DNA of 58,640 nt from a virus. Taxonomy: Duplodnaviria; Caudoviricetes. Made by a program: the position numbers and the translations under genes. How positions within the stretch are numbered: position 1 is the first letter of the stretch; every line of letters begins with the position of its first letter. The notes beneath the pieces are model-generated. The model had not been told where the DNA came from. It ran no database searches and worked only from the letters and a program-made list of their open reading frames with translations. Shown one piece after another: positions 1-58,640 of this stretch. Location: positions 1 to 58,640 of IMG/VR virus record IMGVR_UViG_3300040971_000021. The stretch is one strand, 5' to 3'.

Positions 1-84
1 TAACGTTCCGCATAACTTGCGGACTACTGGATTACGCTAAAAGCGCAGGCGTTATTACCGTCAAAGTTAATGCGCTGGTTAGTT
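1..84 (-). mobile_element. attC-like integron cassette recombination site (completed by 58633-58640 across the end junction)
   Basis: Minus strand: R'' AACTAAC (84-78), 5-nt spacer, L'' CATTAACT ... L' AGTTATG, 6-nt spacer, R' GTTATGC (58639-58633 if the shared TAACG ends are joined). This is canonical 5/8/7/6 geometry with one extra base in L''. Confidence 0.7.
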
Positions 85-102
85 TTTATAAGGAGATTGG
101 AT

Positions 103-354
103 ATGTTGAATAAAATACCCTTTATAGGTTGGATGTTTACTGCTATTGCCGCCGTTGGTCTTGCGGTGCCTTTCTGGTTTTTCTGGACTGTTTGCGGGAT
201 AGGAGCAACATATTTCTATTTTGTCCCTGAAGTGTTCAGGGTGATTCCTTTCTGGGATTGCTTCGGGCTGTTTATTGTTATTTTGATTGTAAAAGGGACA
301 TTAGTGCCGAAATTATTTAGCGTGTCAAATACGCAGAAGGTTGGCGAAAACTAA
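103..354 (+). CDS. small two-TM membrane protein, cassette-borne
   Basis: AGGAG at 91-95, ATG at 103; hydrophobic segments; flanked by complementary GTTAGTT (78-84) and AACTAAC (349-355). Confidence 0.75.
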   Translation: MLNKIPFIGWMFTAIAAVGLAVPFWFFWTVCGIGATYFYFVPEVFRVIPFWDCFGLFIVILIVKGTLVPKLFSVSNTQKVGEN

Positions 355-425
355 CAGTGCAATAAGTGGAAACAATTCCATCTATTAACGCCATTAACCA
401 ATAAACATGGAACCGAGTAGCAAAC

Positions 426-478
426 AAAAAACCCTGTGCCCAACAGCAGACGTTCTGCCAGGCACAGGGTTTAGTTTT
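426..478. terminator. bidirectional intrinsic terminator between converging early and late units
   Basis: 12-bp stem AAACCCTGTGCC/GGCACAGGGTTT with an A-run on the left and a T-rich tail on the right. Confidence 0.7.
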
Positions 479-808
479 GGTAGCAGGACAACCCCACCAC
501 CATATTTTTCATATAATGAATGTTATCCCAATAAGTTTAGTTTGTCAATTAATTATCTAAGGTATCACTCATTTAGATTTAAACTTATGCGCCGATAACG
601 GCGAAGGTCTGACATGATATTTTGATATACCTGCCAGCTTACAACTGACATCATGCTTTTTCTTAGTTTGACAATCAGTATCATAAAATAGTCCATGGTT
701 TCTTGTTGCGCCTGAATGCTCTCAGACAGGCCATCAAATCAACCCATGAATCAAAGCTTTTAATAGCGAACATCTGGGATCTCGCTTGAGTTGATATGCC
801 GAACCAGG

Positions 809-1300
809 TCACTTAGAACCTGAGATTGACTTGACCCATTCACGCGCAACGCTCAATCCTGCGGTGTTCGTGTCGCCTTCTCCAATGAGGCTTGAAACTC
901 CATCATCAAGCTGCTGTAGCGTTCGCTCAAGGTCGGAGCGGTCGAAGCAGGCAAGGTCAGGATTTCTGGAGCCGGGGGGAGCGGGGGGCACGGCACGGCG
1001 ACCGGAACGGATTTTGCGCAGCCGCTTATTGTCAGCAACAAGGCCAGCAATAGTAGTTTCATATTCATGGTCGATGTTCTCCTTTATTCGTTTATCGGTT
1101 GCCTCTTTATCTTTGGCTAGTTTCTCAGCGGCTTCACCCTGGGCCTTGACGTTGGCAATGAAGTCATTGAACGTTGCTTGTACTTCTGCCCTTCCGATAC
1201 TTCTTTCATGTGTTCGCCATCCGAAATATCCAACGGTCAGGGCGGAAACCAAGGCAGCTCCAGCAATCAGCTTGTAGTACCATGGAGTAAGACTCAACAT
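809..1300 (-). CDS. i-spanin (Rz-like)
   Basis: N-terminal TM helix plus coiled coil; lies in lysis cluster; contains an embedded lipoprotein gene. Confidence 0.8.
   Translation of the reverse strand: MLSLTPWYYKLIAGAALVSALTVGYFGWRTHERSIGRAEVQATFNDFIANVKAQGEAAEKLAKDKEATDKRIKENIDHEYETTIAGLVADNKRLRKIRSGRRAVPPAPPGSRNPDLACFDRSDLERTLQQLDDGVSSLIGEGDTNTAGLSVAREWVKSISGSK
853..1068 (-). CDS. o-spanin (Rz1-like lipoprotein), embedded in Rz
   Basis: Signal peptide with lipobox-like LLTISG-C, Pro-rich mature part, alternative frame fully inside Rz. Confidence 0.8.
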   Translation of the reverse strand: MNMKLLLLALLLTISGCAKSVPVAVPCPPLPPAPEILTLPASTAPTLSERYSSLMMEFQASLEKATRTPQD

Positions 1301-1551
1301 TCTGCATCCTCGTATGCTTCAGGTGTTGTCAGAAGCTGCCCATTAACTATTTGCTCCAACGTATTGCCCTTCGCTATAAAATCAAGCGTTTCCCCGTTGT
1401 GGCTGTAAGGGTGAATAATGATACGCACTCCACTTTCCTCGATGTCGTTAATTGCTTGAACAGCAACGCGAAAATCAGGGGATATTTCTACCACACCATT
1501 TATGCCTTCTGACTTCACCTTTGTTCTCAGTAGTTCCTCTAATTTCATCAC
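1294..1551 (-). CDS. hypothetical protein
   Basis: 85 aa, overlaps both neighbours. Confidence 0.65.
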   Translation of the reverse strand: MMKLEELLRTKVKSEGINGVVEISPDFRVAVQAINDIEESGVRIIIHPYSHNGETLDFIAKGNTLEQIVNGQLLTTPEAYEDAEC

Positions 1552-1769
1552 GTCTCCTTTGTTTTCTTTGCTTCAAGTCCAGTCTTAACCGCATCCGCAC
1601 CAGCGACAACACCAGCATGTGCCACGTTGGCCCCCAGATACGAAGCCAGCGCCCATTTTGTTATTTCGATAAATCCGGTTTGGTCAAGTTTTCCCCATGC
1701 AAAGAAAATGCAACAGATTAAGGTAAAGCCCACTGCAAGCCAAAACTTTCTACCATACTTGAGTTTCAT
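1548..1769 (-). CDS. putative holin / pinholin
   Basis: Two hydrophobic segments, basic C-terminus, GGAGG RBS, ATGA overlap with endolysin stop. Confidence 0.6.
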   Translation of the reverse strand: MKLKYGRKFWLAVGFTLICCIFFAWGKLDQTGFIEITKWALASYLGANVAHAGVVAGADAVKTGLEAKKTKET

Positions 1770-2302
1770 TGTTCCTCCCCAAGACATTTCCGATACTCTC
1801 TTTGCCTTCGATTAGTAAGCCCATTTAGACGGACAAGCGGATATTCCCACTTACCTGTTCTGGGATTCTTTACTTTCGGCTTGGTTCGATCTCGGTATTT
1901 ATCAAATTCAAGTATGGTTGCACATGCCCCTGCATAATCACCAATTGACAGCTTCCATGGAATAGATGATGCACAGAAGGCCCCTGTGCCAATATTATAG
2001 GAAAGTTCCATGAATGCGTTGTACTCGTGCTGGTAAAGGTCAACAGTAATACATTTCTTTAGTGAGGTCTCCATGACCATTATTTCCTGCATAGCAAGAG
2101 TGAGAGCTTGTGGGGGCGTGATGGTGTCGCCTTTCTTTACAGGTGTTCCATCTGGCTTTCTTGTGCTTCCGAACCCGTAAGTAAAAATTCCACCTGAATC
2201 AGGATAGGCACGGTCACTATACCCCTCAGACATCACCAAGGCAACTAGGGCGGTCGCTGAAAGGAATAGTGCTGCAACTGCTCTGCGGTCTATTTTTGGC
2301 AT
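1766..2302 (-). CDS. SAR endolysin, GH24 (T4-lysozyme-like) muramidase
   Basis: Ala-rich N-terminal anchor followed by E-x8-D-x5-T triad (EGYSDRAYPDSGGIFT); YNIG motif. Confidence 0.9.
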   Translation of the reverse strand: MPKIDRRAVAALFLSATALVALVMSEGYSDRAYPDSGGIFTYGFGSTRKPDGTPVKKGDTITPPQALTLAMQEIMVMETSLKKCITVDLYQHEYNAFMELSYNIGTGAFCASSIPWKLSIGDYAGACATILEFDKYRDRTKPKVKNPRTGKWEYPLVRLNGLTNRRQREYRKCLGEEQ

Positions 2303-2820
2303 TTTTTAAGGTATTCTTGCATATATTGATAGGCGGGGCTGGATGAATCGCAACCATCCCAGTCCTCAAATTGTTCTCCAGCAAGTCGCTGAGCTACAGC
2401 TTCAGTAAAATCGCTAGACAGTCCGAGGAATTTATGCTTATCATTAATTACTATTCCGCTCCGCCACTTCTTGTTGCGTTTGCTCCACATAACGCCCTTG
2501 ACCCCTGACGTGTTATTTTTGGGGCTTCCCGTATTCCTGAGATTGCAGACGTTGGATACTTCACGAAGGTTCTCTATTCCGTTTTTTGCCCTATCTCTAT
2601 TGATGTGGTCTACTTGATTCTCAGGGAAATAACCGTGATGCCAAAGCCATACAAGCCGATGTTCAAGGTATGCTGTGCCATCAATCTTAATATGGACATA
2701 TCCATTGTTTGCGATACACCCTGCATGACAGTCTTTATTCCTGCCACCGCCAGTCTTTCTCCAAAACAAACTTCCATCTCGATAGTCAAATAACTCTTTT
2801 AATCTTTCCTGCGTCAACAT
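2290..2820 (-). CDS. HNH homing endonuclease with AP2-like C-terminus
   Basis: LTQERLKELFDY, HRLVW, VDHINRDRAKNGIENLR, NTSGVKGV motifs. Confidence 0.9.
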   Translation of the reverse strand: MLTQERLKELFDYRDGSLFWRKTGGGRNKDCHAGCIANNGYVHIKIDGTAYLEHRLVWLWHHGYFPENQVDHINRDRAKNGIENLREVSNVCNLRNTGSPKNNTSGVKGVMWSKRNKKWRSGIVINDKHKFLGLSSDFTEAVAQRLAGEQFEDWDGCDSSSPAYQYMQEYLKKCQK

Positions 2821-2916
2821 TTCAAACTCCTTTGAAATTTACTCATAAGTAAATTCAGGGCAGGCGGTGAGTAGCCGCTTTTCGGGCTCGATTCCCTATC
2901 CCTAAAATCTTTATTT

Positions 2917-2945
2917 ATTGTATCATATTATTGTAATTATTGCAA
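2917..2945 (-). promoter_or_regulatory. sigma70-like promoter for the HNH gene
   Basis: TTGCAA-17 bp-TACAAT with extended -10 TG. Confidence 0.6.
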
Positions 2946-3194
2946 AATATCATCACTGTTTTCCGTGTTACACGATAAGTTTCTCTGAAAAAGCAATCTC
3001 GCATACATCCCAGCCATGATTACTATCAGTGACAAAACACCAAACCAGACACGCGGTAGATCATCGATGAACAGTGGCAAGAATATACCGCACACCTCAA
3101 GCACGGCAGCCAAAGCCATAAAGCGAAATGACCACGCTGTTTTTGCTATGACTTTCCAATCATCAAGGAGGGAAATATCCACTACCTTACGCAT
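2937..3194 (-). CDS. holin/antiholin-like two-TM protein
   Basis: LLDDWK..AWSFRF N-terminus, two TM segments, ARLLFQ; typical of phage lysis cassettes. Confidence 0.65.
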   Translation of the reverse strand: MRKVVDISLLDDWKVIAKTAWSFRFMALAAVLEVCGIFLPLFIDDLPRVWFGVLSLIVIMAGMYARLLFQRNLSCNTENSDDILQ

Positions 3195-3197
3195 GTA

Positions 3198-3413
3198 TCA
3201 CCAATAGTAAAAAAATAAACCAACAGGAGAACTTACTCCAGCCCACATAAGCCATCCCATCCAGGGACTATACACTTGTGCCACTCACTCCCGAAGATTC
3301 TTGTTTGCTGCCAGGAACCCTGTCTTGTTATCAAATGCTTCATCGTGCATCAGACAACACCCGCTCAGGTCATAATCCCACCATCTATCCGGCCAAAGAG
3401 TACATGCGTTCAT
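3198..3413 (-). pseudogene. phospholipase-A2-like (CC-x2-HD) protein with in-frame TGA at codon 43 (nonsense or recoded)
   Basis: Hand translation MNACTLWPDRWWDYDLSGCCLMHDEAFDNKTGFLAANKNLRE*VAQVYSPWMGWLMWAGVSSPVGLFFYYW; fills the gap between its neighbours. Confidence 0.55.
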
Positions 3414-3583
3414 GCCCGCTCCCGTAACCTAATCAGTATCTCGCCCCGATTATGGTCTATGAGGTCTTTTACCTCGCTTGCCGTTTTTGCATACATTTCT
3501 CGACACGAAGTACAGATAACTCCGGAATCATGATTTCTACCACATTCCTTGTGGCATTTAGGACATATAAATAATGGACTCAT
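3410..3583 (-). CDS. small zinc-finger protein (57 aa)
   Basis: Hand-read ORF with CPKC and CTSC, GAGG RBS, ATGA overlap downstream. Confidence 0.55.
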   Translation of the reverse strand: MSPLFICPKCHKECGRNHDSGVICTSCREMYAKTASEVKDLIDHNRGEILIRLRERA

Positions 3584-3596
3584 TTACTCACCTCGA

Positions 3597-3962
3597 TCAG
3601 CTAATACCCTTACAACGGATTTCCACCTTTTGCGAGACATTATCAAGGCAAGAAACAACTTCAGCCCACCGGTTAGCGTCTGCTAAATTATGGGCCGTGA
3701 TTATGGCCTGTATTCCCTCGACTGAGCGGTGCAGTTCTAACACATCCATCATTGTCCTTTTGCTCTCTGCCGCCCTGTCTTCAGCACATTTAAGAGACAT
3801 CCTGTCATGAGCGATGTAGCTGACAAACCTATGGCTACCAGTTTCATCAAAAACAGCCGTTCTTAGCTGACCGACATAAATTTTCATGCTGATAATCATC
3901 CCGATGAAACCACCAAGCTGAATACCCCAATTTATTGCATCTTTGATTTGTATAGGCTCCAT
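3597..3962 (-). CDS. membrane-anchored hypothetical protein
   Basis: One N-terminal TM; upstream of lysis genes. Confidence 0.65.
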   Translation of the reverse strand: MEPIQIKDAINWGIQLGGFIGMIISMKIYVGQLRTAVFDETGSHRFVSYIAHDRMSLKCAEDRAAESKRTMMDVLELHRSVEGIQAIITAHNLADANRWAEVVSCLDNVSQKVEIRCKGIS

Positions 3963-3971
3963 CCGTAGTCA

Positions 3972-4103
3972 CTATTGTTTAATTAGTCTTTCTATCCAAG
4001 AAAATATCCTGGAACAGGGAGAGACGTTATCCTTCTTTTCCTTCACTTTTAGATACCCGTAAAAACCAGCGCACGCTATCACTCCAATTATGAATCCGGT
4101 CAT
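3972..4103 (-). CDS. small membrane protein (43 aa)
   Basis: AGGAG RBS; MTGFIIGVIACAGFYGYL hydrophobic N-terminus. Confidence 0.45.
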   Translation of the reverse strand: MTGFIIGVIACAGFYGYLKVKEKKDNVSPCSRIFSWIERLIKQ

Positions 4104-4118
4104 ATCTACTCCTGAGAA

Positions 4119-4874
4119 TTATCTTTTTGGATAGTCCGAGAAAATCAAGTTACTTCTGTTTCTGCCGTTACATTCACCATCTTTTCGATCACAAATAGAG
4201 TGAATCATCGTGCCAATCTTATTCGTCGGCATCCCCTCAGCAAGATCTTTCGCATTAGAAGATGGCGCCAGGTAGTCCCATGATTGTAGCTTGAAGGTTT
4301 TGCCGCCATCCAGCGACCATACAGCAGCAAGTAAGGAATTAAGTTTATTGGGGAATGGTGGATATGGAATAACTGAGGGAGTTGTTATCCATCCAAGATG
4401 GTTCGCACCGTAAACGGCACTGGAAATATAAAGCTCTTGCGCTGATGGTGCAAGGGTGTCAGGTGAACTAGGCCATGACCCGCCCCATCTGGTAACATCA
4501 CCAGAGCGGATAAACTCTGTCACATTAACGATTGTCAATGTCGTCTTAGCTACCCCCTGGCAACTGATAGTCACCTGCCCAGATGTTATCCCATGCATGA
4601 TTGTTGCCAATCCACTTCCGTTTATAGATACAAGATTGTTATCACTGCTCTCCCAAGAAACTTCTCGTGTAATATTTTTCCCTGAATCAAGCGCGACAAA
4701 CTGCTGTACTCCAACTGTGGTAAAAACCCCAACACTCTCAGGGTAAATCTTTATATTGCCGGTCTCTCTCGTTGTTGTGCCGCTATTCTTCTTGTCCTGT
4801 TTTGGTTTTATCAAAAAATAATAAACACAAATTAGCACCAATGCTAAAATAATTAATCCTGAAATAATTTTCAT
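4119..4874 (-). CDS. membrane-anchored Ig-like (Big_2-type) domain protein
   Basis: N-terminal TM; VSWESSDNNLVSINGSGLAT...GQVTIS motif. Confidence 0.7.
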   Translation of the reverse strand: MKIISGLIILALVLICVYYFLIKPKQDKKNSGTTTRETGNIKIYPESVGVFTTVGVQQFVALDSGKNITREVSWESSDNNLVSINGSGLATIMHGITSGQVTISCQGVAKTTLTIVNVTEFIRSGDVTRWGGSWPSSPDTLAPSAQELYISSAVYGANHLGWITTPSVIPYPPFPNKLNSLLAAVWSLDGGKTFKLQSWDYLAPSSNAKDLAEGMPTNKIGTMIHSICDRKDGECNGRNRSNLIFSDYPKR

Positions 4875-5005
4875 TTTGCTACCTCTTTATTTATAAAATA
4901 AAACATCAATATTAGCCAACAGCATTCCCCTACCCATCCACACTTAGGGCACTCTTCTTTATAATCAGGCAATCTTGTATTGCATTCAGGGCAGTATGAT
5001 TTCAT
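4871..5005 (-). CDS. small zinc-ribbon protein (44 aa)
   Basis: Hand-read ORF with CPEC...CPKC, ATGA overlap with next gene. Confidence 0.45.
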   Translation of the reverse strand: MKSYCPECNTRLPDYKEECPKCGWVGECCWLILMFYFINKEVAK

Positions 5006-5063
5006 CACCACTTACCAATTATTTATACCGGAAGAAAAAACATTACTACTTCAAACCACGTCA

Positions 5064-5516
5064 TCATGATAGCAGCTTACCCGAATCCCTTGGAGTTCCT
5101 AGGATAAAGGTAAAAGTAGTTGGCATGGCTGGCATTAGGTCAAGTTCAATGCAACTATAATTTGGTATATCAATTTCAAGTTTACCGGTTTCAGATGGAA
5201 AACCACCATTACCAAACACTTCCTCTGCTCTTCCTTCCCAATGCGCTGGAACTCCATCTAATTCTTCCACCCAATTGATTGCATCAGGGTTGGCGTAAAT
5301 AGGCTCTACTCCAGATATAGCGTTAAGCTCCTGCACATTCCTTGCAGCTTTTTTCAGTGCATAAAGCCAGTCAAGCTCCTCCGTGGTTACTGGCTCAGTA
5401 ACAAGCTCTTCGTTGATGTAGGTGTAATTCCCATCGGCATCCAGCACAGGGACCTGCTCTGTAATCGTGCGAGTAACAACGGCATTTGCTCGATTTAATT
5501 TCATAAAAATTCGCAT
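5064..5516 (-). CDS. hypothetical protein (possible tail fibre accessory/chaperone)
   Basis: 150 aa, directly after tail fibre. Confidence 0.6.
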   Translation of the reverse strand: MRIFMKLNRANAVVTRTITEQVPVLDADGNYTYINEELVTEPVTTEELDWLYALKKAARNVQELNAISGVEPIYANPDAINWVEELDGVPAHWEGRAEEVFGNGGFPSETGKLEIDIPNYSCIELDLMPAMPTTFTFILGTPRDSGKLLS

Positions 5517-5525
5517 TTTATCACC

Positions 5526-7946
5526 CTAATTCGTTACCATAAAATCTGCTATATCGCCCATGATGGATGTTGTACCGTTTGAACCGATGAAGAAGTTTGT
5601 CCCGAAAACTGGAGCCGTTGTGGTCGATGTATTGCTCGTAGCTGCATTGCCATCAACTTTTATATCTAGAGTGTTGTCCGATTTAATATACGCTTCAATT
5701 ATGTACTGTGTGTCTTTTACAAGGGTCATTGTCCGAGTTGCTTTACCGCTTACCCCTGCAAGCTTCTTTTCGATGTATATGCTTGTCCCATCTGAGATCA
5801 CAGCAACATAGTTATTAGCATCAGTCCCAGAGTATCCAAGGTATGAAGTAAACCCAGCAACAAGAGCTGATGGAGTCCATGAAAACTTAAATTTCCTTCT
5901 GCCGCTGCTAGGGATATTGCCGCTGACTGGAATTGATGCCAAGACGGCTGATCTACTTGCTGGCCCGCCTTCGTAAGGCATGATTGAGGTGCTGAAGGGG
6001 AGTTCTTCGTTTGCAGGTACAATAAAAAAACAGACACCGCCAGCGTTACACTTTATTTCTGGTCTACCTAGCGCTATAAGAGTTCCTGTTTTTGTATACC
6101 TAGTAAACGCCGTTCCAGAAAAAGATGCCTCTCCTGCGACACCAAGTAATTTTAAATGGGGATATCCTGTAGCCCCTGCGACTGCGTTTCTAGCTATAAC
6201 ACTGGCAGAGCACAATGTTCCTATTGCAGAATCACCGTTCACATCAACAATAGCCTGAACAGTCCCTAACCTATTATCCAGCTTATAAACCTTCCCCCCA
6301 TTGACAATCTGCCCCAACTTGGCGGCATCGATAGCGGACTGATCGGTGACGATGGAGAGGACGGCGGCTACATCACCACTGAGGGTCATGCCGGTGATGG
6401 GGTTCTGGAAGACGGTACCGTCGTGATAGGCTTTGGTGCCTACGTAGTCGATGCACTCTTTTCCTGTCTCCGTAGCGGTAAAGGTAAGCGTACCTGTGAT
6501 AAGATACTTTGCTCCAACAGTATTTGCTGTACCTGATACGAGCGTAGCAACAGCACCCCAATCGAGAGAGATACGAGCCACAATCTCGTATGTTTTGCCT
6601 TTTACTGCCGTACCGCTTGCAAGCGTTGACCCATAGGCATCAGCCCTCGGCCTGCCCTCACAGATACATAAGTTCGTGCTCCCACGCTCAAAGGTCAGAC
6701 CTTTGGATGGGATGGGAGTTCCGTCTGCCTCGGATATTGACCACTCTTGAACTGGCACCAACATGGTCGGTATATACTTATAAGTCTCAAGTCCAGGAGG
6801 TAAAATAATAGCTTCATCCATGGCCGACATTATCTTTTGATGGCCTGTAATTAGTGGATGTACTTTGTCAACTGCGTAGTCAGAAAGGTCTAAGAGTACA
6901 GAAATATCGACGACTGTAACTTTATCATCACCAACAAACATAGATTTTAACTGTGCATTATAATCTCTTAACCAACTCAATTTTGTTCCTGTAAATGCAG
7001 GTGATTCTTGAATTGTGAAAAGCAATACGTTATCAGATGACAGTTTGGACGCCTCAGCTATGAGGCCGATTTGTGCAATCATTCCAGCTACGGGGTCAGA
7101 GCTTCCCATATCAATATCGTTTGTTCCACCATTGCACGTTATGATAGGGTATGTTTTTCCAGATATATCTGATACAAGCCTAGCTCTTATCTGGCTAAGA
7201 GTCTCCCCAGGCACAGCTTTTTTAAGAAGATCAAGGTTGTACTTGTTTGCATACAAGTTATTATAATTGTTTGAAACGGAACTAAAACCAACTCCGGCAG
7301 AGGATAACCCAATAGAGTCTCCGTTTGCATAAATAGATGTCACTATTTTCTCACAGACATACAACTCTGCGACATCAAAAACATGCGCCCCTGATGATAT
7401 TTTTCGCATACCAACATTGACAGTTGATAAACATTTTCCCAATTCTGCTTGTGTAGTTGACCACATACCTGATGGAATATTAGACATCTGGCTAGAAAAC
7501 TCTGCCCCTGTCAGAGATATCTGCAAGTCGTTAAATACGGCATCAATAACTCTCCACTTAACCCTAGCGACCATATTGGTATTTTTAGGGACAATTATAC
7601 TGTTTTGGTGTAAACCTTCTTGCGTAGAGCATGTAGCCCTTTGGTAGCCATCTCCAACTGTGATAGTAGTTGTTGAATAATTATACCATCCACTTGACGC
7701 ACCTGGTACGCTCAAGTCGCTCGTGTATCGTAACCTGTTCTCGTTTGACATCCGCAACCCAGAGAACGCAGGAACACCACTGTCAATCTTGCGGATCAAG
7801 CCCTCGTTATCAGCAACGTATTGTGAGCTACTACGAGTAAAGGTGATCGGCCCAGTGCCTTTGGCTACATCAAGGTTTCCGGCGAAGTAGGCACGGAAGA
7901 AAGTGTTTGCGCTTCCAAACCGCACAAGTCTTAACGCTCTATTCAT
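5526..7946 (-). CDS. tail fibre / tailspike with SGNH-GDSL esterase domain and C-terminal ConA/LamG-like domain
   Basis: GDSI, GGTND and DKVHP blocks; ITFTRSS N-terminus; beta-rich. Confidence 0.8.
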   Translation of the reverse strand: MNRALRLVRFGSANTFFRAYFAGNLDVAKGTGPITFTRSSSQYVADNEGLIRKIDSGVPAFSGLRMSNENRLRYTSDLSVPGASSGWYNYSTTTITVGDGYQRATCSTQEGLHQNSIIVPKNTNMVARVKWRVIDAVFNDLQISLTGAEFSSQMSNIPSGMWSTTQAELGKCLSTVNVGMRKISSGAHVFDVAELYVCEKIVTSIYANGDSIGLSSAGVGFSSVSNNYNNLYANKYNLDLLKKAVPGETLSQIRARLVSDISGKTYPIITCNGGTNDIDMGSSDPVAGMIAQIGLIAEASKLSSDNVLLFTIQESPAFTGTKLSWLRDYNAQLKSMFVGDDKVTVVDISVLLDLSDYAVDKVHPLITGHQKIMSAMDEAIILPPGLETYKYIPTMLVPVQEWSISEADGTPIPSKGLTFERGSTNLCICEGRPRADAYGSTLASGTAVKGKTYEIVARISLDWGAVATLVSGTANTVGAKYLITGTLTFTATETGKECIDYVGTKAYHDGTVFQNPITGMTLSGDVAAVLSIVTDQSAIDAAKLGQIVNGGKVYKLDNRLGTVQAIVDVNGDSAIGTLCSASVIARNAVAGATGYPHLKLLGVAGEASFSGTAFTRYTKTGTLIALGRPEIKCNAGGVCFFIVPANEELPFSTSIMPYEGGPASRSAVLASIPVSGNIPSSGRRKFKFSWTPSALVAGFTSYLGYSGTDANNYVAVISDGTSIYIEKKLAGVSGKATRTMTLVKDTQYIIEAYIKSDNTLDIKVDGNAATSNTSTTTAPVFGTNFFIGSNGTTSIMGDIADFMVTN

Positions 7947-7954
7947 AGCTAACC

Positions 7955-8326
7955 TTAAAATGCGTAGAGGGTGACTTTACCTACGGCAGATGCCACAGTG
8001 TTACCAGTCAGCGTCACCGTCAGCGCCCCGACGAAAGGGGAAGGGGAAAAAGATTCAAGCCGTCCAGTAGCCGTCAACGTCCCCGATGCAATCGTCACGC
8101 CAAGCGAGTCTTTAATCGTAACCGTTAATGTGTCTGGAAGCGTAACCGGCCCAAAGACAACGCCAACACCTGACAGATGCCCACCCTCAAGATGCTCTGA
8201 CGTATAAACAGCCATTGCATTCGGGGTTGCGTCGTATGTGAAGGTAAATGTTTCAGCTACGACTTGATCAAATCCTCCTGCGGCTGATTTTCCGATGTAT
8301 GTTGAATATGTTGCTGTGCTTGACAT
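7955..8326 (-). CDS. putative virion structural protein
   Basis: Thr/Gly/Val-rich beta protein, AGGAG RBS, precedes tail fibre. Confidence 0.65.
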   Translation of the reverse strand: MSSTATYSTYIGKSAAGGFDQVVAETFTFTYDATPNAMAVYTSEHLEGGHLSGVGVVFGPVTLPDTLTVTIKDSLGVTIASGTLTATGRLESFSPSPFVGALTVTLTGNTVASAVGKVTLYAF

Positions 8327-8349
8327 GATATCTCCTGTAGTTTAAAGAC

Positions 8350-8436
8350 AAAAAGCCAGAAACAGGTTTTATCCTGCAACTGGCTTGAAGTGCATTCCTG
8401 GTATTTACACGGGAATGCGATCAGCTTATATTGTGG
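8350..8436 (-). promoter_or_regulatory. two-hairpin leader with terminator, copy A
   Basis: GCATTCC-cGTGTAAATACca-GGAATGC hairpin, then AAGCCAG...CTGGCTTTTT; homologous to 37803-37897. Confidence 0.55.
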
Positions 8437-8454
8437 TACTTTAATGCAATTTTG

Positions 8455-8706
8455 TCAGCCTAGCTTACATCCATGAGCGCAAATAATCGGGATAGAAGAT
8501 GTTAGAGCGGACAATGGTTTAAGTTTCCCACATATTGAGCATTTTAGCCCGTATCTGTCAGACATCGGCAACTGTTTGAATCTGACCATCCTTTCCACTT
8601 CCCGCGCGAACCTTTCCAATCCCGGCCATCCCTCAGCGAGAGGTCCAGCATCGTTTGTTCTATTAAAGGCGTCTCGCAACTCTTCATCTGTTAATGGCTT
8701 TATCAT
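8455..8706 (-). CDS. hypothetical protein
   Basis: KPLTDEEL...FAREVE phage motif; Cys-containing tail. Confidence 0.6.
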   Translation of the reverse strand: MIKPLTDEELRDAFNRTNDAGPLAEGWPGLERFAREVERMVRFKQLPMSDRYGLKCSICGKLKPLSALTSSIPIICAHGCKLG

Positions 8707-8920
8707 CTTACATTATATCATTTTTTGTACTATTTTCCAAAATAAAATTATATGTCAAAAAGCTTAATACCTTTTGGAGAAAGAAATACTGGCGGATTTT
8801 GCGTCATCTGTATTTGTTGCAACAATTGCGCCCGTGTATCCTGTTTTTCTTTAAGCGCATGGTATGCCAGGATTGTGAATCTATATTCCGCGCTCAATCA
8901 TTCAACTCTCCTTTTATAGT

Positions 8921-9004
8921 TGGAGTCATAGCCGGAATCGAACCGGCACAACGGGCAGCCCACGCCGCCACTCTTATTGCTGTCACCAGACATCCGGCAT
9001 AAAC
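8921..9004 (-). ncRNA. tRNA-like RNA / degenerate tRNA lacking an anticodon arm
   Basis: Perfect T-arm GCCGG-TTCGATT-CCGGC and TCCA 3' end; no canonical anticodon arm. Confidence 0.35.
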
Positions 9005-9039
9005 AATATTACCACAAAAACGCCGAAATAAAAAGGAGA

Positions 9040-9438
9040 TTATGTTAATTGTTTATGGTACGCCTCGAAAATGCGCTGTGTCAGCATCTGCACAGAATAC
9101 GCCTCAAACTCTGATGATGGATCATGTTCCCCTATGCTCGTCTTTATTTCTTGCCAAACATGAACAGCTTCATGCGCTATCAAACCTACTATCTGTCCCT
9201 TGGTATAATCTTTTTTATGCTTCTCATCCATGCAAATAATAGCAGCAATTTTCCTTCCATTCATTTCAATAAAATGTGTTGTTGCTCCAGTTCCACTTGC
9301 ATTAAATTCTGGCCTATCTTTTTTCTTTATTCCGTTGGCCCTTAACTCTTTAAAAAATGATTCTTTGTTTTTACACACTGATAACGGTATTGGGCTTGTA
9401 ATCAATTCGCTGTTAATTTCTATTGCTTTGTTTCTCAA
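9040..9438 (-). CDS. zincin-like (HExxH) small phage protein
   Basis: LIAHEAVH...SEFEAY. Confidence 0.65.
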   Translation of the reverse strand: MRNKAIEINSELITSPIPLSVCKNKESFFKELRANGIKKKDRPEFNASGTGATTHFIEMNGRKIAAIICMDEKHKKDYTKGQIVGLIAHEAVHVWQEIKTSIGEHDPSSEFEAYSVQMLTQRIFEAYHKQLT

Positions 9439-12400
9439 TTTTCCATCCTATTCAAGAAATTCATCTGCACCGAGGTTATCCTGTTCTTTATTGTCTCAGT
9501 GCGCTCTTTATCTTTCCTTGCTTCTGCCAGCTTTAACGACTTGAGGAGATTGGTCAGTTGCTTCTCTGCCAGCTTGGATCTTCGGTATAATTTAAATTCA
9601 GGGCTTGCCGAAACCCTGGCCCTCTCGAAAGGCGTCTCTGCTCCATCGTACCTTTGTTTTGCAACATCCCATTCTTTTACAGCCTCATAATAGCGATTGC
9701 TTATTGCCCTCTCATTCCATGAGCCCGTAAACCTTCTGGCAAATGGCACGTTATTTACCTCTAATTCGCCAGTAGCTGCGCGAACCGGAATATGAAGGAC
9801 ATTGCTCACGAACTTGCCAGTTGAACCGGTGACGGTATCATATAGCATGTCAAGCGTTTCAGGAGACATATCCACAAGACCTCCCTTGAATCTGTCGCCT
9901 CCTGTCATTCTGTTTACCATAGAAGTGACAATTTTTGAGGTTGGTGAAACATTCTTCCAATATCTTTCACTGTCTGGTTTTTCCGGCCCGAATGGGTTTT
10001 GATTCGGCATAAGGTCATTGCCCATGAAATTCTTGTTCTCTGCTGCCATGACTATTGGGTCGGCTATCGTTGGTGATAATGTTTGCAGAATCGTACCGGA
10101 TGCCAGAGGATTGAAGGCATTGGCAAAGGTAGTCACAACCCGCATAGCACCGCCAGCCGTGTTGTACTTCCTGCCCGTCATTGCCATGTAGAGCATATTT
10201 GCCGCTTCCGCCCCGATGTTGTTGAATCCGTTGTACCCGTATGGCATTGGGATGCTGATATATTTTCCTTTTGTTCCTGGAATCATAAAGATCATATTCC
10301 TTTCACGGATGAAATCAGCTATCCCTAAAATGTAAGGCTCACCAGAATCATCATCACCGCCACTTGCCAAGGCCAGAAGTTGTAAGGCAAAGCCACCGGC
10401 AACGACACCACCGACAATCTTTCTAACTTCCCGACTCTTGCCGATAGCCTGAATCATGCGGAGATTTCCCTGTATTCCGGCATTGGCGAACATAAAAAGC
10501 GCATTAAGCGCAGGACCTTGTTTACCTTTCTGCGTGAAGTCAACAGTTAATTTAGAGGCCACACTTGCCGCTTCTGATTTTGATACACCAGATTCAACCA
10601 AGTTCTTGTAAGTAGCCAGCCTCACCCCATTTTCAACAGCGGTATTCGACCGTGATACAAGTTTTTTGAGCGCATCGAGTTTCTTGAGAGCTGTGTGCCC
10701 TTCGCCGTACAGTTTCATTGTGTACTCAAGCTCTTTGGCAAGGTCTTCTATTTTCTCATATCCCTGCATCCATCCAATCTTGCCGCCGTTTTTAGAGAAG
10801 TCACGATACCATTTACCCATGTCAGTGCTATCATTGCCTGACTCTGCCTTGAAAATTCCCTTTATTGCTGGAAATATGTCTTTTGCTATCTTGGTGCGAA
10901 GCCCTTTATTCTCTCTGATTTTCTCGTCTGATAAGTGGATAAAAGCAGTCTGGAAATCACGGACGAAGTTAGAGAGAACAAATTCAGGGGAAAGCATGGT
11001 GTTAATCATTGCCAGGTAACGATTCACCTGTGACAGCTTTGCCATGAGCGGGCCAAGTTGTGCATCTTGACCTTTGATGGAATCCAAGAAACGGGCTACA
11101 GTTCTTCCTTGCGGTGTCCGTTGGTCGGTGTCGAACACAATCAGCTTCTTTTCGCTGACCATCTTCTTTTCACCACGGACGGTTTTCTCTACCTGAACCT
11201 TTATAAAAACACCATTTGGCGGTTCCTGCATGGTAGGATACATGACAACATTGCCTTCCTTGTCATGGGTCGGTTGTTTGGCAACCTTCTCAATAGTCAT
11301 GCCGGAATCAGGATTATCCAAGACAAATTGGTAGAGGGCTTTTCCTGCTGCCGCCTTGTGCTTTCTGTTCACTGCCGTTTCATAGTTCTGCACAGAATGA
11401 GCGACGATATTAACGACTTCACGCATTGAACCCATTGCCACTTTCAATGGCTTTCCAGTTGGCCCTGTTATACGCCCTACTGTTGGCGTGGTGTCAAGGA
11501 ATCCTTCACGCTGGAGAGGGACGTAATGTTTGTAGCCGGTGACAATGCCGTTGTATTCATCATCAGTAAGTTCTCCTGAATCATGCAGGGCTTCGACTCC
11601 CATTCTATTGATAAGGTCGAGTTTCTTCTTGGCTGATTGCATTGACTTAAAGCGTGGGTCTTTCTGCCACTTGTCGATAATGGCTTGCCCCTCTTCATCA
11701 GTCATGCCGGAAAGTCTTGGTGATTCTTCCGACCACTTATCGGTAAGTTTTTGAGTGGCCTCTATCCTGTCCAGAGCGTTATCAATTTCACCCTGCTTGC
11801 GCTCCGGTGTCCCTTTGGCAATCTCTTCTTCGGTAAATTCCCTTGCGTCAAGTTCTTTCTGCCGTTCAGCTATCCTGGCCTCACGACTATCAATATCCGC
11901 AATCACCTCGTCGATGAGTTCCAGGTAACCCTGTTGCGTGTCCTTGCTGTCAAGGTCATCTTCCATCACTGTCTTGGAACGAAGGTCAGACATGGCCTGT
12001 TTCCACTTCTCGGCCTCTGTGTCAGTCATGTGTTTAAGAAATTCGTCAAGTTTGCGCTTGGCATTAACCTCACGCATCCGCTGATTTCTCTCAGAGGCAT
12101 GTAATCCGTGTCCGTATTCCTCAAGGTCACTGACGGTAAGCTTTGCCTGTGCAAGTTCTTTCAGCATAGGCTCGACTACCGTTTCCCTTGTGCGCTGTAC
12201 TTCGTCGGCTGTCTTCTTGCCCCGCAGTTCTTCAACCGTAACCATGTCGTTTTTGACGGTCTTCTTATCGGCTTTTGCGTATATCCGCTTGCGTGGGTCG
12301 TTGGTGTTCAGCCAGTTATAAACGAAGTTCTCAAACCGTTCTTTCCACCGCTGGGATGATGCTGTAATTCTATCAACAATGTCTCGGCGAATAGTTTCAA

Positions 12401-15400
12401 CCTTCTCTGATACGGCTGAAAGGCTTATATCGTCTTCGGTATTTTGTGCTATATTATCGTCGCTATTCCACGTTGAAGCAACTGAGTTGCCTTGGTTCAT
12501 GTGGTCAAAACCATTTTCCGCTGTTTCCGTCTGCGGGATTCTGTCGGGGGTGGCTGAGAGGTTGTGATCTTCCTCAAGGGATTGATTCATCTGATTAGCC
12601 ATCTTCTTTGCCTGAAATGCCAGCTCCGTGCCGGATTTGCTTGAAAGCTCAAGAAAATGCTTGAGGTCTCCCGACAATGACCCCATGTAATCTACGAATG
12701 AAGAGGCGTCTATATTTTCACCTTTCAGCACCTCTTTAATGTCCGCAAGGTATCGGTCTTCAAGCTCGGAGTGGGTCAGGTCCAATTTGTCGGCCTCACT
12801 GTCAGCCATATCGTCTTGGCTCCAATTTATCCATGTCTCAGCCAATGATGCGCCAGAGCCGGTACGGGAAAGTCCCGCTATCCTGTCGGTCATGCGCCGC
12901 CTGAATATGAATTGAGCCTTCCGTATTACCTCTTTTCTCTCGACCTGTTTCTGCTTCTCAAGGAATAGGTCAGATTTGTCTATCAATGAGCCTTTACTTT
13001 TTTCAGCTGAGAGATTGGCCGCACCATTATAATCCACACTCACCTCATGCTGCCCGATATGCACCACCGTCGAGATAACATCACTCAACATATTCCGGTC
13101 GGTAATACCAAGGGCCTTGCCAACGAGGGCAACAAGCCTATCCCACAGCGTCTTGATTGTGCTGTCTGTTGACGTGGCAGGGATGGATTTCAGTAACTCC
13201 TGAAATGACTTGGATGAAAACGCCTGTGCAAGAAACTCTTCCGGTGAAGATAGTGCGTAAGCGGTCGCCATTTCCTCGTCGGTGAATCCTTTGCCCTGCG
13301 CCTTGTCGAGAAACTTCTTCGACTGCCCCTCTGACTCCTTAGCAAGTGTCAATAATTTGGCATCCACCTTTCGGCCTACCTGCTTCATCATCTGCTTGAC
13401 TTGCAGCCTCAGGATCGGGCTGGCCTTCATCTCCTTGACTGTCACGGCATGGACTGCCTCATGGAGCATGGTGTTGTATGCCAGGGCGTCGGCGTCTTTC
13501 AGGGCAATAGTAATACCATTGCTTACATGGTACGATGAATGGGCCACCTTCGCAAACGACACCGGAGTGTTCAGCAACTTCTCGTCGCTGATCGTCTTTC
13601 TTAACAGCTTTGCAAGTGCGGATGTTGCCGCATTGCCGTTGCTGATTGCCGCCGTCAACAGCTGGTAGGCGTTGGTTATCCCGGCTACGTCTTCATGGGT
13701 CTTTTTGCTGATTGTGTCGGTTATGGTGGGGGAGTCAATTGAATAAAAAGACTTATTTGGATAAGCAATGGATGCTGATTTTTTTATATCTTCTGCTGTT
13801 TTACTTTCAAACGGAATACGCCATCCGATTCCACCAGCACCGCCAGTACTAACATTATTTCCACCCCAATTATCCCCGTCCATCCCATTATTTTTGACGT
13901 ACCAGATATCCTTGTCGCCGATAACAAACCATTCTCCGCCGCCGTAGATATTCTGCGTGTCGGCATATCGCTCTCCATCTGGGGTATTAGAACCTTCTGG
14001 GTGCTCCCCATCCTTCTTTATTTTATCCGCGATTACGCTTAATGCCGCCTTGGCTCTTTTAACTTCATCTCTGGCCTGTTCGGTATCCCGCAATGTTGCG
14101 GATTCCTCGTCAGTCGATTCTCTGGCTATGGCAGAGAAAACATGGCCCCGATCATCGCCAACGCCAAAAGACATACCATCATCACTGTAATACCTCTTTG
14201 ACGCTGATAGTATCGTAACGTATCGAGGTCCAGTATCACGAGGATTGCGGATTGTTTGACCTGCCCTCATTTCTCGATATCCGTAGCCCTCTCCGCCGCT
14301 AATACGGAATTGTTCGCCAGGTAGAACGCCAGCACCGGACGGTCCTTCTGCCCCATACTGGCGCAAGGACTCAGGGATGTCTCCCGTCACGTACCACTTC
14401 TTTCGGTCTCCATCAAATTTCGCACCGGCTCGTTTCGCTTTGATGCGGTCGTCGTATGGAACGCTTAAATAAGTCTTGTCCCGCTTTGCCTCTTCCGCTA
14501 CTTCCTCTTGTTTAGCTGCACTTTCCACCTCTTTTCTATTTTTGACGGCCTGAATAGCCGCGTCCATTCGTGATTTCAGCTCTGGATGTTTCTCTATCCC
14601 AAGTGTCTTTAGTTTATCAACCCCGTTTTGATATATATATTCAGGGGCCTTTTCCTCAACATATTCAAGCCATTTCTTTAATTCAGGCACAGATGAAAGA
14701 TCTCTTGATTTAGCCGTTTGCTCTCCAGTAAGAGGATAAATCGTTGTCGTTGATCCGTACTTGTTTGACTGAATATCAACATTCGCGGGGGTGCTGTGTA
14801 TCTCCCCTACCGCCCAACCATCGCTTGTTTTGTTGATTTCAACCTTTACCGGGTAACTCTTTCCCTCCCTTGTCGCCTCAAACCATTTACGTCCTTTCTT
14901 GGTGATGGTAAGAGTTTCTTGTGATAATCTTCCTGGCGGTAAAGGCTCAATCTTCTCCGCCACCTTCTCAGGTATTTCCTTTTCGGAAATAGCTTCAGTT
15001 GTCAAGGATTCCTCTACAACTGCCTTCAGCTTTATTGAGTGAGTGACGTTGTTTCTGTCAACAAGATTGATAGAATAAGATTGAAAAGCCATACCCTCCA
15101 GCGATTTATCGCCCACATATTTCTTCCCTTCACCCTTTTTCACATAGGCGATTGTAGCATGAGGCTGATAGTCAGTGAAGGTTTCGCCGGGAACATCTAC
15201 AAGATCACCTACTTTCTTATTGGCAGAACGAAGCGATTTGCTTTTTATCTCGACCTTGACCACATCATATTTGTCATTCTCAAAGATAGAAACTTCACCA
15301 AATTTCGCGTCTATCGGGGGAAGAGAAGAAAGGTCTTTCAGCAACGCCGGATCGTCAATCGCAAGGCCGTATCTTACAGTTATATGTGGCTCTGTTTCTC

Positions 15401-18400
15401 TTCCGTAAGAATCATCTTTTGGGTCGATGTAAAGCTCTTTGTCGGGTATTGATTTTCCAAACTCAATCAACTTTGTTGCGGCTGGCCCTGTTACATTTAT
15501 CTGAGTGTTGCTGAAATCGTGAACCTGCTTTTCCTTTGCATCACCATTAGTTAAGGGAACGGACGTTTCGTTTACCTGAATGCCTAACTGTCCGGCAGAT
15601 TCGGATGGTTTAGACGTTGTTTTAGACATTGCATCCATCTTCTCCGCTGCGGCCCGCATGTGATCGGCGGCGGTCATCTCGGATATGGGCTTTTGCTCTG
15701 ATTCTGTGGCAAGTTTTAATGGTGTTTTGGTAGCTTGCTGTTTTTTCGACCCCGAAAATCTCTGGTTCGCTTCATACATCAATGCAACGAATCCGCGCTC
15801 TGTCCCTTGAAGATCATCCACATTGCTTGGCATATCCAGAATATCGGCCACATCAAGCCATGACTCGGCTATTGTCTTCTCTCCAGTAGTCGAGTTGTAG
15901 GATGTAACGCTTCCCGGCTCCATCCCGGTTGATGCTTTGAGTTGGCCGATGAATAATTGTTGGACGCCTTCGGGAAGGTTGAAGTATGTTTTTTCCCAAA
16001 ACTCTTTTGTGGCCGCTTGCGGAGAGATCCCTTGCTCGTCCATGTCATCAAGCGCACCCTGTCCCTGAGATTCGAAGGCAAGTCTTTTGGCTATTCGGTC
16101 GATGAATGAACCTAATTTTTTGCCCGTATCGTCAATTTTTGGAGTAGCAGATTTGTCACTCGAAGCCGGGGCCACGGTATCCGCTGTTGATTGTTGCGTA
16201 AAAGACTCCGCGCCGGGAGAGGCCATCTTCCCGGCGTTTCCAAGTTGCGCGTCATCTTCCGAGATAGGCGTGGGGAGTGCTTTGTTAAGTTTCTCTTCTC
16301 TCTTCGCCTGCAACTTCTCCCTAAGTGTCATCTTCGGCACTTCCGGGGTATATTCCTCGTATTGCGCTGCCGCTTCCTGCTTTGCGGCCTTGTTCCTGGT
16401 AATCCTCTCCAATAAGGCTGAACGCTTGCCGGTCTTGGCTATGTCTTGAGCCTGAACCGTCTCGGATGTGTCGGCAAAGTCGTTCATCAACTCGTCGGTT
16501 ACTGCCTGTCTGTCTTCGGTCTGCTGGAAGTCCTTTGTCGGTGCGTAGATGGTTCCGGCTGATGACCTGGCAGGGTCGATCAAGCTGGCCTTGCGGCGGT
16601 CTTCAATCAACTTACCGTCTGTCTCCACGTCTTGTGAACTCTTTGCTTTATTTTCCTTCTTTAACTCCATCTCAAGTGCATTCTGATACTCATGCAATGA
16701 CGCATACTTCCCGCCGCTTACGGGGATGTCGCTTATGGAAGAGAATCTTCCTCCTCCTCCAAGCATAGCAGATAACGACACACTAAACGACGTAGCATAC
16801 GGAGACTTAGCGGCCTCTTCAGGTGAAGGCCACTTATCCATATCACTGGCTATGTCTTCATCTGATTTTCTGAATAATTCATGAACATTTTTATTATAAA
16901 GAGGGTCGCTATCTCGTTGCTTTTCCTTTGCGACCTGGATGTCATATCTCCCCATTTCCTCAAGAATGCTTGTTTGTGTCGCAGTGGGCAACGAGTTCCA
17001 TTGTTTTGTAGTGTACGAGCCTAGCGGGTGGTTTATGTTGCCATCAGGCTGGACTATGGGTACAGGTTGAGCAGTTCGTACTGACTCTGACGCCTGCGAG
17101 CTAACGTCTCCCTCTCTTCCCACTTGCATAATTCTACCCGCATTTGGCGTGACACTTCCCGCCATTCCTCTGGGGTCAACTTCTCCTCCTGGTATTTGGG
17201 ATGGAATATCTGTTGCAACATTTTCCACAGCCGACTTATTAATTTCACTCTGTCCTCCTTGTGCTTGATTGTTATTCTGCATCTCCTCAAAGGATTTCTT
17301 CCTGCCAGCGGCAAAGGCCATGTCCTCTACTGCACGGCTGGCCTCTTCGTCGTAGTTCTTCCACGGGTCTTGTCTGGTTGCAGTTTCAGTAATACTATTT
17401 GCCTTGGATAATGCGTTGCTGATTACTCCGGTTGGCTTTGATGTTGGCTTGAATGCCTGTTCGATGTCACGGACTGCCGGGTCTTGAGGCAGTGCTGATA
17501 TTTCAGGGTTGGCTTCCTGTTGATTTAGCCGGTTCATCGTCTGAGATCCAGATTCCATGCCGCCTCCTTGGAACGCACCTACTATAAGACCCTGACCTGC
17601 CGATTCTGCCGCACCTTCGTCCCACGGCTTGCCCATAGCAAGGTTTGTAAATACCTGTTCCTGATACGACTGAGGCATTTCCTCAAGCGCACCTTCTTTG
17701 AACATGGTTTTTGCAATCTCTTTGCCTGCTTGTAGAATGGTAGTTCTCTCTCCACTCCGGCCAGCAATGGCAAGCGCTGCCTCTGCATCATGAAATCCTG
17801 GAACCTTGGAAGACAGAACACCTATTGCAGCCGTGCCAAGTCCTGCACCGATAGCAGGAAGAACTGTTTTACCCCACCCTCTTCCTTCCTGCCTACCCTG
17901 TTCCTGTATCAAACCTGTGGTGGTTGCGCCCTCTGCTCCTGCTCCTGCCGCCGTGATGGCCGCCATTGTTGCAGGATTAGCAAAGAACTTGCTGGAGAAT
18001 GCCGCCGCCTCTGCTGTACCTTCGGCGATTCCAGCCTTGGCAAGCGCAGAACTAAGCATCTTGGTTGCGACTCCCCGTGCAACTCCTACCCCACCAATGG
18101 ACAATGGTGCCGATTCAACGATTGAACCGAAAGCAGTTGATGGATTTTGAGCAAGCGCCTTTACAGTTGGAATAAAGCCCTTGGCGTCAGCTACATTCTG
18201 ATTCGCCTCCTGCCGTTGAGTGCTGTAACCTGAATCAAGAATTTTCTTGGTAGCTGATGGGTCATAACCGAATTTAGCCAAGCCCTTACCTGCCATGTTA
18301 CCTGTTGCGATATTTGCCAGCCCTACAGCCGATTCACCTAGACCGACTACGCCCTTTGTGGCATCTATGGCCGTGTCTTTGAGAAAACCGCCCACTCCCC

Positions 18401-18503
18401 TGCTTTCATCCTGAGTAGAACCTTCGTCGAACTGGTCGAAGAAGTTCTTCTTTTTTGGTTCAGGGGTTGTTTGGTCGAATTGGTCGAAGAAATTTGCTGC
18501 CAT
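9435..18503 (-). CDS. giant polyvalent virion/ejection protein (Acb1-like 2H phosphoesterase, DUF5710-like, zincin-like, C-terminal LPD38-like)
   Basis: 3022 aa; FFDQFD N-terminal repeats; EPHITV and QPHATI motifs; YLSVPY..AK..GAKFD...K.WY; MLHEAVH; IPMPYGYN and ENKNFMG C-terminal motifs. Confidence 0.8.
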   Translation of the reverse strand: MAANFFDQFDQTTPEPKKKNFFDQFDEGSTQDESRGVGGFLKDTAIDATKGVVGLGESAVGLANIATGNMAGKGLAKFGYDPSATKKILDSGYSTQRQEANQNVADAKGFIPTVKALAQNPSTAFGSIVESAPLSIGGVGVARGVATKMLSSALAKAGIAEGTAEAAAFSSKFFANPATMAAITAAGAGAEGATTTGLIQEQGRQEGRGWGKTVLPAIGAGLGTAAIGVLSSKVPGFHDAEAALAIAGRSGERTTILQAGKEIAKTMFKEGALEEMPQSYQEQVFTNLAMGKPWDEGAAESAGQGLIVGAFQGGGMESGSQTMNRLNQQEANPEISALPQDPAVRDIEQAFKPTSKPTGVISNALSKANSITETATRQDPWKNYDEEASRAVEDMAFAAGRKKSFEEMQNNNQAQGGQSEINKSAVENVATDIPSQIPGGEVDPRGMAGSVTPNAGRIMQVGREGDVSSQASESVRTAQPVPIVQPDGNINHPLGSYTTKQWNSLPTATQTSILEEMGRYDIQVAKEKQRDSDPLYNKNVHELFRKSDEDIASDMDKWPSPEEAAKSPYATSFSVSLSAMLGGGGRFSSISDIPVSGGKYASLHEYQNALEMELKKENKAKSSQDVETDGKLIEDRRKASLIDPARSSAGTIYAPTKDFQQTEDRQAVTDELMNDFADTSETVQAQDIAKTGKRSALLERITRNKAAKQEAAAQYEEYTPEVPKMTLREKLQAKREEKLNKALPTPISEDDAQLGNAGKMASPGAESFTQQSTADTVAPASSDKSATPKIDDTGKKLGSFIDRIAKRLAFESQGQGALDDMDEQGISPQAATKEFWEKTYFNLPEGVQQLFIGQLKASTGMEPGSVTSYNSTTGEKTIAESWLDVADILDMPSNVDDLQGTERGFVALMYEANQRFSGSKKQQATKTPLKLATESEQKPISEMTAADHMRAAAEKMDAMSKTTSKPSESAGQLGIQVNETSVPLTNGDAKEKQVHDFSNTQINVTGPAATKLIEFGKSIPDKELYIDPKDDSYGRETEPHITVRYGLAIDDPALLKDLSSLPPIDAKFGEVSIFENDKYDVVKVEIKSKSLRSANKKVGDLVDVPGETFTDYQPHATIAYVKKGEGKKYVGDKSLEGMAFQSYSINLVDRNNVTHSIKLKAVVEESLTTEAISEKEIPEKVAEKIEPLPPGRLSQETLTITKKGRKWFEATREGKSYPVKVEINKTSDGWAVGEIHSTPANVDIQSNKYGSTTTIYPLTGEQTAKSRDLSSVPELKKWLEYVEEKAPEYIYQNGVDKLKTLGIEKHPELKSRMDAAIQAVKNRKEVESAAKQEEVAEEAKRDKTYLSVPYDDRIKAKRAGAKFDGDRKKWYVTGDIPESLRQYGAEGPSGAGVLPGEQFRISGGEGYGYREMRAGQTIRNPRDTGPRYVTILSASKRYYSDDGMSFGVGDDRGHVFSAIARESTDEESATLRDTEQARDEVKRAKAALSVIADKIKKDGEHPEGSNTPDGERYADTQNIYGGGEWFVIGDKDIWYVKNNGMDGDNWGGNNVSTGGAGGIGWRIPFESKTAEDIKKSASIAYPNKSFYSIDSPTITDTISKKTHEDVAGITNAYQLLTAAISNGNAATSALAKLLRKTISDEKLLNTPVSFAKVAHSSYHVSNGITIALKDADALAYNTMLHEAVHAVTVKEMKASPILRLQVKQMMKQVGRKVDAKLLTLAKESEGQSKKFLDKAQGKGFTDEEMATAYALSSPEEFLAQAFSSKSFQELLKSIPATSTDSTIKTLWDRLVALVGKALGITDRNMLSDVISTVVHIGQHEVSVDYNGAANLSAEKSKGSLIDKSDLFLEKQKQVERKEVIRKAQFIFRRRMTDRIAGLSRTGSGASLAETWINWSQDDMADSEADKLDLTHSELEDRYLADIKEVLKGENIDASSFVDYMGSLSGDLKHFLELSSKSGTELAFQAKKMANQMNQSLEEDHNLSATPDRIPQTETAENGFDHMNQGNSVASTWNSDDNIAQNTEDDISLSAVSEKVETIRRDIVDRITASSQRWKERFENFVYNWLNTNDPRKRIYAKADKKTVKNDMVTVEELRGKKTADEVQRTRETVVEPMLKELAQAKLTVSDLEEYGHGLHASERNQRMREVNAKRKLDEFLKHMTDTEAEKWKQAMSDLRSKTVMEDDLDSKDTQQGYLELIDEVIADIDSREARIAERQKELDAREFTEEEIAKGTPERKQGEIDNALDRIEATQKLTDKWSEESPRLSGMTDEEGQAIIDKWQKDPRFKSMQSAKKKLDLINRMGVEALHDSGELTDDEYNGIVTGYKHYVPLQREGFLDTTPTVGRITGPTGKPLKVAMGSMREVVNIVAHSVQNYETAVNRKHKAAAGKALYQFVLDNPDSGMTIEKVAKQPTHDKEGNVVMYPTMQEPPNGVFIKVQVEKTVRGEKKMVSEKKLIVFDTDQRTPQGRTVARFLDSIKGQDAQLGPLMAKLSQVNRYLAMINTMLSPEFVLSNFVRDFQTAFIHLSDEKIRENKGLRTKIAKDIFPAIKGIFKAESGNDSTDMGKWYRDFSKNGGKIGWMQGYEKIEDLAKELEYTMKLYGEGHTALKKLDALKKLVSRSNTAVENGVRLATYKNLVESGVSKSEAASVASKLTVDFTQKGKQGPALNALFMFANAGIQGNLRMIQAIGKSREVRKIVGGVVAGGFALQLLALASGGDDDSGEPYILGIADFIRERNMIFMIPGTKGKYISIPMPYGYNGFNNIGAEAANMLYMAMTGRKYNTAGGAMRVVTTFANAFNPLASGTILQTLSPTIADPIVMAAENKNFMGNDLMPNQNPFGPEKPDSERYWKNVSPTSKIVTSMVNRMTGGDRFKGGLVDMSPETLDMLYDTVTGSTGKFVSNVLHIPVRAATGELEVNNVPFARRFTGSWNERAISNRYYEAVKEWDVAKQRYDGAETPFERARVSASPEFKLYRRSKLAEKQLTNLLKSLKLAEARKDKERTETIKNRITSVQMNFLNRMEN

Positions 18504-18597
18504 TTATCCACCTGGTAGATTTTAAAAAGACATCATTTGTTTGAAATTTATCTATTTATTATAGCAAATTTACATCTAAATAACAAGGATATGCATC

Positions 18598-20085
18598 TTA
18601 ATATCCAGCAGGAAGAAAGCCATACTTCGCCTTAAATTCATCTCTCATATTTGGGTTTTTCTTCAAAGCATCAATGGCCGCTTGTGGCGCTTGTGGTTTA
18701 TCCTGTCCACCAATAGCAAACGACTCTCTAGGGTTATTCTTGTTGTAGGCTATTGGTGTCTTTATCTCTTCCCCATCTATGGTATTGACACTTTCAGTAA
18801 CACCATAGCTGTCTCTTGGTACAACCTGACCGCCAAGGGCTGCAATTCTGTTCTGTTGCCTGGTTATTTCGTCACTGCTCGCACCTCTTCCATAGAGTGA
18901 CGCAAGCCGTTCCTGTTCGATTTTAAGGTTATTGGCATTACTGAAGTTGTCCATTGCCATCTGTCCTTCTTCCTGTAAGTTCGCAGTCTGCGCCTGTCGG
19001 TACTGAAGATCGGAAAGCAACTGCTGGCGTGATATTTCGTTACGGTCATTCTGGCTGGCATAGTCCATGACTTGACCTTGTGATGTGATTGCGGCGCTCC
19101 GTGCTGAATCAATGGCGCCAATGTCTTGACCTCTGGCGGTAAGTCCGTTGCGGCCTGCCTCAAGACCTACCCTGTCTGTTTCGTTATTCATCCGTGATAT
19201 GGCTCGTTGCTCTTTCATATCAGCCACGCGGCTTAACTCTCCAGCCAAGGTATTGGAGTGGGGAGGAGCAACATATGAACTATCACTATGGACATTCATT
19301 TTAGCCATAGCTTCTCTTTCGTACCTAGCCAACCTTTCTAATTGCGCCAGCTTCTCAGGATGCCTCTCTTTCAAGGCACTCTCGGCAAACCGTCCTCTTT
19401 CGTCCAACGACATTGATTTATCAAACTGCACATCAAGATTGCCTAACTGTTGTCGTCCAGTATTCCCTATGATTGACTTTCTTGCTACCTGGCCTACGCT
19501 TTGTTGCTGGCCTGGCCGAGAAATACCTTGTGTGCTTTGTACCTTTCCGCCGTTGTTATTCCAAACTGTTTGACTTGGCTGTGTAGATCCCGTCAACTGT
19601 GTCCTATCCGCCAATGGGGAGTTAGATGCCATATTCCCTCCTGATGTACCGTTGGCACTGTGGCTAGTCCAAAGACCTCCGCTATCACCTGCGGATGGTT
19701 GCAGGCTGGCTATATCTTCCTGTGATAGTACGTTGAATCCTTTTCCGGAAAAGTCAGGTCTTGTCACAGGGTTAAACTTGGGGGGATTAACCCCAATATT
19801 ACCAGGAGCAAAAGAAGAAACACTAGATTTTCTACCCTCAACGCCTCTATTGATGGCTGCACTATTGGCATTCATGTCACCTTTTATGACGTTGGATATT
19901 CCACGAACGCCCATACTTACAGGGTTATATCTGGCAACTGTCCCTAATGCTTGGGCTGGTATTGTCGCCATAGTTCCTACAGCTTGCGCCGCTTTTTCAG
20001 CCACTCCACCCTTCTTCATGCCACCGTTCTTGTAATTCTTCTCATCGTACAGACTGTAAACCGCCATGGTATATTCTCCTTTCAA
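18598..20085 (-). CDS. putative internal virion / DNA ejection protein
   Basis: Q/G/S-rich, LTARGQDI repeat-type motif, C-terminal AIDALKKNP...FKAKYG; adjacent to giant protein. Confidence 0.65.
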   Translation of the reverse strand: MKGEYTMAVYSLYDEKNYKNGGMKKGGVAEKAAQAVGTMATIPAQALGTVARYNPVSMGVRGISNVIKGDMNANSAAINRGVEGRKSSVSSFAPGNIGVNPPKFNPVTRPDFSGKGFNVLSQEDIASLQPSAGDSGGLWTSHSANGTSGGNMASNSPLADRTQLTGSTQPSQTVWNNNGGKVQSTQGISRPGQQQSVGQVARKSIIGNTGRQQLGNLDVQFDKSMSLDERGRFAESALKERHPEKLAQLERLARYEREAMAKMNVHSDSSYVAPPHSNTLAGELSRVADMKEQRAISRMNNETDRVGLEAGRNGLTARGQDIGAIDSARSAAITSQGQVMDYASQNDRNEISRQQLLSDLQYRQAQTANLQEEGQMAMDNFSNANNLKIEQERLASLYGRGASSDEITRQQNRIAALGGQVVPRDSYGVTESVNTIDGEEIKTPIAYNKNNPRESFAIGGQDKPQAPQAAIDALKKNPNMRDEFKAKYGFLPAGY

Positions 20086-21054
20086 TTATTCAAACGCACC
20101 TACGTTCTGTGAAACAACACTATTCAGTGATGATATAGCACTTGCACCTACCGCTGAATATGTTTGCGCAGCCGCAGCTGCCGCCTGTACATTTCCGTTT
20201 ATCTTATCCTGCATAGACCTTAGCCATGTACTTTCATGCTGGACGCTTGCCTGCATTTGGTCGGTCTGTGCTCCAATGACAAGCTGATCTCGTGACAATC
20301 TTGCCCGGTACAGGTCGGAGGTGGCTCCGATCATCTTTGCCTTGGCATCCGTATTGATACTGGCGAGTCTTGCCGCTGAATCTGGCGCCATCATCATTCC
20401 CCTGATATAATCAGAGGCCGCATTCATCGCTTTGAATCGGGAGTCCATGGCTTGAGTTATGGCAAACTTGATTGTATCAATCTTTATCTCTGCTTGCTTA
20501 GTGGCAATAGTGGTTGATGAAATCCCTATTTTACCGGATTGCTCATACCGTGCTTGGTTGAGATCGTGAATCATGCACGGTTGCGCCAGGGAATAACCCT
20601 TTGCCGAGTACCCTGAAACAAGGTTGTTTTCAACTCTCGCCCCTTCCCTGATAAACCTATCCCTCTCTCTCTGCCATAACTGAGACTCAATAGCTTCCGG
20701 GATACCTGTACCGCTATTGGTGATGGTGTTAATCAACCAGTTGGTTGCAGGATCAAAGGCATCTGCTGCTAGAGGGTAGTAAGTGGCAAAGTATCCTGCC
20801 AACTGGTTAGACAGAAGACCAACCAAATTATTAAGTTGTGCGTCATAAGTTAGAAGCGAATCGTCTACGGCTGGAACTACAGGCTCAACTGCGGTAATTA
20901 CCGGAGGAAAGCTCAGATACCCACTACTAATATCCCGGCCTTCACTGAGATCAAACACCCTGTCCGCTGCATCATCGGCCTGCGCCACAAATTCATTGGC
21001 TGTAGCCAGTGCTTGTGTTATTATTTGAGCAGTAAGATCTTGAATTATTCCCAT
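20086..21054 (-). CDS. putative virion protein
   Basis: Ala-rich helical protein in structural operon. Confidence 0.65.
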   Translation of the reverse strand: MGIIQDLTAQIITQALATANEFVAQADDAADRVFDLSEGRDISSGYLSFPPVITAVEPVVPAVDDSLLTYDAQLNNLVGLLSNQLAGYFATYYPLAADAFDPATNWLINTITNSGTGIPEAIESQLWQRERDRFIREGARVENNLVSGYSAKGYSLAQPCMIHDLNQARYEQSGKIGISSTTIATKQAEIKIDTIKFAITQAMDSRFKAMNAASDYIRGMMMAPDSAARLASINTDAKAKMIGATSDLYRARLSRDQLVIGAQTDQMQASVQHESTWLRSMQDKINGNVQAAAAAAQTYSAVGASAISSLNSVVSQNVGAFE

Positions 21055-21077
21055 TTTATCCTCTATAATGTTTTAGG

Positions 21078-22796
21078 TTACGGTTGCACATATTCCGAGT
21101 AAGTTTTAAACACAGGGTTTCCGGTTGTCGGTGGTGGAGAGGGGTAATTGTTCAGCATATTCACATACCCGCCATTTCCGTACAATGTTATATCCCAATT
21201 ACCAGGCTCTATTGTCCCCTTTATCTCTGACAGTATTTTCCATACGTCTGCCTCTGTTCTTCTGTCGATGATGCAAGCGTGGTACTTGGTCACTGCATCA
21301 ACTTCGTCATACAGTTCAGCAACTCCCAGAAGGACAATACGCCCATGTCTTGCGTAAATCGGCCTGACATAGATAAGTTTGTCATCAGGTATAGGGAGAG
21401 ATACAACCCATCCGCTGAATGGCGATCCGCCATGAATTGACACAACCTTATTACCCACATCGTCGCAGACACAAAGGAAATAATCTCCAGAATCATCAGT
21501 TCCAGCGTAGGTAATTATCGGCCTAACTCCTGTCGTCCCCACAGCACTCGGAAGTGACAGTGTGGCTTGCTTTATGGTGTCAGTGTCAAAATGTAGCGCG
21601 CCATATTTTCTAGTCCATGAGTACACGCCACTTGGGCAGTGAAACATTATACCGTCATGCGGTTGCTGGTACTCAGTGGAATAATCTGTTGATATATTCG
21701 GGTATGGGAGAAACTGCCGTACCAACTTAGACGCCTGCAAGTAGTCGAATAATAGGCCTTCTCCTAATGACTCTGTTGATTTACTTACCATCAATTCTTT
21801 AAACACTGTGCTTTTTACAAGTAATGTATTTCCAGTGTCACCGTTAAAAATGAGATAGAACATACTCCACTCAAATTCTGCCTCTATCGCCTCTGCTGCC
21901 GAAAATTGGCTGAGACTTTTCAGCCTTGCTATATCAGTGTTGATTGCTTGGCTACAATCTATTACCTGTACGATATGCAACTCTCCTGATGGAATCCGAG
22001 TATAAGCGTAAGTTCCTAAAATAAAAACCCCCGTAACATCCTGATGAATAGCATTGTAAATAACAGAAGGCATATTACCATTCCATACCTGACCTGAATA
22101 TACGGGCCCACCACTAATAGATCCAGCCTCAATTCCAATGATTGAGAACAGATACCGCTGTGTACTGCCTGTTTGATATCTAGCTCTTCCTGTATATGAT
22201 TTAAGGTATCTGTTTTTTCTCAAACACTGGCTCATAAACCTATGCCATCCATATTGATCGTAAACATAATTAACGAATGATGTGCGTCTCACGTTACTGC
22301 CGTCTGACTCAAACGATGATAGGGCGTGTTCGTCTTGTGATACAAGAGATCCAGCCATGTTGAAACTTGTCCTATATACAATTCCCTCGCTATCGAAGAA
22401 CGGCATAACAGACGGGCTTACGGCTCCATAGGCACTGAACGCATTAGGCAGGGCAGGATATACTGCCGATTCTGCATCTGGCGTGCTTATCGTGGTGTTT
22501 ATAGCTGTGCTTGTCGTCACGGTTGAATTTACATAAAATTCTCGCAGTGGGTTTATCGCTCCAAGCCAATACTCCGCCGAGGCCATGTATATCTTGGTCA
22601 TGGTGGCCTTAATAACGACCAGTCCCATTGGCGCAGTGATCATTATTTTGTTGCAAGCAGCGACTACCTTGATGCGAAACCCGTCACGCACGGTAACATC
22701 CGCAGGAATTATACCGGCCCTCTTGATCTCGGCCAGCATGTTCTTTCCGACCTTTAGCCGCTTCTTGCTCCTTGTGCCGTCGAGAATCAAACTCAT
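21078..22796 (-). CDS. putative tail/virion protein
   Basis: Start moved to ATG 22796 (ATGA overlap with upstream stop). Confidence 0.6.
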   Translation of the reverse strand: MSLILDGTRSKKRLKVGKNMLAEIKRAGIIPADVTVRDGFRIKVVAACNKIMITAPMGLVVIKATMTKIYMASAEYWLGAINPLREFYVNSTVTTSTAINTTISTPDAESAVYPALPNAFSAYGAVSPSVMPFFDSEGIVYRTSFNMAGSLVSQDEHALSSFESDGSNVRRTSFVNYVYDQYGWHRFMSQCLRKNRYLKSYTGRARYQTGSTQRYLFSIIGIEAGSISGGPVYSGQVWNGNMPSVIYNAIHQDVTGVFILGTYAYTRIPSGELHIVQVIDCSQAINTDIARLKSLSQFSAAEAIEAEFEWSMFYLIFNGDTGNTLLVKSTVFKELMVSKSTESLGEGLLFDYLQASKLVRQFLPYPNISTDYSTEYQQPHDGIMFHCPSGVYSWTRKYGALHFDTDTIKQATLSLPSAVGTTGVRPIITYAGTDDSGDYFLCVCDDVGNKVVSIHGGSPFSGWVVSLPIPDDKLIYVRPIYARHGRIVLLGVAELYDEVDAVTKYHACIIDRRTEADVWKILSEIKGTIEPGNWDITLYGNGGYVNMLNNYPSPPPTTGNPVFKTYSEYVQP

Positions 22797-23806
22797 ACTG
22801 TCTCGGTTTGTCCGTTGAAGCTTGTCCAGAATGACGGCGGGACCGACAACTCGTATGGCTGGAATGTCCCATCTGGAGAGGTCAAAACTATCGTGCTGCC
22901 AACCCCTGAGGCTACCAGACAGAAGACGCCAGCGCCATAATCCATGGAAGACCAACTTCCTTCATCGTACCAGTCTGCCCATTGTAATCCGTCGGGGTCG
23001 TTCGATTCTATAAGGGAAATAGCAACATCAGCGTATCCAGATGCGGTTGTGGCGTGAACGGTTGACCCTATGCCTGGGTCAGTTACACACACAACCCCGT
23101 TACCATAAGCAGCTACTGGCGAAGAAGAAATGTAGCTTGATACCCCGTCAGTCAATGTCCATGTTAGCGTGTCAGATGAGTGGACAAATTTATCAAGGCT
23201 TTTATCGTGAAAGACAAACTCTGCGCCGGTGAATAATAGCTCCTGATCGGATGTTGAATACGCGCTTACTCTTGATCTTACAGACCATACGTCACAGTCT
23301 GAAGATACATAGAAATCTACAGGACTATTGCCATGAGAAATCACGAACATGCCATTCCCGTAGGCGGAAAGTGATCCTGATATGTTGTACGTTTCGAGAT
23401 TGGCGGATAGTTGCCAGGTATCCCCGTTATCATTTGAAAACATTACATTCTGATATCCACCAGAGTGGACGAGGATTTTCCCAGCGCCATAACAAATTGA
23501 AGACATTAAGGCCATGGATCTCGGCATTACCTTAACCGTCCAAGACAAGCCACCGTCATCTGACAAGGCTATCTCGTCTGAATATAGGCAGACAACACAG
23601 AAATGCGTCCCAGTGTGAACGATCTTTGGGGTTGTCCTACTGACGTTAGTGAAAGGAATTGGAGAGACTGACACAAAGTCTCTGCCGTTAAGTGACGTTG
23701 CTACGGCATCACCCTTGTCGGCCACAGCCATGAACATACCGCCACCAAACTTATTGGCTCGCCAATCACCAGCAGGCATCCTCGATATACACGATAACAC
23801 TGTCAT
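22793..23806 (-). CDS. beta-propeller (BNR/Asp-box repeat) tail protein
   Basis: Repeated SxDGxxW and YGNG motifs. Confidence 0.7.
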   Translation of the reverse strand: MTVLSCISRMPAGDWRANKFGGGMFMAVADKGDAVATSLNGRDFVSVSPIPFTNVSRTTPKIVHTGTHFCVVCLYSDEIALSDDGGLSWTVKVMPRSMALMSSICYGAGKILVHSGGYQNVMFSNDNGDTWQLSANLETYNISGSLSAYGNGMFVISHGNSPVDFYVSSDCDVWSVRSRVSAYSTSDQELLFTGAEFVFHDKSLDKFVHSSDTLTWTLTDGVSSYISSSPVAAYGNGVVCVTDPGIGSTVHATTASGYADVAISLIESNDPDGLQWADWYDEGSWSSMDYGAGVFCLVASGVGSTIVLTSPDGTFQPYELSVPPSFWTSFNGQTETV

Positions 23807-25506
23807 ACTTTCCTCGATAGTGGAATTGGGTCAAACGTTGTTGTTTCAAGGTCGAAGTAACCACCGTTCTGATTCATAGTGGTAAAGTTCCAGTAATTCC
23901 CCACTAACCTCTTGCCAATATCAGTACGGTGATTCTTTATTTCAGCGCTGGAACTTCTGGCCTCATAGGTGTAAACATGTCCATCTGCATCTACTTTTAA
24001 AAGCATCTTCCCTGTTGAACTCACACCTTGATATAAACACGGAACTTGCTTCTTTCGAGATGTTCCAAGGTCTGAGCGCCCAAAATCAATCAGGGCGTCA
24101 ATATCGTTTCCAGCATCGTCATCCCCAGTAAGTTCATAAATACCATCAAGCGCGGTCCCGTAGTTCTTCCCGGTTAATGGGTCGGTATAAAGAGAGGTGA
24201 ACCCGTATCCGTCGTATTGGCTGCTGGCGTATGTATCCATGTTGACAACCCATGTCCTTGTCGTGTCGTCAAATACCGGGATAGTTCCGATCTGGAGCAA
24301 ACTTATTGAGTCAATGGAGACATCAGATATAGCCTCTATAAGATAAATTGCTGACAGGCTTGATATGCTGCTGATTTCTATCTCACTGATAGCCTCGACA
24401 CTCAGTATTCTGGTAACTCCCCCATAGCTGGAAACTTCAACTGGGCTGATATGAGATATAGAGTGAACGGTTGAAACGGTAGAGATAGAAGATACGTTCA
24501 GGATAGAGATAGCAAATATTTCATGGTCGGCAACTATAGGAACTGACTCCATCTCCACAGCAACAGTAAAAGATGTTCCTACTCCCTGCGATATTGCCAA
24601 TCCTGGTTCGCTGGCAAGGGCATATGAAGTACCTGTTCCCAAGAAATAGGCGTAACCTCCTTCAGCCGACCACATTGCGTAAGATGTTCCTATCCCTTGC
24701 GAGACAATCTGTTGCCCAGCATACGCTGATGACGTTTCATACCCAGATATCACGCAACTGGAAAACTGTACCGAACCAACTGCAATCTCAGAGTCACTTA
24801 CTGCATCGCCACTGGTATATAGATAACCGAACCCATACAGCGTTTCGATGGTTGCAGGGAGAAGGCTACTGTACAGTATTGACTCTGCCCCCGTGATAAC
24901 CATATAGACGACCGTGTTGTCATCCTGTCGGTATATGCGGAAATCAGTGGAAGCTGTATAGGTGTCGCAGAGTTTATTTATCTGTACCCCGTACTCAACG
25001 ACATAAACACCTGTCTGGTCAACTTTCAGACTGTGTGGGAATGCTGCCAGTTCCCGTCCTAATAGTCTGGACGGGCCAAGTGTCAGCACTGCACCCGTAG
25101 CATCGCTGGCTACTGTGTGCCGGATAAAGCTTCCACGAGGTACAGGATCAACACTCTTTGCCCACGTGCTCCAGTTTTGCACGGTAGACACAACAACTGA
25201 AGCGGGTACTGCTGGAACAGCGGCAACGGCATCTGTTGCAGGGATAACCGTCTCAACTGTCACATAGAGGATACACCCCTCTAGTGAAATTGACAGTATC
25301 TCTGGGTACGTAGCCAGTAGCCATGCAACAGGATCAACTTGAGATTCATAAGTGAAAAAAATACCGCCGTAATACGTCCAAGCTGAGTGTAACGAACTTA
25401 GCGCCAGTACCTCTGTTATGGTGTGCTCTGGAACGGCAGCAACAGCCAAGACCTCCGGTGTCCCCGATATGATCGTATAAGAGGTGTTTTTACTTAGAAT
25501 ACTCAT
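23803..25506 (-). CDS. putative tail protein
   Basis: 567 aa, Ser/Ile-rich, coupled to neighbour. Confidence 0.65.
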   Translation of the reverse strand: MSILSKNTSYTIISGTPEVLAVAAVPEHTITEVLALSSLHSAWTYYGGIFFTYESQVDPVAWLLATYPEILSISLEGCILYVTVETVIPATDAVAAVPAVPASVVVSTVQNWSTWAKSVDPVPRGSFIRHTVASDATGAVLTLGPSRLLGRELAAFPHSLKVDQTGVYVVEYGVQINKLCDTYTASTDFRIYRQDDNTVVYMVITGAESILYSSLLPATIETLYGFGYLYTSGDAVSDSEIAVGSVQFSSCVISGYETSSAYAGQQIVSQGIGTSYAMWSAEGGYAYFLGTGTSYALASEPGLAISQGVGTSFTVAVEMESVPIVADHEIFAISILNVSSISTVSTVHSISHISPVEVSSYGGVTRILSVEAISEIEISSISSLSAIYLIEAISDVSIDSISLLQIGTIPVFDDTTRTWVVNMDTYASSQYDGYGFTSLYTDPLTGKNYGTALDGIYELTGDDDAGNDIDALIDFGRSDLGTSRKKQVPCLYQGVSSTGKMLLKVDADGHVYTYEARSSSAEIKNHRTDIGKRLVGNYWNFTTMNQNGGYFDLETTTFDPIPLSRKV

Positions 25507-25510
25507 CTGC

Positions 25511-25912
25511 TTACGCGAGTGCTTCTATGATATCGCCAATGGATATGGCAAGTGGATCCGCGCTGCTTACCGTGCGAGGAACAACCAGTTGCACAAACGT
25601 CAACGGAACTGCTGGGGTAGCAGTGCTCCATATAGACAGATGACTAATCACATACGGCGTGGCGCTGGCTGGTGTATGGGTAACTGCTAAAGTAGAAGCT
25701 ACCTGCATTCCTGAAGCAGCCCCAAAGGTAACATTGATTCCAGTTCCGGTAGTATAGTTGGCGTCATTAGCAGTTAAAACCTCGGCAACTGCACCGGTTA
25801 CGGTTGGGTTTGCGGTATGAAGACGCACTGCCCATGCAGTAGGTCGCAATGCTGTTCCTGCGGTAAATAGCCAATTCAAGACAAGATTGGCTCCATCGGT
25901 TGTATAACTCAT
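25511..25912 (-). CDS. minor tail/virion protein
   Basis: LNWLF...W.V.LHTANPT motif seen in phage minor tail proteins. Confidence 0.65.
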   Translation of the reverse strand: MSYTTDGANLVLNWLFTAGTALRPTAWAVRLHTANPTVTGAVAEVLTANDANYTTGTGINVTFGAASGMQVASTLAVTHTPASATPYVISHLSIWSTATPAVPLTFVQLVVPRTVSSADPLAISIGDIIEALA

Positions 25913-25930
25913 ATCACATGCTCCTTATAT

Positions 25931-26350
25931 TTAAACTACGGCTGGAACGGCCAAAACTGACCCTGCCACGATTAAGACCTTCTCTCCAGCAGCAACTGCT
26001 TTTGGTGCTGTCGTAGCCGTTGCATCCAAAAGCACACCCGTGGTGCTTCCCTGCACCGGATTAGATGTAATGAACGTCCCGTTAATCGTCCCTCCAGCAG
26101 GGAACTCAAACAGCAAACCATCCCCGGCATTAGACCATACACCTTCTGCGAGAGCGTCAGGAGTCAATAGCTTTCTCGCTCCACCTGTGTAACTCGTCAC
26201 CTCTGTGCCATTGGCAAGCAGGGTTGTTAATGTCTCACCGTCAACAGGGGTATAGACTGACGCATAGCACCCTATATACCACGCCGTTATTTGTGTTCCG
26301 CCATAGAATGCGGCGTTGTTCATGTAATCTCTTCCTTGTTTTACCTTCAT
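25931..26350 (-). CDS. minor tail/virion protein
   Basis: WYIG...E.TSYTGGAR motif. Confidence 0.65.
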   Translation of the reverse strand: MKVKQGRDYMNNAAFYGGTQITAWYIGCYASVYTPVDGETLTTLLANGTEVTSYTGGARKLLTPDALAEGVWSNAGDGLLFEFPAGGTINGTFITSNPVQGSTTGVLLDATATTAPKAVAAGEKVLIVAGSVLAVPAVV

Positions 26351-27594
26351 CCAGCCCTCCGAATTGTTTCTGCGTCAATAAAACTTGTTGCCGCCCTTGT
26401 TGACATTGTTGCATCCTTTAAATTAACTACCGCTTGTATGATTCCGTTTGACTCACGGATCATCATTGTCCCTCTGGTTGCCACGTCAGGAGCAACGTTA
26501 TCCTCCTGCACGTTTTTAATCTCTCCACCATTCCCAGCCACAATCAACCCTCTTGTAGAGAACCATGTTACCAGCTTTGAGTTTGGCATCTGCTGGCCTG
26601 TCCCCAATACAGCCCCATAGTCAAGCTTGGTTATCTGCTGAAACGTCTCTATTGTCCCGCCAGCGAGGAAATAAGTCTTCCCTGGTTCTGATCCTGCCAC
26701 AACCCACACGCCATCGACTACAGGCTCAACAACAGTTATATCGTCACCGAAATAGAGCTTGTCCTTGCTCAACTGCGATACTAAATCATTGGAATACGGC
26801 TCAGTGAAATAGAGATATGGCCCAAACGCTATTAACATCCGCCCGTTAAACTCTCGAATGATCTGCCCTACTGGCGGCTTAGTTAGAAATCCTGTCTGCA
26901 ATTCCTTTCCACCATCATAATCTAACAGTATGGTGGTAGTTGAAACGCCATTGGCAACTTCAGCGCATTGATACAACACGTTACCATTGGCAGTTGATAG
27001 GTAAATCCGTGTCGCTACTACCTGGCTGTCTTGCGGCGATGGCAAATTAATAAAGACAAAGCTGGAGTTGTCGCTGGCAGTTATCCTTGATATGTCACTG
27101 GCCCCTGATTCGTTTCCAAGCGCGTCAACATAAGTGAGAGCGCACATATACAACCCTGCACCGAATATCCCTGTACCTGTGTACACCACTGGAGCAGGAG
27201 GATTATTCATTCCCCAACCTGTAACAGCGCCATCGGTTATCTTTGCAGTCTTTGTCCCATCGCTGAAGAACACAGAACCATTAAACTCATGGAATGCAAA
27301 CGTGTCTCCAGTAATTCCACGCATAAGCGCTGTCCCTGTCCATGTAGATGTGTCAATTCTCTTCAGGATGCCAAGCTCAACAGCAAAGTTTCCCAATGAG
27401 CAACTAAATCCATCCTTCATGGCAATGGAGGAATACCGCTTAACCATTCCTTCCCGCAGTCGCCATTTTCCTGCATTATCAATATCGGCGTTCACCGCAT
27501 TACGAACTGCTGCCCTCGGGTCTTCCTTACTTCCTTTCGGCAGGGCGTGGTCAGCGGCAAGGTTGTTCATGCCTTTGAATGGGCCAAGTTTCAT
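26347..27594 (-). CDS. tail nozzle / tubular protein B-like
   Basis: F.GMNN...A.NADID..G....R.G N-terminus; position after adaptor. Confidence 0.6.
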   Translation of the reverse strand: MKLGPFKGMNNLAADHALPKGSKEDPRAAVRNAVNADIDNAGKWRLREGMVKRYSSIAMKDGFSCSLGNFAVELGILKRIDTSTWTGTALMRGITGDTFAFHEFNGSVFFSDGTKTAKITDGAVTGWGMNNPPAPVVYTGTGIFGAGLYMCALTYVDALGNESGASDISRITASDNSSFVFINLPSPQDSQVVATRIYLSTANGNVLYQCAEVANGVSTTTILLDYDGGKELQTGFLTKPPVGQIIREFNGRMLIAFGPYLYFTEPYSNDLVSQLSKDKLYFGDDITVVEPVVDGVWVVAGSEPGKTYFLAGGTIETFQQITKLDYGAVLGTGQQMPNSKLVTWFSTRGLIVAGNGGEIKNVQEDNVAPDVATRGTMMIRESNGIIQAVVNLKDATMSTRAATSFIDAETIRRAG

Positions 27595-28290
27595 CTACCA
27601 CACCTTATTATGATGAGGACGGTTAGCCCTTTGACTTCTGAGCCTGTCAACGTCTGGCCTCTTCCCAAAATAATTGTCAAACTTCTTTTCGTATAATGCC
27701 GCCAAAACCGGATCTGCAAAATCAGGATTGGGCTTGCTCAACACGCCTTTATGAACCCACAATGCAAGATACCGATGATGGGCCGTGGCAATCTCTGGGG
27801 ACTCAATTAACGGGTATGGTGCCGGAGTAGGAACAGGGTCAACCGGCAAAAACATAGCCGTCAATGGAGTTCTCTGCACTTCCATCTTGAGGGTGTAGTC
27901 AACAAGTGGTGGAGGTGACAGTTGAAGGCTTGATTCGTCAACGATGATATAAGCCGGTTCTCCAGTTGTCTCTCTCCATGTAGAATCGTCATTGTCTAAC
28001 TGGTCGCGTGTGACATTGCTGAGATAGGTTATAACCCCGTCAGCATCCTCAAGATAAGCAGTAAGCACCGCCACAATTGAACTATGCAATGGATAGGTGG
28101 CCGATGCGTCGGTCACAGCTATCTCGCAAATATCGGCAGTCGTAGCGTCAAATATCAATACCTTGCGGCGACATGCTTCATATTCCGCATCATTGAAGAG
28201 ACTGACTACTTCGAGGTCAGACGCCCGCAGTGGAACAACCGTGTCGGACGATTCAAAGCGGTACTGTGCCAGCAACTCGACAATATTCAT
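27595..28290 (-). CDS. head-tail adaptor / tail tubular protein A-like
   Basis: FNDAEYEACRR, L.L.P.P and PEI...HH..L..W motifs. Confidence 0.65.
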   Translation of the reverse strand: MNIVELLAQYRFESSDTVVPLRASDLEVVSLFNDAEYEACRRKVLIFDATTADICEIAVTDASATYPLHSSIVAVLTAYLEDADGVITYLSNVTRDQLDNDDSTWRETTGEPAYIIVDESSLQLSPPPLVDYTLKMEVQRTPLTAMFLPVDPVPTPAPYPLIESPEIATAHHRYLALWVHKGVLSKPNPDFADPVLAALYEKKFDNYFGKRPDVDRLRSQRANRPHHNKVW

Positions 28291-28293
28291 TGA

Positions 28294-28833
28294 TTACATA
28301 CCAGGTAGGCCGTATTGGTCGATCAGTTGGATAGCCGCTTCCTGAACCTTTTGAACGGGTGCGTTCTTTGGTAAGTCTATAGCAAGGCCATTAAAATTAT
28401 CAGCAATATACTTTCGCACTGCTATTCCTTTTGTCATTTCGTAGATTGAATTTCTGATATTGTGCAACTCTTCTTGTTTTTCGTCGTCGTTATCGGAATG
28501 TTCAACACGATCAATAACTCCCGTACCTTCGCCATTAATATAAACGCTTGGATGAGAAAGCATCTTAGTTGCGGTAACAACTGGAATCATCTTCTCTTGA
28601 TCTTTTTTCCATATTCCTGTTTCAAACATTCCGTCCGAATATTCTGGCCGTCTTCCCACATACTTAACCGCTGTACGTTCTGGGTCAACTGCCTCTGGCT
28701 CTGGAATCTCCTTGATAACTTCCATTACAGAAGCCAGCATTTGTTCATCAATGTCCTTGTCACTTGCGTAAGTGTCAAGACAAAGAACGATCGCCGCTTT
28801 GAATTGCTCCTTTTGTTCTTTTGTAATTTCCAT
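28294..28833 (-). CDS. hypothetical protein of head module
   Basis: VKYVGRRPEYSD motif; position. Confidence 0.6.
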   Translation of the reverse strand: MEITKEQKEQFKAAIVLCLDTYASDKDIDEQMLASVMEVIKEIPEPEAVDPERTAVKYVGRRPEYSDGMFETGIWKKDQEKMIPVVTATKMLSHPSVYINGEGTGVIDRVEHSDNDDEKQEELHNIRNSIYEMTKGIAVRKYIADNFNGLAIDLPKNAPVQKVQEAAIQLIDQYGLPGM

Positions 28834-28885
28834 GTTTCACCAGTTAACCGGCCAGGAGGTTTAGTCCTGGCCGGTTGGGTTGAGA

Positions 28886-29374
28886 TTATGCAGGCCCGTC
28901 GTAAATGCCGTCGATGTAAATATCGATAACGCACGCAGCATCAAAAGCAGCAGTGTTATTCAGATATGTCAGGTATGCGTCCTTTGGCAATCGGACAGGG
29001 GCGTTTGTCAGTGTGCATCGAGTTCTTGCCGCACTAGAGGTGGCTGAATCGTCAAAGAAATAGTTAGCATCCTGTGGGACAGCCGTTACATCGACTCCAT
29101 CAACGTAGGCAAACCCAATGTCAGCGGTACATGCTGCTGTAGTTGGATCACTGATGATCATAAAGGCATCATGCAGTTCAAAGCCAGCCGGGATAACACC
29201 AAGCTGAATGACATCCGTTGCAGCAATGGCAGTTGTCTTGGTGCTGTTGGTAACAATCCCGCTGGCATTGGCGGTCAGGTTGTAGTGCAGCCGTGTCAAA
29301 TTACCGTCAGGGCTTGCGCCGATATGCGCCCCGACCGGATTGTTTCGGGCATTTTTTAGTGCGTAAGTAGTCAT
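28886..29374 (-). CDS. capsid decoration / cement protein
   Basis: Follows major capsid gene; D.IQLG.IPAG motif. Confidence 0.6.
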   Translation of the reverse strand: MTTYALKNARNNPVGAHIGASPDGNLTRLHYNLTANASGIVTNSTKTTAIAATDVIQLGVIPAGFELHDAFMIISDPTTAACTADIGFAYVDGVDVTAVPQDANYFFDDSATSSAARTRCTLTNAPVRLPKDAYLTYLNNTAAFDAACVIDIYIDGIYDGPA

Positions 29375-29427
29375 GTTTTGCTCCTTAAAGTTAAGTTGCT
29401 TCCTCCCCGAAGAGAGGAAGCGGTTTA

Positions 29428-30702
29428 TTACAGATGAACGGCGGTGTCGATTGCGATGACGCCGAAGTCAGTTGGCAGAACGCCGTCAGGCCCATGGTCG
29501 ATGTCAAAGCGGACTTTGCTCTTTCCGTCAACCAGTCCACACATAACTTCCAGCTTATCTTTGAAATCTGTCTCCTCTTCCTCGAAGAAGAAGGGAACGC
29601 CGGACGTTGCGTTGGAACCGTAACCCTCTGCAAGTGCCTGAGCACCGAGAAGGAGCATACGGTCAACGGCATAAGTCCCGGCAGTGAATGAAGCCGGTAC
29701 AAGGTCGGTCGTGGTCTCTGTCTCGCTGGATGCAGTGGCACACCAGTTAATTGCATTCCCGGCATAGAAGCGGATAGGCTTTGGCATCTTCACAATCATA
29801 ACGCCATTCCACAAGCCAACATCGCCACGGAACAGGGCCAGATTGCCAGCAGCAGACGCTCGCTGATATGCCTGGGCCTGTAAAGTCCTAAATGTAGCCT
29901 GTGTTGCAAACGCTGAATACTGAGCAGAGCTTACCAGCAGGATACGGATAGGAGAGTCAGAGGCCATGACATCGCCCTTGAACTTACACGCGCCGGGGGC
30001 CAGTGGCATTTCGTCCAACAGACTAGCAATGGAATCAACCACGCCCATATTCAGCACATCGGTTGTGGTAATACCAACCTCACTACCAGAAGCATTGAAC
30101 TTTTCGATATAGTTGCCAGCAGCCAGATAATGCCGGTTGTTGGTAGGGGCCAGCACAGCATTGACCATGATATCAGCGAAATCAGGGTCAGAAGCCAGAG
30201 GCACAGCCCACTCAACGGTATCATGGAAGCCACGGGAACCTGCCATATGAATCAAGGCTCGCTGATCCTGGCAACGATCCATAAACCCGAAGGAATTTGC
30301 CAGTGCCAGCTTACGGAGTTGATGTTTAGTCCGTTTTTGGGACATCTTGTTACCGCCACTCACAACATACCGTGACTGGTCAATACGAAGACGATCTTGA
30401 TCGAACACCATGGACACGCCACGACCTTGAGCCATACGGCTACCCATGATTGGCTTGCCGCCAGTTGGGTTTACGAAATCAAAAGTGATTTCGTCGCCAG
30501 GGGTTTTTGCCAGATCTTTACATCTTACGATTGGAACTTCGATTGAGGTCTGATTGCGGAGATTGCTTTCCGCCTTGGTCTGGTCGGGAAATTCCCCGGA
30601 AAGACGGTTCATGTTAGTTGGTCTCTGCATATTCGCAGTGAACAGGCCAACCGCCTGTAATACTTGTGCCTGGTCTGCACCATTGGCAATATTTGTAGTC
30701 AT
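29428..30702 (-). CDS. major capsid protein (N4-gp56 / DUF4043 / 933W-like)
   Basis: PIVR.KDL.K.PGDEITF, LFRGDVGLWNGV and DFGVIAIDTA motifs; follows scaffold. Confidence 0.9.
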   Translation of the reverse strand: MTTNIANGADQAQVLQAVGLFTANMQRPTNMNRLSGEFPDQTKAESNLRNQTSIEVPIVRCKDLAKTPGDEITFDFVNPTGGKPIMGSRMAQGRGVSMVFDQDRLRIDQSRYVVSGGNKMSQKRTKHQLRKLALANSFGFMDRCQDQRALIHMAGSRGFHDTVEWAVPLASDPDFADIMVNAVLAPTNNRHYLAAGNYIEKFNASGSEVGITTTDVLNMGVVDSIASLLDEMPLAPGACKFKGDVMASDSPIRILLVSSAQYSAFATQATFRTLQAQAYQRASAAGNLALFRGDVGLWNGVMIVKMPKPIRFYAGNAINWCATASSETETTTDLVPASFTAGTYAVDRMLLLGAQALAEGYGSNATSGVPFFFEEEETDFKDKLEVMCGLVDGKSKVRFDIDHGPDGVLPTDFGVIAIDTAVHL

Positions 30703-30725
30703 AATGATTCCTTTTTATTTATGGG

Positions 30726-31712
30726 CTATCGTACCGCCCTGTTTGCGCGAGATATAATATCTTCGATCTGCTCCCGCGATTTACCTTTTAATTTGTCAGC
30801 CATCCCAGCCGGTGACAGATTCAGCGTTGCCTGTATCTCGTCATGGATAGGGTTAGTGCCACCTGGCACGTCGCCGAGCGATTGTACTGCATTACCCTCA
30901 TCAGCTTTCGCGAGCGCTTCCGCAACCTTCTTTGCAGTTTCTTCAACGGTCAAACCTGATGTATCGCCACCAGTGGCTTTTGTTTCGTCCTTGAAGGCTT
31001 TTACGACATTGGCTACACGTTGCGGGTCACTGCTTACACCATCATTTCTGACACGAACAGAACGGTCATCTGAATTGTACCAATCCCAAAACTTCTGATT
31101 ATCGGGTGCTGTCACTTTCAGATAATCAGGCTCAAACTTAGTGACCTCTGCGTCAAAATCTTGTCTCGCCTGTGCCTCTGCCTGTTCCTGTGCTGTCAGG
31201 TCATCTTTCTGTTGCTTCTCGGCCTTTATTGCCGCAAGTTCGGTTTGTAATGGTTTTATCAGATTCAGGATTTCATTCTTGATACCTGGCAACTCTTCAT
31301 CCAGGTCGTCTAATCTAAACCCTTCCACAACTTCGTCCGTTGCGTCACTGTTACCGGTCTTGTCATCAATCGCCCTTGCTTCAAGCAACTGTTGAATCAT
31401 AACCTTCTGGCTCTCCAGTGTTGCCATTAACGCAGAAGACTGATCTGTCAGTCCGATTACTTTGTCCTTTAAAGAACGGTATTCATCAAAATTGATTGTA
31501 TGTTTCCCGTCTTTCGTAAGGATGACCGCTTCTTCCTGTTTTACTTCTGGTTCGACTATTTTCTCAAGCTCTGGCTGTGCCTGAATTTCCTCGGTCGGTT
31601 TTTCAACTTCCAAGGTTTCGCCATCTTTTGAGTCTTCACCATTCACCATGTTCATGATATCTTCACGCGACATTCCTGCCATGCTGGACATCATTTCATC
31701 TACATTTTCCAT
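30726..31712 (-). CDS. capsid scaffolding protein
   Basis: Acidic helical protein, ILTKDGKHTI motif, directly upstream of capsid gene. Confidence 0.75.
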   Translation of the reverse strand: MENVDEMMSSMAGMSREDIMNMVNGEDSKDGETLEVEKPTEEIQAQPELEKIVEPEVKQEEAVILTKDGKHTINFDEYRSLKDKVIGLTDQSSALMATLESQKVMIQQLLEARAIDDKTGNSDATDEVVEGFRLDDLDEELPGIKNEILNLIKPLQTELAAIKAEKQQKDDLTAQEQAEAQARQDFDAEVTKFEPDYLKVTAPDNQKFWDWYNSDDRSVRVRNDGVSSDPQRVANVVKAFKDETKATGGDTSGLTVEETAKKVAEALAKADEGNAVQSLGDVPGGTNPIHDEIQATLNLSPAGMADKLKGKSREQIEDIISRANRAVR

Positions 31713-31779
31713 TTACTGCTCCTCTGGCCATGTATCGTCATAGCCCACGATGTTAGAGGGTTTTGGCATTACTGCCGGT

Positions 31780-32061
31780 TTATCCGTTAAGGATGTATTG
31801 TTCGATTGTCTTTGCCTTTTCTATCAGTCCTTCCGTGGTTTTAGAGGTAGTGGCATCATCACACATGCTTATATTTGACTGTCCAAGAACACACTGTACT
31901 GCAAACTTTCTAACCTCTGCATTATTCTCCGACATATTCACTATATGATTCATAATGATTTCCATTCCCCTATCAATCCTGTGCATCGTCTTCAACATCT
32001 GGTCTATATTGTATTTATCCTCTTCCGTGGATGATATTGCCTTTTTTTCAGATCCAAACAT
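31780..32061 (-). CDS. hypothetical protein (moron-like insertion)
   Basis: GGAG RBS before ATG 32061; flanked by duplicated intergenic sequence. Confidence 0.6.
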   Translation of the reverse strand: MFGSEKKAISSTEEDKYNIDQMLKTMHRIDRGMEIIMNHIVNMSENNAEVRKFAVQCVLGQSNISMCDDATTSKTTEGLIEKAKTIEQYILNG

Positions 32062-32125
32062 TTTAATTCTCCCTGCCAATTATCGCATTGGCCGCGTTGT
32101 AAGGGGTTTTTGGCATTGCTGCCGG

Positions 32126-32674
32126 TTAGGTAATTATTGCTCCGTTAATTCCGATAACTACCCACTTCGCGCCACATGCGGCGAGAATCATGGTATCACT
32201 AACAGCGGCAAATGTGCATGTCGTGCCCGCACTCGCCCCGGCAACGTTGTTGACATTCGTTAAAGCCATAGTCACATCACCATTATCAACTGTCATGCGG
32301 ATAGTCTTGATCTGGCCCGCCATGATAGCGTTAGGGGCAGCGAGAGTCACAGCTCCCGCACCAACGAGAGCAAGATTGCTGGTCTTCAGCAAGACCGACA
32401 CCGCCCCTGCCGCCGCAATCGTTTCTGTTTGCGCCGACACATCAGCAGCGAAGTTCAGTTCCGCTGTAGTTGCGGTCATATTGTCAAGGGTATTCAGTTC
32501 AGCACCACTGGCCGTAACCTGCGACACAGTAAAGACTGACGAATTGTCCTGATAGAAAGCGATACACTCATCATCTACCCATCTGGTATTACCGTTCTTC
32601 CAATAGACAGGCGGGTTCTGTGCTTCAAGTTGGCCTTCTGTGCCGGTTCCGCTATATGTTACGAGATAACTCAT
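32126..32674 (-). CDS. putative head fibre / virion protein
   Basis: ASGAELN/ATTAELN repeats, A/G/T-rich. Confidence 0.6.
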   Translation of the reverse strand: MSYLVTYSGTGTEGQLEAQNPPVYWKNGNTRWVDDECIAFYQDNSSVFTVSQVTASGAELNTLDNMTATTAELNFAADVSAQTETIAAAGAVSVLLKTSNLALVGAGAVTLAAPNAIMAGQIKTIRMTVDNGDVTMALTNVNNVAGASAGTTCTFAAVSDTMILAACGAKWVVIGINGAIIT

Positions 32675-32841
32675 AGTTTTATTTCCTCGGCATCAACGCT
32701 GATGCACCCAAAGTTTCCATTGTTGAATTCCATATCTTCCACTGGCGTCCTGAACGCAGACGCAACCTTTTCGGCTGTCAATTTAAGGCAAATACATGGC
32801 TTTCCGATCCCGCCTTGGCAATACTCGCATCTGTGTTCCAT
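32671..32841 (-). CDS. small Cys-rich hypothetical protein
   Basis: AAGGAG RBS before ATG 32841. Confidence 0.5.
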   Translation of the reverse strand: MEHRCEYCQGGIGKPCICLKLTAEKVASAFRTPVEDMEFNNGNFGCISVDAEEIKL

Positions 32842-33194
32842 TATAGTTGCACTCCTTGAGGTGGTGAACCTACACAAGTAAATAAATGCACGACGCTATG
32901 GATTGCTTCCTTGCGGGTTTTCCCAGCCCCTCCCCACCAGACTGTTGGGGTTGCTTCTTCGGACTTTATCTGCGCCTTAAAAGTGCCATTATCGCCAGTA
33001 CTTACACGTAGCTCAAAAACTTCATTATTGCGATCTTCAGATATTTCGATCTCCTTTTCATCCAGCTTATCAGCCATTAACCTCAACGCTTCTTGCGGAG
33101 TCTTTCCATGTTCCAGAATAGGTATGTCCCGATACGAGATATCAAAACCCTCTTCGGCAGAACCAAACATTATAATAACGCTCTTATCGCTCAT
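32841..33194 (-). CDS. hypothetical protein (HicB-N-like G.T..EA motifs)
   Basis: HGKTPQEAL and AGKTRKEAI. Confidence 0.55.
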   Translation of the reverse strand: MSDKSVIIMFGSAEEGFDISYRDIPILEHGKTPQEALRLMADKLDEKEIEISEDRNNEVFELRVSTGDNGTFKAQIKSEEATPTVWWGGAGKTRKEAIHSVVHLFTCVGSPPQGVQL

Positions 33195-33208
33195 ATCTCT
33201 ACCCGTCC

Positions 33209-33487
33209 TTATTTTCTATGCAGAGCCTCTTTAAGCCCTCTCAAGCATGATCCCGCGTTCTTCCTCCAATCTCGGAATGGATATTTCCCACTATCAATAT
33301 TCTGCTCAAAACGGCGGATGTCACGTGTCAAACTTTCCCTGTCTTTGCCGATTCCACTTGATAATCCCATAAGGAATATCGGGTGTTTTCCATTGTGTAT
33401 CCCAATCGTGTGAAAAAACCACCCAAAGATTCCTCCATATTTTCTGTAGAACCGGGAAAACACCTTAATATCTTCAGTAATTTGCAT
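33209..33487 (-). CDS. hypothetical protein
   Basis: TAATG coupling to portal stop. Confidence 0.5.
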   Translation of the reverse strand: MQITEDIKVFSRFYRKYGGIFGWFFHTIGIHNGKHPIFLMGLSSGIGKDRESLTRDIRRFEQNIDSGKYPFRDWRKNAGSCLRGLKEALHRK

Positions 33488-35727
33488 TACAACTGCACCC
33501 ATGGGGCCTCAATGCCTTGGTTTAATCCTTCGTCTGCTTCCGGCATGGCTGCATCCATCGGCGGGATCTGTTTCTCTATGTCTGGCTCCTGCACTCGCGG
33601 CGGGAACATGGGACTGGTGTTCTGTTGGACTTCTGGGGCTACCTGTTCCGTTGGTGCATTTACCGCTACCGCAATCGGAGCAATAATGGGGGCAGCATCT
33701 TGATCTCTAAACCCTGCTGATTTTAGGACTTGGTCGGCTACAGGAACAACTGCACTCATTGCTACCGCCTGTCCTGCTCCCTGGATTGAGGTGTAAAACT
33801 CTTCCAGCCGCAGAGAGATTGTCTCTTCAACAAGTTTCTCAATCTCTGCGTCCGTCTTGCGCTCTTTTATGTCAAGCTCTCTGTTCTTCTGTTCAACGAG
33901 CCATTGCGTTTTAGCCTCTTCAATCGCCTGTTTGATTCGTTCCGTTACCTGCTCTTCGCTTATTTGTTTATTGTCAATAATGCCCTTGATGACGCCAATG
34001 ACTTCTTCCTTATCTGGAAGATCCATGAGGTTGACAAGGTATGGAGTCAATGCGGCCTTAAACTCATCTGGCAACGTCTGGATAATGTCGCTCAATTCCT
34101 GCATCTTCATCTGTCGGAAGCTTGGCGTACTTGGTATCTCAGCAAGCGTGACTTTCAGTTTTGCCTTTGAAGTCGCATTCAGTATTCTTTCATTACCTTC
34201 TTCGTCAATCACCCTTGCATTCAAAACAATGGGCTTGTCCGGACGAATCATATTCCCCTTAACGACTACTTGGCTTTCCTTGTCGCCAATATCTTTGAGG
34301 ATCATAGACATGAGCAGGTCGCCCACCTGTTGCCGTCCGTATGCAAAATTATCATTAACCGTTGCCAGTCCTTGAACTGATTGCTCTATTGCTTGGCTCA
34401 TTGCGCCAGCATTATCAGGGTTAGCCTGGCCAGCTATTGCGTCAGAGATGTGGGATATCCTCTTTGCTGTCTCTCTTAAATCAATCAGCCTTTCATATTG
34501 TTGTTTGTTAAGCTCTGGGTTGCGATTTATCTTTAAATATCCACCTTGGGCAATCAAGGATGCATCGGTGATGATATCGGCGTCCGGTCTTGCTATTTCA
34601 TTCCGGAATATCTCATCCGTCATCAGTACGAAGTCTTTGCTTCGTTCAGTCTGGACTGATCCAAGCAACCACATCATCTTTGAAATCCGGGCGTTTATTT
34701 CATCCTGCAAAGGTATTAGCCATCTAACAGTACCAAAAGGAACGCCAGTGCCATCTTCGCGCTTACCCCAGAAAGGAACATAATTAATGCGGTCAAACTC
34801 GCTTACCGCCTCACCCAGCTTATGCGGGCCCATAAAGAAAGACTTGGTGATCTGGTCAACAAGTGCATTCTCTATTCTCGTCCCAGCAGTAACCGCCATA
34901 ATGTGTAGAGGATCGGCTTTATCGAATCGAACAGCGTCACCATTTTCCAGCCGGAGGAATTTAACCTGTTCCCATCTCCGCCTTGACAACTCAAACAGAC
35001 AAACACGGTTATTCTCAGGGGTTCTCCATTCTATCTCATCAACAGTCCAGCCGCGCTCAATCTCTTGCGACTGCGCCATTTCTGTTGATCTGCCACCGTC
35101 TCTGACTAGAACTGAAAGGTCATCAATCCAGCCGCCACCAGAAGACAGGATAATGTCTCTGCTTTTGGGGAACATAGATGCGGCGATTTCAACATTCGTC
35201 CACGTCTTACGGAGAAACCATTCCGCCTTATCGAAATCAGGGGTTAAATCTGTCCAGTCCCAATAGCAAGAATTTCTATGCACAAAACTGCAACGATAAG
35301 GGAACTTCATCGGGTTTTTACTCCGACATACTTCGACAAATCCTATTCCCACCTTTGCTTGGCTTGCATATGCCTCAGTACAGGCTTTATCTGCCCCTGA
35401 TCGTCTTTCTGCTTGGTTCAGCTTGTAGTTTGTAGCTAGTGCAATATCATCCGCTTCTTTGTCATGGTCTCCATCTGGGAGGACTTTCCAGTCAGTGCGT
35501 GTCTTCGCTTCCATCCCGGTGATATCTTCCATTGCCGGACCGATAAAGTTCTCGTATATCGGGGCAATACCAATCGCCGCCATCTCTTTTAATGTTGCAG
35601 AGTCGCGCTGGTTACCTGAATCGTAATCCATTTCCTTATCGGCCTGTGCTCTCCACGACGGCTGATATTGGATATGGTCGATTACATTCGCCAGGTACAC
35701 ATGATCTGTGTCTAACTTAACTGTCAT
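33487..35727 (-). CDS. portal protein (P22-like)
   Basis: 746 aa after terminase; WR..A...DY..GNQ, YVPFWG and QDEINARISK motifs. Confidence 0.9.
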   Translation of the reverse strand: MTVKLDTDHVYLANVIDHIQYQPSWRAQADKEMDYDSGNQRDSATLKEMAAIGIAPIYENFIGPAMEDITGMEAKTRTDWKVLPDGDHDKEADDIALATNYKLNQAERRSGADKACTEAYASQAKVGIGFVEVCRSKNPMKFPYRCSFVHRNSCYWDWTDLTPDFDKAEWFLRKTWTNVEIAASMFPKSRDIILSSGGGWIDDLSVLVRDGGRSTEMAQSQEIERGWTVDEIEWRTPENNRVCLFELSRRRWEQVKFLRLENGDAVRFDKADPLHIMAVTAGTRIENALVDQITKSFFMGPHKLGEAVSEFDRINYVPFWGKREDGTGVPFGTVRWLIPLQDEINARISKMMWLLGSVQTERSKDFVLMTDEIFRNEIARPDADIITDASLIAQGGYLKINRNPELNKQQYERLIDLRETAKRISHISDAIAGQANPDNAGAMSQAIEQSVQGLATVNDNFAYGRQQVGDLLMSMILKDIGDKESQVVVKGNMIRPDKPIVLNARVIDEEGNERILNATSKAKLKVTLAEIPSTPSFRQMKMQELSDIIQTLPDEFKAALTPYLVNLMDLPDKEEVIGVIKGIIDNKQISEEQVTERIKQAIEEAKTQWLVEQKNRELDIKERKTDAEIEKLVEETISLRLEEFYTSIQGAGQAVAMSAVVPVADQVLKSAGFRDQDAAPIIAPIAVAVNAPTEQVAPEVQQNTSPMFPPRVQEPDIEKQIPPMDAAMPEADEGLNQGIEAPWVQL

Positions 35728-37163
35728 CTGGCTCTCCAGTTTATTGCAGGGCGGGCTTTTGATTGGATATCAGACGTTGCCTTATCATCAAATCTCATTC
35801 CCATCATCAATGCATCTGACAAGTTGGGGGATTTTATCTTTAATCGCTTCATATCGGGCTTCGACATTATCTGTATCATCCCATTTGCATTATGCTTTTT
35901 AGGTACTCTGCACACTTCTGATTTTAAAGCTACAAGACATTTTATATCAGATGATATGCTTATCGTTTTATCTGGGTTTATATATTCTCCCTTTACCACT
36001 GCACGATATGTATTAAAAAACCTATCCCTCATCGCCCAATAATATTGCGCTCGCTTGTTCTTAAATATCTCTTGGTTCGTCTTTCTGTTCTCTTGTGCAG
36101 TTTTCCCGGTATCCTCGTAGATTTCCTCTGGCCTATCCACACCCTCAGACCCCTTAAACATCGACCATTTTGTATGCTTACTGTTTAGAGAGTCTGACAC
36201 CTGCCTTTTTAGTGATACGCCAAGACCATCACAGTCCCATAAAAATAAATCAGCGTTTTCCGTTAGTGCTTTTTCTAGAGCCCAGTCCATTCCGTCTGCT
36301 GCGTCACCATTTGACATTAAATCAACATCAGTGACAACTGAACCATGCCTGACGGCCAACCCTTTATCATCTGTGCCTTCGTCTGATGGATCAAACGACA
36401 CGATCTTTGCGCCTTGGGGCTTGAACCCTAATTTTATATGAGCATCTACGGCGGCATCAAACCATTCTGCTGCAATAATTGATCCCTCAACTGTGTCGTT
36501 ATACGCACCAAGCCAGATATGATCGTATTCTGCCCTTGGAAGTGTATCAAAGTCATGGACACGCTCCTGTTCAAGGTTAGACGGAAACCATGGGTTGTCT
36601 GTGTAGTTTATTTTTATAATCAAGTGAAGATCATCTTCATAAAACCCATCTCGGTCCAACTGCTCACGATAAGGCTCAATGAATCTCTGGCTAATAGGGT
36701 CCGCACTAGACATTGTGTTTAGCGAGAACCAGCATTCAGAATCTTCTTCCCTTAGTGTTGGAGTTAGTAGCTTCAGAGATTCTTTGCTGAGGAACTGGGC
36801 CTCTTCTACCCAGAAATATTTAAACCCATACATAGACTTAACGCTTCCGGCAGAACGGGAAAGACCTTTAAACCTAAAGCCACCACCTGAAATATTATCA
36901 ATGTGCGTTTTTCCACACTCATAGCCGGGAGCTTTCATCCTTTCTATCTCGCCAACAAGCAACGCATGAACCGAATCCTCTATCGCATTTTGATATTCAC
37001 GGAAACAACCAACCTTCGCCCCCTCGACTTGTGATTTCATTATCAGCATGTCAGCAAATGATTGTGACTTACACGCTCCACGGCCACCGAATGCAACTTT
37101 AAACCGCTTCTTGGTTGTCAAGAATGGCAAAAGCTTTTCAGGGATGGTCATGTGTAGATTCAT
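35724..37163 (-). CDS. terL: terminase large subunit (PBSX family)
   Basis: GGRGACKS Walker A, FWVEEA Walker B, FDPSDEG nuclease motif, SPNLSDA. Confidence 0.95.
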   Translation of the reverse strand: MNLHMTIPEKLLPFLTTKKRFKVAFGGRGACKSQSFADMLIMKSQVEGAKVGCFREYQNAIEDSVHALLVGEIERMKAPGYECGKTHIDNISGGGFRFKGLSRSAGSVKSMYGFKYFWVEEAQFLSKESLKLLTPTLREEDSECWFSLNTMSSADPISQRFIEPYREQLDRDGFYEDDLHLIIKINYTDNPWFPSNLEQERVHDFDTLPRAEYDHIWLGAYNDTVEGSIIAAEWFDAAVDAHIKLGFKPQGAKIVSFDPSDEGTDDKGLAVRHGSVVTDVDLMSNGDAADGMDWALEKALTENADLFLWDCDGLGVSLKRQVSDSLNSKHTKWSMFKGSEGVDRPEEIYEDTGKTAQENRKTNQEIFKNKRAQYYWAMRDRFFNTYRAVVKGEYINPDKTISISSDIKCLVALKSEVCRVPKKHNANGMIQIMSKPDMKRLKIKSPNLSDALMMGMRFDDKATSDIQSKARPAINWRAR

Positions 37164-37417
37164 TTAGATATAACCTCGACTGTCCACTTCCCTGTTATCG
37201 GGCCACCATCTCCACCTGTTACCTGCGTTGGGAGAACCTTACCAATCAATGTCATAAACGCCGTGGGGTTCTTCTTTGCTTGCAGTAGTAAATACTTTTC
37301 GCCTCCTGCTTTATCGAGTGCAGCAAGTATCATCTGCTTAATATCCACGGTTATTTTATTAGGAGACCCTTTTGGTCTTCCTTGCCCCGGCTTATTTTTA
37401 AACCCTTCGCCAGCCAT
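37160..37417 (-). CDS. terS: terminase small subunit
   Basis: GRPKGSPNK.T motif, ...TGGDGGPI; coupled to terL. Confidence 0.8.
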   Translation of the reverse strand: MAGEGFKNKPGQGRPKGSPNKITVDIKQMILAALDKAGGEKYLLLQAKKNPTAFMTLIGKVLPTQVTGGDGGPITGKWTVEVISK

Positions 37418-37500
37418 TGTTATTTACTTGTCTCCCGTAGGTGGACACCTGGCATTTCGTAACGATAAATCAATGATTTAAGTTTTTGTATAATTCCCAC

Positions 37501-37785
37501 TTAATTCCTCTCCAGCCCTTCTTGCATCATCATCTCATAAGCGGTCAGCTCTCTATCACAAGCAGGATCAACGCCGTTCATATGCGGCTTCTCATGTCCT
37601 TTTAGCTTTTCGCTCATGTCCTTGTAGTAATCTTTCACGGTTGCAGATTCATGTGCGGTCGGTAGTTGCATTGCTTCAACCTCCTGACAGATTTTCTGAT
37701 GCCGTTTTCTCTTACGGAATATCTCTTCGTAATTATCACGGCCTTGAGCTGTAAATGAGTGACATGAAAAATTACCCTTTGACAT
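37501..37785 (-). CDS. hypothetical protein
   Basis: 94 aa ORF. Confidence 0.55.
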   Translation of the reverse strand: MSKGNFSCHSFTAQGRDNYEEIFRKRKRHQKICQEVEAMQLPTAHESATVKDYYKDMSEKLKGHEKPHMNGVDPACDRELTAYEMMMQEGLERN

Positions 37786-37802
37786 CCTATAATCCTTAAA
37801 AT

Positions 37803-37897
37803 AAAAAAGCCCCGGCCAATAGACGTTAATCTATCGACTGTGGCTTGGTTTGCTTTCCCGGTATTCACACAGGAAGCATGTTTAAGCTAATTATGTG
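37803..37897 (-). promoter_or_regulatory. two-hairpin leader with terminator, copy B
   Basis: GCTTCCT-GTGTGAATACc-GGGAAAGC hairpin, then AAGCC...GGCTTTTTT. Confidence 0.55.
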
Positions 37898-38095
37898 CTA
37901 TACTAAACTGTACTCTGCTGGCTCGTCTTTCCCTGTTACTGAAACAACGCCGCCTTGGTAATACTTAACTCTGATAATCCTGTCGCCGCTACCCGGCAAC
38001 CCTTCATCAATCATAGCGCAGATAGCCAGCTTTGCCTCTTCCCGACGATCTGCTTTCTTTGCATTACGAAATGATCTGTCAGGTTTGTCTAGCAT
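37898..38095 (-). CDS. hypothetical protein
   Basis: 65 aa ORF. Confidence 0.5.
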   Translation of the reverse strand: MLDKPDRSFRNAKKADRREEAKLAICAMIDEGLPGSGDRIIRVKYYQGGVVSVTGKDEPAEYSLV

Positions 38096-38155
38096 GGCTC
38101 AATGTTTTATTCATTATATATTAAATTTAACGTATTTACAAATAAATTCTTTTAC

Positions 38156-38232
38156 TGGAGCCTCTTCCTGGAATCGAACCAAGTTCACCGATTTACAAGA
38201 CCGGGCATCATCCTGTTAAATGTTTAAGAGGC
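38156..38232 (-). tRNA. tRNA-Thr(TGT)
   Basis: Acceptor GCCTCTT/AAGAGGC, anticodon loop CT-TGT-AA, T-loop TTCGATT, encoded CCA; D-arm somewhat atypical. Confidence 0.8.
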
Positions 38233-38274
38233 ATCATTGATTATGCGGGCTTGGATGTGGCTCTTGTCGCTCAT

Positions 38275-38586
38275 TCAATAAAGCCCCTCACTGAACAAGG
38301 TTTCTTTGTCACCACCACACCCACGAACAATGTCAACTTTCTGTCCTGATGCAATCGCGATTTTCATTGCTTCTTCCCGTGTGAGAAAGTCCCCAAACTG
38401 ATCAATAAATCCTTGTTCCCATCCATTACCCAACGGCCTACTGCTCTTTATTGCCACTAATTGAGATAGCATGACTTTATCAAAGTGCCTTGCTCCTGCT
38501 ATTACGACAGAGCCACTACGACAAGCTGCACACACAACTACCTGTTGCGGTTTGATTAGGCCATTGTCTTTCCAATAGTCGCTCAT
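38275..38586 (-). CDS. conserved phage hypothetical protein
   Basis: VVCAA..GARH..EQGFIDQFG.FLTREEA..LFSE.LY family pattern. Confidence 0.75.
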   Translation of the reverse strand: MSDYWKDNGLIKPQQVVVCAACRSGSVVIAGARHFDKVMLSQLVAIKSSRPLGNGWEQGFIDQFGDFLTREEAMKIAIASGQKVDIVRGCGGDKETLFSEGLY

Positions 38587-38732
38587 TCAACAGCCTCCCG
38601 TGAAAGTGGAGTGATATTATCATTCGGCCATCGTTTGTTGTAGAACACTGCGTCAGGCTTCACCTTTCCAGTATATTGATGGCATGTGGTATCGCAGTCT
38701 TTCTTCGCTTTGTCACAGCAGCAGATAAGCAT
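38583..38732 (-). CDS. small Cys-rich protein (49 aa)
   Basis: Hand-read ORF coupled at both ends. Confidence 0.45.
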   Translation of the reverse strand: MLICCCDKAKKDCDTTCHQYTGKVKPDAVFYNKRWPNDNITPLSREAVE

Positions 38733-39002
38733 TTATTGTGTTGCTCTAACAAATTTAGGGTGCAAAATATCCCTATAGTTGGCATGTGTCGCTGCTTTGT
38801 CGCCGCTACCTTGCCAATTCAGCGCATCATACTTTCCTGTGAATACGTGCCATGCTATGCGGCATCGCCAACTAAAGTAACGCAATCCAGAGAACGCACA
38901 TGGTCTGGCTGACCTCCATTTACCACAAGTGACCTCTTCAGACACATGCCACAATGCTATTTCAGATGCTGTATAAACTTGCGGGACCCTAATATCCATC
39001 AT
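38733..39002 (-). CDS. conserved phage hypothetical protein
   Basis: W..ARP...R.R.AW.VFTGK.DAL.W motif. Confidence 0.7.
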   Translation of the reverse strand: MMDIRVPQVYTASEIALWHVSEEVTCGKWRSARPCAFSGLRYFSWRCRIAWHVFTGKYDALNWQGSGDKAATHANYRDILHPKFVRATQ

Positions 39003-39231
39003 TTCCTCTCCATATCTAGCAAACGTGTAACAATAGCAGTAGTATCAACAGCTCCATGGCAAGCATCACGGCATTCGTTATAGCGACACGGTCAGCACTT
39101 CCATAATTTTACTAACTGAATAATCTTATCACATCTGCTTGCGGTTTGCAAATATAAACACGCTATATTTGGTGGTTGTGTTGTTTTTTATCGGAGGATA
39201 TTAAAAGAAAGGAAAAAAGGTAAAATAATCT

Positions 39232-39268
39232 TTGACAATACTTTTGATTTGGCTTATATTAAAAGCAT
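39232..39268 (+). promoter_or_regulatory. strong early sigma70 promoter with overlapping inverted repeat (putative operator)
   Basis: TTGACA(39232)-17 bp-TATATT(39255), A-rich upstream element; ATACTTTTGAT/ATTAAAAGCAT 9/11 inverted repeat. Confidence 0.75.
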
Positions 39269-39312
39269 AGAGGATGGATTGAAGCAAATAAACAATTAAC
39301 GGAGGAAATAAA

Positions 39313-39594
39313 ATGAGAACATTATCAGAGATCAGAGGCGCCGTTGAGGAGTTAGGACAGGCAACACTGGCATTTTTGCCAGAGGATTGTTTGTATCAGG
39401 AGGAACAACGGCTTGAAAGAGTCGTCTCTGAGCTGAAACAGGCAGTGGGAGATCCCTGCCTCGTTTTTAACAACGCGGACCAACTCGCCGACCAAAAGGC
39501 GAAAACCCGGAGGCGGATAGAAGACCGCCTCCGTAGATGCGACGACGAAGTTTGGATCGTCGCAAAACTGCTAGGGATAGACATAGAGTCGTAA
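39313..39594 (+). CDS. early 93-aa protein, copy 1
   Basis: GGAGG RBS; near-identical to 40550-40831; stop lies in a 10-nt partial repeat GTCGTAATCC. Confidence 0.8.
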   Translation: MRTLSEIRGAVEELGQATLAFLPEDCLYQEEQRLERVVSELKQAVGDPCLVFNNADQLADQKAKTRRRIEDRLRRCDDEVWIVAKLLGIDIES

Positions 39595-39597
39595 TCC

Positions 39598-39781
39598 GTC
39601 GTAATCCCTTCTGGAGTCAGGTCAGGTCAGTCTCCAAATAGATGTCAGCCGAGAGATCTTCAAAGTCTTTTGCTGTCGTAATCCCTTCTGGAGTCAGGTC
39701 AGGTCAGTCTAGGTATAAGGGATATTGATTGGTCGCAGGTAGGTGCGTCGTAATCCCTTCTGGAGTCAGGTCAGGTCAGTC
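39598..39781 (-). CRISPR. mini CRISPR array: 3 identical 35-bp repeats, 2 spacers (42 and 37 bp), no cas genes
   Basis: GTCGTAATCCCTTCTGGAGTCAGGTCAGGTCAGTC at 39598, 39675 and 39747; the reverse complement ends AAGGGATTACGAC like type III repeats; strand inferred from that end. Confidence 0.85.
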
Positions 39782-39853
39782 GGGACACCGACCATTTCGC
39801 TGTCACTCGCGCCAGGAGTGACAGCAACAAGGCACAAACAAAGGAGCAACACC

Positions 39854-40162
39854 ATGGAAATTACAAAAGAGACCGGAAGTTACAATGAGCGCAGATACGG
39901 AAAACCTTGGATAGCGGTTATTGATTACACCAATAACCGCAAGGGGGATTTTAGATTCGGCGATTGGCAGGGACGGCCAGGGTCGGAAGGCGAATTATAT
40001 ATCACCTGTGAAATTGGTGATATTATTGCCACTGGTCAAAAGGATTTCCGCAAGCCTAGAAACTCCGCCCCCACTTATTATCAGGTTGATAGTAACGGCC
40101 AACTTGATGAAATTGGGGATAACCCTGTTGAGGCATACAAAAGATCACAAGGGGGTGATTAA
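39854..40162 (+). CDS. early hypothetical protein (102 aa)
   Basis: AAGGAG RBS; SYNERRYGKPWIA...GQKDFRK; followed by GC-rich GAAA hairpin. Confidence 0.8.
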   Translation: MEITKETGSYNERRYGKPWIAVIDYTNNRKGDFRFGDWQGRPGSEGELYITCEIGDIIATGQKDFRKPRNSAPTYYQVDSNGQLDEIGDNPVEAYKRSQGGD

Positions 40163-40234
40163 ATAATATAAACCACAGGGGGGGCTGGAAACAGCCCCTT
40201 AACTGGGATTGAGCAGTTAAATTCAACGGAGGAA

Positions 40235-40477
40235 ATGGAAATGAAATTTTTATTTACGGTAAACCAATATGACAAAGACGGTGATTGTATTGATACTTGC
40301 ATCTTTGGGCATTTTAATGACAGTACCATATTGCGCTTTGGAAAATTGACGGAGCGCATCCTTGCAACAGCCGGAGACAACGTACCATCAGAAATAGAAT
40401 ATCTGGATAGGAATGGGCAAGTAGTCGGGTTTTGGGCTTATGGATGTTTTCACCCAGACTATCCATACCAAGGCTAA
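40235..40477 (+). CDS. early small acidic protein (80 aa)
   Basis: GGAGG RBS. Confidence 0.7.
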   Translation: MEMKFLFTVNQYDKDGDCIDTCIFGHFNDSTILRFGKLTERILATAGDNVPSEIEYLDRNGQVVGFWAYGCFHPDYPYQG

Positions 40478-40549
40478 CCACCCCACAACCGGGCAGCGGC
40501 CCATAAGGGCAAATAAAACCAAGGCCGGAAACGGCAAAGGACGGATAAA

Positions 40550-40831
40550 ATGAGAACATTATCAGAGATCAGGAGCGCAGTTGAGGAGTTACGACAGGCA
40601 ACAGTGGCATTTTTGCCAGAGGATTGTTTGTTTGAGGAGGAACAACGGCTTGAAAGAGTCGTCTCTGAGCTGTATCAGGCAGTGGGAGATCCCTGCCTCG
40701 TTTTTAACAACGGGGACCAACTCGCCGACCAAAAGGCGAAAACCCGCAGACGGATAGAAGACCGCCTCCGTAGATGCGACGACGAAGTTTGGATCGTCGC
40801 AAAACTGCTAGGGATAGACATAGAGTCGTAA
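40550..40831 (+). CDS. early 93-aa protein, copy 2
   Basis: Paralogue of 39313-39594 with a few substitutions; stop TAA lies inside the solitary repeat. Confidence 0.8.
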   Translation: MRTLSEIRSAVEELRQATVAFLPEDCLFEEEQRLERVVSELYQAVGDPCLVFNNGDQLADQKAKTRRRIEDRLRRCDDEVWIVAKLLGIDIES

Positions 40832-40859
40832 TCCCTTCTGGAGTCAGGTCAGGTCAGTC
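40825..40859 (-). repeat. solitary CRISPR repeat
   Basis: Exact fourth copy of the 35-bp repeat, 1043 bp after the array. Confidence 0.9.
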
Positions 40860-40887
40860 GAATATACCAACAACCAACGAGGACACA

Positions 40888-41037
40888 ATGAAAAACCCAA
40901 AACTTAAAACGATCAACTACCTGATCCCTGTAGAATTATGGGCTGCGGTAAAAATTAAAGCCATTAACGACGGCCTGTCACTCAAAAATGCTGTTATTGT
41001 TGCCTTCACCGATTACATAAAAAAGGTGAAGAAGTGA
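40888..41037 (+). CDS. ribbon-helix-helix DNA-binding protein (Arc-like)
   Basis: KTINYLIPVELWAAVKIKAINDGLSLKNAVIVAFTDYI pattern; GAGG RBS. Confidence 0.7.
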   Translation: MKNPKLKTINYLIPVELWAAVKIKAINDGLSLKNAVIVAFTDYIKKVKK

Positions 41038-41140
41038 GATGCTTGAAAACCGGACGCCCAACTTTCCCCGGCCTCTGCGCTGTGTGCTCTCGCAAGTGCC
41101 GGAAATCAGGTAAATCCAAACCAATAAAAGGAGCTAAAAA

Positions 41141-41275
41141 ATGAATGAGTGCGATGAAAATCTTAACTGGAAAGACAAGTTAATCCTTTCCGCAGCTGCC
41201 CTGTGGTGCCTTATGTTTATCGGCCTGTCCATCATAGGAGCTGTGCAAGCGGTTAAATTTACAGGGTGGATGTGA
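41141..41275 (+). CDS. small membrane protein (44 aa)
   Basis: AAGGAG RBS, single TM. Confidence 0.5.
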   Translation: MNECDENLNWKDKLILSAAALWCLMFIGLSIIGAVQAVKFTGWM

Positions 41276-41376
41276 CGACCAAGAGCGCAAAATTTATAGT
41301 TTTCCTGGCTGTAGCAATGGTGCTTGCCCTGGCGGTTATGACGGCATGGATGTCCTGAAGATTGCTAGGGGATAAG

Positions 41377-41607
41377 ATGAACCTAAAAGACGATAAAAAC
41401 TTTTTCAGCGGACGGAGAAGATCAGTGAATACAATATCAATACCAGAGTTCAAGGGTGCACGTAAAAGAAGCTTTCTGGAAGATGTAGAGGGGTTTATAT
41501 TCCACGATGGAAATTCAAAAAACCACAAGGCAACAACACGTGATTACGTTATTCTCTACGCCTGCGTGTTGGTTGGTATATGGCTATCGGCGTGGTTTAC
41601 GGTATGA
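41377..41607 (+). CDS. hypothetical protein with C-terminal TM
   Basis: ORF coupled to next gene. Confidence 0.5.
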   Translation: MNLKDDKNFFSGRRRSVNTISIPEFKGARKRSFLEDVEGFIFHDGNSKNHKATTRDYVILYACVLVGIWLSAWFTV

Positions 41608-42119
41608 AAAAAGTATTATCGAAGACAAAAATATCAAAGAAGAAGAATAAGCGGAAGAAGTCTATCACTGATGTAGTAGAAAAGAAATATACTTGCTGGC
41701 CTGATGCTGTGCCCAGAAAAGACTGGACAGGAATGGAACAGGGAAACCTGCTTATCCTTCAGCCAGTGTACAAATTGGAGAGCAAGGAAGGCGGTGTCTG
41801 GTTTTACCTATGTCAATGCAAATGCGGCAATGAAACAATAATCGCCGCCAGGAGATCAACGAAAAGTTGCGGATGCCTGCAAGCAGAGGCGAACTTAGCA
41901 AACTTGGTCAAGGCCCGCGCTGTACGTCTGGGAACAGACATTGACCCGGTAAAGCCAAAGCCGGTAATTCCGGTGAAAAAACCTTTCGACAGTGTTAATA
42001 CTTGTATGTACAAAGGCTATAGGTGTGATAGGTATAAGGCAGAGTTTGGCCGCAACGAGCCGAGATGTTTTGGCGACAGGTGTTATATAAATAAGTATCT
42101 GGCTATGGGATATTATTAA
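41604..42119 (+). CDS. Zn-binding protein with AP2-endonuclease-associated N-terminal motif
   Basis: YLCQCKCGNE...TKSCGCL. Confidence 0.6.
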   Translation: MKKVLSKTKISKKKNKRKKSITDVVEKKYTCWPDAVPRKDWTGMEQGNLLILQPVYKLESKEGGVWFYLCQCKCGNETIIAARRSTKSCGCLQAEANLANLVKARAVRLGTDIDPVKPKPVIPVKKPFDSVNTCMYKGYRCDRYKAEFGRNEPRCFGDRCYINKYLAMGYY

Positions 42120-42128
42120 GGGAGAATT

Positions 42129-42380
42129 ATGGAAATTAAACTAAAGTGTGACGCTGGCTACACCCCAGAGGAAGGCATCGAATACCTGCAAATCTGCGTC
42201 CCGCTGTCTGGGGGAAAGTCTCTGTGCTATGTTATTGATGATGACACCAAAGGCGGAGCGGAATTACTGGCAGATTTTAATGAAAAAATGGGAGCTATCA
42301 TGGAAGACATGTTTTACGAAAAGCAAAAAGAACTGAAAACGGAGTCTGCTGTGACCTCATATGAAATGGGCAGAGGTTAA
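42129..42380 (+). CDS. hypothetical protein
   Basis: GGGAG RBS. Confidence 0.65.
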   Translation: MEIKLKCDAGYTPEEGIEYLQICVPLSGGKSLCYVIDDDTKGGAELLADFNEKMGAIMEDMFYEKQKELKTESAVTSYEMGRG

Positions 42381-42535
42381 ATAATGTGCCCAGAGGATAA
42401 AGAATGCAGATATTGGTACATACCTGAAAACGGAACAGAGTTGCAGTGCATGAAGCCCAGGCACTTGTTTTGCCCTGACGGACCAGAGCAGGACGAAGAA
42501 GAAGATGATGATGGAGTACGGGATCTTAATTTCTG

Positions 42536-42769
42536 ATGAAAATTATTGAATGCTTGACTATGACTATTACAAAGCAGATTCGATTTCCCAGAAGTAAAAA
42601 GAAACGGATAAGGATCAAGTGGGCAAAGAATAGCAATAACCTTCGGATAGAACCAGACTCAAACAGTCTTATTATGGGAGATACTATTTTTTGTCATCCA
42701 ACGGTAGCCAGGGCAATCAGGAGAAACTATCATCATTTAGATGCAATGGTCGGTGGAGGATTCTGGTGA
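42536..42769 (+). CDS. hypothetical protein
   Basis: Q.RFPRSKKKRIR.KW.K motif seen in phage proteins. Confidence 0.65.
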   Translation: MKIIECLTMTITKQIRFPRSKKKRIRIKWAKNSNNLRIEPDSNSLIMGDTIFCHPTVARAIRRNYHHLDAMVGGGFW

Positions 42770-43143
42770 TTCTATCATGCCCGTTATCTGTCTGGATTGG
42801 TCCAAAGGATGAATTTACAATAAATTTAAACCAATACAGAAATGCTCACTATCAAACGCTCAACAAAGCAAAGATAGAATTTAAACGTGTCATGTTTCCA
42901 CAGGTTCGTTTATTGCCAGTAATGGAAAAAATAAAGGTTCACTTCACCCTATACCGGAAAGATAATCGACTATGCGACACATCGAACATCTGCTCCATCG
43001 TGGAAAAGTTCTTGCTTGATGCCATTGTTGAATCCGGCAAGCTGAAAGATGATAATTACAAATACCACGTCTTTTCCTCATGCGAGTTTGGGGGGATAGA
43101 TAAGGTTAACCCACGGGTTGAAGCCCATATAGTTTTGGCATGA
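42766..43143 (+). CDS. rusA: RusA-like Holliday junction resolvase
   Basis: D.SN......K...DA....G...DD and NPRVE motifs; GTGA overlap start. Confidence 0.75.
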   Translation: MILSCPLSVWIGPKDEFTINLNQYRNAHYQTLNKAKIEFKRVMFPQVRLLPVMEKIKVHFTLYRKDNRLCDTSNICSIVEKFLLDAIVESGKLKDDNYKYHVFSSCEFGGIDKVNPRVEAHIVLA

Positions 43144-43323
43144 CATTTCAGGGGATATAATGAGCAAAACATTCAAAAAATGCAAAGGTAAAACCTACCC
43201 AGACAAGGATTCGAAGAATAGGAAAGCCTCACGCTCTTGTCTCAATCATGGCGGTTGTCCTTATTGTCTGAATAACAAGATGCACAAAAACAAGAAACGT
43301 CAATTTGTGGACGAGGAGTAGTT

Positions 43324-43575
43324 ATGATTGCAGTAATTAATGTAGATGAAAACGTCAGGCATTCAGGACCGCATAAATATGAACTGCGGCTGAACAAATA
43401 CCATATAGCCACATTTACCCACAACAGGGAAGAGCCAATGCACGAGCTTTTACTCAAGGCGGCAATAGCGGCAGAAGAAAAGGCGACTCCAAAAAACGGG
43501 ATGATTGAGCCATTCCTTGATCCTCTTTACGATGAGGTTTATTTCAAGGGTATGGCCTATCTTAACAGCTTATAA
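43324..43575 (+). CDS. hypothetical protein
   Basis: GAGGAG RBS. Confidence 0.7.
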   Translation: MIAVINVDENVRHSGPHKYELRLNKYHIATFTHNREEPMHELLLKAAIAAEEKATPKNGMIEPFLDPLYDEVYFKGMAYLNSL

Positions 43576-43585
43576 CGGAGAAACC

Positions 43586-43774
43586 ATGAAAACGATGACA
43601 ATTAACGGCGTGGAATACAAAGAAGCGCCAGAGAAAAAAAACACCTCACTTTGCAAAGGATGTGCTTTTAGCAAATTTGAATCTACAGGTTGTGGGTCTA
43701 TAAATGACATTGCAACAGAAGCGTTTGGCGATGGATGTGCAGAAAGACGTGTAATTTATAAGGTTGTCCCATGA
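43586..43774 (+). CDS. small Cys-rich protein
   Basis: GGAG RBS, CKGC. Confidence 0.6.
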   Translation: MKTMTINGVEYKEAPEKKNTSLCKGCAFSKFESTGCGSINDIATEAFGDGCAERRVIYKVVP

Positions 43775-44223
43775 AGAAGCACGACACAATATTAGTCGAA
43801 GTGTCAAAACTTGACGACCTCACCGAATGCCTTTTGGTAATCCGCGACACGTTTGACGCTAACGGCCATCTGGATATTACCATTTCCGTCCATGGAGGCG
43901 AGCCGAAGCAACGGTCATTGCCGCAGAATGCTTCTTTGCATAAATACTGCGATAACCTTGCCAAGATGATGAATGATGCCGGGTACGATCAAAAGCAATT
44001 AGTCGGACAGTTTAAAGACGGATTCTCATTGCCAGTAACGATGGAGATGATAAAGGCTATCTTTAGGGCTGTTGGCGAGGCGATGTATAAAAAGGAGTCA
44101 ACCAAAGACCTGACTACCGTTGAGATTCAAGAAGTTTATCGGGTTGTGGACAATCGGTTTGCAGAAATTACAGGTTGTCGCTGTGAATGGCCTTCCGTGG
44201 AGTCGTTACGGAATAAATCTTGA
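43771..44223 (+). CDS. NinB-like recombination protein
   Basis: RSLPQNASLH and STKDLT..E motifs. Confidence 0.7.
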   Translation: MKKHDTILVEVSKLDDLTECLLVIRDTFDANGHLDITISVHGGEPKQRSLPQNASLHKYCDNLAKMMNDAGYDQKQLVGQFKDGFSLPVTMEMIKAIFRAVGEAMYKKESTKDLTTVEIQEVYRVVDNRFAEITGCRCEWPSVESLRNKS

Positions 44224-44348
44224 CATAAACTATTATAATTGATAGTATTAAGACAGTCCGGGAAGACTAAAACATTATCAATTTTAAGCCCTGATTTATA
44301 CGATTCCAATTCTTCCCGGACTGGTTTTGTATAATGAAGGGCTTTTTT
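44220..44348 (+). promoter_or_regulatory. sigma70 promoter with attenuator-like leader
   Basis: TTGACA-17-TAGTAT; 13-bp inverted pair overlapping terminator AAGCCCT...AGGGCTTTTTT. Confidence 0.65.
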
Positions 44349-44367
44349 ATTTGCACAAGGGTACGTT

Positions 44368-45105
44368 ATGAAATGGGACGATGACGATAAAAACCTACTA
44401 ACCGTAACTTGGTTTAGCGCTGGGGTATCAAGTGCCGTTGCCACCAAGCTGATGATTGATAGTATTGATAAGATCATTTACACCCACATCGACAACCAGC
44501 ACGCCGATTCGATGCGATTTGTAAAAGATTGCGAAGGATGGTTCGGCAAGGAAGTTGAAATATTACAATCATCGTTCAAAACAGTTGAGGAAGTTTGCTT
44601 GAAGCGTAAATTTGTAAATAGTCCTTATGGGGCAGCATGCACAGGTTGGTTAAAAAGAAAAGTTAGAATTGACTGGGAACAACAACACGAAGAGTATCAC
44701 CTCCGCTATGTTTGGGGAATGGATAGCAAGGAGAAGATAAGGGCTGATAATCTAAATATATCCATGCCCGCGTTTGAACATATATTCCCCCTCATTGATC
44801 GGAATATGACAAAGGCTGCAGCTCATAAGATGCTGAAGGCCAGTAAAATTAAACGTCCTGCAATGTACGATCTCGGATATGCAAATAACAACTGTCTAGG
44901 ATGCGTTAAAGGAGGGAAGGGTTATTGGAATCATATTAGGGTTGACTTCCCAGAGGTGTTTAAGGCAATGGCGATCATGGAACGTAAGGTCGGTCATTCG
45001 TGTATCAATGGGACATTCCTTGATGAGCTTGACCCTGAAAGCGGAAGATTTGGCAAGCCAGTTGTAGAGGACTGCGGAATATTGTGCGAGGTAATGGGGA
45101 TATGA
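44368..45105 (+). CDS. PAPS-reductase-like (PP-loop) protein
   Basis: WFSAGVSSA, GAACT..LK and MYDLGY.NNNC.GCVKGG.GYW motifs. Confidence 0.8.
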   Translation: MKWDDDDKNLLTVTWFSAGVSSAVATKLMIDSIDKIIYTHIDNQHADSMRFVKDCEGWFGKEVEILQSSFKTVEEVCLKRKFVNSPYGAACTGWLKRKVRIDWEQQHEEYHLRYVWGMDSKEKIRADNLNISMPAFEHIFPLIDRNMTKAAAHKMLKASKIKRPAMYDLGYANNNCLGCVKGGKGYWNHIRVDFPEVFKAMAIMERKVGHSCINGTFLDELDPESGRFGKPVVEDCGILCEVMGI

Positions 45106-45273
45106 AACAACAAGATAAATGTGAACATGAGTGGAATGATTGGAGATATGACACTAATAGACAACCATTTCGAGTTTGCAAGAAATGCGGGTTCACGGAT
45201 GATTCGCAACGAGAACCTGAACAATGCATATAATCAGAATCACAACTAAAGCTCACACAAGGAGAAACACAAA

Positions 45274-45546
45274 ATGATCTACATTGACGATGAAGGCGTT
45301 ACAAATATTGAATACGGACATGGCTCTATTTTTGGCTTTGAAACTGAGGTTGTTGATGGGACTGCCACCTATGCCCTGTGCAGTAGCGACAAAGGCGAAC
45401 TAAACAGAGAGTGTACAATATGGGAATCCGTGAAGGGCAAACCAGATACAGCAGTATTTCCATCAGTAAGGTTTATATTTCACAAGAAGCAATCTCTGAA
45501 AATTCTTATTGATGCATTGCAGGAAATACATGAGAGGATGGATTAA
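45274..45546 (+). CDS. hypothetical protein
   Basis: AAGGAG RBS. Confidence 0.65.
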   Translation: MIYIDDEGVTNIEYGHGSIFGFETEVVDGTATYALCSSDKGELNRECTIWESVKGKPDTAVFPSVRFIFHKKQSLKILIDALQEIHERMD

Positions 45547-45576
45547 AATAAGGTTCACATAACAAGGAGATAAATA

Positions 45577-46008
45577 ATGGGGACAAATTATGAAAATGAA
45601 TTACTGCCATGCCCGTTCTGTGGGAGAAAAGCAAAATTTATATCATATGAAATGAACACTTCCGATATGGTTAGCAAGGTTGAGTGTAAAAATTGCACAG
45701 CTCAGGCAGAATTTTTTATCCACTACAGAGACTTCCAATCGAGACAAAAAGGGAAGCAATCGGCATTAACAGCATGGAACACAAGAACCGTCATGCCAAA
45801 AATCACCGAACCGTTTGCCGAGGAAAATATTACCAAAAATCGGCAGGAGCCTGTTAAACAGATCAAGGCGGTAGATGGTGCAGTAATTGGCCTGTATATA
45901 GCTGGCAATGAGTCGAGAGTAAAGAAGCCTAGAAGTTGTCCAAACTGTAAAAATCCACGATGGAGAGAGGAAAGGAAATGGTCAAATCCGCGCAAGAAGA
46001 AAAACTAA
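45577..46008 (+). CDS. Lar-family restriction alleviation-like protein with extra C-terminal Zn finger
   Basis: ELLPCPFCG...C..C...AWNTR; PRSCPNCKNPRW. Confidence 0.7.
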   Translation: MGTNYENELLPCPFCGRKAKFISYEMNTSDMVSKVECKNCTAQAEFFIHYRDFQSRQKGKQSALTAWNTRTVMPKITEPFAEENITKNRQEPVKQIKAVDGAVIGLYIAGNESRVKKPRSCPNCKNPRWREERKWSNPRKKKN

Positions 46009-46247
46009 ATTACCGCCTTGGCGAGCTTGATAAGAAGTCCGAAGAATATTCCGACAGAACAGAGCGGATTCTTGACACCATCGGTTATTTGCTCGACAAA
46101 ATCGGAGAATCAGCATCACGAGACGAGCGTATTTCGTTGAGAATCCAGCTTGCCACTGCCCTTGAGGAAGCCGCCAACTTGAGGCCATTGACCGTCGAAG
46201 AGGTAGTCGAGATGGAAGAGATTAACGAAGAATTAAAGGGGGAATGA
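45960..46247 (+). CDS. hypothetical protein
   Basis: Acidic helical ORF, coupled to next gene. Confidence 0.55.
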   Translation: MERGKEMVKSAQEEKLNYRLGELDKKSEEYSDRTERILDTIGYLLDKIGESASRDERISLRIQLATALEEAANLRPLTVEEVVEMEEINEELKGE

Positions 46248-47344
46248 TTATGGAAATTAGCGAGGAAAAAGACTTGGCTTTGGTTCCGAAAAAGCTAGAT
46301 GCCGTGGCCGTATTTACCGGCAACGAACTAGATGATGTCTTGGCAAAGATTAAACAGAAAGCTACTTCTTTTGTGCCGGACATTACCACGCTCAAAGGCC
46401 GGAAAGAGATAGCGTCTCAAGCCTATCTGGTGTCCCGCTCTAAAACGGTGTTGGAAGAGTTGGGCGTTAATCTGGTGGCCGAATGGAAGGAAAAGGCAAA
46501 AAAGGTTGACGCCGCGCGGAAGAAATCACGCGATTTTCTGGACACTTTACGGGATGAAGTACGCCAGCCTTTGACCGATTGGGAAGAAGCTGAAAAGTTG
46601 CGAATCGAGGAAGAGAAAAAAGCCATTGCCTTTGCCGCGGCATGGGATGAGGCACTGAACCTGCATGGTATTTTCCTGAAAGAAAAAGAACTTGCCGCCC
46701 GTGAAGCTGAAATGGCCCGCAAGGAAGCAGAGGCCAAGGCCAAGGAAGAAGCCGAGCGTGAAGCCAAGGAGAAGGCAGAAGCTAAAGCCGCCGCGGAGAA
46801 AGCCCGGCTGGAACGTGAAGATGCTATCCGCAAAGAGTCTGAGGCAAAGGCAGCCGAGGCCATAGCAAAGGCCCAACGTGACAAGGTGGCAGCGGAAGAA
46901 AAGGCCAAGTTGGAAGCAGTTCAAGCGGAAAAAGATAGAATCGAGGCCGCAGCTAAAGCTAAACAAGCCATAGCTGATGCTCACGCCAAAGCGGAACGAG
47001 AGAAGATTGCCGCCGAAGAACGGGCGAAGCTGGCAGCAGAACAGGCCGAGAGGGATAAGAAAGCCGCTGAGGCTAAAGCCAAGGCCGATCAAGAGGCAGC
47101 AGTTAAGGCAGCACAGGAAAAAGAAAGAGCGTTGGCCATATCGGTTAAAAGAGCCGAAGAAGCAGCCGCCGTTATTGCCAAAGCAGAGGCCGATAAGCTG
47201 GCAGCCAACAAAGCTCACCGGGCAGGGATTAATAGGCTTATTCTGGCCGACCTTGTTGAAAACGGGATAGCCGAAGGTGTGGCGAAAGACGTGATTGTTT
47301 TAATCGCAACTGGTAAAATTACCCGCGTCACAATTACTTATTAA
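46244..47344 (+). CDS. coiled-coil (A/E/K-rich) phage protein
   Basis: PD.TT.KGRKEIAS.AY.V.RSKT...RQPLTDWE N-terminal domain, common next to recombination genes. Confidence 0.8.
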   Translation: MIMEISEEKDLALVPKKLDAVAVFTGNELDDVLAKIKQKATSFVPDITTLKGRKEIASQAYLVSRSKTVLEELGVNLVAEWKEKAKKVDAARKKSRDFLDTLRDEVRQPLTDWEEAEKLRIEEEKKAIAFAAAWDEALNLHGIFLKEKELAAREAEMARKEAEAKAKEEAEREAKEKAEAKAAAEKARLEREDAIRKESEAKAAEAIAKAQRDKVAAEEKAKLEAVQAEKDRIEAAAKAKQAIADAHAKAEREKIAAEERAKLAAEQAERDKKAAEAKAKADQEAAVKAAQEKERALAISVKRAEEAAAVIAKAEADKLAANKAHRAGINRLILADLVENGIAEGVAKDVIVLIATGKITRVTITY

Positions 47345-47354
47345 AGGAGAAATT

Positions 47355-48248
47355 ATGAGCAACATCATACCATACCAAGCAGCGCTTGAGGAAACACAGC
47401 GCAAATTTGTTGACATTGCGACCAAGGCAGACACAGGGGTTGTTTACGAGATTGAGTCAATGTTCGCCTTGCAATCTCTGGCAAAAAATGACTTTCTTGC
47501 CCAAACAGCTAACAAGAACCTGAACAGCTTACGCAACGCCATTATCAACGTGGCATCAATCGGCCTGAGCTTGAACCCTGCCATGCAGTACGCTTACCTT
47601 GTGCCAAGAGAGGGCGGGGTTTGCTTGGATATCTCCTATAAGGGTTTAATAAAGCTGGCTACCGATACCGGTTCGATGCTGTGGGTAAGGGCTGATCTTG
47701 TGTACAAAAATGACACATTCAAGTATCATGGTCCCGCCGCTGCGCCTGAGCATGTCGCTGATGTATTTGGTGATCGTGGAGAGTTTTCCGGGGTGTACTG
47801 TATCGCCAAGACTATTGAGGGCGATATCCTGGCTGAGATCATGAACGCCGCAGAGGTTTATCAGGTTCGAGATGCTTCGATGGCGTGGGTAAAACAGAAG
47901 AAAGGGCCATGGAAAGACTGGTTTGGGGAAATGGCGAAGAAGTCAATTATCAAACGGGCCTCAAAGACCTGGCCTAGAAGCGACAAGAACGACCGGCTTG
48001 CACAAGCGGTGCAGGTTATCAACGAGCATGAGGGGATTGACTTCGACCAAGACAAACAAGGGCCGGAGAAAATCAGCGAGAGCCAGCTTGCCGACCTCAC
48101 TCTTGAAATGGAAGGAAGGGTCATAGACTTGCCGCGATTCTTGAAATATGCAGAGGTGGAATCTCTCGACCAGATCACGGTTGACAAGTTCCCTGCCATT
48201 GTCGCGGCGGTCCAGTCAAAACCAATAGCTGAGAAGGTGGAATCGTGA
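47355..48248 (+). CDS. recT: RecT-family single-strand annealing protein
   Basis: GLSLNP....AYLVPR...ISYKGLI and PW......MAKKS.IKR motifs. Confidence 0.85.
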   Translation: MSNIIPYQAALEETQRKFVDIATKADTGVVYEIESMFALQSLAKNDFLAQTANKNLNSLRNAIINVASIGLSLNPAMQYAYLVPREGGVCLDISYKGLIKLATDTGSMLWVRADLVYKNDTFKYHGPAAAPEHVADVFGDRGEFSGVYCIAKTIEGDILAEIMNAAEVYQVRDASMAWVKQKKGPWKDWFGEMAKKSIIKRASKTWPRSDKNDRLAQAVQVINEHEGIDFDQDKQGPEKISESQLADLTLEMEGRVIDLPRFLKYAEVESLDQITVDKFPAIVAAVQSKPIAEKVES

Positions 48249-48844
48249 TTATCCTCCCGCATGAACAGGGGACGCCGGAATGGCTAGCGTCACGAATTGG
48301 CTTGCCGAGTGCCAGCAAGTTCTCTGACATTATCACCACCAAGGGCGAACCGAGCAAGAGCAGAATCAAATACATGCACCAATTAGCCGGTGAGAGGGTC
48401 ACAAAGGCCAAGGAAGAGACGTATCAGTCAGCGGCCATGAGTCGTGGCATACTTATGGAAGGTGAGGCCAGAAGGCTCTTTGAGATGGTTAAAGACATCG
48501 ACGTGCAACAGGTCGGTTTATGCCTTGAGGATAACAGGCGGTGGGGGTGTTCTCCTGATGGTTTGACACTTGAAGATGGCGGCCTTGAAATCAAGTGTCC
48601 GTCAATGGCCGTGCATGTGTCGTACCTCCTGGGGAATAAGCTTCCTACCGATTATTTCCAGCAGGTACAAGGTTCTCTTTTTGTGACCGGAAGGGAATAT
48701 TGGTGGTTCATGTCCTACTATCCTGGGATTAAGCCATTGTTCGTTAAGGTGGAGCCAGACCTTAAATTTCACGCGGCCTTGCAGCTTGAGCTTGAGTTGT
48801 TTTCAGACGAACTGTCCGAAATTGTCGGACGTATCACCATATAA
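48245..48844 (+). CDS. YqaJ / lambda-exonuclease family nuclease
   Basis: QGT.EW...R.G...AS, SPDGL, LEIKCP and YFQQVQ motifs. Confidence 0.9.
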   Translation: MIILPHEQGTPEWLASRIGLPSASKFSDIITTKGEPSKSRIKYMHQLAGERVTKAKEETYQSAAMSRGILMEGEARRLFEMVKDIDVQQVGLCLEDNRRWGCSPDGLTLEDGGLEIKCPSMAVHVSYLLGNKLPTDYFQQVQGSLFVTGREYWWFMSYYPGIKPLFVKVEPDLKFHAALQLELELFSDELSEIVGRITI

Positions 48845-48900
48845 ATTATTGACCCACGGCAGGGAAAGCTATTTTAACAATCAACAAATAAGGAAACACC

Positions 48901-49161
48901 ATGTTTGATAATACTGAGATCAGTGGAGGCAAAGAGTGCCGACCTAATTACGAGGAGGCAGCGGCAAGATTGAAAAAAAGAATTGATGCGGATCGAGGTT
49001 TTCTTAATGCATTCGCTGTTTTTTCACTTCAAGGAAGTTTCTCGTCTATTCGTGATAATGACAGACAACCATTTTATGCTATGTTTGGGGAGCTGTCTTT
49101 ACGCCTTCCTAGGATGGATTCCGAATATGCGAATCTATTGACAAAAATCGAAGATAAATAA
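48901..49161 (+). CDS. hypothetical protein
   Basis: AAGGA RBS; leader duplicated with ssb. Confidence 0.65.
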   Translation: MFDNTEISGGKECRPNYEEAAARLKKRIDADRGFLNAFAVFSLQGSFSSIRDNDRQPFYAMFGELSLRLPRMDSEYANLLTKIEDK

Positions 49162-49183
49162 CAATCAACAATAAGGAAACACC

Positions 49184-49579
49184 ATGTTAAATCGTATTGA
49201 AATTATAGGAAATCTAGGGAAAGATGTGGAACTTCGCTACACTCAATCAGGTTCAGCGGTTGCTTTATTCTCTGTAGCTACAACTGAACGTTACAAAAAC
49301 AAATCTGGAGAGAAGGTTGAGGAAACAGAATGGCACAATGTTGTTGCATGGTCTAAACTTGCAGAGATATGCGGGGAATTTTTACACAAAGGATCAAAGG
49401 TTTATATCAGCGGAAAGAGCAAAACAAGAAAATGGCAAGATAAAAATGGAAACGACAAATATACCACTGAGATCATCGCCAGTGAAATGATTATGTTGGA
49501 CGGAAAAGGTAAACCAGACTCACAAGTCCAGCAGGGATATGAGCCGCCACAACATGATGCAGGACCGGTACCTTTCTGA
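49184..49579 (+). CDS. ssb: single-stranded DNA-binding protein
   Basis: N...IIGNLGKD.ELRYT, TEWH.VV, C-terminal VPF. Confidence 0.95.
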   Translation: MLNRIEIIGNLGKDVELRYTQSGSAVALFSVATTERYKNKSGEKVEETEWHNVVAWSKLAEICGEFLHKGSKVYISGKSKTRKWQDKNGNDKYTTEIIASEMIMLDGKGKPDSQVQQGYEPPQHDAGPVPF

Positions 49580-49648
49580 TCTGCCACGAACCATGGGCGA
49601 AGCGATTAGCCTAGCCCGGCACCTACCAAATTGAGATAAGGAGATATT

Positions 49649-49852
49649 ATGATTGATTTTGCAATTATTAAAGTTGGCGAAAAAGTAACCGTTGTTGGGC
49701 AAGGTGCGCCAGGGTTTGCCGCACTTGGAGAGGTGTTAGAGATCACCAAGGTGGAGAATGATCGAGTATATGCCAAACGTGATAACGGAGAAGAAGCATT
49801 TTTTGCACTTACTTGCGGAGCTGCAAGACTTGAACTTACCAAGTTGAGATAA
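49649..49852 (+). CDS. small hypothetical protein
   Basis: AAGGAG RBS. Confidence 0.65.
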   Translation: MIDFAIIKVGEKVTVVGQGAPGFAALGEVLEITKVENDRVYAKRDNGEEAFFALTCGAARLELTKLR

Positions 49853-49859
49853 GGGGTAT

Positions 49860-52097
49860 TTGATGAGACAGCAGAAACTTTTCGACGGAATTGAAGATAA
49901 TCTTCATAAAGATGGCCAATATCTTCCTTTTCTTTCTGTCATGGTAAATGGAAAAGGGGTTGTTGACTGTGATACCGTTAAGGGTTGTTCTGCTGGTATG
50001 GCTAAATATCCAAATGGAGGTTGTTATGGTGAGTGCTATGCATATAAAACAGCAAACCGTTACGGGATAGATTTCAAAATAAGTGTTTCAAGAAAATTGT
50101 TAAATTCTCGTTTCAATAGTTGCTTCGATGTGATAAAGAATCATCATGCTTCATGGTATCGGGTTGGAACTGCTGGTGACCCTTCACACGATTGGGACCA
50201 TACAATTTCAGTTTGTGAAGCATTGCAATACACTGAAAAAGTGCCGGTTATCATAACAAAGCACTGGAAGTCATTATCAGACAGCCACCTAAAAAGGCTT
50301 AAATCATTGTCTGCTGTGATAAACACATCAACAAGCGGAATGGACACAGAAGGGGAAATAAGACACCGTGTTGGACAAATAACACGAATAAAAGAGGCTG
50401 GCATTACGAGCGTGTGCCGGGTTGTTACTTGTGAATATGGCGAATCTGGATGGGCTAGAAAATGCCAAGAAAAACAGGATTATCTCTTATCGTTTGATTA
50501 TGTTATTGATAATCCACTGAGAGCAAGCAAATCAAATAAGCACGTTATAGCTGGTGATATTATTTTAACCAGGCAAGACAGGTCGATTGGTGGTGGTAAA
50601 TACGTGTCATTGCATCGACCTGACATTTATCTTGGGGTGTGTGAAAACTGCCCTGACCAATGTGGTGTAAAGGATTCACCACGAAAACAGAAAATAATGG
50701 GGAAAAAAATGGTACAAATGGATTTGTTCAAGAGAAATATTGAGTTTTTGTATGTTGAAACTGTAATCGGTTCAGGATATGAGCAGGACGTTGCAGCTTT
50801 GGCAATTGAGGATAAAATCGCATACCGGGCAGCCAGGAAGAATATGCAAATCCATTCAGCCATTATATTGAAAATTAACGATGTTGTTTGTGGATTTTTC
50901 ACCTTCCAAAACAACCACGAGGCTAAAGAGTTTTGTTTGCTTCAATCGACAATCAAAGCAGACAGTTTTGATTTTAAAATATACGATGATATGGTAATGG
51001 CGGCTATTGCCCAAAACACAAATAACTACCCAGCTATCATCACAACAGATCCAAAGAGCAAATTTGAGACCCCAAAACGGTTCAAAAGCCTGGGGTTCAA
51101 AACCTATCTAACCATGTCAAACTATGAATATATGGTTTATGGAGATGAAAAAGACGTGCGGTTCAAGCTTCTAGCCCATATAACCATGACGAATGTTTGG
51201 AACTCACTCAAAGGGCCGTGGTTGCAACTAAAAAAAGAATGGAACAGACAAATTGAAGAGGCTGGGGAAAAGTATAATATCCCTAACCCTAAATTTGCCT
51301 CTCGTGAAGGTTGCTGGCAAGGTGCCAGTGGTTTCTCAAATGTGGTATTGTCAACTCGTTCAATGGAAGATGGCAAGGTTAAAACCAACGCTACAAAATC
51401 ACATAACGGCAACGCGTCTGTTCTCGATCCGGTTGCTTGTGAGGTTATATTGAGGTTTTTCATGCCAACATCTGGGAGAAGAGTTTACAATCCTTTTGGC
51501 GGTGGGGTACAAATGGGATTTGTAGCTGGCTCGTGTGGCTTTGATTATATATCAAGCGAGATACGTCAAAATCAGTGTGATACGAACAATGCCATCTGCC
51601 AGGATCTGAACAGTGCAAAATGGATCAAAAGTGACAGCTCAACCTATACGCCAGAAGAAAGGCCAGACTTGGTTTTTAGTTGCCCACCTTATTACAAGGT
51701 TGAAAAATATGTTGATTATGATGGAGTTATTCCAGAAGGTGAGATTAACAACCTTGATACATATGAAAAATTCAGGGATACCCTTTTTGCTGGATACGAC
51801 AAAGCTATTGAGGCTTTAAATGATAACTGTTTCTTTGTGGTTATGACCGGAGATAGCAGGGACAAGGATGGATCGTATCATTGTTCAGAGTCAGAAACAG
51901 AGTTGTTTTTTAAGAGCCGTGGCCTTTCTGTTTATAACAAAATAATCTACCTTGAGTGTGAATTTACACGGCTGGCACAGGCAAAGAAAACACTCAATTA
52001 TCGGAAATTCCCGAAACGTGAGCAGAAGATAATTGTAGCATACAAAGGTGATATAAAGAAGATCAAAGACCTTTATCCAACAGTTGGGAGGCTGTAA
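49860..52097 (+). CDS. multidomain DNA-modification enzyme (radical-SAM-like + GNAT-like + amino-methyltransferase)
   Basis: KGC-x11-CYGECYA and GTAGDP; central CGFFTF...SLGF; NPFGGG motif I and FSCPPY motif IV. Confidence 0.7.
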   Translation: MMRQQKLFDGIEDNLHKDGQYLPFLSVMVNGKGVVDCDTVKGCSAGMAKYPNGGCYGECYAYKTANRYGIDFKISVSRKLLNSRFNSCFDVIKNHHASWYRVGTAGDPSHDWDHTISVCEALQYTEKVPVIITKHWKSLSDSHLKRLKSLSAVINTSTSGMDTEGEIRHRVGQITRIKEAGITSVCRVVTCEYGESGWARKCQEKQDYLLSFDYVIDNPLRASKSNKHVIAGDIILTRQDRSIGGGKYVSLHRPDIYLGVCENCPDQCGVKDSPRKQKIMGKKMVQMDLFKRNIEFLYVETVIGSGYEQDVAALAIEDKIAYRAARKNMQIHSAIILKINDVVCGFFTFQNNHEAKEFCLLQSTIKADSFDFKIYDDMVMAAIAQNTNNYPAIITTDPKSKFETPKRFKSLGFKTYLTMSNYEYMVYGDEKDVRFKLLAHITMTNVWNSLKGPWLQLKKEWNRQIEEAGEKYNIPNPKFASREGCWQGASGFSNVVLSTRSMEDGKVKTNATKSHNGNASVLDPVACEVILRFFMPTSGRRVYNPFGGGVQMGFVAGSCGFDYISSEIRQNQCDTNNAICQDLNSAKWIKSDSSTYTPEERPDLVFSCPPYYKVEKYVDYDGVIPEGEINNLDTYEKFRDTLFAGYDKAIEALNDNCFFVVMTGDSRDKDGSYHCSESETELFFKSRGLSVYNKIIYLECEFTRLAQAKKTLNYRKFPKREQKIIVAYKGDIKKIKDLYPTVGRL

Positions 52098-52099
52098 AA

Positions 52100-52411
52100 A
52101 TGGACAAAATAATTGAAGAACTAATTGATTTTAAAAAGGCCCGTGGGTGGGGAAAACACCACACCGAAGGAGAGTTGGCAAGGGCATTAATGATTGAAGT
52201 TGCAGAGCTTAATGAGCTGCTATTATGGGGAAAAAAAGCACCGCAAGAACGATATGAGGAAGAAATTGCCGATGTCTTAATCTATGCCATTAATTTTTGT
52301 ATAATCCGTAAAATTGACCCAATGAAAGCGATTAAGGAAAAGATCGAAAAAAACGCCATCAAATACCCTGTTGATGTTGACAATGAAAGAAAATATGGAT
52401 GGCGTGTTTAG
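52100..52411 (+). CDS. MazG-like nucleotide pyrophosphohydrolase
   Basis: R.W...H...LA.AL.IE.AEL.E...W, EEIADVLIY, K..KN..KYP. Confidence 0.85.
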   Translation: MDKIIEELIDFKKARGWGKHHTEGELARALMIEVAELNELLLWGKKAPQERYEEEIADVLIYAINFCIIRKIDPMKAIKEKIEKNAIKYPVDVDNERKYGWRV

Positions 52412-52457
52412 AATTTTCTTCTGTATCTGGTAATGCGAGAAACGCGCAAGGGGGTTT

Positions 52458-52658
52458 TTGTTAATGTCTGAAAGCACACTCGACGACGGCATATTCCGCA
52501 CCACATCCACCGGCTTAATCGGAGGCAGCAGGATAGACGCACAGTGGTTAGCCGGGGTAAATGAACGGGCAAAGCGGCTACGGGATGCAGTGAAGCGGCA
52601 AAGGGAAACGAAGCAATTAAGATTGCCGAAGATAATTGAAAATAACAATGATTTTTAA
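52458..52658 (+). CDS. hypothetical protein
   Basis: 66 aa ORF. Confidence 0.4.
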   Translation: MLMSESTLDDGIFRTTSTGLIGGSRIDAQWLAGVNERAKRLRDAVKRQRETKQLRLPKIIENNNDF

Positions 52659-52675
52659 CTTAGGAGTGATTTGAT

Positions 52676-53047
52676 ATGTGTGATTTTACAGCGGCAAGAA
52701 TTGGTGATAATGTTTGGGAATACCCAACTGGATGGACAAAGATTGATGATACAGACCATTGCGACATTTACCCTATAAAGACTGTTAGAGGAACAACTTA
52801 CACTATAAACGGTTTTCACAGGGAAAGAGATATTATGCCTTCCCTGTTTTGGGATGAAATCAGGTTTGAAATCCCTCCCCGGCCAAAGCGCAAGGTCAAG
52901 AAGGTGTTGCATGGGTGGGTGAATATTTATCTTGGATGGGAGATTATGGGGCTGTTCTACCTCTCAAAAGAATCTGCCGATAATGCGGCTTCTCCAAACC
53001 GTATGGCTTGCATCGAGATAAACCAAGAATACGAAACAGAGGAATAA
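52676..53047 (+). CDS. hypothetical protein
   Basis: AGGAG RBS; GWVNIY motif. Confidence 0.7.
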   Translation: MCDFTAARIGDNVWEYPTGWTKIDDTDHCDIYPIKTVRGTTYTINGFHRERDIMPSLFWDEIRFEIPPRPKRKVKKVLHGWVNIYLGWEIMGLFYLSKESADNAASPNRMACIEINQEYETEE

Positions 53048-53093
53048 CCGTGAGCATCGACGGTCAAGATTATGAAAAACATGACGATTAACC

Positions 53094-53307
53094 TTGAAAT
53101 AAAACCAGCTTTGTAATAAGATATAGAAACATCAAGCGAGTATATTCAGTTGGTCCTGGCTATACGGTGCAAGCATGATGAAAATGCGTTATAAATAGGA
53201 AATAAACATTATGAATTTTAAAATAGCTTCATGCAATCGGGACCACTTAGAGACAAATTGGCTAATACCATTTTCCTACTCTTTGCCGATTGCATGAGGC
53301 TTTTTTT
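53094..53307 (+). promoter_or_regulatory. promoter with long attenuator-like leader before the replication operon
   Basis: TTGAAA-17-TAAGAT; 16-bp stem AGCTTCATGCAATCGG/CCGATTGCATGAGGCT plus T run. Confidence 0.55.
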
Positions 53308-53324
53308 CGTTTTAAGGAGACAGG

Positions 53325-53726
53325 ATGGCAAATTCTTATGTTGAAAAGTTTAAAGATCCACAGTGGCAGAAAAAACGTCTTGAAATGTTGGATCGTGATG
53401 AATGGACTTGTCAGATGTGCGGCGATAAATCTTCTCCGTTAAATGTTCATCATAAATGGTACAAAGAGGGGATGAACCCATGGGAATATCCAGACTCGTG
53501 CCTTGTAACTCTTTGCGAAGATTGCCATTCGTCCGAACATGAATGTAAAAAAGAATATACAGACGTACTTCTTGCGGAAATACTAGGTAAAGGTTTATTT
53601 TACTCTGACCTCCTTGATTTGGCATGTCAATTTAGCTTTATGACACCAGAAGACTTTAGACAAAGATTTCAAGTGTGGAATAATCAATGGAATAAAAAAA
53701 AAGAAACCAATAAGGACGGAGAGTGA
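53325..53726 (+). CDS. HNH endonuclease-domain protein
   Basis: DPQWQKKRLE...RD..TCQ.CG....L.VHH...L.TLC..CH. Confidence 0.85.
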   Translation: MANSYVEKFKDPQWQKKRLEMLDRDEWTCQMCGDKSSPLNVHHKWYKEGMNPWEYPDSCLVTLCEDCHSSEHECKKEYTDVLLAEILGKGLFYSDLLDLACQFSFMTPEDFRQRFQVWNNQWNKKKETNKDGE

Positions 53727-54559
53727 ACACAGATATTCGGTTGTCTGTGTCATTTAAGGGGCACAGAAAGAGAAAGAAGTTCAAAATGCTTTTAAACCAT
53801 TTATCGGCAACTGATTTCCTTATTGATTTGTGGATTACAGTTGCCATTGACAGGCCAGATGGAAGTCTTGAGGGCCTTGATGCTCTCGATATCTGCCTTA
53901 TGGCTGGATGGGAAGGTGAGTGTGACCATTTTGTTGATTCATTATTGAGTGCAGGGTTCCTTGATAAAACAGAAAATGGTTATAAAATTCACGAATGGGC
54001 TGATCACAATGGTTATGCGTCAGGCGCAAAGTTAAGATCAGATGCGGCAAAAAATGCGGCAAAAATACGATGGAATAAGAGGTTAGGAATAAAAGAGCAA
54101 TGCGAAAGCAATGCGCCAGCAATGCCACCGCATAAAAAGGGCAATGCCCCATCTCCTATACCAATTCCATCTCCAATTCCATCTCCATCTCCATCTCCAT
54201 CTCCATCTCCATCTCCATCTCCATCTTTAAAAGAGGTGGAGCCAAAAGAAAAAAGAAAAAAACCACACACCTTTTCTTTTTCCGATATCGTAGCTCTTGG
54301 CGTAGATGAAGATATTGCCAAAGATTTTATTCTTCACAGAAAAGCAAAAAGAGCGCCATTAACAGAAACAGCATGGAATGGAATAGCAAGAGAAATAGCT
54401 TTATCTAAAATGACTGTTAGCGATGGGATATCAATGATGATGACAATGGGGTGGACTGGATTTAAGGCTGATTGGGATTCAGTGAAAGCCTACCAGCAAA
54501 ATCACATTAAATCCAACACACCCGGAATGATTGGCGGGTTAAATAAGAGGCCACTATGA
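53723..54559 (+). CDS. replication initiator (lambda O-like)
   Basis: N-terminal winged-helix-type region, Pro-Ser linker, C-terminal RKAK.APLT...W.GF domain; upstream of primase-helicase. Confidence 0.7.
   Translation: MNTDIRLSVSFKGHRKRKKFKMLLNHLSATDFLIDLWITVAIDRPDGSLEGLDALDICLMAGWEGECDHFVDSLLSAGFLDKTENGYKIHEWADHNGYASGAKLRSDAAKNAAKIRWNKRLGIKEQCESNAPAMPPHKKGNAPSPIPIPSPIPSPSPSPSPSPSPSPSLKEVEPKEKRKKPHTFSFSDIVALGVDEDIAKDFILHRKAKRAPLTETAWNGIAREIALSKMTVSDGISMMMTMGWTGFKADWDSVKAYQQNHIKSNTPGMIGGLNKRPL
54097..54147 (+). other. putative replication origin iterons
   Basis: GCAATGC at 54097, 54108, 54119 and 54141 (11-bp phase). Confidence 0.55.
54179..54226 (+). repeat. (CCATCT)8 microsatellite encoding Pro-Ser linker
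   Basis: Eight perfect copies plus degenerate copies upstream. Confidence 0.9.
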
Positions 54560-56334
54560 ACCCGAAAGAGGTTAATGACAGATTAGTTGACATGGTTGAT
54601 TCTGTGGCCTGTCACCTTTTGCCTAATGGAAAGCGTGAAGGCGGTAATTGGTGCTCTGGGTCAGTAGCAGGCGAGCCAGGACATTCATTAAAGGTTTGTA
54701 TCAACGGGGCAAGGGCTGGATTGTGGTCTGATTTTTCCAGCAATTCAAAGGGCGGTGATCTTCTGGAATTATGGGTGCAGACGAAAGGTATTTCTTTTAT
54801 CGAGGCGCTGAAAGAGGCAAAAGAGTTTGCCGGAATAACAGATACGCAGCCCTCGTTTTACCCAGAACGGAAGAAGAAGGCACATGTGCAGAAACCTTCA
54901 TGCACCAAGCCAAGCGATGCAGTGGCAGATTGGTTTACAGGAAGAGGTATAACTCAATCCACGTTAGATGCCTACAAAATAGGCCAGCAGGGAAACACCA
55001 TAGTATTCCCTTTCCTGTCACCGGAAGACAAACTTGAACTGGTTAAATATCGGGACTTGGACGCAGAGAAAACCGGAAAGAAAAAGATATGGTCAAACCA
55101 AGATCCGGATTATCATTTATTCGGATGGCAGGCAATAAACGACAATGACCGTTTTGTTGTCCTTACGGAAGGAGAGCCTGATGCAATGTCATATTTTCAA
55201 CAGGGTTTCCCTGCTCTATCAATTCCGCAAGGGGCCGGAGACGGAGAAAAGCAGCAAGCATGGATCAGGAATGACTTTGAACGTCTAGAAAGGTTTGAGA
55301 CGATTTATGTATCAATGGATATGGACGCTCCTGGGCAATCCGCAATAAAGCCGATAATCGAGGCGTTAGGGGCCGACCGTTGCAAGATTGTCAACCTTGG
55401 CGAGTACAAGGATGCAAACGAGGTTCACGCCGATGGTGAACTGTTAAAAGGTTATCTGGATAGAGCCAAGACTAAAGATCCTGATGAGCTGAAAAGTCTA
55501 CACGAATACCACGAGGAAATTTTAAAGGAATTTCAGGGGACAGGGGTCACAGGGGCAAGGCTTCCATGGGCGAAAACAAACTCGACAATAAGGCTTCGAC
55601 CTTCTGAAATATCGCTATGGGCCGGGGTAAATAGCCACGGAAAGAGTGTTTTACTGAATCATGTGGCTGTTGACTGTATGGCGCAAGGGGAAAAGTTCTG
55701 TATCGCCTCAATGGAGATGAAGCCGGAGAAATTAGGGCGGAAGATGTACCAGCAGATTGCAGGGGCCGATATGCCTGACAAAAGAACGGCGAGCGAGATA
55801 CTTAAATTTATTGATGGACGGGTATGGATATTTGAGGCATACGGGACAACCAAGGCAGACAGGGTATTGGAAGTTTTCAGATATGCTCGGCGCAGATATG
55901 GAGTGACACACTTCATTGTCGATTCTCTGGCAAAGTGCGGATTTGGCGAAGATGATTACAACGGGCAAAAGGCGTTTGTTGATAGGTTGATGGAATTTGG
56001 CGGCGAGTTTAATGTACATGTCCATCTTGTTGTCCATATTAGAAAACTGGCCGATGAAAGCAAGATACCAGGCAAGATGGATGTAAAAGGAACAGGGGCA
56101 ATCACCGACATGGTGGATAATGTTTTCATCGTGTGGAGAAATAAGCCGAAAGAAGAGCAGTTCCAAATTGACCAGATAAATGTTCCTTCTAATCCTGATA
56201 CAGTTTTAAACTGCGTCAAGCAACGAGAGACAGGGGAAGAGCCAATGGTAAACCTTTATTTCCATAGGCCAAGTTGCCAGCTTTTAAGCTACTGTGATGA
56301 ACCACCAAAAGAATATTTATTCCTTGAGAGGTAA
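54556..56334 (+). CDS. bifunctional primase-helicase (T7 gp4 / Twinkle-like)
   Basis: TOPRIM TEGEPDA and DMD.PG; Walker A GVNSHGKS; IVDSL; H.RK. Confidence 0.9.
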   Translation: MNPKEVNDRLVDMVDSVACHLLPNGKREGGNWCSGSVAGEPGHSLKVCINGARAGLWSDFSSNSKGGDLLELWVQTKGISFIEALKEAKEFAGITDTQPSFYPERKKKAHVQKPSCTKPSDAVADWFTGRGITQSTLDAYKIGQQGNTIVFPFLSPEDKLELVKYRDLDAEKTGKKKIWSNQDPDYHLFGWQAINDNDRFVVLTEGEPDAMSYFQQGFPALSIPQGAGDGEKQQAWIRNDFERLERFETIYVSMDMDAPGQSAIKPIIEALGADRCKIVNLGEYKDANEVHADGELLKGYLDRAKTKDPDELKSLHEYHEEILKEFQGTGVTGARLPWAKTNSTIRLRPSEISLWAGVNSHGKSVLLNHVAVDCMAQGEKFCIASMEMKPEKLGRKMYQQIAGADMPDKRTASEILKFIDGRVWIFEAYGTTKADRVLEVFRYARRRYGVTHFIVDSLAKCGFGEDDYNGQKAFVDRLMEFGGEFNVHVHLVVHIRKLADESKIPGKMDVKGTGAITDMVDNVFIVWRNKPKEEQFQIDQINVPSNPDTVLNCVKQRETGEEPMVNLYFHRPSCQLLSYCDEPPKEYLFLER

Positions 56335-56471
56335 AAAATGGATGAACCAACCGATAAATGCGCCATCTGCGGCCAACCGATAGACCTTACAGCTCTCCAC
56401 GCATGGGACAAATGAATTAAGTGCCAAAAAGGTGAACTTACGCCACAACATAAAATTAAAAAGGGGAAATC

Positions 56472-57014
56472 ATGGAGTTGAATAAATATCTTGACCAAGT
56501 GGCATATAAAGATTCAATGGAAATATGTGGTGAACAAACAAATGTGTGGAAAAATAAATTTGATGATAGCTATATGACACACGTTGGCATGGAGGAAAAT
56601 GTCAAATTTTTAGCAGACCGTGAAATAACCGAACAACTAACTCACGGTGTTGGCTTCAGCCCCAAAGATGGTAAGTGGTATGGGTGGAGCCATCGAGCTA
56701 TATATGGGTTTGAGGTTGGCTCTACCTGTAAAAAAGGCGATTGTCATTATTTTGGTGTAGATGTGGCGGCAGCTATTGAAGCGGCTAAAGAGTTCTGGTC
56801 TGACGAAAACCACATTAATGTCAAGGCTGGTGAGGTAAGAGATGGAAAAGTTCACATCTCATGGGAGTATGATGATAAAACCCCAAACGAAAATATACGC
56901 GGTACAATAAGTGGCGTAGATCATCATCTTGAAATTGGCCGTGGCGAGTGGGTGGCTAAAACGATGGAGGATGCCAAGATAATGGCACAAGACTTCAATA
57001 AAGGAGTTAGTTAA
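56472..57014 (+). CDS. conserved phage hypothetical protein
   Basis: GFS....KWYGWSHRAIYGF motif. Confidence 0.75.
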   Translation: MELNKYLDQVAYKDSMEICGEQTNVWKNKFDDSYMTHVGMEENVKFLADREITEQLTHGVGFSPKDGKWYGWSHRAIYGFEVGSTCKKGDCHYFGVDVAAAIEAAKEFWSDENHINVKAGEVRDGKVHISWEYDDKTPNENIRGTISGVDHHLEIGRGEWVAKTMEDAKIMAQDFNKGVS

Positions 57015-57057
57015 TACGACAAGGGAAAACAGAAACCAATACACAGGGAGTGAGAGA

Positions 57058-57315
57058 ATGCTAGAGGGTAAAGGATTTACCACCGAATATTTAATGGAAC
57101 TGGAGCGAAAAGCTAAACTGTATGATTCAATCCAAAACGCTGCTAAGAATTTACCTGACGGGTGGAAGGTTGCATTGTGGATTGAAAACGGCTATGGGGG
57201 ATGGTCAGTTATCCCTCCTGGAGGAGTAGAGCACAATGTGGACGCTAATGATCTTCCGTTTGCCGACCAACTTGATTCTATTGTTGAAATTGCGCGTGGT
57301 GATGGTAATCTTTAG
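57058..57315 (+). CDS. hypothetical protein
   Basis: GGGAG RBS. Confidence 0.65.
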   Translation: MLEGKGFTTEYLMELERKAKLYDSIQNAAKNLPDGWKVALWIENGYGGWSVIPPGGVEHNVDANDLPFADQLDSIVEIARGDGNL

Positions 57316-57452
57316 GACTATCCATAGCTAGACGCGCCGGAATCAGCCAAGGCAACCGCAGAATGGCCCCTTGAATGATTGACTACGGAATGTTCACAAG
57401 AAGAGGCGCTGAAAGAGATCGTCTTTTCAAAATAATATTATGACGAGGGGGA

Positions 57453-57641
57453 ATGATGAAAAAGCGAGTGCTGAAAAAAGTTGGCAGGTATAAGTGCCCA
57501 AGGCACAGCCAAAGAGAAGGTGGTGTCTTTAAGCACTACCAACTCAAAACTGGAAGATGGGTTTCTTCATGTACCTATTGTTTTATATGTGGAAACGTTA
57601 AAGATGGTCGGCAGGTATCTAAGCCAATAACCACAAAATAA
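57453..57641 (+). CDS. small basic Cys-containing protein
   Basis: GAGGGGG RBS. Confidence 0.55.
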   Translation: MMKKRVLKKVGRYKCPRHSQREGGVFKHYQLKTGRWVSSCTYCFICGNVKDGRQVSKPITTK

Positions 57642-57693
57642 AGATAACACTTAACCGAACGTCAGAACGTACCACGCCGCACCTGAAAACATC

Positions 57694-58017
57694 GTGGCGG
57701 TGGCAAAGAATCATAAATTAAGCATAAAACAGGGTGATAACATGGGAGAGAAATTAGATGTCGAGGATATTAAGAGGCACAAGGCCGCATATCGTGGAGA
57801 CCACCTTTACGTTTCAGTATCTCCGCTGAAAGTACACCTATCTATTGCGAATATAGATGAGTTCAGGACGCTCGCAGGCATACAACTCATTGAGAGGATG
57901 ATAAACGAGCTTATAGACAGAGGCGCAACGCTGGAAGAAATAGCTAATTTCTGTTTTGAAAGCTCTTACCATCGTGGCGACATACCTGAGATATTGAGCA
58001 AGGCACTGGTGGCATAA
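57694..58017 (+). CDS. hypothetical protein
   Basis: ORF coupled to next gene; true start may be a later ATG. Confidence 0.55.
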   Translation: MAVAKNHKLSIKQGDNMGEKLDVEDIKRHKAAYRGDHLYVSVSPLKVHLSIANIDEFRTLAGIQLIERMINELIDRGATLEEIANFCFESSYHRGDIPEILSKALVA

Positions 58018-58277
58018 TGACTCTATCCTATGACGAAGCGCGTTGCTCAGGCACCAACGCCGAACTCTGCCAGAAATGCGCCCGTAGAGATCCAGGGCGT
58101 GACGAATATCAGAGCCATGTTGGGCCTGAGTATGATATGCTGAATAACTTTTGCATGAACTGGATTCCGAAGGGGAATAATGAAAAATATAGCAATGGTT
58201 CCACACTCAAGACGACTGCACAAAAGAATATGGTGGCAATGGAAAATGCCATGGTGGTGGGAGCAGTTATGTTATGA
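58017..58277 (+). CDS. Cys-rich hypothetical protein
   Basis: TAATG coupling; D.ARC.G....C..C.R motif; 3' part overlaps 58180-58308. Confidence 0.5.
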   Translation: MTLSYDEARCSGTNAELCQKCARRDPGRDEYQSHVGPEYDMLNNFCMNWIPKGNNEKYSNGSTLKTTAQKNMVAMENAMVVGAVML

Positions 58278-58308
58278 GTTAAAAATACAGAGATATTACG
58301 GAGTATAA
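58180..58308 (+). CDS. small Trp-rich protein (42 aa)
   Basis: Hand-read ORF with GAAGGGGA RBS; stop TAA lies in the attC R' box. Confidence 0.4.
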   Translation: MKNIAMVPHSRRLHKRIWWQWKMPWWWEQLCYELKIQRYYGV

Positions 58309-58387
58309 CGCAAAGCTTAGCGGCAGGCCACTGGACATGGCCTGACATACTGCACGTAATCCTGTCCGCTGGAGTGACTGGTTATGC
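58303..58387 (-). mobile_element. attC integron cassette recombination site
   Basis: Minus strand GCATAAC-cagtc-ACTCCAGC-GGAC...GCC-GCTAAGC-tttgc-GTTATAC; classic attC pattern with extra bases on the R''/L'' arm. Confidence 0.8.
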
Positions 58388-58638
58388 CAATACTTGATTG
58401 CTTTACTGATGAGCAAAAATTGGCTCTTGTAAAATATGAAAATTTATCTGGCTTTGAACCTATGCACCAAGACGAGTTTGCTGCGGGGGAAATGTCATTT
58501 GAAGAATTATGGAGGTCTAACCAGCATTGGTTTCATAGCTTACAAAACGAAGTAAGTAACATAAATGCTCCAGTCGGTATTGTTGACGATGATGGGTTTG
58601 ATTTAATCCATTTTATTGATCACATTGAAAGAGCATAA
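58384..58638 (+). CDS. acidic hypothetical protein, cassette-borne
   Basis: ATG lies in GTTATGC (58381-58387) and stop lies in the complementary GCATAAC (58633-58639). Confidence 0.7.
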   Translation: MPILDCFTDEQKLALVKYENLSGFEPMHQDEFAAGEMSFEELWRSNQHWFHSLQNEVSNINAPVGIVDDDGFDLIHFIDHIERA

Positions 58639-58640
58639 CG

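What the first reader, a model, noticed from the sequence alone, without database searches (positions are those of the whole stretch)
39308..40859. Duplicated gene-plus-repeat unit: the gene's stop codon lies in repeat sequence, giving a potential self-targeting, anti-tag-protected guide
Seen: an approx. 315-bp unit (93-aa gene + repeat) occurs twice (39308-39632, 40545-40859) and brackets the spacers and two genes. Both genes end GAG-TCG-TAA using repeat-derived bases. Copy 2 ends inside the solitary repeat, while copy 1 ends in an extra 10-nt GTCGTAATCC placed just before repeat 1. A minus-strand RNA cut at the solitary repeat would give handle + guide complementary to the 3' end of both mRNA copies, each followed by GUCGUAAU, the perfect anti-tag. 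Established: anti-tag pairing lets type III complexes cleave RNA without activating Cas10. Inference: the phage may use host Csm/Cmr to time its own early gene, or to soak up complexes without triggering cOA signalling. Alternatively, the repeats are recombination points and the 1043-bp gene-bearing interval behaves like a giant spacer.
Basis: partly seen in the sequence, partly recalled or inferred. Interest (0 to 1): 0.85.

Follow-up and report, generated by a model that had tools for sequence, protein, structure and literature searches.

The report
Phage-borne host CRISPR repeats, duplicated gene
A phage of a sulfur-cycling bacterium carries four exact copies of its host's type III CRISPR repeat at the start of its early genes, two of them joined to the ends of a duplicated small gene; this is a new variant of a known phage trick, and its working strand is still unknown.

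Summary
Four exact 35-nt repeats (39598, 39675, 39747, 40825) and a 290-nt duplication (96% identical) carrying a 93-aa gene are real and not an assembly artefact.

The repeat is 35/35 identical to the array repeat of a Desulfocapsa MAG with a complete type III-A (Csm) locus. Host arrays read the repeat on the window's minus strand, so all four phage copies are antisense to the strong early operon.

The locus looks like an anti-defence operon: promoter, orphan genes, weak Arc-like repressor. It combines a mini-array with a solitary repeat, both known virus-borne kinds.

Contig depth indicates that spacer 2 also sits in the resident host array. Together with phage RecT/RecE/RusA, this points to capture by repeat-to-repeat recombination.

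The self-targeting geometry holds for a guide from the solitary repeat (8/8 anti-tag on both gene copies). That is automatic for antisense pairs. A guide from repeat 1 would see copy 2 as non-self (2/8).

A minus-strand extended -10 abuts the solitary repeat, and one related phage lineage keeps a partial repeat at the same place. No RNA data exist.

This scan has noted backward-facing type III solitary repeats on other phage DNA before.

The parts
39232..39260 (+). Early promoter-like site (TTGACA, 17 nt, TATATT; 11 of 12) that heads the + strand operon
39313..39594 (+). Gene A copy 1 (93 aa, orphan). It is predicted all-helical at low confidence and has a conserved C-terminal motif KTRRRIED..LR..AK.LG
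39588..39597 (+). Extra 10-nt partial repeat (GTCGTAATCC) that supplies the Ser codon and stop of copy 1
39598..39781 (-). Mini-CRISPR array: repeats R1 (39598-39632), R2 (39675-39709) and R3 (39747-39781), with spacers sp1 (39633-39674, 42 nt) and sp2 (39710-39746, 37 nt). The crRNA sense is the minus strand
39799..39825 (.). 10-bp hairpin with a 7-nt loop between R3 and gene B, with no U-run on either strand
   Evidence: (I7)
39854..40162 (+). Gene B (102 aa, orphan; low-confidence beta-rich model)
40235..40477 (+). Gene C (80 aa; only a weak phrog_2993 match, E 0.0016)
40550..40831 (+). Gene A copy 2 (93 aa; 7 aa differences from copy 1). Its last 7 nt lie in repeat R4
40825..40859 (-). Solitary repeat unit R4, 1043 bp from R3. 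The crRNA sense is the minus strand
40861..40869 (-). Extended -10-like box TGGTATATT, 1 nt upstream of R4 in crRNA sense. The best -35 matches only 3 of 6
40888..41037 (+). 49-aa Arc-like repressor candidate (phrog_6506, E 6.3e-5; no Pfam hit), in the place an aca gene would take

Best explanation
This is the head of the phage's early operon. It is built like an anti-defence (acr-aca-type) locus and carries CRISPR repeat units taken from the type III-A array of its Desulfocapsa host: a 3-repeat, 2-spacer mini-array behind gene A copy 1 and a solitary repeat behind copy 2.

Shown:
- The repeats are identical to the host's.
- The host system is type III-A, with Cas6.
- All four repeats are antisense to the early genes.
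- The duplication is real.

Inferred, origin: the mini-array is a piece of host array picked up by repeat-to-repeat homologous recombination, for which the phage brings RecT, a RecE-like exonuclease and RusA. The gene-plus-repeat duplication is a by-product of the same repeat-mediated recombination, because its right border lies inside the repeat.

Inferred, function: the solitary repeat is transcribed from its own minus-strand extended -10 and cut by host Cas6. It is then loaded into Csm as a decoy guide, as a Racr would be. Its only target is the phage's own gene A mRNA, which cannot switch on Cas10 because the complementary strand necessarily carries the anti-tag. It does not support his 'timing of an early gene' option.
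For: Identity and host:
- 7 genome loci hold the repeat core, 5 of them as arrays. The G001 array is 35/35 identical.
- The host locus has Cas10/Csm1 (597 bits) and Csm2-5, Cas1, Cas2 and Card1, and Cas6.
- Orientation follows from cas1-cas2, leader, array.
- The phage record has no Cas1 or Cas6.

Locus type: an 11/12 promoter, orphan genes and an Arc-like gene after R4.

Host capture:
- The contig spanning R2, sp2 and R3 has depth 192.7 in X1, against 32-40 for phage contigs. In X2 it has 337.1, against 4-7.
- The X2/X1 ratio is 1.75, matching the repeat bin ratio of 1.78. A 4041-nt contig that abuts the repeat has depth 120-141 in X3/X4 (all).
- The phage encodes RecT, a RecE-like exonuclease and RusA.
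- Precedent: PhiAP1.1 carries off spacer-repeat units (10.1101/2020.10.09.333658, abstract and section 10).

RNA-level function:
- The extended -10 lies 1 nt from R4. The motif density is 0.375 per kb per strand.
- The only other 2 IMG/VR records with this repeat, which appear to be one lineage (same flanking sequence around the repeat; TerL about 60% identical to the window's), keep a 24-nt partial repeat (22/24). It sits about 4.2 kb upstream of TerL in the same orientation, in an operon whose first gene has the gene A C-terminal motif at E 3e-7.
- SRUs next to acr genes and just downstream of promoters are described for Racrs (PMC10651486, passages).
- A fully paired anti-tag represses Cas10 while RNA cleavage goes on (PMC7214462, passages).
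- The R4 guide meets an 8/8 anti-tag on both copies.
Against: - No RNA data are available.
- The minus-strand box has a poor -35 (3/6) and was not reported by the two-hexamer scan.
- The relative L042 has no crRNA-sense promoter next to its partial repeat. A sense-strand promoter starts 5 nt beyond it.
- If minus-strand transcription ran through the mini-array, the R1-derived guide would be an activating guide against copy 2 plus R4 mRNA, with only 2/8 anti-tag.
- Sharing of sp2 with the host rests on contig depths only. sp2 was not found in the 190 host spacers I extracted, in G001/G002 or in 187 family genomes.
- No integrase was found, so a PhiAP1.1-type integration cycle is not supported.
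- No joint or deletion form was seen in the contigs.
- The Arc-like call is weak, and no known Acr family was matched.
Confidence: 0.42

Rival explanations
1. The active species is the + strand RNA. The strongly transcribed early mRNA carries four antisense repeats (anti-repeat and anti-tag). These would pair with host pre-crRNA repeats, blocking Cas6 processing or inviting double-strand RNases. They would also mark the adjoining mRNA segments, including antisense copies of host spacers, as 'self' for Csm.
For: - The 11/12 promoter lies upstream, with no convincing + strand terminator before 41037. This RNA is therefore the one most certain to exist.
- 4 of 4 repeats here, and the partial repeat in L042/L044, are antisense to their operons.
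- sp2 is probably a host spacer, so host sp2 complexes would meet a target with a perfect anti-tag.
- Earlier notes of this scan report backward-facing type III solitary repeats in at least 5 other genomes (unchecked AI notes, used as a lead only).
Against: - In L042 the partial repeat lies between a terminator-like hairpin and the next sense promoter, so it may be poorly transcribed in that sense.
- An anti-tag protects only the one register next to it.
- sp1 and sp2 have no other match in the phage, so there is nothing obvious to shield.
- No such mechanism was found in print in my searches.
Confidence: 0.2
2. The repeats are a neutral scar. They are leftovers of accidental recombination between the phage and the host array, and between phage copies, and have no function of their own. 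The gene A paralogues are the only selected parts.
For: - Host-level depth of sp2.
- Phage recombination genes.
- The duplication border lies inside the repeat.
- No target was found for either spacer.
- 0 of 9 distant gene A homologue loci abut a repeat.
Against: - All four repeats are still 35/35 exact, whereas the flanking duplicated gene has diverged by 4%.
- A partial repeat is kept at the same place and orientation in a phage whose TerL is only about 60% identical. The chance expectation for 22/24 in 1.1 Mb is about 2e-5 by my arithmetic.
- The locus sits in an operon of anti-defence type.
Confidence: 0.2
3. One reading: the phage uses host Csm, guided by a repeat-4-derived crRNA, to cleave and so time the mRNA of its own early gene A without setting off cOA signalling.
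For: - Guide and anti-tag geometry.
- The identical 84-nt tails of both copies, p about 0.015 if mismatches were spread evenly.
- The minus-strand box at R4.
- RNA cleavage goes on with a matched anti-tag (PMC7214462).
Against: - The identical tail is also the conserved protein domain.
- The anti-tag is automatic for antisense pairs.
- Plain antisense RNA would do the same job without Csm.
- The R1 guide would be activating against copy 2.
- There is no RNA evidence and no parallel in the relative, where the repeat does not abut gene A.
Confidence: 0.08
4. Inter-viral conflict: the mini-array is processed by the host machinery to target competing phages, as shown for archaeal virus mini-arrays.
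For: - Host-identical repeats, two spacers and no cas genes.
- This is the usual reading of viral mini-arrays (PMC11656645, passages; PMC6858448, listing and start of abstract only).
Against: - No protospacer was found in IMG/VR by exact 26-28-mers, in 104 fetched viral and metagenome loci, or in 50,697 phage records, where only chance-level partial hits appeared.
- There is no host-like leader and no predicted promoter upstream of R3 in crRNA sense.
- sp2 seems to be an ordinary host spacer.
Confidence: 0.08

Closest known systems
Viral solitary repeat units and RNA anti-CRISPRs (Racr; Camara-Wilpert et al. 2023, PMC10651486, passages read)
   Same: A lone, full-length copy of the host's CRISPR repeat in a phage without cas genes. 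It lies in an operon of small early genes and has a promoter-like box directly upstream in crRNA sense.
   Different: The repeat is type III-A; the passages I read describe tests on I-F, I-C, I-E and V-A only. It is antisense to the operon rather than co-transcribed with an acr, overlaps the stop codon of a gene on the other strand, and sits alongside a mini-array. Its activity is untested.
Virus-borne mini-CRISPR arrays (Medvedeva et al. 2019, PMC6858448, listing only; review PMC11656645, passages)
   Same: Host-identical repeats, one or two spacers and no cas genes.
   Different: No related-virus target was found for either spacer. At least one spacer seems to be shared with the resident host array. 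The array is antisense to the surrounding operon and has no leader.
PhiAP1.1 of Streptococcus pyogenes (Varble et al., 10.1101/2020.10.09.333658, abstract and section 10 read)
   Same: A phage with repeat-like DNA that recombines with the host array and carries off spacer-repeat units next to that site. It has an early anti-CRISPR gene.
   Different: PhiAP1.1 acts on a type II-A array, integrates by means of an integrase, and is temperate. No tyrosine or serine recombinase was found in this 94%-complete record, which has RecT/RecE/RusA instead.
Type III self/non-self discrimination by crRNA tag and target anti-tag (for example LdCsm, PMC7214462, passages)
   Same: The + strand mRNAs carry GUCGUAAU, the exact complement of the 8-nt tag, directly 3' of the segments that repeat-derived guides would pair with.
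   Different: In hosts this protects the array from its own antisense transcripts. Here the geometry lies in a phage operon, and whether any guide is made is unknown.

Membership tests
Virus-borne CRISPR mini-array | Repeats identical or nearly identical to those of the host's CRISPR array | tested here: met
   35/35 identity to the 37-repeat array of G001 (L009). One mismatch to four other arrays.
Virus-borne CRISPR mini-array | One or two spacers and no cas genes in the virus | tested here: met
   Two spacers. No Cas1 or Cas6 match in the record. Other cas families were not scanned.
Virus-borne CRISPR mini-array | Spacers match related viruses | tested here: not met
   No match. The searches were exact or limited, so absence is not proven.
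Virus-borne CRISPR mini-array | Transcribed in crRNA sense and processed by host Cas6 | not testable with these tools
   No RNA run was listed. No promoter is predicted upstream of R3 in crRNA sense.
Solitary repeat unit / Racr | Full-length repeat matching the host's subtype, with no other repeat within 100 bp | tested here: met
   R4 is exact and lies 1043 bp from R3. The host is type III-A.
Solitary repeat unit / Racr | Promoter upstream in the sense of the crRNA | tested here: inconclusive
   An extended -10, TGGTATATT, lies 1 nt upstream, but the -35 matches only 3/6. It was not reported by the two-hexamer scan.
Solitary repeat unit / Racr | Lies next to acr genes | tested here: inconclusive
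   The neighbours are orphans without Pfam or PHROG function. An Arc-like gene follows (E 6.3e-5). No dedicated Acr library was available.
Solitary repeat unit / Racr | The RNA binds Cas proteins and lowers interference | not testable with these tools
   This needs experiments.
PhiAP1.1-type integration into CRISPR repeats | Phage integrase acting on a repeat-like attP | tested here: not met
   No PF00589 or PF00239 match in the 94%-complete record.
PhiAP1.1-type integration into CRISPR repeats | Spacer-repeat units of the host array carried in the phage genome | tested here: inconclusive
   The R2-sp2-R3 contig has host-level depth, not phage-level depth, in 2 runs from 2 samples. No host contig with sp2 was retrieved.
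acr-aca operon | Strong early promoter, small accessory genes and a DNA-binding repressor gene at the end | tested here: inconclusive
   Promoter 11/12. Four small orphan ORFs with ribosome-binding sites. The repressor call is weak. No known Acr was matched.

The most novel reading that the evidence does not exclude
Type III solitary repeats in phages work in a way that type I Racrs do not. Placed antisense inside a transcribed operon, the repeat gives a Cas6-cut decoy guide whose only possible target is the phage's own convergent mRNA. That target is permanently 'self'-marked by the built-in anti-tag. Csm complexes are therefore filled with, or occupied by, an inert guide-target pair and never make cOA. 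The backward orientation seen here, in the related lineage and in other phages noted by this scan would then be a rule for type III, not an accident.
Probability: 0.2. Interest if true: 0.75.

Novelty: new variant of a known kind. Interest (0 to 1): 0.5.

Why it matters
RNA anti-CRISPRs have been shown for type I and type V systems. For type III, which senses RNA and signals through cyclic oligoadenylates, no RNA-based inhibitor turned up in my searches.

This locus offers a compact, testable case. It has one solitary repeat with its own candidate promoter and one captured array piece. It also has two paralogous targets that predict opposite outcomes: the R4 guide should be silent on both copies, and the R1 guide should be activating on copy 2.

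It also gives natural, metagenomic evidence that a phage without an integrase can carry off part of its host's CRISPR array.

Tried and rejected
- Spacer targets. None was found in the window or fetched loci, in IMG/VR by exact 28- and 26-mers, in G001/G002 with up to 3 mismatches, in 187 genomes of the host's family for sp2 only, in 104 viral and metagenome loci, or in 50,697 phage records. In the phage records sp1 had no match, and sp2 had only 22-25-nt chance-level hits in enterobacterial phages.
- Host spacers against the phage. 0 of 190 extracted spacers gave more than a 15-nt match.
- Host repeat variant matching the L042 partial repeat. 0 of 187 family genomes at up to 1 mismatch, so I make no claim of co-variation.
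- Gene A. No Pfam or PHROG family. Only itself among 5.8 billion clusters. No usable Atlas hit. The PDB profile search gave only E above 0.1 hits to a short basic helix of importin-alpha, which I reject as chance.
- Structure models. Gene A scored pLDDT 61 and gene B 51. Both are too poor for fold searches, which I did not run.
- Gene B. No Atlas hit.
- Similar DNA in the phage records. One 68-nt match in an unrelated small virus, rejected.
- RNA runs. No RNA holder was listed.
- Contigs. No joint or deletion form between repeats was seen in the contigs of 4 runs. Contigs drop rare variants, so this is not evidence of absence.
- The G>C at 40713 in X1/X2. I read this as a popped assembly bubble between the two paralogues (inference).
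- Not run: complex prediction, build_rna_model and fold search.
- Supplements. Those of the Racr paper, which list all SRUs including any type III ones and their strands, were closed and may bear on the novelty claim.
Full report
WHAT IS THERE

The window is a whole viral record: 58,640 bp, rated 94% complete. Late genes lie on the minus strand up to about 39,000, with the terminase large subunit at 35724-37163. Early and replication genes lie on the plus strand from 39,313 onward. They include RusA, RecT, a RecE-like exonuclease, an O-like initiator and a primase-helicase.

The finding sits at the very start of the plus-strand operon. Its parts, in order, are:
- an 11-of-12 promoter-like site at 39232-39260;
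- gene A copy 1 (39313-39594);
- a 10-nt partial repeat (39588-39597);
- three exact 35-nt repeats separated by spacers of 42 and 37 nt (39598-39781);
- a hairpin (39799-39825);
- gene B (39854-40162) and gene C (40235-40477);
- gene A copy 2 (40550-40831), overlapping by 7 nt a fourth exact repeat (40825-40859);
- a 49-aa gene with a weak Arc-like repressor match (phrog_6506, E 6.3e-5).

The four repeats are exact, and none was found in 100 shuffles. The two gene units are 290 nt long and 96% identical. They differ at 12 positions: 8 nonsynonymous bases giving 7 amino-acid changes, and 4 synonymous. All 12 lie before 39514, so the last 84 nt are identical.

IS THE DUPLICATION REAL?

Three lines of evidence say it is.
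- The copies are diverged.
- Both protein variants are recorded on 3 contigs each, the longest 62,404 bp.
- In Logan contigs of 4 runs, one contig joins the upstream region to copy 1 and another joins repeat 3, B and C to copy 2, at closely similar depths in every run. These runs come from at most 2 samples of 1 study, which may be the source sample.

The contigs break exactly where 31-mers become shared between the copies. In each run only one of the two allelic paths through the 3' half survives. I read this as bubble popping. It also explains the single 'other letter' at 40713 (inference).

WHOSE REPEAT IS IT?

The 25-nt core of the repeat occurs in 7 loci of the genome collection. Five of these are arrays of 5 to 108 repeats, several in Desulfocapsa or Desulfobulbaceae MAGs. 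The array of one Desulfocapsa MAG (G001, 37 repeats) is identical over all 35 nt. The other arrays differ at one base.

Next to that array lie the following genes:
- cas1, a Card1-type CARF nuclease and Csx20;
- csm5, csm4, csm3 and csm2;
- cas10/csm1 (597 bits);
- a CARF-adenosine deaminase and an NE0113-family protein;
- cas6.

This is a complete type III-A system.

In G002 the order is cas1, cas2, a 300-nt AT-rich leader and then the array, with the repeat ending in GGGATTACGAC on the cas strand. In G001 the array lies beside cas1 and reads ...ATTACGAC on the strand that carries cas1 and the csm genes. That 8-nt tags are the type III rule is recalled knowledge.

The phage itself has no Cas1 or Cas6. 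All four phage repeats are thus antisense to the operon in which they lie.

WHAT THE SPACERS SAY

Neither spacer matches anything else I could search: the phage itself, the 190 host spacers I extracted, two host genomes, 187 genomes of the host's family (sp2 only), IMG/VR by exact inner 26-28-mers, 104 fetched viral and metagenome loci, or 50,697 phage records. None of the 190 host spacers targets the phage.

The laid contigs give an unexpected hint.
- The short contig that runs from repeat 2 through spacer 2 into repeat 3 has depth 192.7 in run X1, where phage contigs have 32-40. In run X2 it has 337.1, where phage contigs have 4-7.
- Its X2/X1 ratio is 1.75, which equals the ratio of the repeat-rich bin (1.78).
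- A 4041-nt contig abuts the repeat. By eye, its last bases match the leader end of G002 at 16 of 17 positions. It has depth 120-141 in the sister runs.

Spacer 2 with its flanking repeats therefore tracks the host array, not the phage. The simplest reading is that the resident host array holds the same spacer, and that the phage's mini-array is a captured piece of it. This is an inference from contig depths. I could not retrieve a host contig with spacer 2.

HOW THE STRUCTURE PROBABLY AROSE

The phage brings its own RecT, RecE-like exonuclease and RusA. A 35-nt repeat is ample homology for such systems (general knowledge).

A documented precedent exists. PhiAP1.1 integrates into type II-A repeats, and on aberrant excision it carries one, two or more spacer-repeat units next to its attachment site, which it can then transduce (10.1101/2020.10.09.333658, abstract and section 10). 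No tyrosine or serine recombinase is found here. I therefore propose homologous rather than site-specific recombination.

The right border of the duplicated unit lies inside the repeat, and the left border 5 nt before the start codon. The extra 10 nt before repeat 1 can be read as a small tandem slip, or as the remnant of a further repeat. I cannot tell which.

No deletion form between repeats was seen, but contigs would not show a rare one.

THE SELF-TARGETING IDEA, TESTED ON THE SEQUENCE

I derived the guide that Cas6 cutting would leave behind each repeat on the minus strand and looked for its targets.
- The repeat 4 guide pairs with the last 37 nt of both gene copies, each followed by GTCGTAAT (8/8 anti-tag).
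- Any RNA and its cis-antisense partner pair through the tag as well, so for copy 2 the anti-tag is automatic. For copy 1 it is there because the duplication took 10 nt of repeat along.
- The repeat 1 guide begins with those 10 nt. It pairs 37/37 with copy 2 plus the start of repeat 4, where the flank is CTTCTGGA (2/8).

By the established rule, a full tag match represses Cas10, mismatches activate it, and RNA cleavage goes on either way (PMC7214462, passages). That pair would therefore be an activating, self-harming one. So the locus is not a consistently 'protected' design. If the minus strand is read, it should not be read through repeat 1.

WHICH STRAND WORKS?

For the crRNA sense:
- An extended -10 box (TGGTATATT, 40869-40861) lies 1 nt upstream of the solitary repeat. 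The motif occurs 0.375 times per kb and strand, so one within 10 nt is expected in about 0.4% of cases.
- Racr-type solitary repeats are described as lying just downstream of promoters and next to acr genes (PMC10651486).

Against the crRNA sense:
- The -35 is poor.
- No promoter is seen upstream of repeat 3.

For the plus sense:
- The strong early promoter makes antisense-repeat RNA almost certain.
- This scan's earlier notes list backward-facing type III solitary repeats in at least 5 other phage genomes. These are unchecked notes and serve only as a lead.

RELATIVES

Of 80 loci with a related terminase, only two hold the repeat, and they appear to be one lineage: L042 and L044, from two metagenomes, with TerL about 60% identical to the window's and the same flanking sequence around the repeat. 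These are also the only IMG/VR records, besides the window's own, that match a degenerate 24-nt pattern.

They carry a 24-nt partial copy (22/24) that keeps the tag end. It lies about 4.2 kb upstream of the terminase, in the same orientation. Its operon has an 11/12 promoter, and its first gene ends in the gene A C-terminal motif (E 3e-7). There the repeat does not abut that gene. It lies about 520 nt downstream, between a terminator-like hairpin and the next sense promoter, and no crRNA-sense promoter is predicted.

Conservation of a non-coding 24-mer across this distance argues for selection or re-acquisition. It does not settle the strand.

GENE A

Gene A has no family, and its model is helical but poor. 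Nine distant homologue loci share only the last 30 or so residues. In none of them does the gene abut a CRISPR repeat. Seven of them lie in metagenome contigs with kilobase-scale repeated units and short 9-nt tandem repeats, and the gene is itself duplicated in two.

VERDICT

The thing is a virus-borne mini-array plus a solitary repeat unit matched to a host type III-A system. Both are known kinds. The arrangement is new:
- they lie together in an anti-defence-type early operon;
- they face backwards;
- they are fused to the ends of a duplicated orphan gene;
- at least one spacer is apparently taken from the living host array.

My best explanation is capture and duplication by repeat-mediated recombination, with the solitary repeat acting as a Racr-like decoy that is inert because of the anti-tag. 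I give it 0.42. The plus-strand 'anti-repeat' reading and the neutral-scar reading get 0.2 each.

Noticed in passing
window 14880-15680 (-), inside the 3022-aa ORF 9435-18503: A 2H phosphoesterase domain (PF13563, 33.3 bits against a cut-off of 27; Acb1 family only 18.6 bits, below cut-off) lies inside the giant virion-type protein. It could degrade cyclic oligonucleotide signals, which would suit a phage facing a type III-A host. Its activity is unknown.
   Followed up: partly
window 2840-2906 (-): An Rfam int-alpA RNA match just above the gathering score (36.8 against 35.8), yet no tyrosine or serine recombinase is found in the record.
   Followed up: partly
L015-L021 (metagenome contigs), e.g. 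L020:1-5227, L021:1-4809, L019:1-4125: The 58-aa relatives of gene A's C-terminal domain sit in contigs built of 1-2-kb repeated units. Each is followed by runs of 9-nt tandem repeats (ACCAGATAA-like). The small gene is duplicated in L019 (84% identical) and in L015. Neighbouring ORFs look like toxin-antitoxin pairs, by eye only. This may be a cassette array.
   Followed up: partly
L012 (G001:C123:3000-22238): The host type III-A locus carries three different cOA-responsive accessory genes side by side: Card1-type nuclease, CARF-adenosine deaminase and Csx20. It also has an NE0113-family protein.
   Followed up: no
L010:3720-3749: A lone copy of the repeat, cut short after 29 nt, lies in a 58-kb bacterial MAG contig with no array around it. 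Its neighbours were not annotated.
   Followed up: no
window 40862-40876 and 41567-41581: A 15-nt inverted repeat (87% complementary) links the box next to the solitary repeat with the sequence just before the HNH-endonuclease-like gene at 41580 (I12). It may be a shared operator or promoter element.
   Followed up: no
L042:4060-4250 (-): In the related phage, the gene A-like first early gene is followed by about 12-nt tandem repeats (GGGGTGCCGATCTCC-like) before the partial CRISPR repeat. In every lineage seen, gene A relatives are followed by some kind of short tandem repeat.
   Followed up: no

What the first reader, a model, noticed from the sequence alone, without database searches (positions are those of the whole stretch)
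39598..39781. Cas-less phage mini CRISPR array oriented antisense to the early transcript
Seen: three identical 35-bp repeats with spacers TCCAAATAGATGTCAGCCGAGAGATCTTCAAAGTCTTTTGCT (42 bp) and TAGGTATAAGGGATATTGATTGGTCGCAGGTAGGTGC (37 bp). On the minus strand the repeat reads GACTGACCTGACCTGACTCCAGAAGGGATTACGAC, with a type III-like 8-nt handle ATTACGAC and an unusual tandem CTGAC 5' part. No cas genes are present, and I saw no self-match of the spacers by eye. Inference: it borrows host Cas6/Csm-Cmr to target competing phages or host transcripts. The crRNA strand is opposite to the strong early promoter, so a separate antisense transcript would be needed.
Basis: partly seen in the sequence, partly recalled or inferred. 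Interest (0 to 1): 0.8.

Follow-up and report, generated by a model that had tools for sequence, protein, structure and literature searches.

The report
Phage-borne type III CRISPR mini-array
A phage of sulfur-cycling Desulfocapsa-type bacteria carries, without any cas genes, exact copies of its host's CRISPR repeat (a two-spacer mini-array plus a lone repeat) joined onto a cut-short phage gene, a known kind of phage trick for meddling with host CRISPR immunity.

Summary
The 35-nt repeat occurs three times in tandem, with spacers of 42 and 37 nt. It occurs a fourth time, alone, at 40825-40859, and never by chance.

The repeat is a real CRISPR repeat. It is 35/35 identical to all 37 repeats of a Desulfocapsa MAG array. 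That array sits behind cas6, csm6, cas10/csm1, csm2-5, card1, cas1 and a promoter-bearing leader, so it is type III-A. The same host array flanks turn up in the runs that hold the phage.

The phage has no cas genes.

New here: both copies of a duplicated 93-aa gene lose homology to a 124-aa relative at the first base of repeat sequence. The repeats were therefore recombined into a phage gene. A sigma-70-like minus-strand promoter ends 1 nt before the solitary repeat. The spacer 2 unitig has host-like depth.

No target of either spacer was found anywhere.

Best reading: captured host repeat-spacer units that feed host Cas6/Csm as guides or decoys. Rivals are anti-tag self-mimicry, a neutral scar, and a partly chimeric assembly.

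This scan has noted similar phage mini-arrays and solitary repeats on other DNA. It is a new member of a known kind.

The parts
39232..39260 (+). Sigma-70-like early promoter (TTGACA-17-TATATT) that drives the plus-strand operon running through all four repeats
   Evidence: (11 of 12 consensus matches). Prediction only.
39313..39594 (+). ORF93 copy 1 (93 aa). It is the N-terminal 92 residues of a 124-aa protein family; its last codon and stop (TCG TAA) are made of repeat sequence.
   Evidence: tblastn homology to P0095 ends at 39588.
39588..39597 (+). 10-nt partial repeat (GTCGTAATCC), a tandem duplicate of the first 10 nt of repeat 1. It supplies the ORF93 stop codon and the 8-nt anti-tag GTCGTAAT.
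39598..39632 (-). CRISPR repeat R1. On the minus (sense) strand it reads GACTGACCTGACCTGACTCCAGAAGGGATTACGAC.
39633..39674 (-). Spacer 1 (42 nt); no target found
39675..39709 (-). CRISPR repeat R2
39710..39746 (-). Spacer 2 (37 nt); no target found. Its unitig has host-like depth in 2 of 4 runs.
39747..39781 (-). CRISPR repeat R3. A phage unitig at phage depth starts inside it at 39755 and runs on to 40664.
39792..39832 (.). Inverted repeat (hairpin without a U-tract) between R3 and the next gene; role unknown
39854..40162 (+). 102-aa gene of a widespread phage family of unknown function, lying between the array and the solitary repeat
40235..40477 (+). 80-aa gene of unknown function
40550..40831 (+). 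ORF93 copy 2 (86 of 93 residues identical to copy 1). Its stop codon lies inside the solitary repeat.
   Evidence: Homology to P0095 ends at 40825.
40825..40859 (-). Solitary CRISPR repeat R4, identical to R1-R3
40861..40888 (-). Candidate sigma-70-like minus-strand promoter (TTGTGT-16-TATATT). Its -10 box ends 1 nt before the sense 5' end of R4. It overlaps the RBS and start of the Arc-like gene.
   Evidence: It is one of only two hits in 39-42 kb at 0.30 hits per kb per strand. Prediction only.
40888..41037 (+). 49-aa Arc-like ribbon-helix-helix repressor gene directly after R4
   Evidence: (phrog_6506, E 6.3e-5).

Best explanation
These are genuine CRISPR repeat-spacer units of the host's type III-A (Csm) array. 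A podophage of Desulfocapsa-type bacteria (Desulfobulbaceae) carries them without cas genes. There is a two-spacer mini-array and, 1 kb downstream, a solitary repeat unit. They entered the phage by recombination with a host array. In both copies of a duplicated early gene, the phage sequence switches to repeat sequence at one exact base, and the C-terminal 42 residues seen in a relative are cut off. The crRNA-sense strand is the window's minus strand, antisense to the early operon. Inferred mechanism: a minus-strand transcript starts at the promoter-like element that abuts the solitary repeat. No predicted terminator lies on the way, so it could read on into the array. Host Cas6 would cut it 8 nt from each repeat's 3' end and the products would be loaded into host Csm. 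The two spacers would then act as guides against unknown competing elements. The solitary repeat and the last array repeat would give crRNA-like RNAs that occupy Cas6/Csm, in the manner of a Racr decoy. The only complement of those RNAs is the phage's own ORF93 mRNA, which carries a perfect anti-tag and so cannot trigger Cas10. Shown: repeat identity, host system type, sense strand, absence of cas genes, the truncation junction, and co-occurrence with the host. Inferred: transcription, processing, loading and any effect on immunity.
For: The repeat is exact four times and absent from shuffles. A 19-mer of it hit 13 loci among 185,579 species genomes. Seven of the 13 are multi-copy arrays in Desulfocapsa, Desulfobulbaceae and Desulfobacteraceae MAGs, or in bins of the same study. 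An eighth, L008, is a 101-repeat array of a variant repeat. L013 carries 37 of 37 repeats identical to the phage 35-mer, with spacers of 34-42 nt, a range that includes the phage's 37 and 42. On that same 22,238-nt contig lie cas6, csm6, a CARF-adenosine deaminase, cas10/csm1, csm2-5, csx20, card1, cas1 and a small reverse-strand ORF in the cas2 position (not searched against families), followed by an AT-rich leader and the array; cas2 itself was confirmed only in the sister locus L010. For the sense strand: the array lies downstream of the cas genes in the same relative orientation in 3 of 3 loci. The leader is conserved between L013 and L010 and has TTGAAA-18-TATATT pointing into the array. 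Repeat variants keep the end CAGAAGGGATTACGAC and vary at the other end. For the host link: in 4 of 4 runs holding the phage (one study), the repeat has a depth of 8,000-19,800 against phage flanks at 4-40. Loose ends next to the repeat equal both flanks of the L013 array, in X3 and X4 on a 4,041-nt contig at depth 120-141. Major capsid homologues at 57-58% identity lie in syntenic prophages in 3 of 187 genomes of the host family, against at most 50% in 402 cultured-phage records. For absence of cas genes: 17 proteins of the host cas locus gave only chance hits in the window. For capture by recombination: ORF93 has a single relative cluster (P0095, 124 aa, and P0096). Homology runs from residue 1 to 92 and stops at 39588 and 40825, the first base of repeat sequence. 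The 42-aa Cys-rich tail is encoded nowhere in the window. The repeat plus the 84 nt before it are identical in both copies, while the preceding 206 nt differ at 12 sites. For the minus-strand promoter: the relaxed scan gave 35 hits in 58.6 kb over both strands. Only two lie in 39-42 kb, and one ends 1 nt before sense R4. [quoted passage not shown] Solitary repeat units downstream of promoters act as RNA anti-CRISPRs and were found for all CRISPR types except VI (PMC10651486, passages and section 9).
Against: No target was found for either spacer. The searches were: the window itself; 5 host genomes; 187 genomes of the host family at up to 3 mismatches; 38 whole viral records of relatives; INPHARED phages and PLSDB plasmids, which gave chance-level hits only; exact partial-spacer sub-stretches in IMG/VR; and a spacer 2 core in JGI metagenome contigs. 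The tandem array has no host-like leader and no promoter-like element next to R3. Sense transcription must run head-on against a strong early promoter. The minus-strand promoter is only a consensus match with a weak -35 box (3 of 6) in an AT-rich intergenic stretch. None of 296 host spacers from the fetched arrays matches the phage; the longest alignment was 19 nt. None of 37 IMG/VR relatives of the neighbouring gene has such a repeat, so there is no comparative support for selection. Spacer 2's host-like depth means its content may simply mirror the host array, which would make it redundant as a weapon. No RNA run was available.
Confidence: 0.42

Rival explanations
1. Anti-tag self-mimicry. 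A host spacer once matched the 3' part of the ORF93-family gene. Spacer-protospacer recombination then placed the repeat directly behind the protospacer. On the abundant early mRNA the target is now followed by GUCGUAAU, the exact complement of the crRNA 5' tag AUUACGAC. Csm would therefore treat it as 'self' and Cas10 would not be activated. Under this reading the spacers came along as passengers, and the functional strand is the plus strand.
For: The phage-to-repeat switch sits inside a gene at one exact base in both copies, and the gene's tail is deleted, not displaced. The repeats lie inside the early operon in the orientation that puts the anti-tag on the mRNA. The copy 1 junction keeps GTCGTAAT directly after the ORF even though a 10-nt duplication separates it from R1. 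The junction block of 84 nt plus the repeat is identical in both copies while the rest has diverged. Spacer 2 seems shared with the host. Lack of tag/anti-tag complementarity is required to license type III interference, and up to five spacer mismatches are tolerated (PMC6024849, passage read). Point mutations are therefore poor escapes.
Against: No host spacer matching ORF93 was found among 296 spacers. The 200-nt unitig ending at 39597 has only phage-like depth, 41. The co-resident host therefore does not carry such a spacer at high frequency now. Protection would cover only that one protospacer. This reading does not explain the promoter-like element abutting R4. The identical block (84 nt) is longer than any spacer (34-42 nt). 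Polarity rests on a single relative cluster. I found no paper describing this escape route in search, judged from titles and abstracts of the listings; that is weak evidence of absence.
Confidence: 0.17
2. A neutral recombination scar. The phage encodes RecT and a RecE-like exonuclease, which may have exchanged DNA with the host array through the 35-bp repeats or a spacer. The captured units are recent passengers with no function.
For: RecT and a RecE-like exonuclease, RusA and NinB are encoded in the phage. Repeat identity with the host is perfect, which suggests a recent event. No spacer targets, no leader and no relatives with the element were found. Spacer 2 has host-like depth.
Against: Two separate sites carry the repeat at the same gene junction. 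The repeats and the adjacent 84 nt are kept identical while the rest of the duplicated unit has 12 differences in 206 nt. A promoter-like element is placed exactly at R4. Both ORF93 proteins are on record on 3 contigs each, which suggests the duplicated gene, though not necessarily the repeats, recurs in other assemblies.
Confidence: 0.17
3. A partly chimeric contig. The phage truly carries single repeats at both sites, and the assembler threaded two host spacers (S1, S2) between phage flanks through the shared repeat.
For: The spacer 2 unitig has depths of 192.7 (X1) and 337.1 (X2). These track the estimated host depth (repeat depth divided by about 67, giving about 135 and 298) and not the phage depth of 32-40 and 4-7 (the arithmetic is mine). 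No listed record holds S1, and none of the 7 X3 records holds S1 or S2. At k=31 nothing can link across a 35-nt repeat.
Against: The ORF93-10 nt-R1 junction and the R3-to-flank unitig are phage sequence. Assemblers that use k greater than 35 need real reads across each repeat with both of its flanks; this is inference, because the pipeline is unknown to me. Shared spacers are also expected if the phage captured them from this host. The solitary repeat, the truncation junctions and the host link stand either way.
Confidence: 0.12
4. The repeat acts as an attachment site. The phage integrates into the host CRISPR array at a repeat, and imprecise excision picked up repeat-spacer units, as shown for Streptococcus phage PhiAP1.1.
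For: In the PhiAP1.1 work, aberrant excision puts one, two or more spacer-repeat units next to attP, and these can be transduced (10.1101/2020.10.09.333658; abstract and sections 5 and 10 read). Spacer 2 appears shared with the host. Relatives of this phage are prophages in the host family.
Against: No tyrosine or serine recombinase is present in the 94%-complete record. The repeats lie in the middle of the early operon, fused to a gene, and at two sites. The two related prophages have no array or repeat within about 50 kb. None of the fetched host arrays is interrupted by phage DNA.
Confidence: 0.05

Closest known systems
Virus-borne cas-less mini-CRISPR arrays (Saccharolobus viruses SPV1 and SPV2, Medvedeva et al. 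2019, PMC6858448; also the phage and prophage mini-arrays cited there)
   Same: There are 1-2 spacers and no cas genes. The repeats match the host's array. The element lies between genes of a virus. Like the phage cases mentioned in that paper's Discussion, it lacks a host-like leader, for which origin by recombination with host arrays was suggested.
   Different: In SPV1 and SPV2 the arrays have promoter-bearing leaders and the spacers hit closely related viruses. Here no target was found, the host system is bacterial type III-A, the array is antisense inside an early operon, and it is fused to a truncated gene.
Solitary repeat units and RNA anti-CRISPRs (Racr; Camara-Wilpert et al. 2023, PMC10651486)
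   Same: A lone copy of the host's repeat lies in a phage, directly downstream of a predicted promoter on the sense strand. The host carries the matching CRISPR subtype. It sits among small early genes next to a small repressor gene.
   Different: The Racrs tested experimentally in the parts I read are I-F, I-C, I-E and V-A, all with hairpin repeats. This repeat is unstructured and type III-A. It overlaps a gene's stop codon. It co-occurs with a mini-array 1 kb away, so it is not strictly solitary. No acr gene is recognisable nearby.
Phage integration into CRISPR repeats with spacer pick-up (PhiAP1.1, Varble et al., 10.1101/2020.10.09.333658)
   Same: A phage genome carries repeat-spacer units that also exist in the host array.
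   Different: No integrase was found. The host system is type III-A, not II-A. There are full 35-nt repeats at two sites inside an operon, not an 8-bp attP core.
Type III self versus non-self discrimination by tag/anti-tag pairing (as summarised in PMC6024849, section 3.3)
   Same: The plus-strand mRNA carries the exact complement of the 8-nt crRNA tag directly 3' of ORF93 in both copies.
   Different: The known role is to protect the host's own array from antisense transcripts. Use by a phage as an escape has not been shown and was not found in my literature searches.

Membership tests
CRISPR array of the Desulfocapsa/Desulfobulbaceae type III-A repeat family | Direct repeats of constant length separated by unique spacers of similar length | tested here: met
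   Three 35-nt repeats with spacers of 42 and 37 nt. Host spacers measure 34-42 nt.
CRISPR array of the Desulfocapsa/Desulfobulbaceae type III-A repeat family | Repeat sequence belongs to a family found in cas-associated arrays | tested here: met
   35/35 identity to 37 of 37 repeats of L013, which lies on the same contig as cas6, csm6, cas10, csm2-5, card1 and cas1; cas2 was confirmed by family search only in sister locus L010.
CRISPR array of the Desulfocapsa/Desulfobulbaceae type III-A repeat family | Leader with promoter next to the first repeat | tested here: not met
   The host leader is conserved in L013 and L010. The phage sequence to the right of R3 shows no likeness to it by eye and has no promoter-like site.
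CRISPR array of the Desulfocapsa/Desulfobulbaceae type III-A repeat family | Transcription and Cas6 processing into crRNAs with an 8-nt 5' tag | not testable with these tools
   No RNA holder was listed. Only DNA contigs could be laid.
Virus-borne cas-less mini-CRISPR array | 1-2 spacers, host-type repeats and no cas genes in the virus | tested here: met
   Caveat: linkage of the two spacers to the phage is not verified by reads.
Virus-borne cas-less mini-CRISPR array | Spacers match competing or related mobile elements but not the carrier | tested here: inconclusive
   No self-match. No target in any collection searched. Phages of this host group are barely sampled.
Solitary repeat unit / Racr | Lone repeat matching a known CRISPR repeat, intergenic, in a mobile element whose host has that subtype | tested here: inconclusive
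   R4 is identical to the host repeat and the host has type III-A. However, it overlaps a stop codon and a mini-array lies 1 kb away.
Solitary repeat unit / Racr | Promoter within 250 bp upstream on the sense strand | tested here: met
   TTGTGT-16-TATATT at 40888-40861 ends 1 nt before sense R4. Consensus match only.
Solitary repeat unit / Racr | Inhibits the cognate CRISPR-Cas system | not testable with these tools
   This needs an interference assay.
Phage attP within a CRISPR repeat (PhiAP1.1-like) | Phage integrase and prophage copies inserted in arrays | tested here: not met
   No PF00589 or PF00239 match in the 94%-complete record. The related prophages are not in arrays.

The most novel reading that the evidence does not exclude
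The repeats are the footprint of an escape route from type III CRISPR immunity that has not been described. Recombination between a host spacer and its protospacer in an early phage gene placed the CRISPR repeat directly behind the target. The phage mRNA now carries a perfect anti-tag and is read as 'self', so Cas10 signalling is not triggered. Both copies of the targeted gene carry the same junction. The minus-strand repeat RNAs could additionally give guides whose only target is that anti-tag-protected mRNA.
Probability: 0.15. Interest if true: 0.8.

Novelty: new member of a known kind. Interest (0 to 1): 0.42.

Why it matters
The finding ties an uncultured 58.6-kb podophage to a specific host lineage, Desulfocapsa-type sulfur bacteria, and to that host's type III-A system with three cyclic-oligoadenylate effectors. 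Phage-borne mini-arrays and solitary repeats are known, but in the parts of PMC10651486 that I read the experimental work covered only I-F, I-C, I-E and V-A. Here both forms sit in one phage. The exact recombination junction is preserved inside a truncated gene, and the donor array is present in the same samples. That makes it a natural snapshot of how phages pick up CRISPR parts. It is also a concrete substrate for testing whether type III systems can be decoyed by repeat RNAs or evaded by an acquired anti-tag.

Tried and rejected
Phage-specific promoter, iteron or terminator repeats. Rejected because the repeat is identical to a cas-associated host array. It also has no notable fold on either strand, with z-scores of 0.18 and -0.52.

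Rfam. No CRISPR-DR or other family matched in 39000-41200 at E up to 10; there were 3 chance-level hits.

Close relatives of the phage. None were found by megablast of 39000-41200 against phages. The exact 35-mer and the 19-mer were absent from IMG/VR; the window's own record may be left out there. ORF93 in IMG/VR gave 1 locus (L005) sharing only a 24-residue motif and no such repeat.

The 102-aa neighbour gene. It has 92 homologues and 37 IMG/VR loci. None of the 37 has the repeat (up to 9 substitutions allowed) or a protospacer. The five closest share only that gene.

Spacer targets. All searches were negative.

Host spacers against the phage. Of 296 spacers none matched; the longest alignment was 19 nt. 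G001 has no further array.

Metagenome scan for the right flank of R3. It returned 0; near-identical records may be left out, so this says nothing.

RNA evidence. No RNA holder was listed.

Protein Atlas. No usable hit for ORF93 or the 102-aa protein. Pfam and PHROGs gave nothing for ORF93. Pfam gave nothing above cut-off for P0095.

Single 19-mer hits in L011, L014 and L015 do not extend beyond about 22 nt, and I take them as chance. L006, L016 and L017 are partial or remnant repeats in MAGs and show no likeness to the phage.

My first idea was that repeat-derived end k-mers inflate the spacer 2 unitig depth. I dropped it after estimating that this adds only about 7x in X2, against the 337 observed (arithmetic mine).

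Structure prediction, complex prediction and fold search were not used. ORF93 has only one relative cluster, so a model would be poor.

Supplementary tables of PMC10651486 list viral solitary repeats from IMG/VR. I did not open them because supplements are closed, so this very repeat may already be listed there.
Full report
WHAT IS THERE. The window is a single IMG/VR virus record of 58,640 bp, estimated 94% complete. It is a podovirus-type phage.
- It has a P22-like portal, a Phage_capsid_3 major capsid and a large terminase. Late genes are on the minus strand from 1 to about 38 kb.
- An early and replication module is on the plus strand from about 39.3 kb. It encodes RusA, NinB, RecT, a RecE-like exonuclease, a replication O-like protein and a primase-helicase.
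- A near-consensus sigma-70-type promoter (TTGACA-17-TATATT, 39232-39260) heads the plus-strand module.
- The order behind that promoter is: ORF93 (39313-39594), a 10-nt partial repeat, R1-S1-R2-S2-R3 (39598-39781), a hairpin, a 102-aa gene, an 80-aa gene, a second ORF93 (40550-40831), a solitary repeat R4 (40825-40859), and a 49-aa Arc-like repressor gene.
- All four repeats are identical. Of 100 shuffles, 0 gave any match.

IT IS A REAL CRISPR REPEAT, AND THE HOST SYSTEM IS TYPE III-A. A scan of one genome per species (185,579 species) with the first 19 nt of the repeat found 13 loci.
- Seven of the 13 hold 2 to 108 spaced copies. They come from Desulfocapsa, Desulfobulbaceae and Desulfobacteraceae MAGs. 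Two more are array-only contigs binned as Paludibacter and Rhodocyclaceae in the same 'ppb' series as a Desulfocapsa bin; I take these two as mis-binned, which is inference.
- One further locus, L008, is a 101-repeat array of a variant repeat.
- Three single hits do not extend and look like chance. Two are 30-nt remnants.
- L013 (Desulfocapsa sp. N3_15 MAG) has 37 of 37 repeats identical to the phage's 35-mer, with 36 spacers of 34-42 nt.
- On the same 22,238-nt contig lie cas6 (PF10040), csm6, a CARF-adenosine deaminase, cas10/csm1 (597 bits against a cut-off of 170), csm2, csm3, csm4, csm5, csx20, card1 and cas1, all reading towards the array, plus a small reverse-strand ORF in the cas2 position that I did not search against families.
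- The sister locus L010 has csx20, a TM1812-type CARF protein, cas1 and cas2 before its array.

SENSE STRAND.
- In 3 of 3 loci where both could be seen (G001:C123, G002:C188, G004:C47) the array lies downstream of the cas genes. Read in their direction, the repeat is G(A/C)CTGACC...CAGAAGGGATTACGAC.
- The flank nearest the cas genes is AT-rich. It is conserved between L013 and L010 and partly in G004, and it holds TTGAAA-18-TATATT pointing into the array.
- Repeat variants keep the ...CAGAAGGGATTACGAC end and vary at the other end. This is what is expected if that end is the Cas6 site and the 8-nt handle; that expectation is general knowledge, recalled.
The strong early transcript carries the antisense of all four repeats.

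THE HOST IS IN THE SAME SAMPLES. Four runs from one study (at most two samples, coded X1-X4) hold the stretch as DNA contigs. I laid them on 39000-41200.
- Phage flanks have depths of 28-40 (X1, X3, X4) and 4-7 (X2). The 35-mer repeat has depths of 8,000-19,800.
- The sequences that continue beyond the repeat in those runs equal both flanks of the L013 array. In X3 and X4 these continuations lie on a 4,041-nt contig at depth 120-141.
- A bacterium with the L013-type array is thus present and is several-fold more abundant than the phage.
- Major capsid homologues at 57-58% identity, within syntenic structural modules, lie in chromosomes of 3 of 187 genomes of that host family. The best of 402 cultured-phage records reaches 50%.
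- The phage has no homologue of 17 proteins of the host cas locus.

THE REPEATS ARE FUSED TO A TRUNCATED GENE.
- ORF93 has no family hit.
- Among 1.84 billion representatives it has one relative, P0095 (124 aa, E 1.8e-10). P0095's cluster holds one more member, P0096.
- The alignment runs from residue 1 to E92. The relative then continues for 42 Cys-rich residues, whereas ORF93 ends with S-stop encoded by repeat bases.
- At the DNA level, homology stops at 39588 and 40825, the first base of repeat sequence in each copy. The missing tail is encoded nowhere in the window.
- The two ORF93 units differ at 12 of 206 positions up to 39513. The last 84 nt plus the 35-nt repeat are identical. At the upstream rate about 7 differences would be expected in those 119 nt (my arithmetic).
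- I read this as capture of host repeat(-spacer) units by recombination at a point inside a phage gene. Later copying or homogenisation of the junction block would account for the identity.
- This fits the suggestion that leaderless phage mini-arrays arise by recombination with host arrays (PMC6858448, Discussion passage). The phage's own RecT/RecE-like system could have done it, which is inference.
- The polarity (long form ancestral) rests on one relative cluster.

IS THE MINI-ARRAY REALLY IN THE PHAGE?
- The ORF93-10 nt-R1 junction cannot come from a host array. A phage-depth unitig starts inside R3 and runs into the 102-aa gene. At least one repeat at that site, and R4, are therefore phage sequence.
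- The spacer 2 unitig (39681-39771) has depths of 192.7 in X1 and 337.1 in X2. The ratio of repeat depth to host contig depth is about 67 in X3 and X4. Applying that ratio, host single-copy depth would be about 135 in X1 and 298 in X2.
- Spacer 2 thus fits 'one copy in the host plus one in the phage' far better than 'phage only' (my arithmetic).
- No listed record carries spacer 1, and X3 (all 7 records listed) has neither spacer.
- With k=31 nothing links across a 35-nt repeat. I therefore keep a 12% chance that S1-R2-S2 was threaded in by the assembler.
- If the array is real, a shared spacer is what capture from this host predicts.
- Both ORF93 proteins are on record on 3 contigs, the longest of 62,404 nt.

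FUNCTION. No spacer target was found. The negative searches were:
- the window itself;
- 5 host genomes;
- 187 genomes of the host family at up to 3 mismatches;
- 38 whole viral records;
- two related prophage regions;
- INPHARED and PLSDB;
- exact partial-spacer sub-stretches in IMG/VR;
- a spacer 2 core in JGI metagenome contigs.

None of 296 host spacers hits the phage. None of 37 IMG/VR relatives of the neighbouring gene carries such a repeat.

For a sense transcript there is one lead.
- A relaxed scan (TTGnnn, 16-18 nt, then at least 5 of 6 of TATAAT) gave 35 hits in 58.6 kb on both strands.
- Only two lie in 39-42 kb: the early promoter, and a minus-strand TTGTGT-16-TATATT at 40888-40861 whose -10 box ends 1 nt before the sense start of R4.
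- That is the architecture described for solitary repeat units and Racrs (PMC10651486).
- No terminator-like site lies on the minus strand between R4 and the array, so one transcript could cover both.
- Type III crRNAs are trimmed at the 3' end and need no downstream repeat (recalled knowledge). R4 and R1 would therefore yield crRNA-like RNAs whose guide is antisense to ORF93 mRNA.
- That mRNA carries GUCGUAAU, the exact anti-tag, directly behind the paired region. Tag/anti-tag pairing blocks type III interference (PMC6024849), so such RNAs would be harmless to the phage.

My best reading (0.42) is hijacking of host Cas6/Csm by minus-strand repeat RNAs, as guides and/or decoys. The rivals are:
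- the anti-tag on the plus-strand mRNA is itself the point, an escape by self-mimicry (0.17);
- a neutral recombination scar (0.17);
- a partly chimeric contig (0.12);
- an attachment site with spacer pick-up, as in PhiAP1.1 (0.05). No integrase was found, and the comparison rests on the preprint's abstract and sections 5 and 10.

COMPARISON AND NOVELTY. Cas-less viral mini-arrays, phage solitary repeats and RNA anti-CRISPRs, and spacer pick-up by phages are all in print. The scan's own notes list several phage solitary repeats and mini-arrays on other DNA, including a type III one. This is therefore a new member of a known kind. Its particular features are:
- a type III-A repeat from an uncultured sulfur bacterium;
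- a mini-array and a solitary repeat together in one phage;
- the exact junction inside a truncated, duplicated gene;
- the antisense position inside the early operon;
- the donor host in the same samples.

The anti-tag escape idea is the boldest reading that the data allow. I found no paper describing it in two searches, judged from titles and abstracts of the listings and from one passage.

PAPERS SEEN.
- PMC10651486: passages by term search, and section 9 in full.
- PMC6858448: passages including the abstract and Discussion.
- 10.1101/2020.10.09.333658: abstract and sections 5 and 10.
- PMC6024849: two passages.
- All other titles: search listings only.
- Recalled without a call: the 3'-end trimming of type III crRNAs, and the general rule that the handle end of a repeat is its conserved end.

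Noticed in passing
window 9435-18503 (-), residues 1030-1124 = about 15132-15416: The 3,022-aa virion-type 'large polyvalent protein' (LPD38, DUF5710) contains a 2H phosphoesterase / 2'-5' RNA ligase-superfamily segment (PF13563, 28.6 bits against a cut-off of 27). The host's type III-A locus has three cyclic-oligoadenylate-dependent effectors (Csm6, Card1, CARF-adenosine deaminase), so an injected cyclic-nucleotide-degrading domain would fit. This segment is also the part conserved in the two related prophages.
   Followed up: partly
L031 (G001:C123) 13205-15364 and 2204-3340, 15177-16490: The host type III-A locus combines a CARF-adenosine deaminase (Cad1-like), Card1 and a Csm6-type ring nuclease family protein, plus Csx20. 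That is an unusually rich effector set in one locus.
   Followed up: no
L005 4772-6058 (IMG/VR contig): Two clusters of about a dozen TGGCTCGCA-containing units at 36-37-nt spacing, in an unrelated phage. They look like an iteron-type origin.
   Followed up: no
window 39854-40162 (+): The 102-aa protein belongs to a widespread phage family with invariant RYGKPWIA and GQKDFRKPRNSAP motifs (92 homologues). It has no Pfam or PHROG family and no known function.
   Followed up: partly
L013 leader, about 3062-3400, and L010 6098-6398: The CRISPR leader holds two copies of a GGTCTGCG(G/A)A motif conserved in three loci. This may be a binding site for an integration host factor or a regulator.
   Followed up: no
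window 39567-39610 and 40804-40837: The end of ORF93 (AGGGAT) and the start of the repeat (ATCCCT) form a 6-bp inverted repeat across the junction. The minus-strand RNA downstream of R4 folds better than shuffles (z -2.5; 1 of 200 shuffles folded as well).
   Followed up: partly
window 44368-45105 (+) and 49860-52097 (+): A PAPS-reductase-like gene (phrog_424) and a 745-aa protein with a C-terminal DNA methyltransferase part lie in the early module. They are candidate DNA-modification or anti-restriction functions.
   Followed up: no

What the first reader, a model, noticed from the sequence alone, without database searches (positions are those of the whole stretch)
58303..58640. Integron gene cassettes in a phage, with genes inverted relative to attC (array continues into 1-355)
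Seen: two attC sites on the minus strand (58303-58387; 58633-end joined to 1-84), each with canonical R''/L''/L'/R' spacing and extra bases. Each plus-strand gene is bounded by its own exactly complementary 7-mers (GTTATGC/GCATAAC; GTTAGTT/AACTAAC), the signature of circular cassettes integrated at G|TT. The stop codons are the TAA of the R' boxes, and one start codon lies in the R'' box. Established: cassette genes normally run toward their attC and need IntI; no intI is present here. Inference: a phage-adapted cassette pool mobilised by a host integrase and oriented so that the early operon expresses the genes, i.e. a site-specific route for accessory gene shuffling in phages.
Basis: partly seen in the sequence, partly recalled or inferred. 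Interest (0 to 1): 0.8.

Follow-up and report, generated by a model that had tools for sequence, protein, structure and literature searches.

The report
Integron gene cassettes inside a phage
Two small accessory genes at the end of this phage's early operon are bounded by genuine integron recombination sites of the kind found in its likely host family, a kind of phage-borne gene cassette already reported in 2023.

Summary
The two sites are real attC sites. A covariance model I built from 14 class 1 integron attC sites ranks them first and second in the whole 58.6-kb record, both on the minus strand: 23.1 bits (E 0.002), and 13.8 bits for the site cut by the record's start. Both have full-length relatives among attC sites of Desulfocapsa-family genomes. 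That family is the likely host, because the phage carries its CRISPR repeat, and 55 of 101 genomes searched encode an integron integrase.

Each gene plus its attC forms a unit whose first bases complement its own R'' box (7 of 7, and 9 of 9). Genes A and B run antisense to their attC sites and sense to the early operon.

The record holds no recombinase. The join of the two ends is not shown. It needs a 5-base overlap rather than abutment, and the assembly graph forks exactly at the last base. A 62,404-base contig may hold about 3.8 kb more.

attC clusters in phages are in print (Qi et al. 2023), so this is a new member of a known kind. This scan has also noted integron-like arrays in other phages.

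The parts
58303..58387 (-). attC site 1. R'' is GCATAAC (58387-58381) and R' is GTTATAC (58309-58303). The crossover G|TT lies between 58309 and 58308. The L'' box read on the plus strand supplies GGAG (58371-58374), 9 nt before the gene A ATG.
   Evidence: Best covariance-model hit of the window (23.1 bits, E 0.0022). Full-length relatives in host-family genomes.
58384..58638 (+). Gene A, 84 aa, no known family. It runs antisense to the attC top strand.
   Evidence: Translation. Four relatives at 67-73% identity. No Pfam or PHROG match. A 41%-identical relative in L102 is a conventional cassette.
58633..58640 (-). The first six bases of cassette A (58638-58633) plus the last two bases (C-G) of whichever attC precedes it on the minus strand. 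The record ends here.
   Evidence: Sequence. Assembly graph forks exactly after 58640.
1..84 (-). attC site 2. R'' is AACTAAC (84-78). L'' and L' form 7 pairs with one extra T. R' starts GTTA at 4-1 and is cut by the record start. The crossover G|TT lies between positions 4 and 3.
   Evidence: Second-best model hit (13.8 bits, model 4-57). Relatives at 69-88% identity over 32-89 nt (four of them over about 80 nt or more) in 7 of 187 host-family genomes, whose conserved part ends at the same G.
103..354 (+). Gene B, 83 aa, a small hydrophobic (probably membrane) protein with SD AGGAG at 91-95. It runs antisense to the attC top strand.
   Evidence: Translation. 25 relatives. The nearest atlas cluster is 95% viral.
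347..355 (-). Outer border of the array. G (complement of 355) is followed by TTAGTTTT, which is the exact complement of the R'' region of site 2.
   Evidence: 9 of 9 inverted repeat, 78-86 with 347-355.
429..472 (.). Two-way terminator hairpin that closes the early operon 75 nt beyond the array.
   Evidence: Fold z -4.3 and -4.9. Terminator scan.
58180..58308 (+). Last phage ORF before the array. Its TAA lies in the R' box of site 1.
   Evidence: A groundwater relative keeps this ORF at about 91% identity and diverges right after ATAACG.

Best explanation
The phage carries a short cluster of integron gene cassettes without an integrase (a CALIN) at the far end of its early operon, just before the two-way terminator.

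Read on the minus strand, the array is: phage DNA, then G|TT, then cassette B (gene B antisense plus attC site 2), then G|TT, then cassette A (gene A antisense plus attC site 1), then G|TT, then phage DNA.

Shown: both attC sites belong to attC families of the chromosomal integrons of the likely host family (Desulfocapsa and relatives). The unit borders lie at the integron crossover point.

Inferred: a host IntI folded the bottom strand (the window's plus strand) of these sites in single-stranded phage DNA and inserted the cassettes at a GTT site. The orientation that survived puts both ORFs, each with its own ribosome-binding site, in the sense of the early transcript. The phage population in the source sample still differs in cassette content at the site 2 crossover.

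The function of genes A and B is unknown. My guess, at low confidence, is host take-over or exclusion functions.
For: 1. Model: R1 was built from 14 class 1 attC sites. It scores further attC-like sites in the same plasmid loci that were outside the training set and not near-copies of a training site at 22.7-50.3 bits. It ranks the two sites first and second in the window, both on the minus strand.
2. Specificity: 160 other viral loci (2.05 Mb) gave 5 hits at the E limits set. The three at 20 bits or more lie in two loci, each locus holding a pair of hits.
3. Host link: the phage's 35-nt CRISPR repeat occurs 37 times, exactly, on a Desulfocapsa MAG contig. That genome has IntI at 437.5 bits with attC hits upstream on the opposite strand. 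IntI exceeds the curated cut-off in 55 of 101 family genomes.
4. Homology: site 1 and site 2 align over their full length with attC sites in family genomes. Two of the site 1 matches lie 1.8 kb and 13 kb from an IntI gene on the same contig.
5. Crossover: in site 2 relatives the conserved part stops at G, and the next six bases differ in all four relatives whose alignment reaches that point.
6. Own-end complementarity: 7 of 7 and 9 of 9. The same signature appears in a textbook cassette lying between the portal and head genes of a phage that shares gene B and the methyltransferase.
7. The assembly graph forks exactly at the site 2 crossover.
Against: - The join of the ends is not shown. If they do not join, the two sites are 58 kb apart on a linear record.
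- Site 2 alone is not significant under the model (E 0.43).
- Fold z-scores are weak.
- My model is home-made, and IntegronFinder's own model was not run.
- Genes A and B were found in 0 of 101 host-family genomes. Of 20 viral loci with gene B relatives, only L082 had attC hits, and those lie about 4 kb from the gene. So neither gene is tied to the host cassette pool.
- All 8 host cassettes examined have conventional ORF orientation, so an inverted ORF beside such an attC is unexplained.
- No recombination was observed.
- About 3.8 kb of genome may be missing and could hold anything, including a recombinase.
Confidence: 0.65

Rival explanations
1. Integrated phage or chimeric contig. The two ends of the record would be host integron cassettes flanking a phage inserted at the G|TT of site 1. 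Genes A and B would then be host cassettes, not phage cargo.
For: The layout is equivalent: removing 355-58308 would leave a regular array with site 1 followed by the start of cassette B. The record is 'linear', 94% complete. Both ends stop at crossovers. A 62,404-base contig carries both proteins. The shared TAACG is expected at any attC junction.
Against: - No tyrosine or serine recombinase in the record.
- Both ORFs run with the phage early operon and against their attC sites, unlike 8 of 8 host cassettes.
- The nearest atlas cluster to gene B is 95% viral.
- Genes A and B were found in 0 of 101 host-family genomes.
- There is no graph fork at 58308/58309, where a free phage form would split off.
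- 58640 / 62404 equals CheckV's 94%, as if a 62.4-kb complete phage genome exists (inference).
Confidence: 0.15
2. A piece of host cassette array was picked up by illegitimate or homologous recombination. The sites would now be inert relics, with no integrase involved.
For: Qi et al. raise this route for phage CALINs (PMC9892861, section 3.4). No integrase is encoded in the phage. No excision or insertion was observed.
Against: Both outer borders fall exactly at G|TT, and each unit's first bases complement its own R''. The genes are not host-like. The population fork sits exactly at a crossover.
Confidence: 0.12
3. Ordinary intergenic hairpins that resemble attC by chance.
For: Fold z is only -1.2 to -1.8. 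The two spacers are not similar to each other (76 of 500 shuffles score as well). Inverted 7-mers are common: I estimate about 80 pairs by chance in 1.6 kb, and GCATAAC occurs 5 times against 7.2 expected.
Against: They are the top two model hits of 117 kb searched, side by side on the same strand. Both have full-length homology to host-family attC sites.
Confidence: 0.03

Closest known systems
Clusters of attC sites lacking an integrase (CALINs) in phage genomes: Qi, Rajabal, Ghaly, Tetu and Gillings 2023, Front Microbiol, PMC9892861 (I read the abstract and sections 2.1 and 3.4, and ran a term search)
   Same: Two or more attC sites with cassettes and no intI inside a phage, including virulent phages. 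Cargo is small genes of unknown function. One of their CALINs also lies beside a terminator. They propose that host IntI acts on the sites, and they showed this for 5 of 6 phage sites with IntI1.
   Different: This is an uncultured phage with a likely host in Desulfocapsa. Its attC sites can be matched over their full length to the host family's own attC families. Both ORFs are antisense to their attC and use its L'' and R'' boxes as ribosome-binding site and start codon. The source population forks at a crossover. My term search of that paper found no mention of ORFs inverted within cassettes. Its supplementary tables were not open to me.
Sedentary chromosomal integrons of the host family (IntI plus attC arrays)
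   Same: The same attC families, the same crossover and the same box spacing.
   Different: No intI or attI here. ORF orientation is reversed (8 of 8 host cassettes are conventional). The cargo genes were not found in 101 family genomes.
Cassette insertion at secondary GTT sites by IntI (recalled from the integron literature; not looked up here)
   Same: The outer borders lie in non-attC phage DNA at a G|TT. The array has a single attC-less border.
   Different: The target here is a phage operon end. The event itself is inferred.
Promoter-stem-loop (PeSL) shuffling cassettes of T4-type phages (recalled, not looked up)
   Same: Small accessory phage genes bracketed by structured intergenic elements.
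   Different: PeSLs are repeats of one another and carry promoters. Here the two spacers are unrelated to each other and no promoter was found.

Membership tests
Integron attC site | R'' (RYYYAAC) and R' (GTTRRRY) boxes at the ends, able to pair | tested here: met
   Site 1 has GCATAAC and GTTATAC, which pair at 6 of 7. With each cassette's own first bases the match is 7 of 7 (site 1) and 9 of 9 (site 2). One position of each box departs from the consensus, as it does in the ereA attC control.
Integron attC site | L''/L' boxes with an extra unpaired base on the L'' side, a 5-nt R''-L'' spacer and a 5-6-nt L'-R' spacer | tested here: met
   Model alignments. The extra base is on the minus-strand 5' half in both sites.
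Integron attC site | Score above threshold with an attC covariance model | tested here: inconclusive
   With my own model R1, site 1 scores 23.1 bits (E 0.0022). Site 2 scores 13.8 bits (E 0.43) and is cut by the record start. Attc hits beside the host's IntI score 13.6-18.5 bits. IntegronFinder's model is not on hand.
Integron attC site | Homology to attC sites of real integrons | tested here: met
   Two site 1 matches lie 1.8 kb and 13 kb from IntI genes. An attC in the array beside the host's IntI matches the 3' part of site 1 at 94% over 18 nt.
Integron attC site | Recombined by IntI as a folded single strand | not testable with these tools
   Needs the attC x attI conjugation assay.
Complete integron | intI gene and attI beside the array | tested here: not met
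   0 candidates for TIGR02249, PF00589 and PF00239 in the record. No attC or attI-like hit in 355-480.
CALIN | At least two attC sites within a few kb, with no intI | tested here: inconclusive
   Met only if the record's ends join. On the linear record the sites are 58 kb apart.
PeSL-type phage shuffling cassettes | Flanking elements are repeats of one another and carry an early promoter | tested here: not met
   Alignment is no better than shuffles. No promoter found.

The most novel reading that the evidence does not exclude
A phage-side cassette pool. These would be cassettes whose ORF is antisense to the attC and borrows the attC's own boxes as ribosome-binding site and start codon. They would be silent in a bacterial integron but expressed once a host IntI drops them into a phage operon. 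They would still be exchanged in the wild phage population: the fork at the site 2 crossover would be a cassette gain or loss of about 3.8 kb.
Probability: 0.3. Interest if true: 0.75.

Novelty: new member of a known kind. Interest (0 to 1): 0.55.

Why it matters
It ties a phage-borne attC cluster to the integrons of a named host lineage by sequence homology of the sites themselves. The published phage survey, limited to sequenced isolates, could assign its sites only to one of 11 broad bacterial taxa.

It also offers a concrete test for ongoing integrase-driven exchange between phage and host cassette pools. The assembly fork at the crossover, the 62.4-kb contig and the host IntI gene are all at hand for that test. 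If the inverted, self-translating cassette layout is general, integron surveys that expect ORFs to run towards their attC would miss or misread phage cargo.

Tried and rejected
- **Close relatives in the phage collection:** none by megablast or blastn with either end of the window.
- **Primase relatives:** they share no neighbouring genes with the window. Portal relatives reach at most 42% identity. So I had no whole-genome relative to test for an empty site.
- **Gene A and gene B as single proteins:** no viral loci found.
- **Exact 31-mer from the window end:** 0 viral contigs.
- **Metagenome loci with gene A relatives (12):** none shows attC hits. L115 packs the gene tightly between neighbours.
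- **Inverted 7-mers by script around 20 gene B relatives:** no consistent pattern.
- **Fold z-scores:** they do not separate true from false, since 3 of 13 controls are as weak as the window's sites.
- **A 14-mer of site 2 in viral contigs:** 118 or more hits. The 80 loci scanned gave one 17.4-bit hit, not at the 14-mer, so these are chance matches.
- **Other copies of either site's core in the window:** none.
- **Rfam:** no match at either site; the only hit in the window is the int-alpA RNA at 2840-2906 listed under noticed in passing.
- **Runs X5 and X6:** they cover only scraps of the stretch. I draw no habitat or absence claim from them.
I did not search for it, because it is a joined sequence.
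- **Supplementary tables of PMC9892861:** They may list cassette orientations.

Full report
**What the record is.** The window is a whole IMG/VR virus record of 58,640 bases, classed 'linear' and 94% complete by CheckV. Lysis and structural genes (endolysin, spanin-like, portal, terminase, major head protein) lie on the minus strand from about 800 to 39,000. Early and replication genes (methyltransferase fusion, primase-helicase) lie on the plus strand from about 39,300 to the end. The plus-strand operon would run over the end of the record into bases 1-354 and stop at a strong two-way terminator hairpin at 429-472. No tyrosine or serine recombinase is encoded.

**The observation.**
- GTATAAC 58303-58309
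- GTTATGC 58381-58387
- GCATAAC 58633-58639
- GTTAGTT 78-84
- AACTAAC 349-355

The last pair extends to 9 of 9. The stop codons of ORF 58180-58308, gene A and gene B lie in these boxes, and so does the gene A start codon. Short inverted repeats are common by chance. GCATAAC is not enriched in the genome (5 found, 7.2 expected), although 3 of the 5 sit within the last 260 and first 16 bases. So the boxes alone prove little.

**The attC model test.** No attC model is in Rfam (its window scan, matched neither site), so I built one.
- Source material: R751 and eight other plasmids with class 1 integrons. I marked 14 attC sites from stop codon to GTTRRRY and aligned them.
- Model: R1 was built with the R box, the L box with one unpaired base, and two further pairs.
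- Controls: the training sites score 28.7-80.6 bits. Further sites in the same loci that were outside the training set and not near-copies of a training site score 22.7-50.3 bits. Reverse strands of true sites score at most 15.9 bits.
- Window scan: on the whole window, both strands, filters off, the best hit is 58303-58387 minus (23.1 bits, E 0.0022, full length). The second is 1-81 minus (13.8 bits, E 0.43, model positions 4-57, cut by the record start). Nothing else exceeds 10.4 bits.
- Null: 80 primase loci (1.34 Mb) and 80 loci picked by a chance 14-mer (0.71 Mb) gave five hits in all. The three at 20 bits or more lie in two loci, each holding a pair of hits, and look like real attC sites.
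- Fold energies: these are weak for the window's sites (z -1.2 to -1.8), but 3 of 13 true sites are just as weak. This measure does not decide.

**Host link.** I checked this.
- The 35-nt repeat occurs 37 times, exactly, on one contig of a Desulfocapsa MAG.
- That genome encodes an integron integrase at 437.5 bits (cut-off 265). attC hits lie upstream on the opposite strand, as in an integron.
- Of 101 genomes of its family, 55 have IntI above the cut-off.

**Homology of the sites.**
- Site 1 DNA finds attC sites in family genomes that share its R''-spacer-L'' stretch at 21 of 22 bases, and also its L'-spacer-R' part. One shares the variable middle as well (82% over 54 nt, E 1e-6). Two of the matches lie 1.8 kb and 13 kb from an IntI gene on the same contig.
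- Site 2 DNA finds relatives in 7 of 187 genomes, the best at 78% over 81 nt (E 2e-10).
- In these relatives the conserved part ends at the G that corresponds to window position 4. The next six bases differ in all four relatives whose alignment reaches that point. This is the G|TT crossover, and it means the window begins three bases into the next cassette.
- In 8 of 8 host-family loci the nearest upstream ORF runs with the strand I call the attC top strand.

**Cassette units.**
- On the minus strand, the R'' of site 2 complements the bases at the outer border (347-355) at 9 of 9, but complements its own downstream R' at only 4 of 7.
- The R'' of site 1 complements the bases after the site 2 crossover at 7 of 7, against 6 of 7 for its own R'.
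- This is the pattern left by circular cassettes inserted at G|TT.
- A control from nature: G002 is a 98%-complete phage that shares gene B and the methyltransferase with this one. It holds a textbook cassette between its portal and head-morphogenesis genes, bounded by two attC hits. Its first bases complement its own R'' at 7 of 7.
- A 41%-identical relative of gene A in viral contig L102 is itself a conventional cassette at the head of four more attC-bounded units.

**The genes.** Both are real. Gene A has four relatives at 67-73% identity. Gene B has 25 relatives and, to judge by its sequence, looks like a two-helix membrane protein. Neither matches Pfam or PHROGs. The nearest atlas cluster to gene B is 95% viral. 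Neither family was found in 101 host-family genomes. Each gene has a ribosome-binding site: AGGAG at 91-95 for gene B, and GGAG at 58371-58374 for gene A. The latter is the L'' box of site 1 read backwards.

**The ends.** Contigs of the source sample (runs X1 and X3, which may be the record's own source and so are not independent) show a 4,444-base unitig that stops exactly at 58640. Two unitigs overlap its last 30 bases, one of 977 bases (depth 14) and one of 54 bases (depth 10), against depth 28 for the phage.
- So the population forks at the site 2 crossover.
- A pure junction between two branching nodes that share 6 bases would be 54 bases long at k = 31. That fits a direct join of end to start through ATAACG. 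This is arithmetic, though, not sequence.
- The proteins of genes A and B both occur on a contig of 62,404 bases, and 58640 / 62404 equals CheckV's 94%.
- My reading, as inference: some genomes join directly with a 5-base overlap, and others hold about 3.8 kb more at that crossover.
- The shared TAACG is expected at any attC junction, so it is weak evidence.
- In a groundwater run, a contig of depth 2 keeps ORF 58180-58308 at about 91% identity and diverges right after ATAACG, at the site 1 crossover. This is thin evidence.

**Rivals.**
- The serious rival is a phage integrated in, or mis-joined to, a host cassette array. The layout allows it. Against it stand the orientation of both ORFs, their viral kinship, the lack of any recombinase, and the absence of a fork at 58308/58309.
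- Capture by non-integrase recombination does not explain borders that fall exactly at G|TT.
- Chance is nearly excluded.

**Novelty.** Qi et al. 2023 (PMC9892861) found 17 CALINs among 10,705 phage genomes, including virulent phages. They showed that 5 of 6 phage attC sites recombine with attI1 under IntI1 (sections 2.1 and 3.4). My term search of that paper found nothing on ORFs inverted within cassettes or on Desulfo- hosts. Searches turned up no other paper on attC sites in phage genomes. This scan has also noted integron-like arrays in other phages, mostly beside Xer-type recombinases. Those notes are unchecked by me and are not used as support.

**Verdict.** This is a new member of a known kind. 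It has three useful extras: site-level homology to the host family's integrons, antisense self-translating cassettes, and a population fork at the crossover.

Noticed in passing
window 2840-2906, minus strand: Rfam int-alpA RNA (RF02996) at 36.8 bits against a gathering score of 35.8, between lysis-region genes. This RNA is usually found near integrase/AlpA genes of prophages (recalled), yet the record has no integrase.
   Followed up: no
L163 6944-7448 (G002:C1:35943-36447): A 128-aa ORF bounded by two attC hits sits between the portal and head-morphogenesis genes of a 98%-complete phage, on the opposite strand to them. Its first bases complement its own R'' at 7 of 7.
   Followed up: partly
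L102 4940-6320: A viral contig with a Rha-like gene holds at least five one-gene cassettes in a row. Four attC sites were found by the model and one by eye. The first cassette encodes a gene A relative.
   Followed up: partly
L062 494-1008 and L027 15692-16342: Pairs of attC hits (52.7 and 17.5 bits; 32.1 and 26.7 bits) in viral contigs that were fetched only for their primase-helicase gene.
   Followed up: no
L096 about 4960-5300: A gene B relative is flanked on both sides by the same 18-nt palindrome (ATGTTTCACGTGAAACAT). This is a different kind of bracket.
   Followed up: no
L150 (G005:C42:24000-42000): The candidate host has a second, broken integrase-like gene (one TAA inside) with attC hits on both strands within 6 kb.
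   Followed up: no
window 57444-57463 and 58168-58187: Two copies (90% identical) of a 20-nt ribosome-binding-site-plus-start stretch head ORFs 57453-57641 and 58180-58308. The proteins are not alike beyond the first two residues.
   Followed up: no
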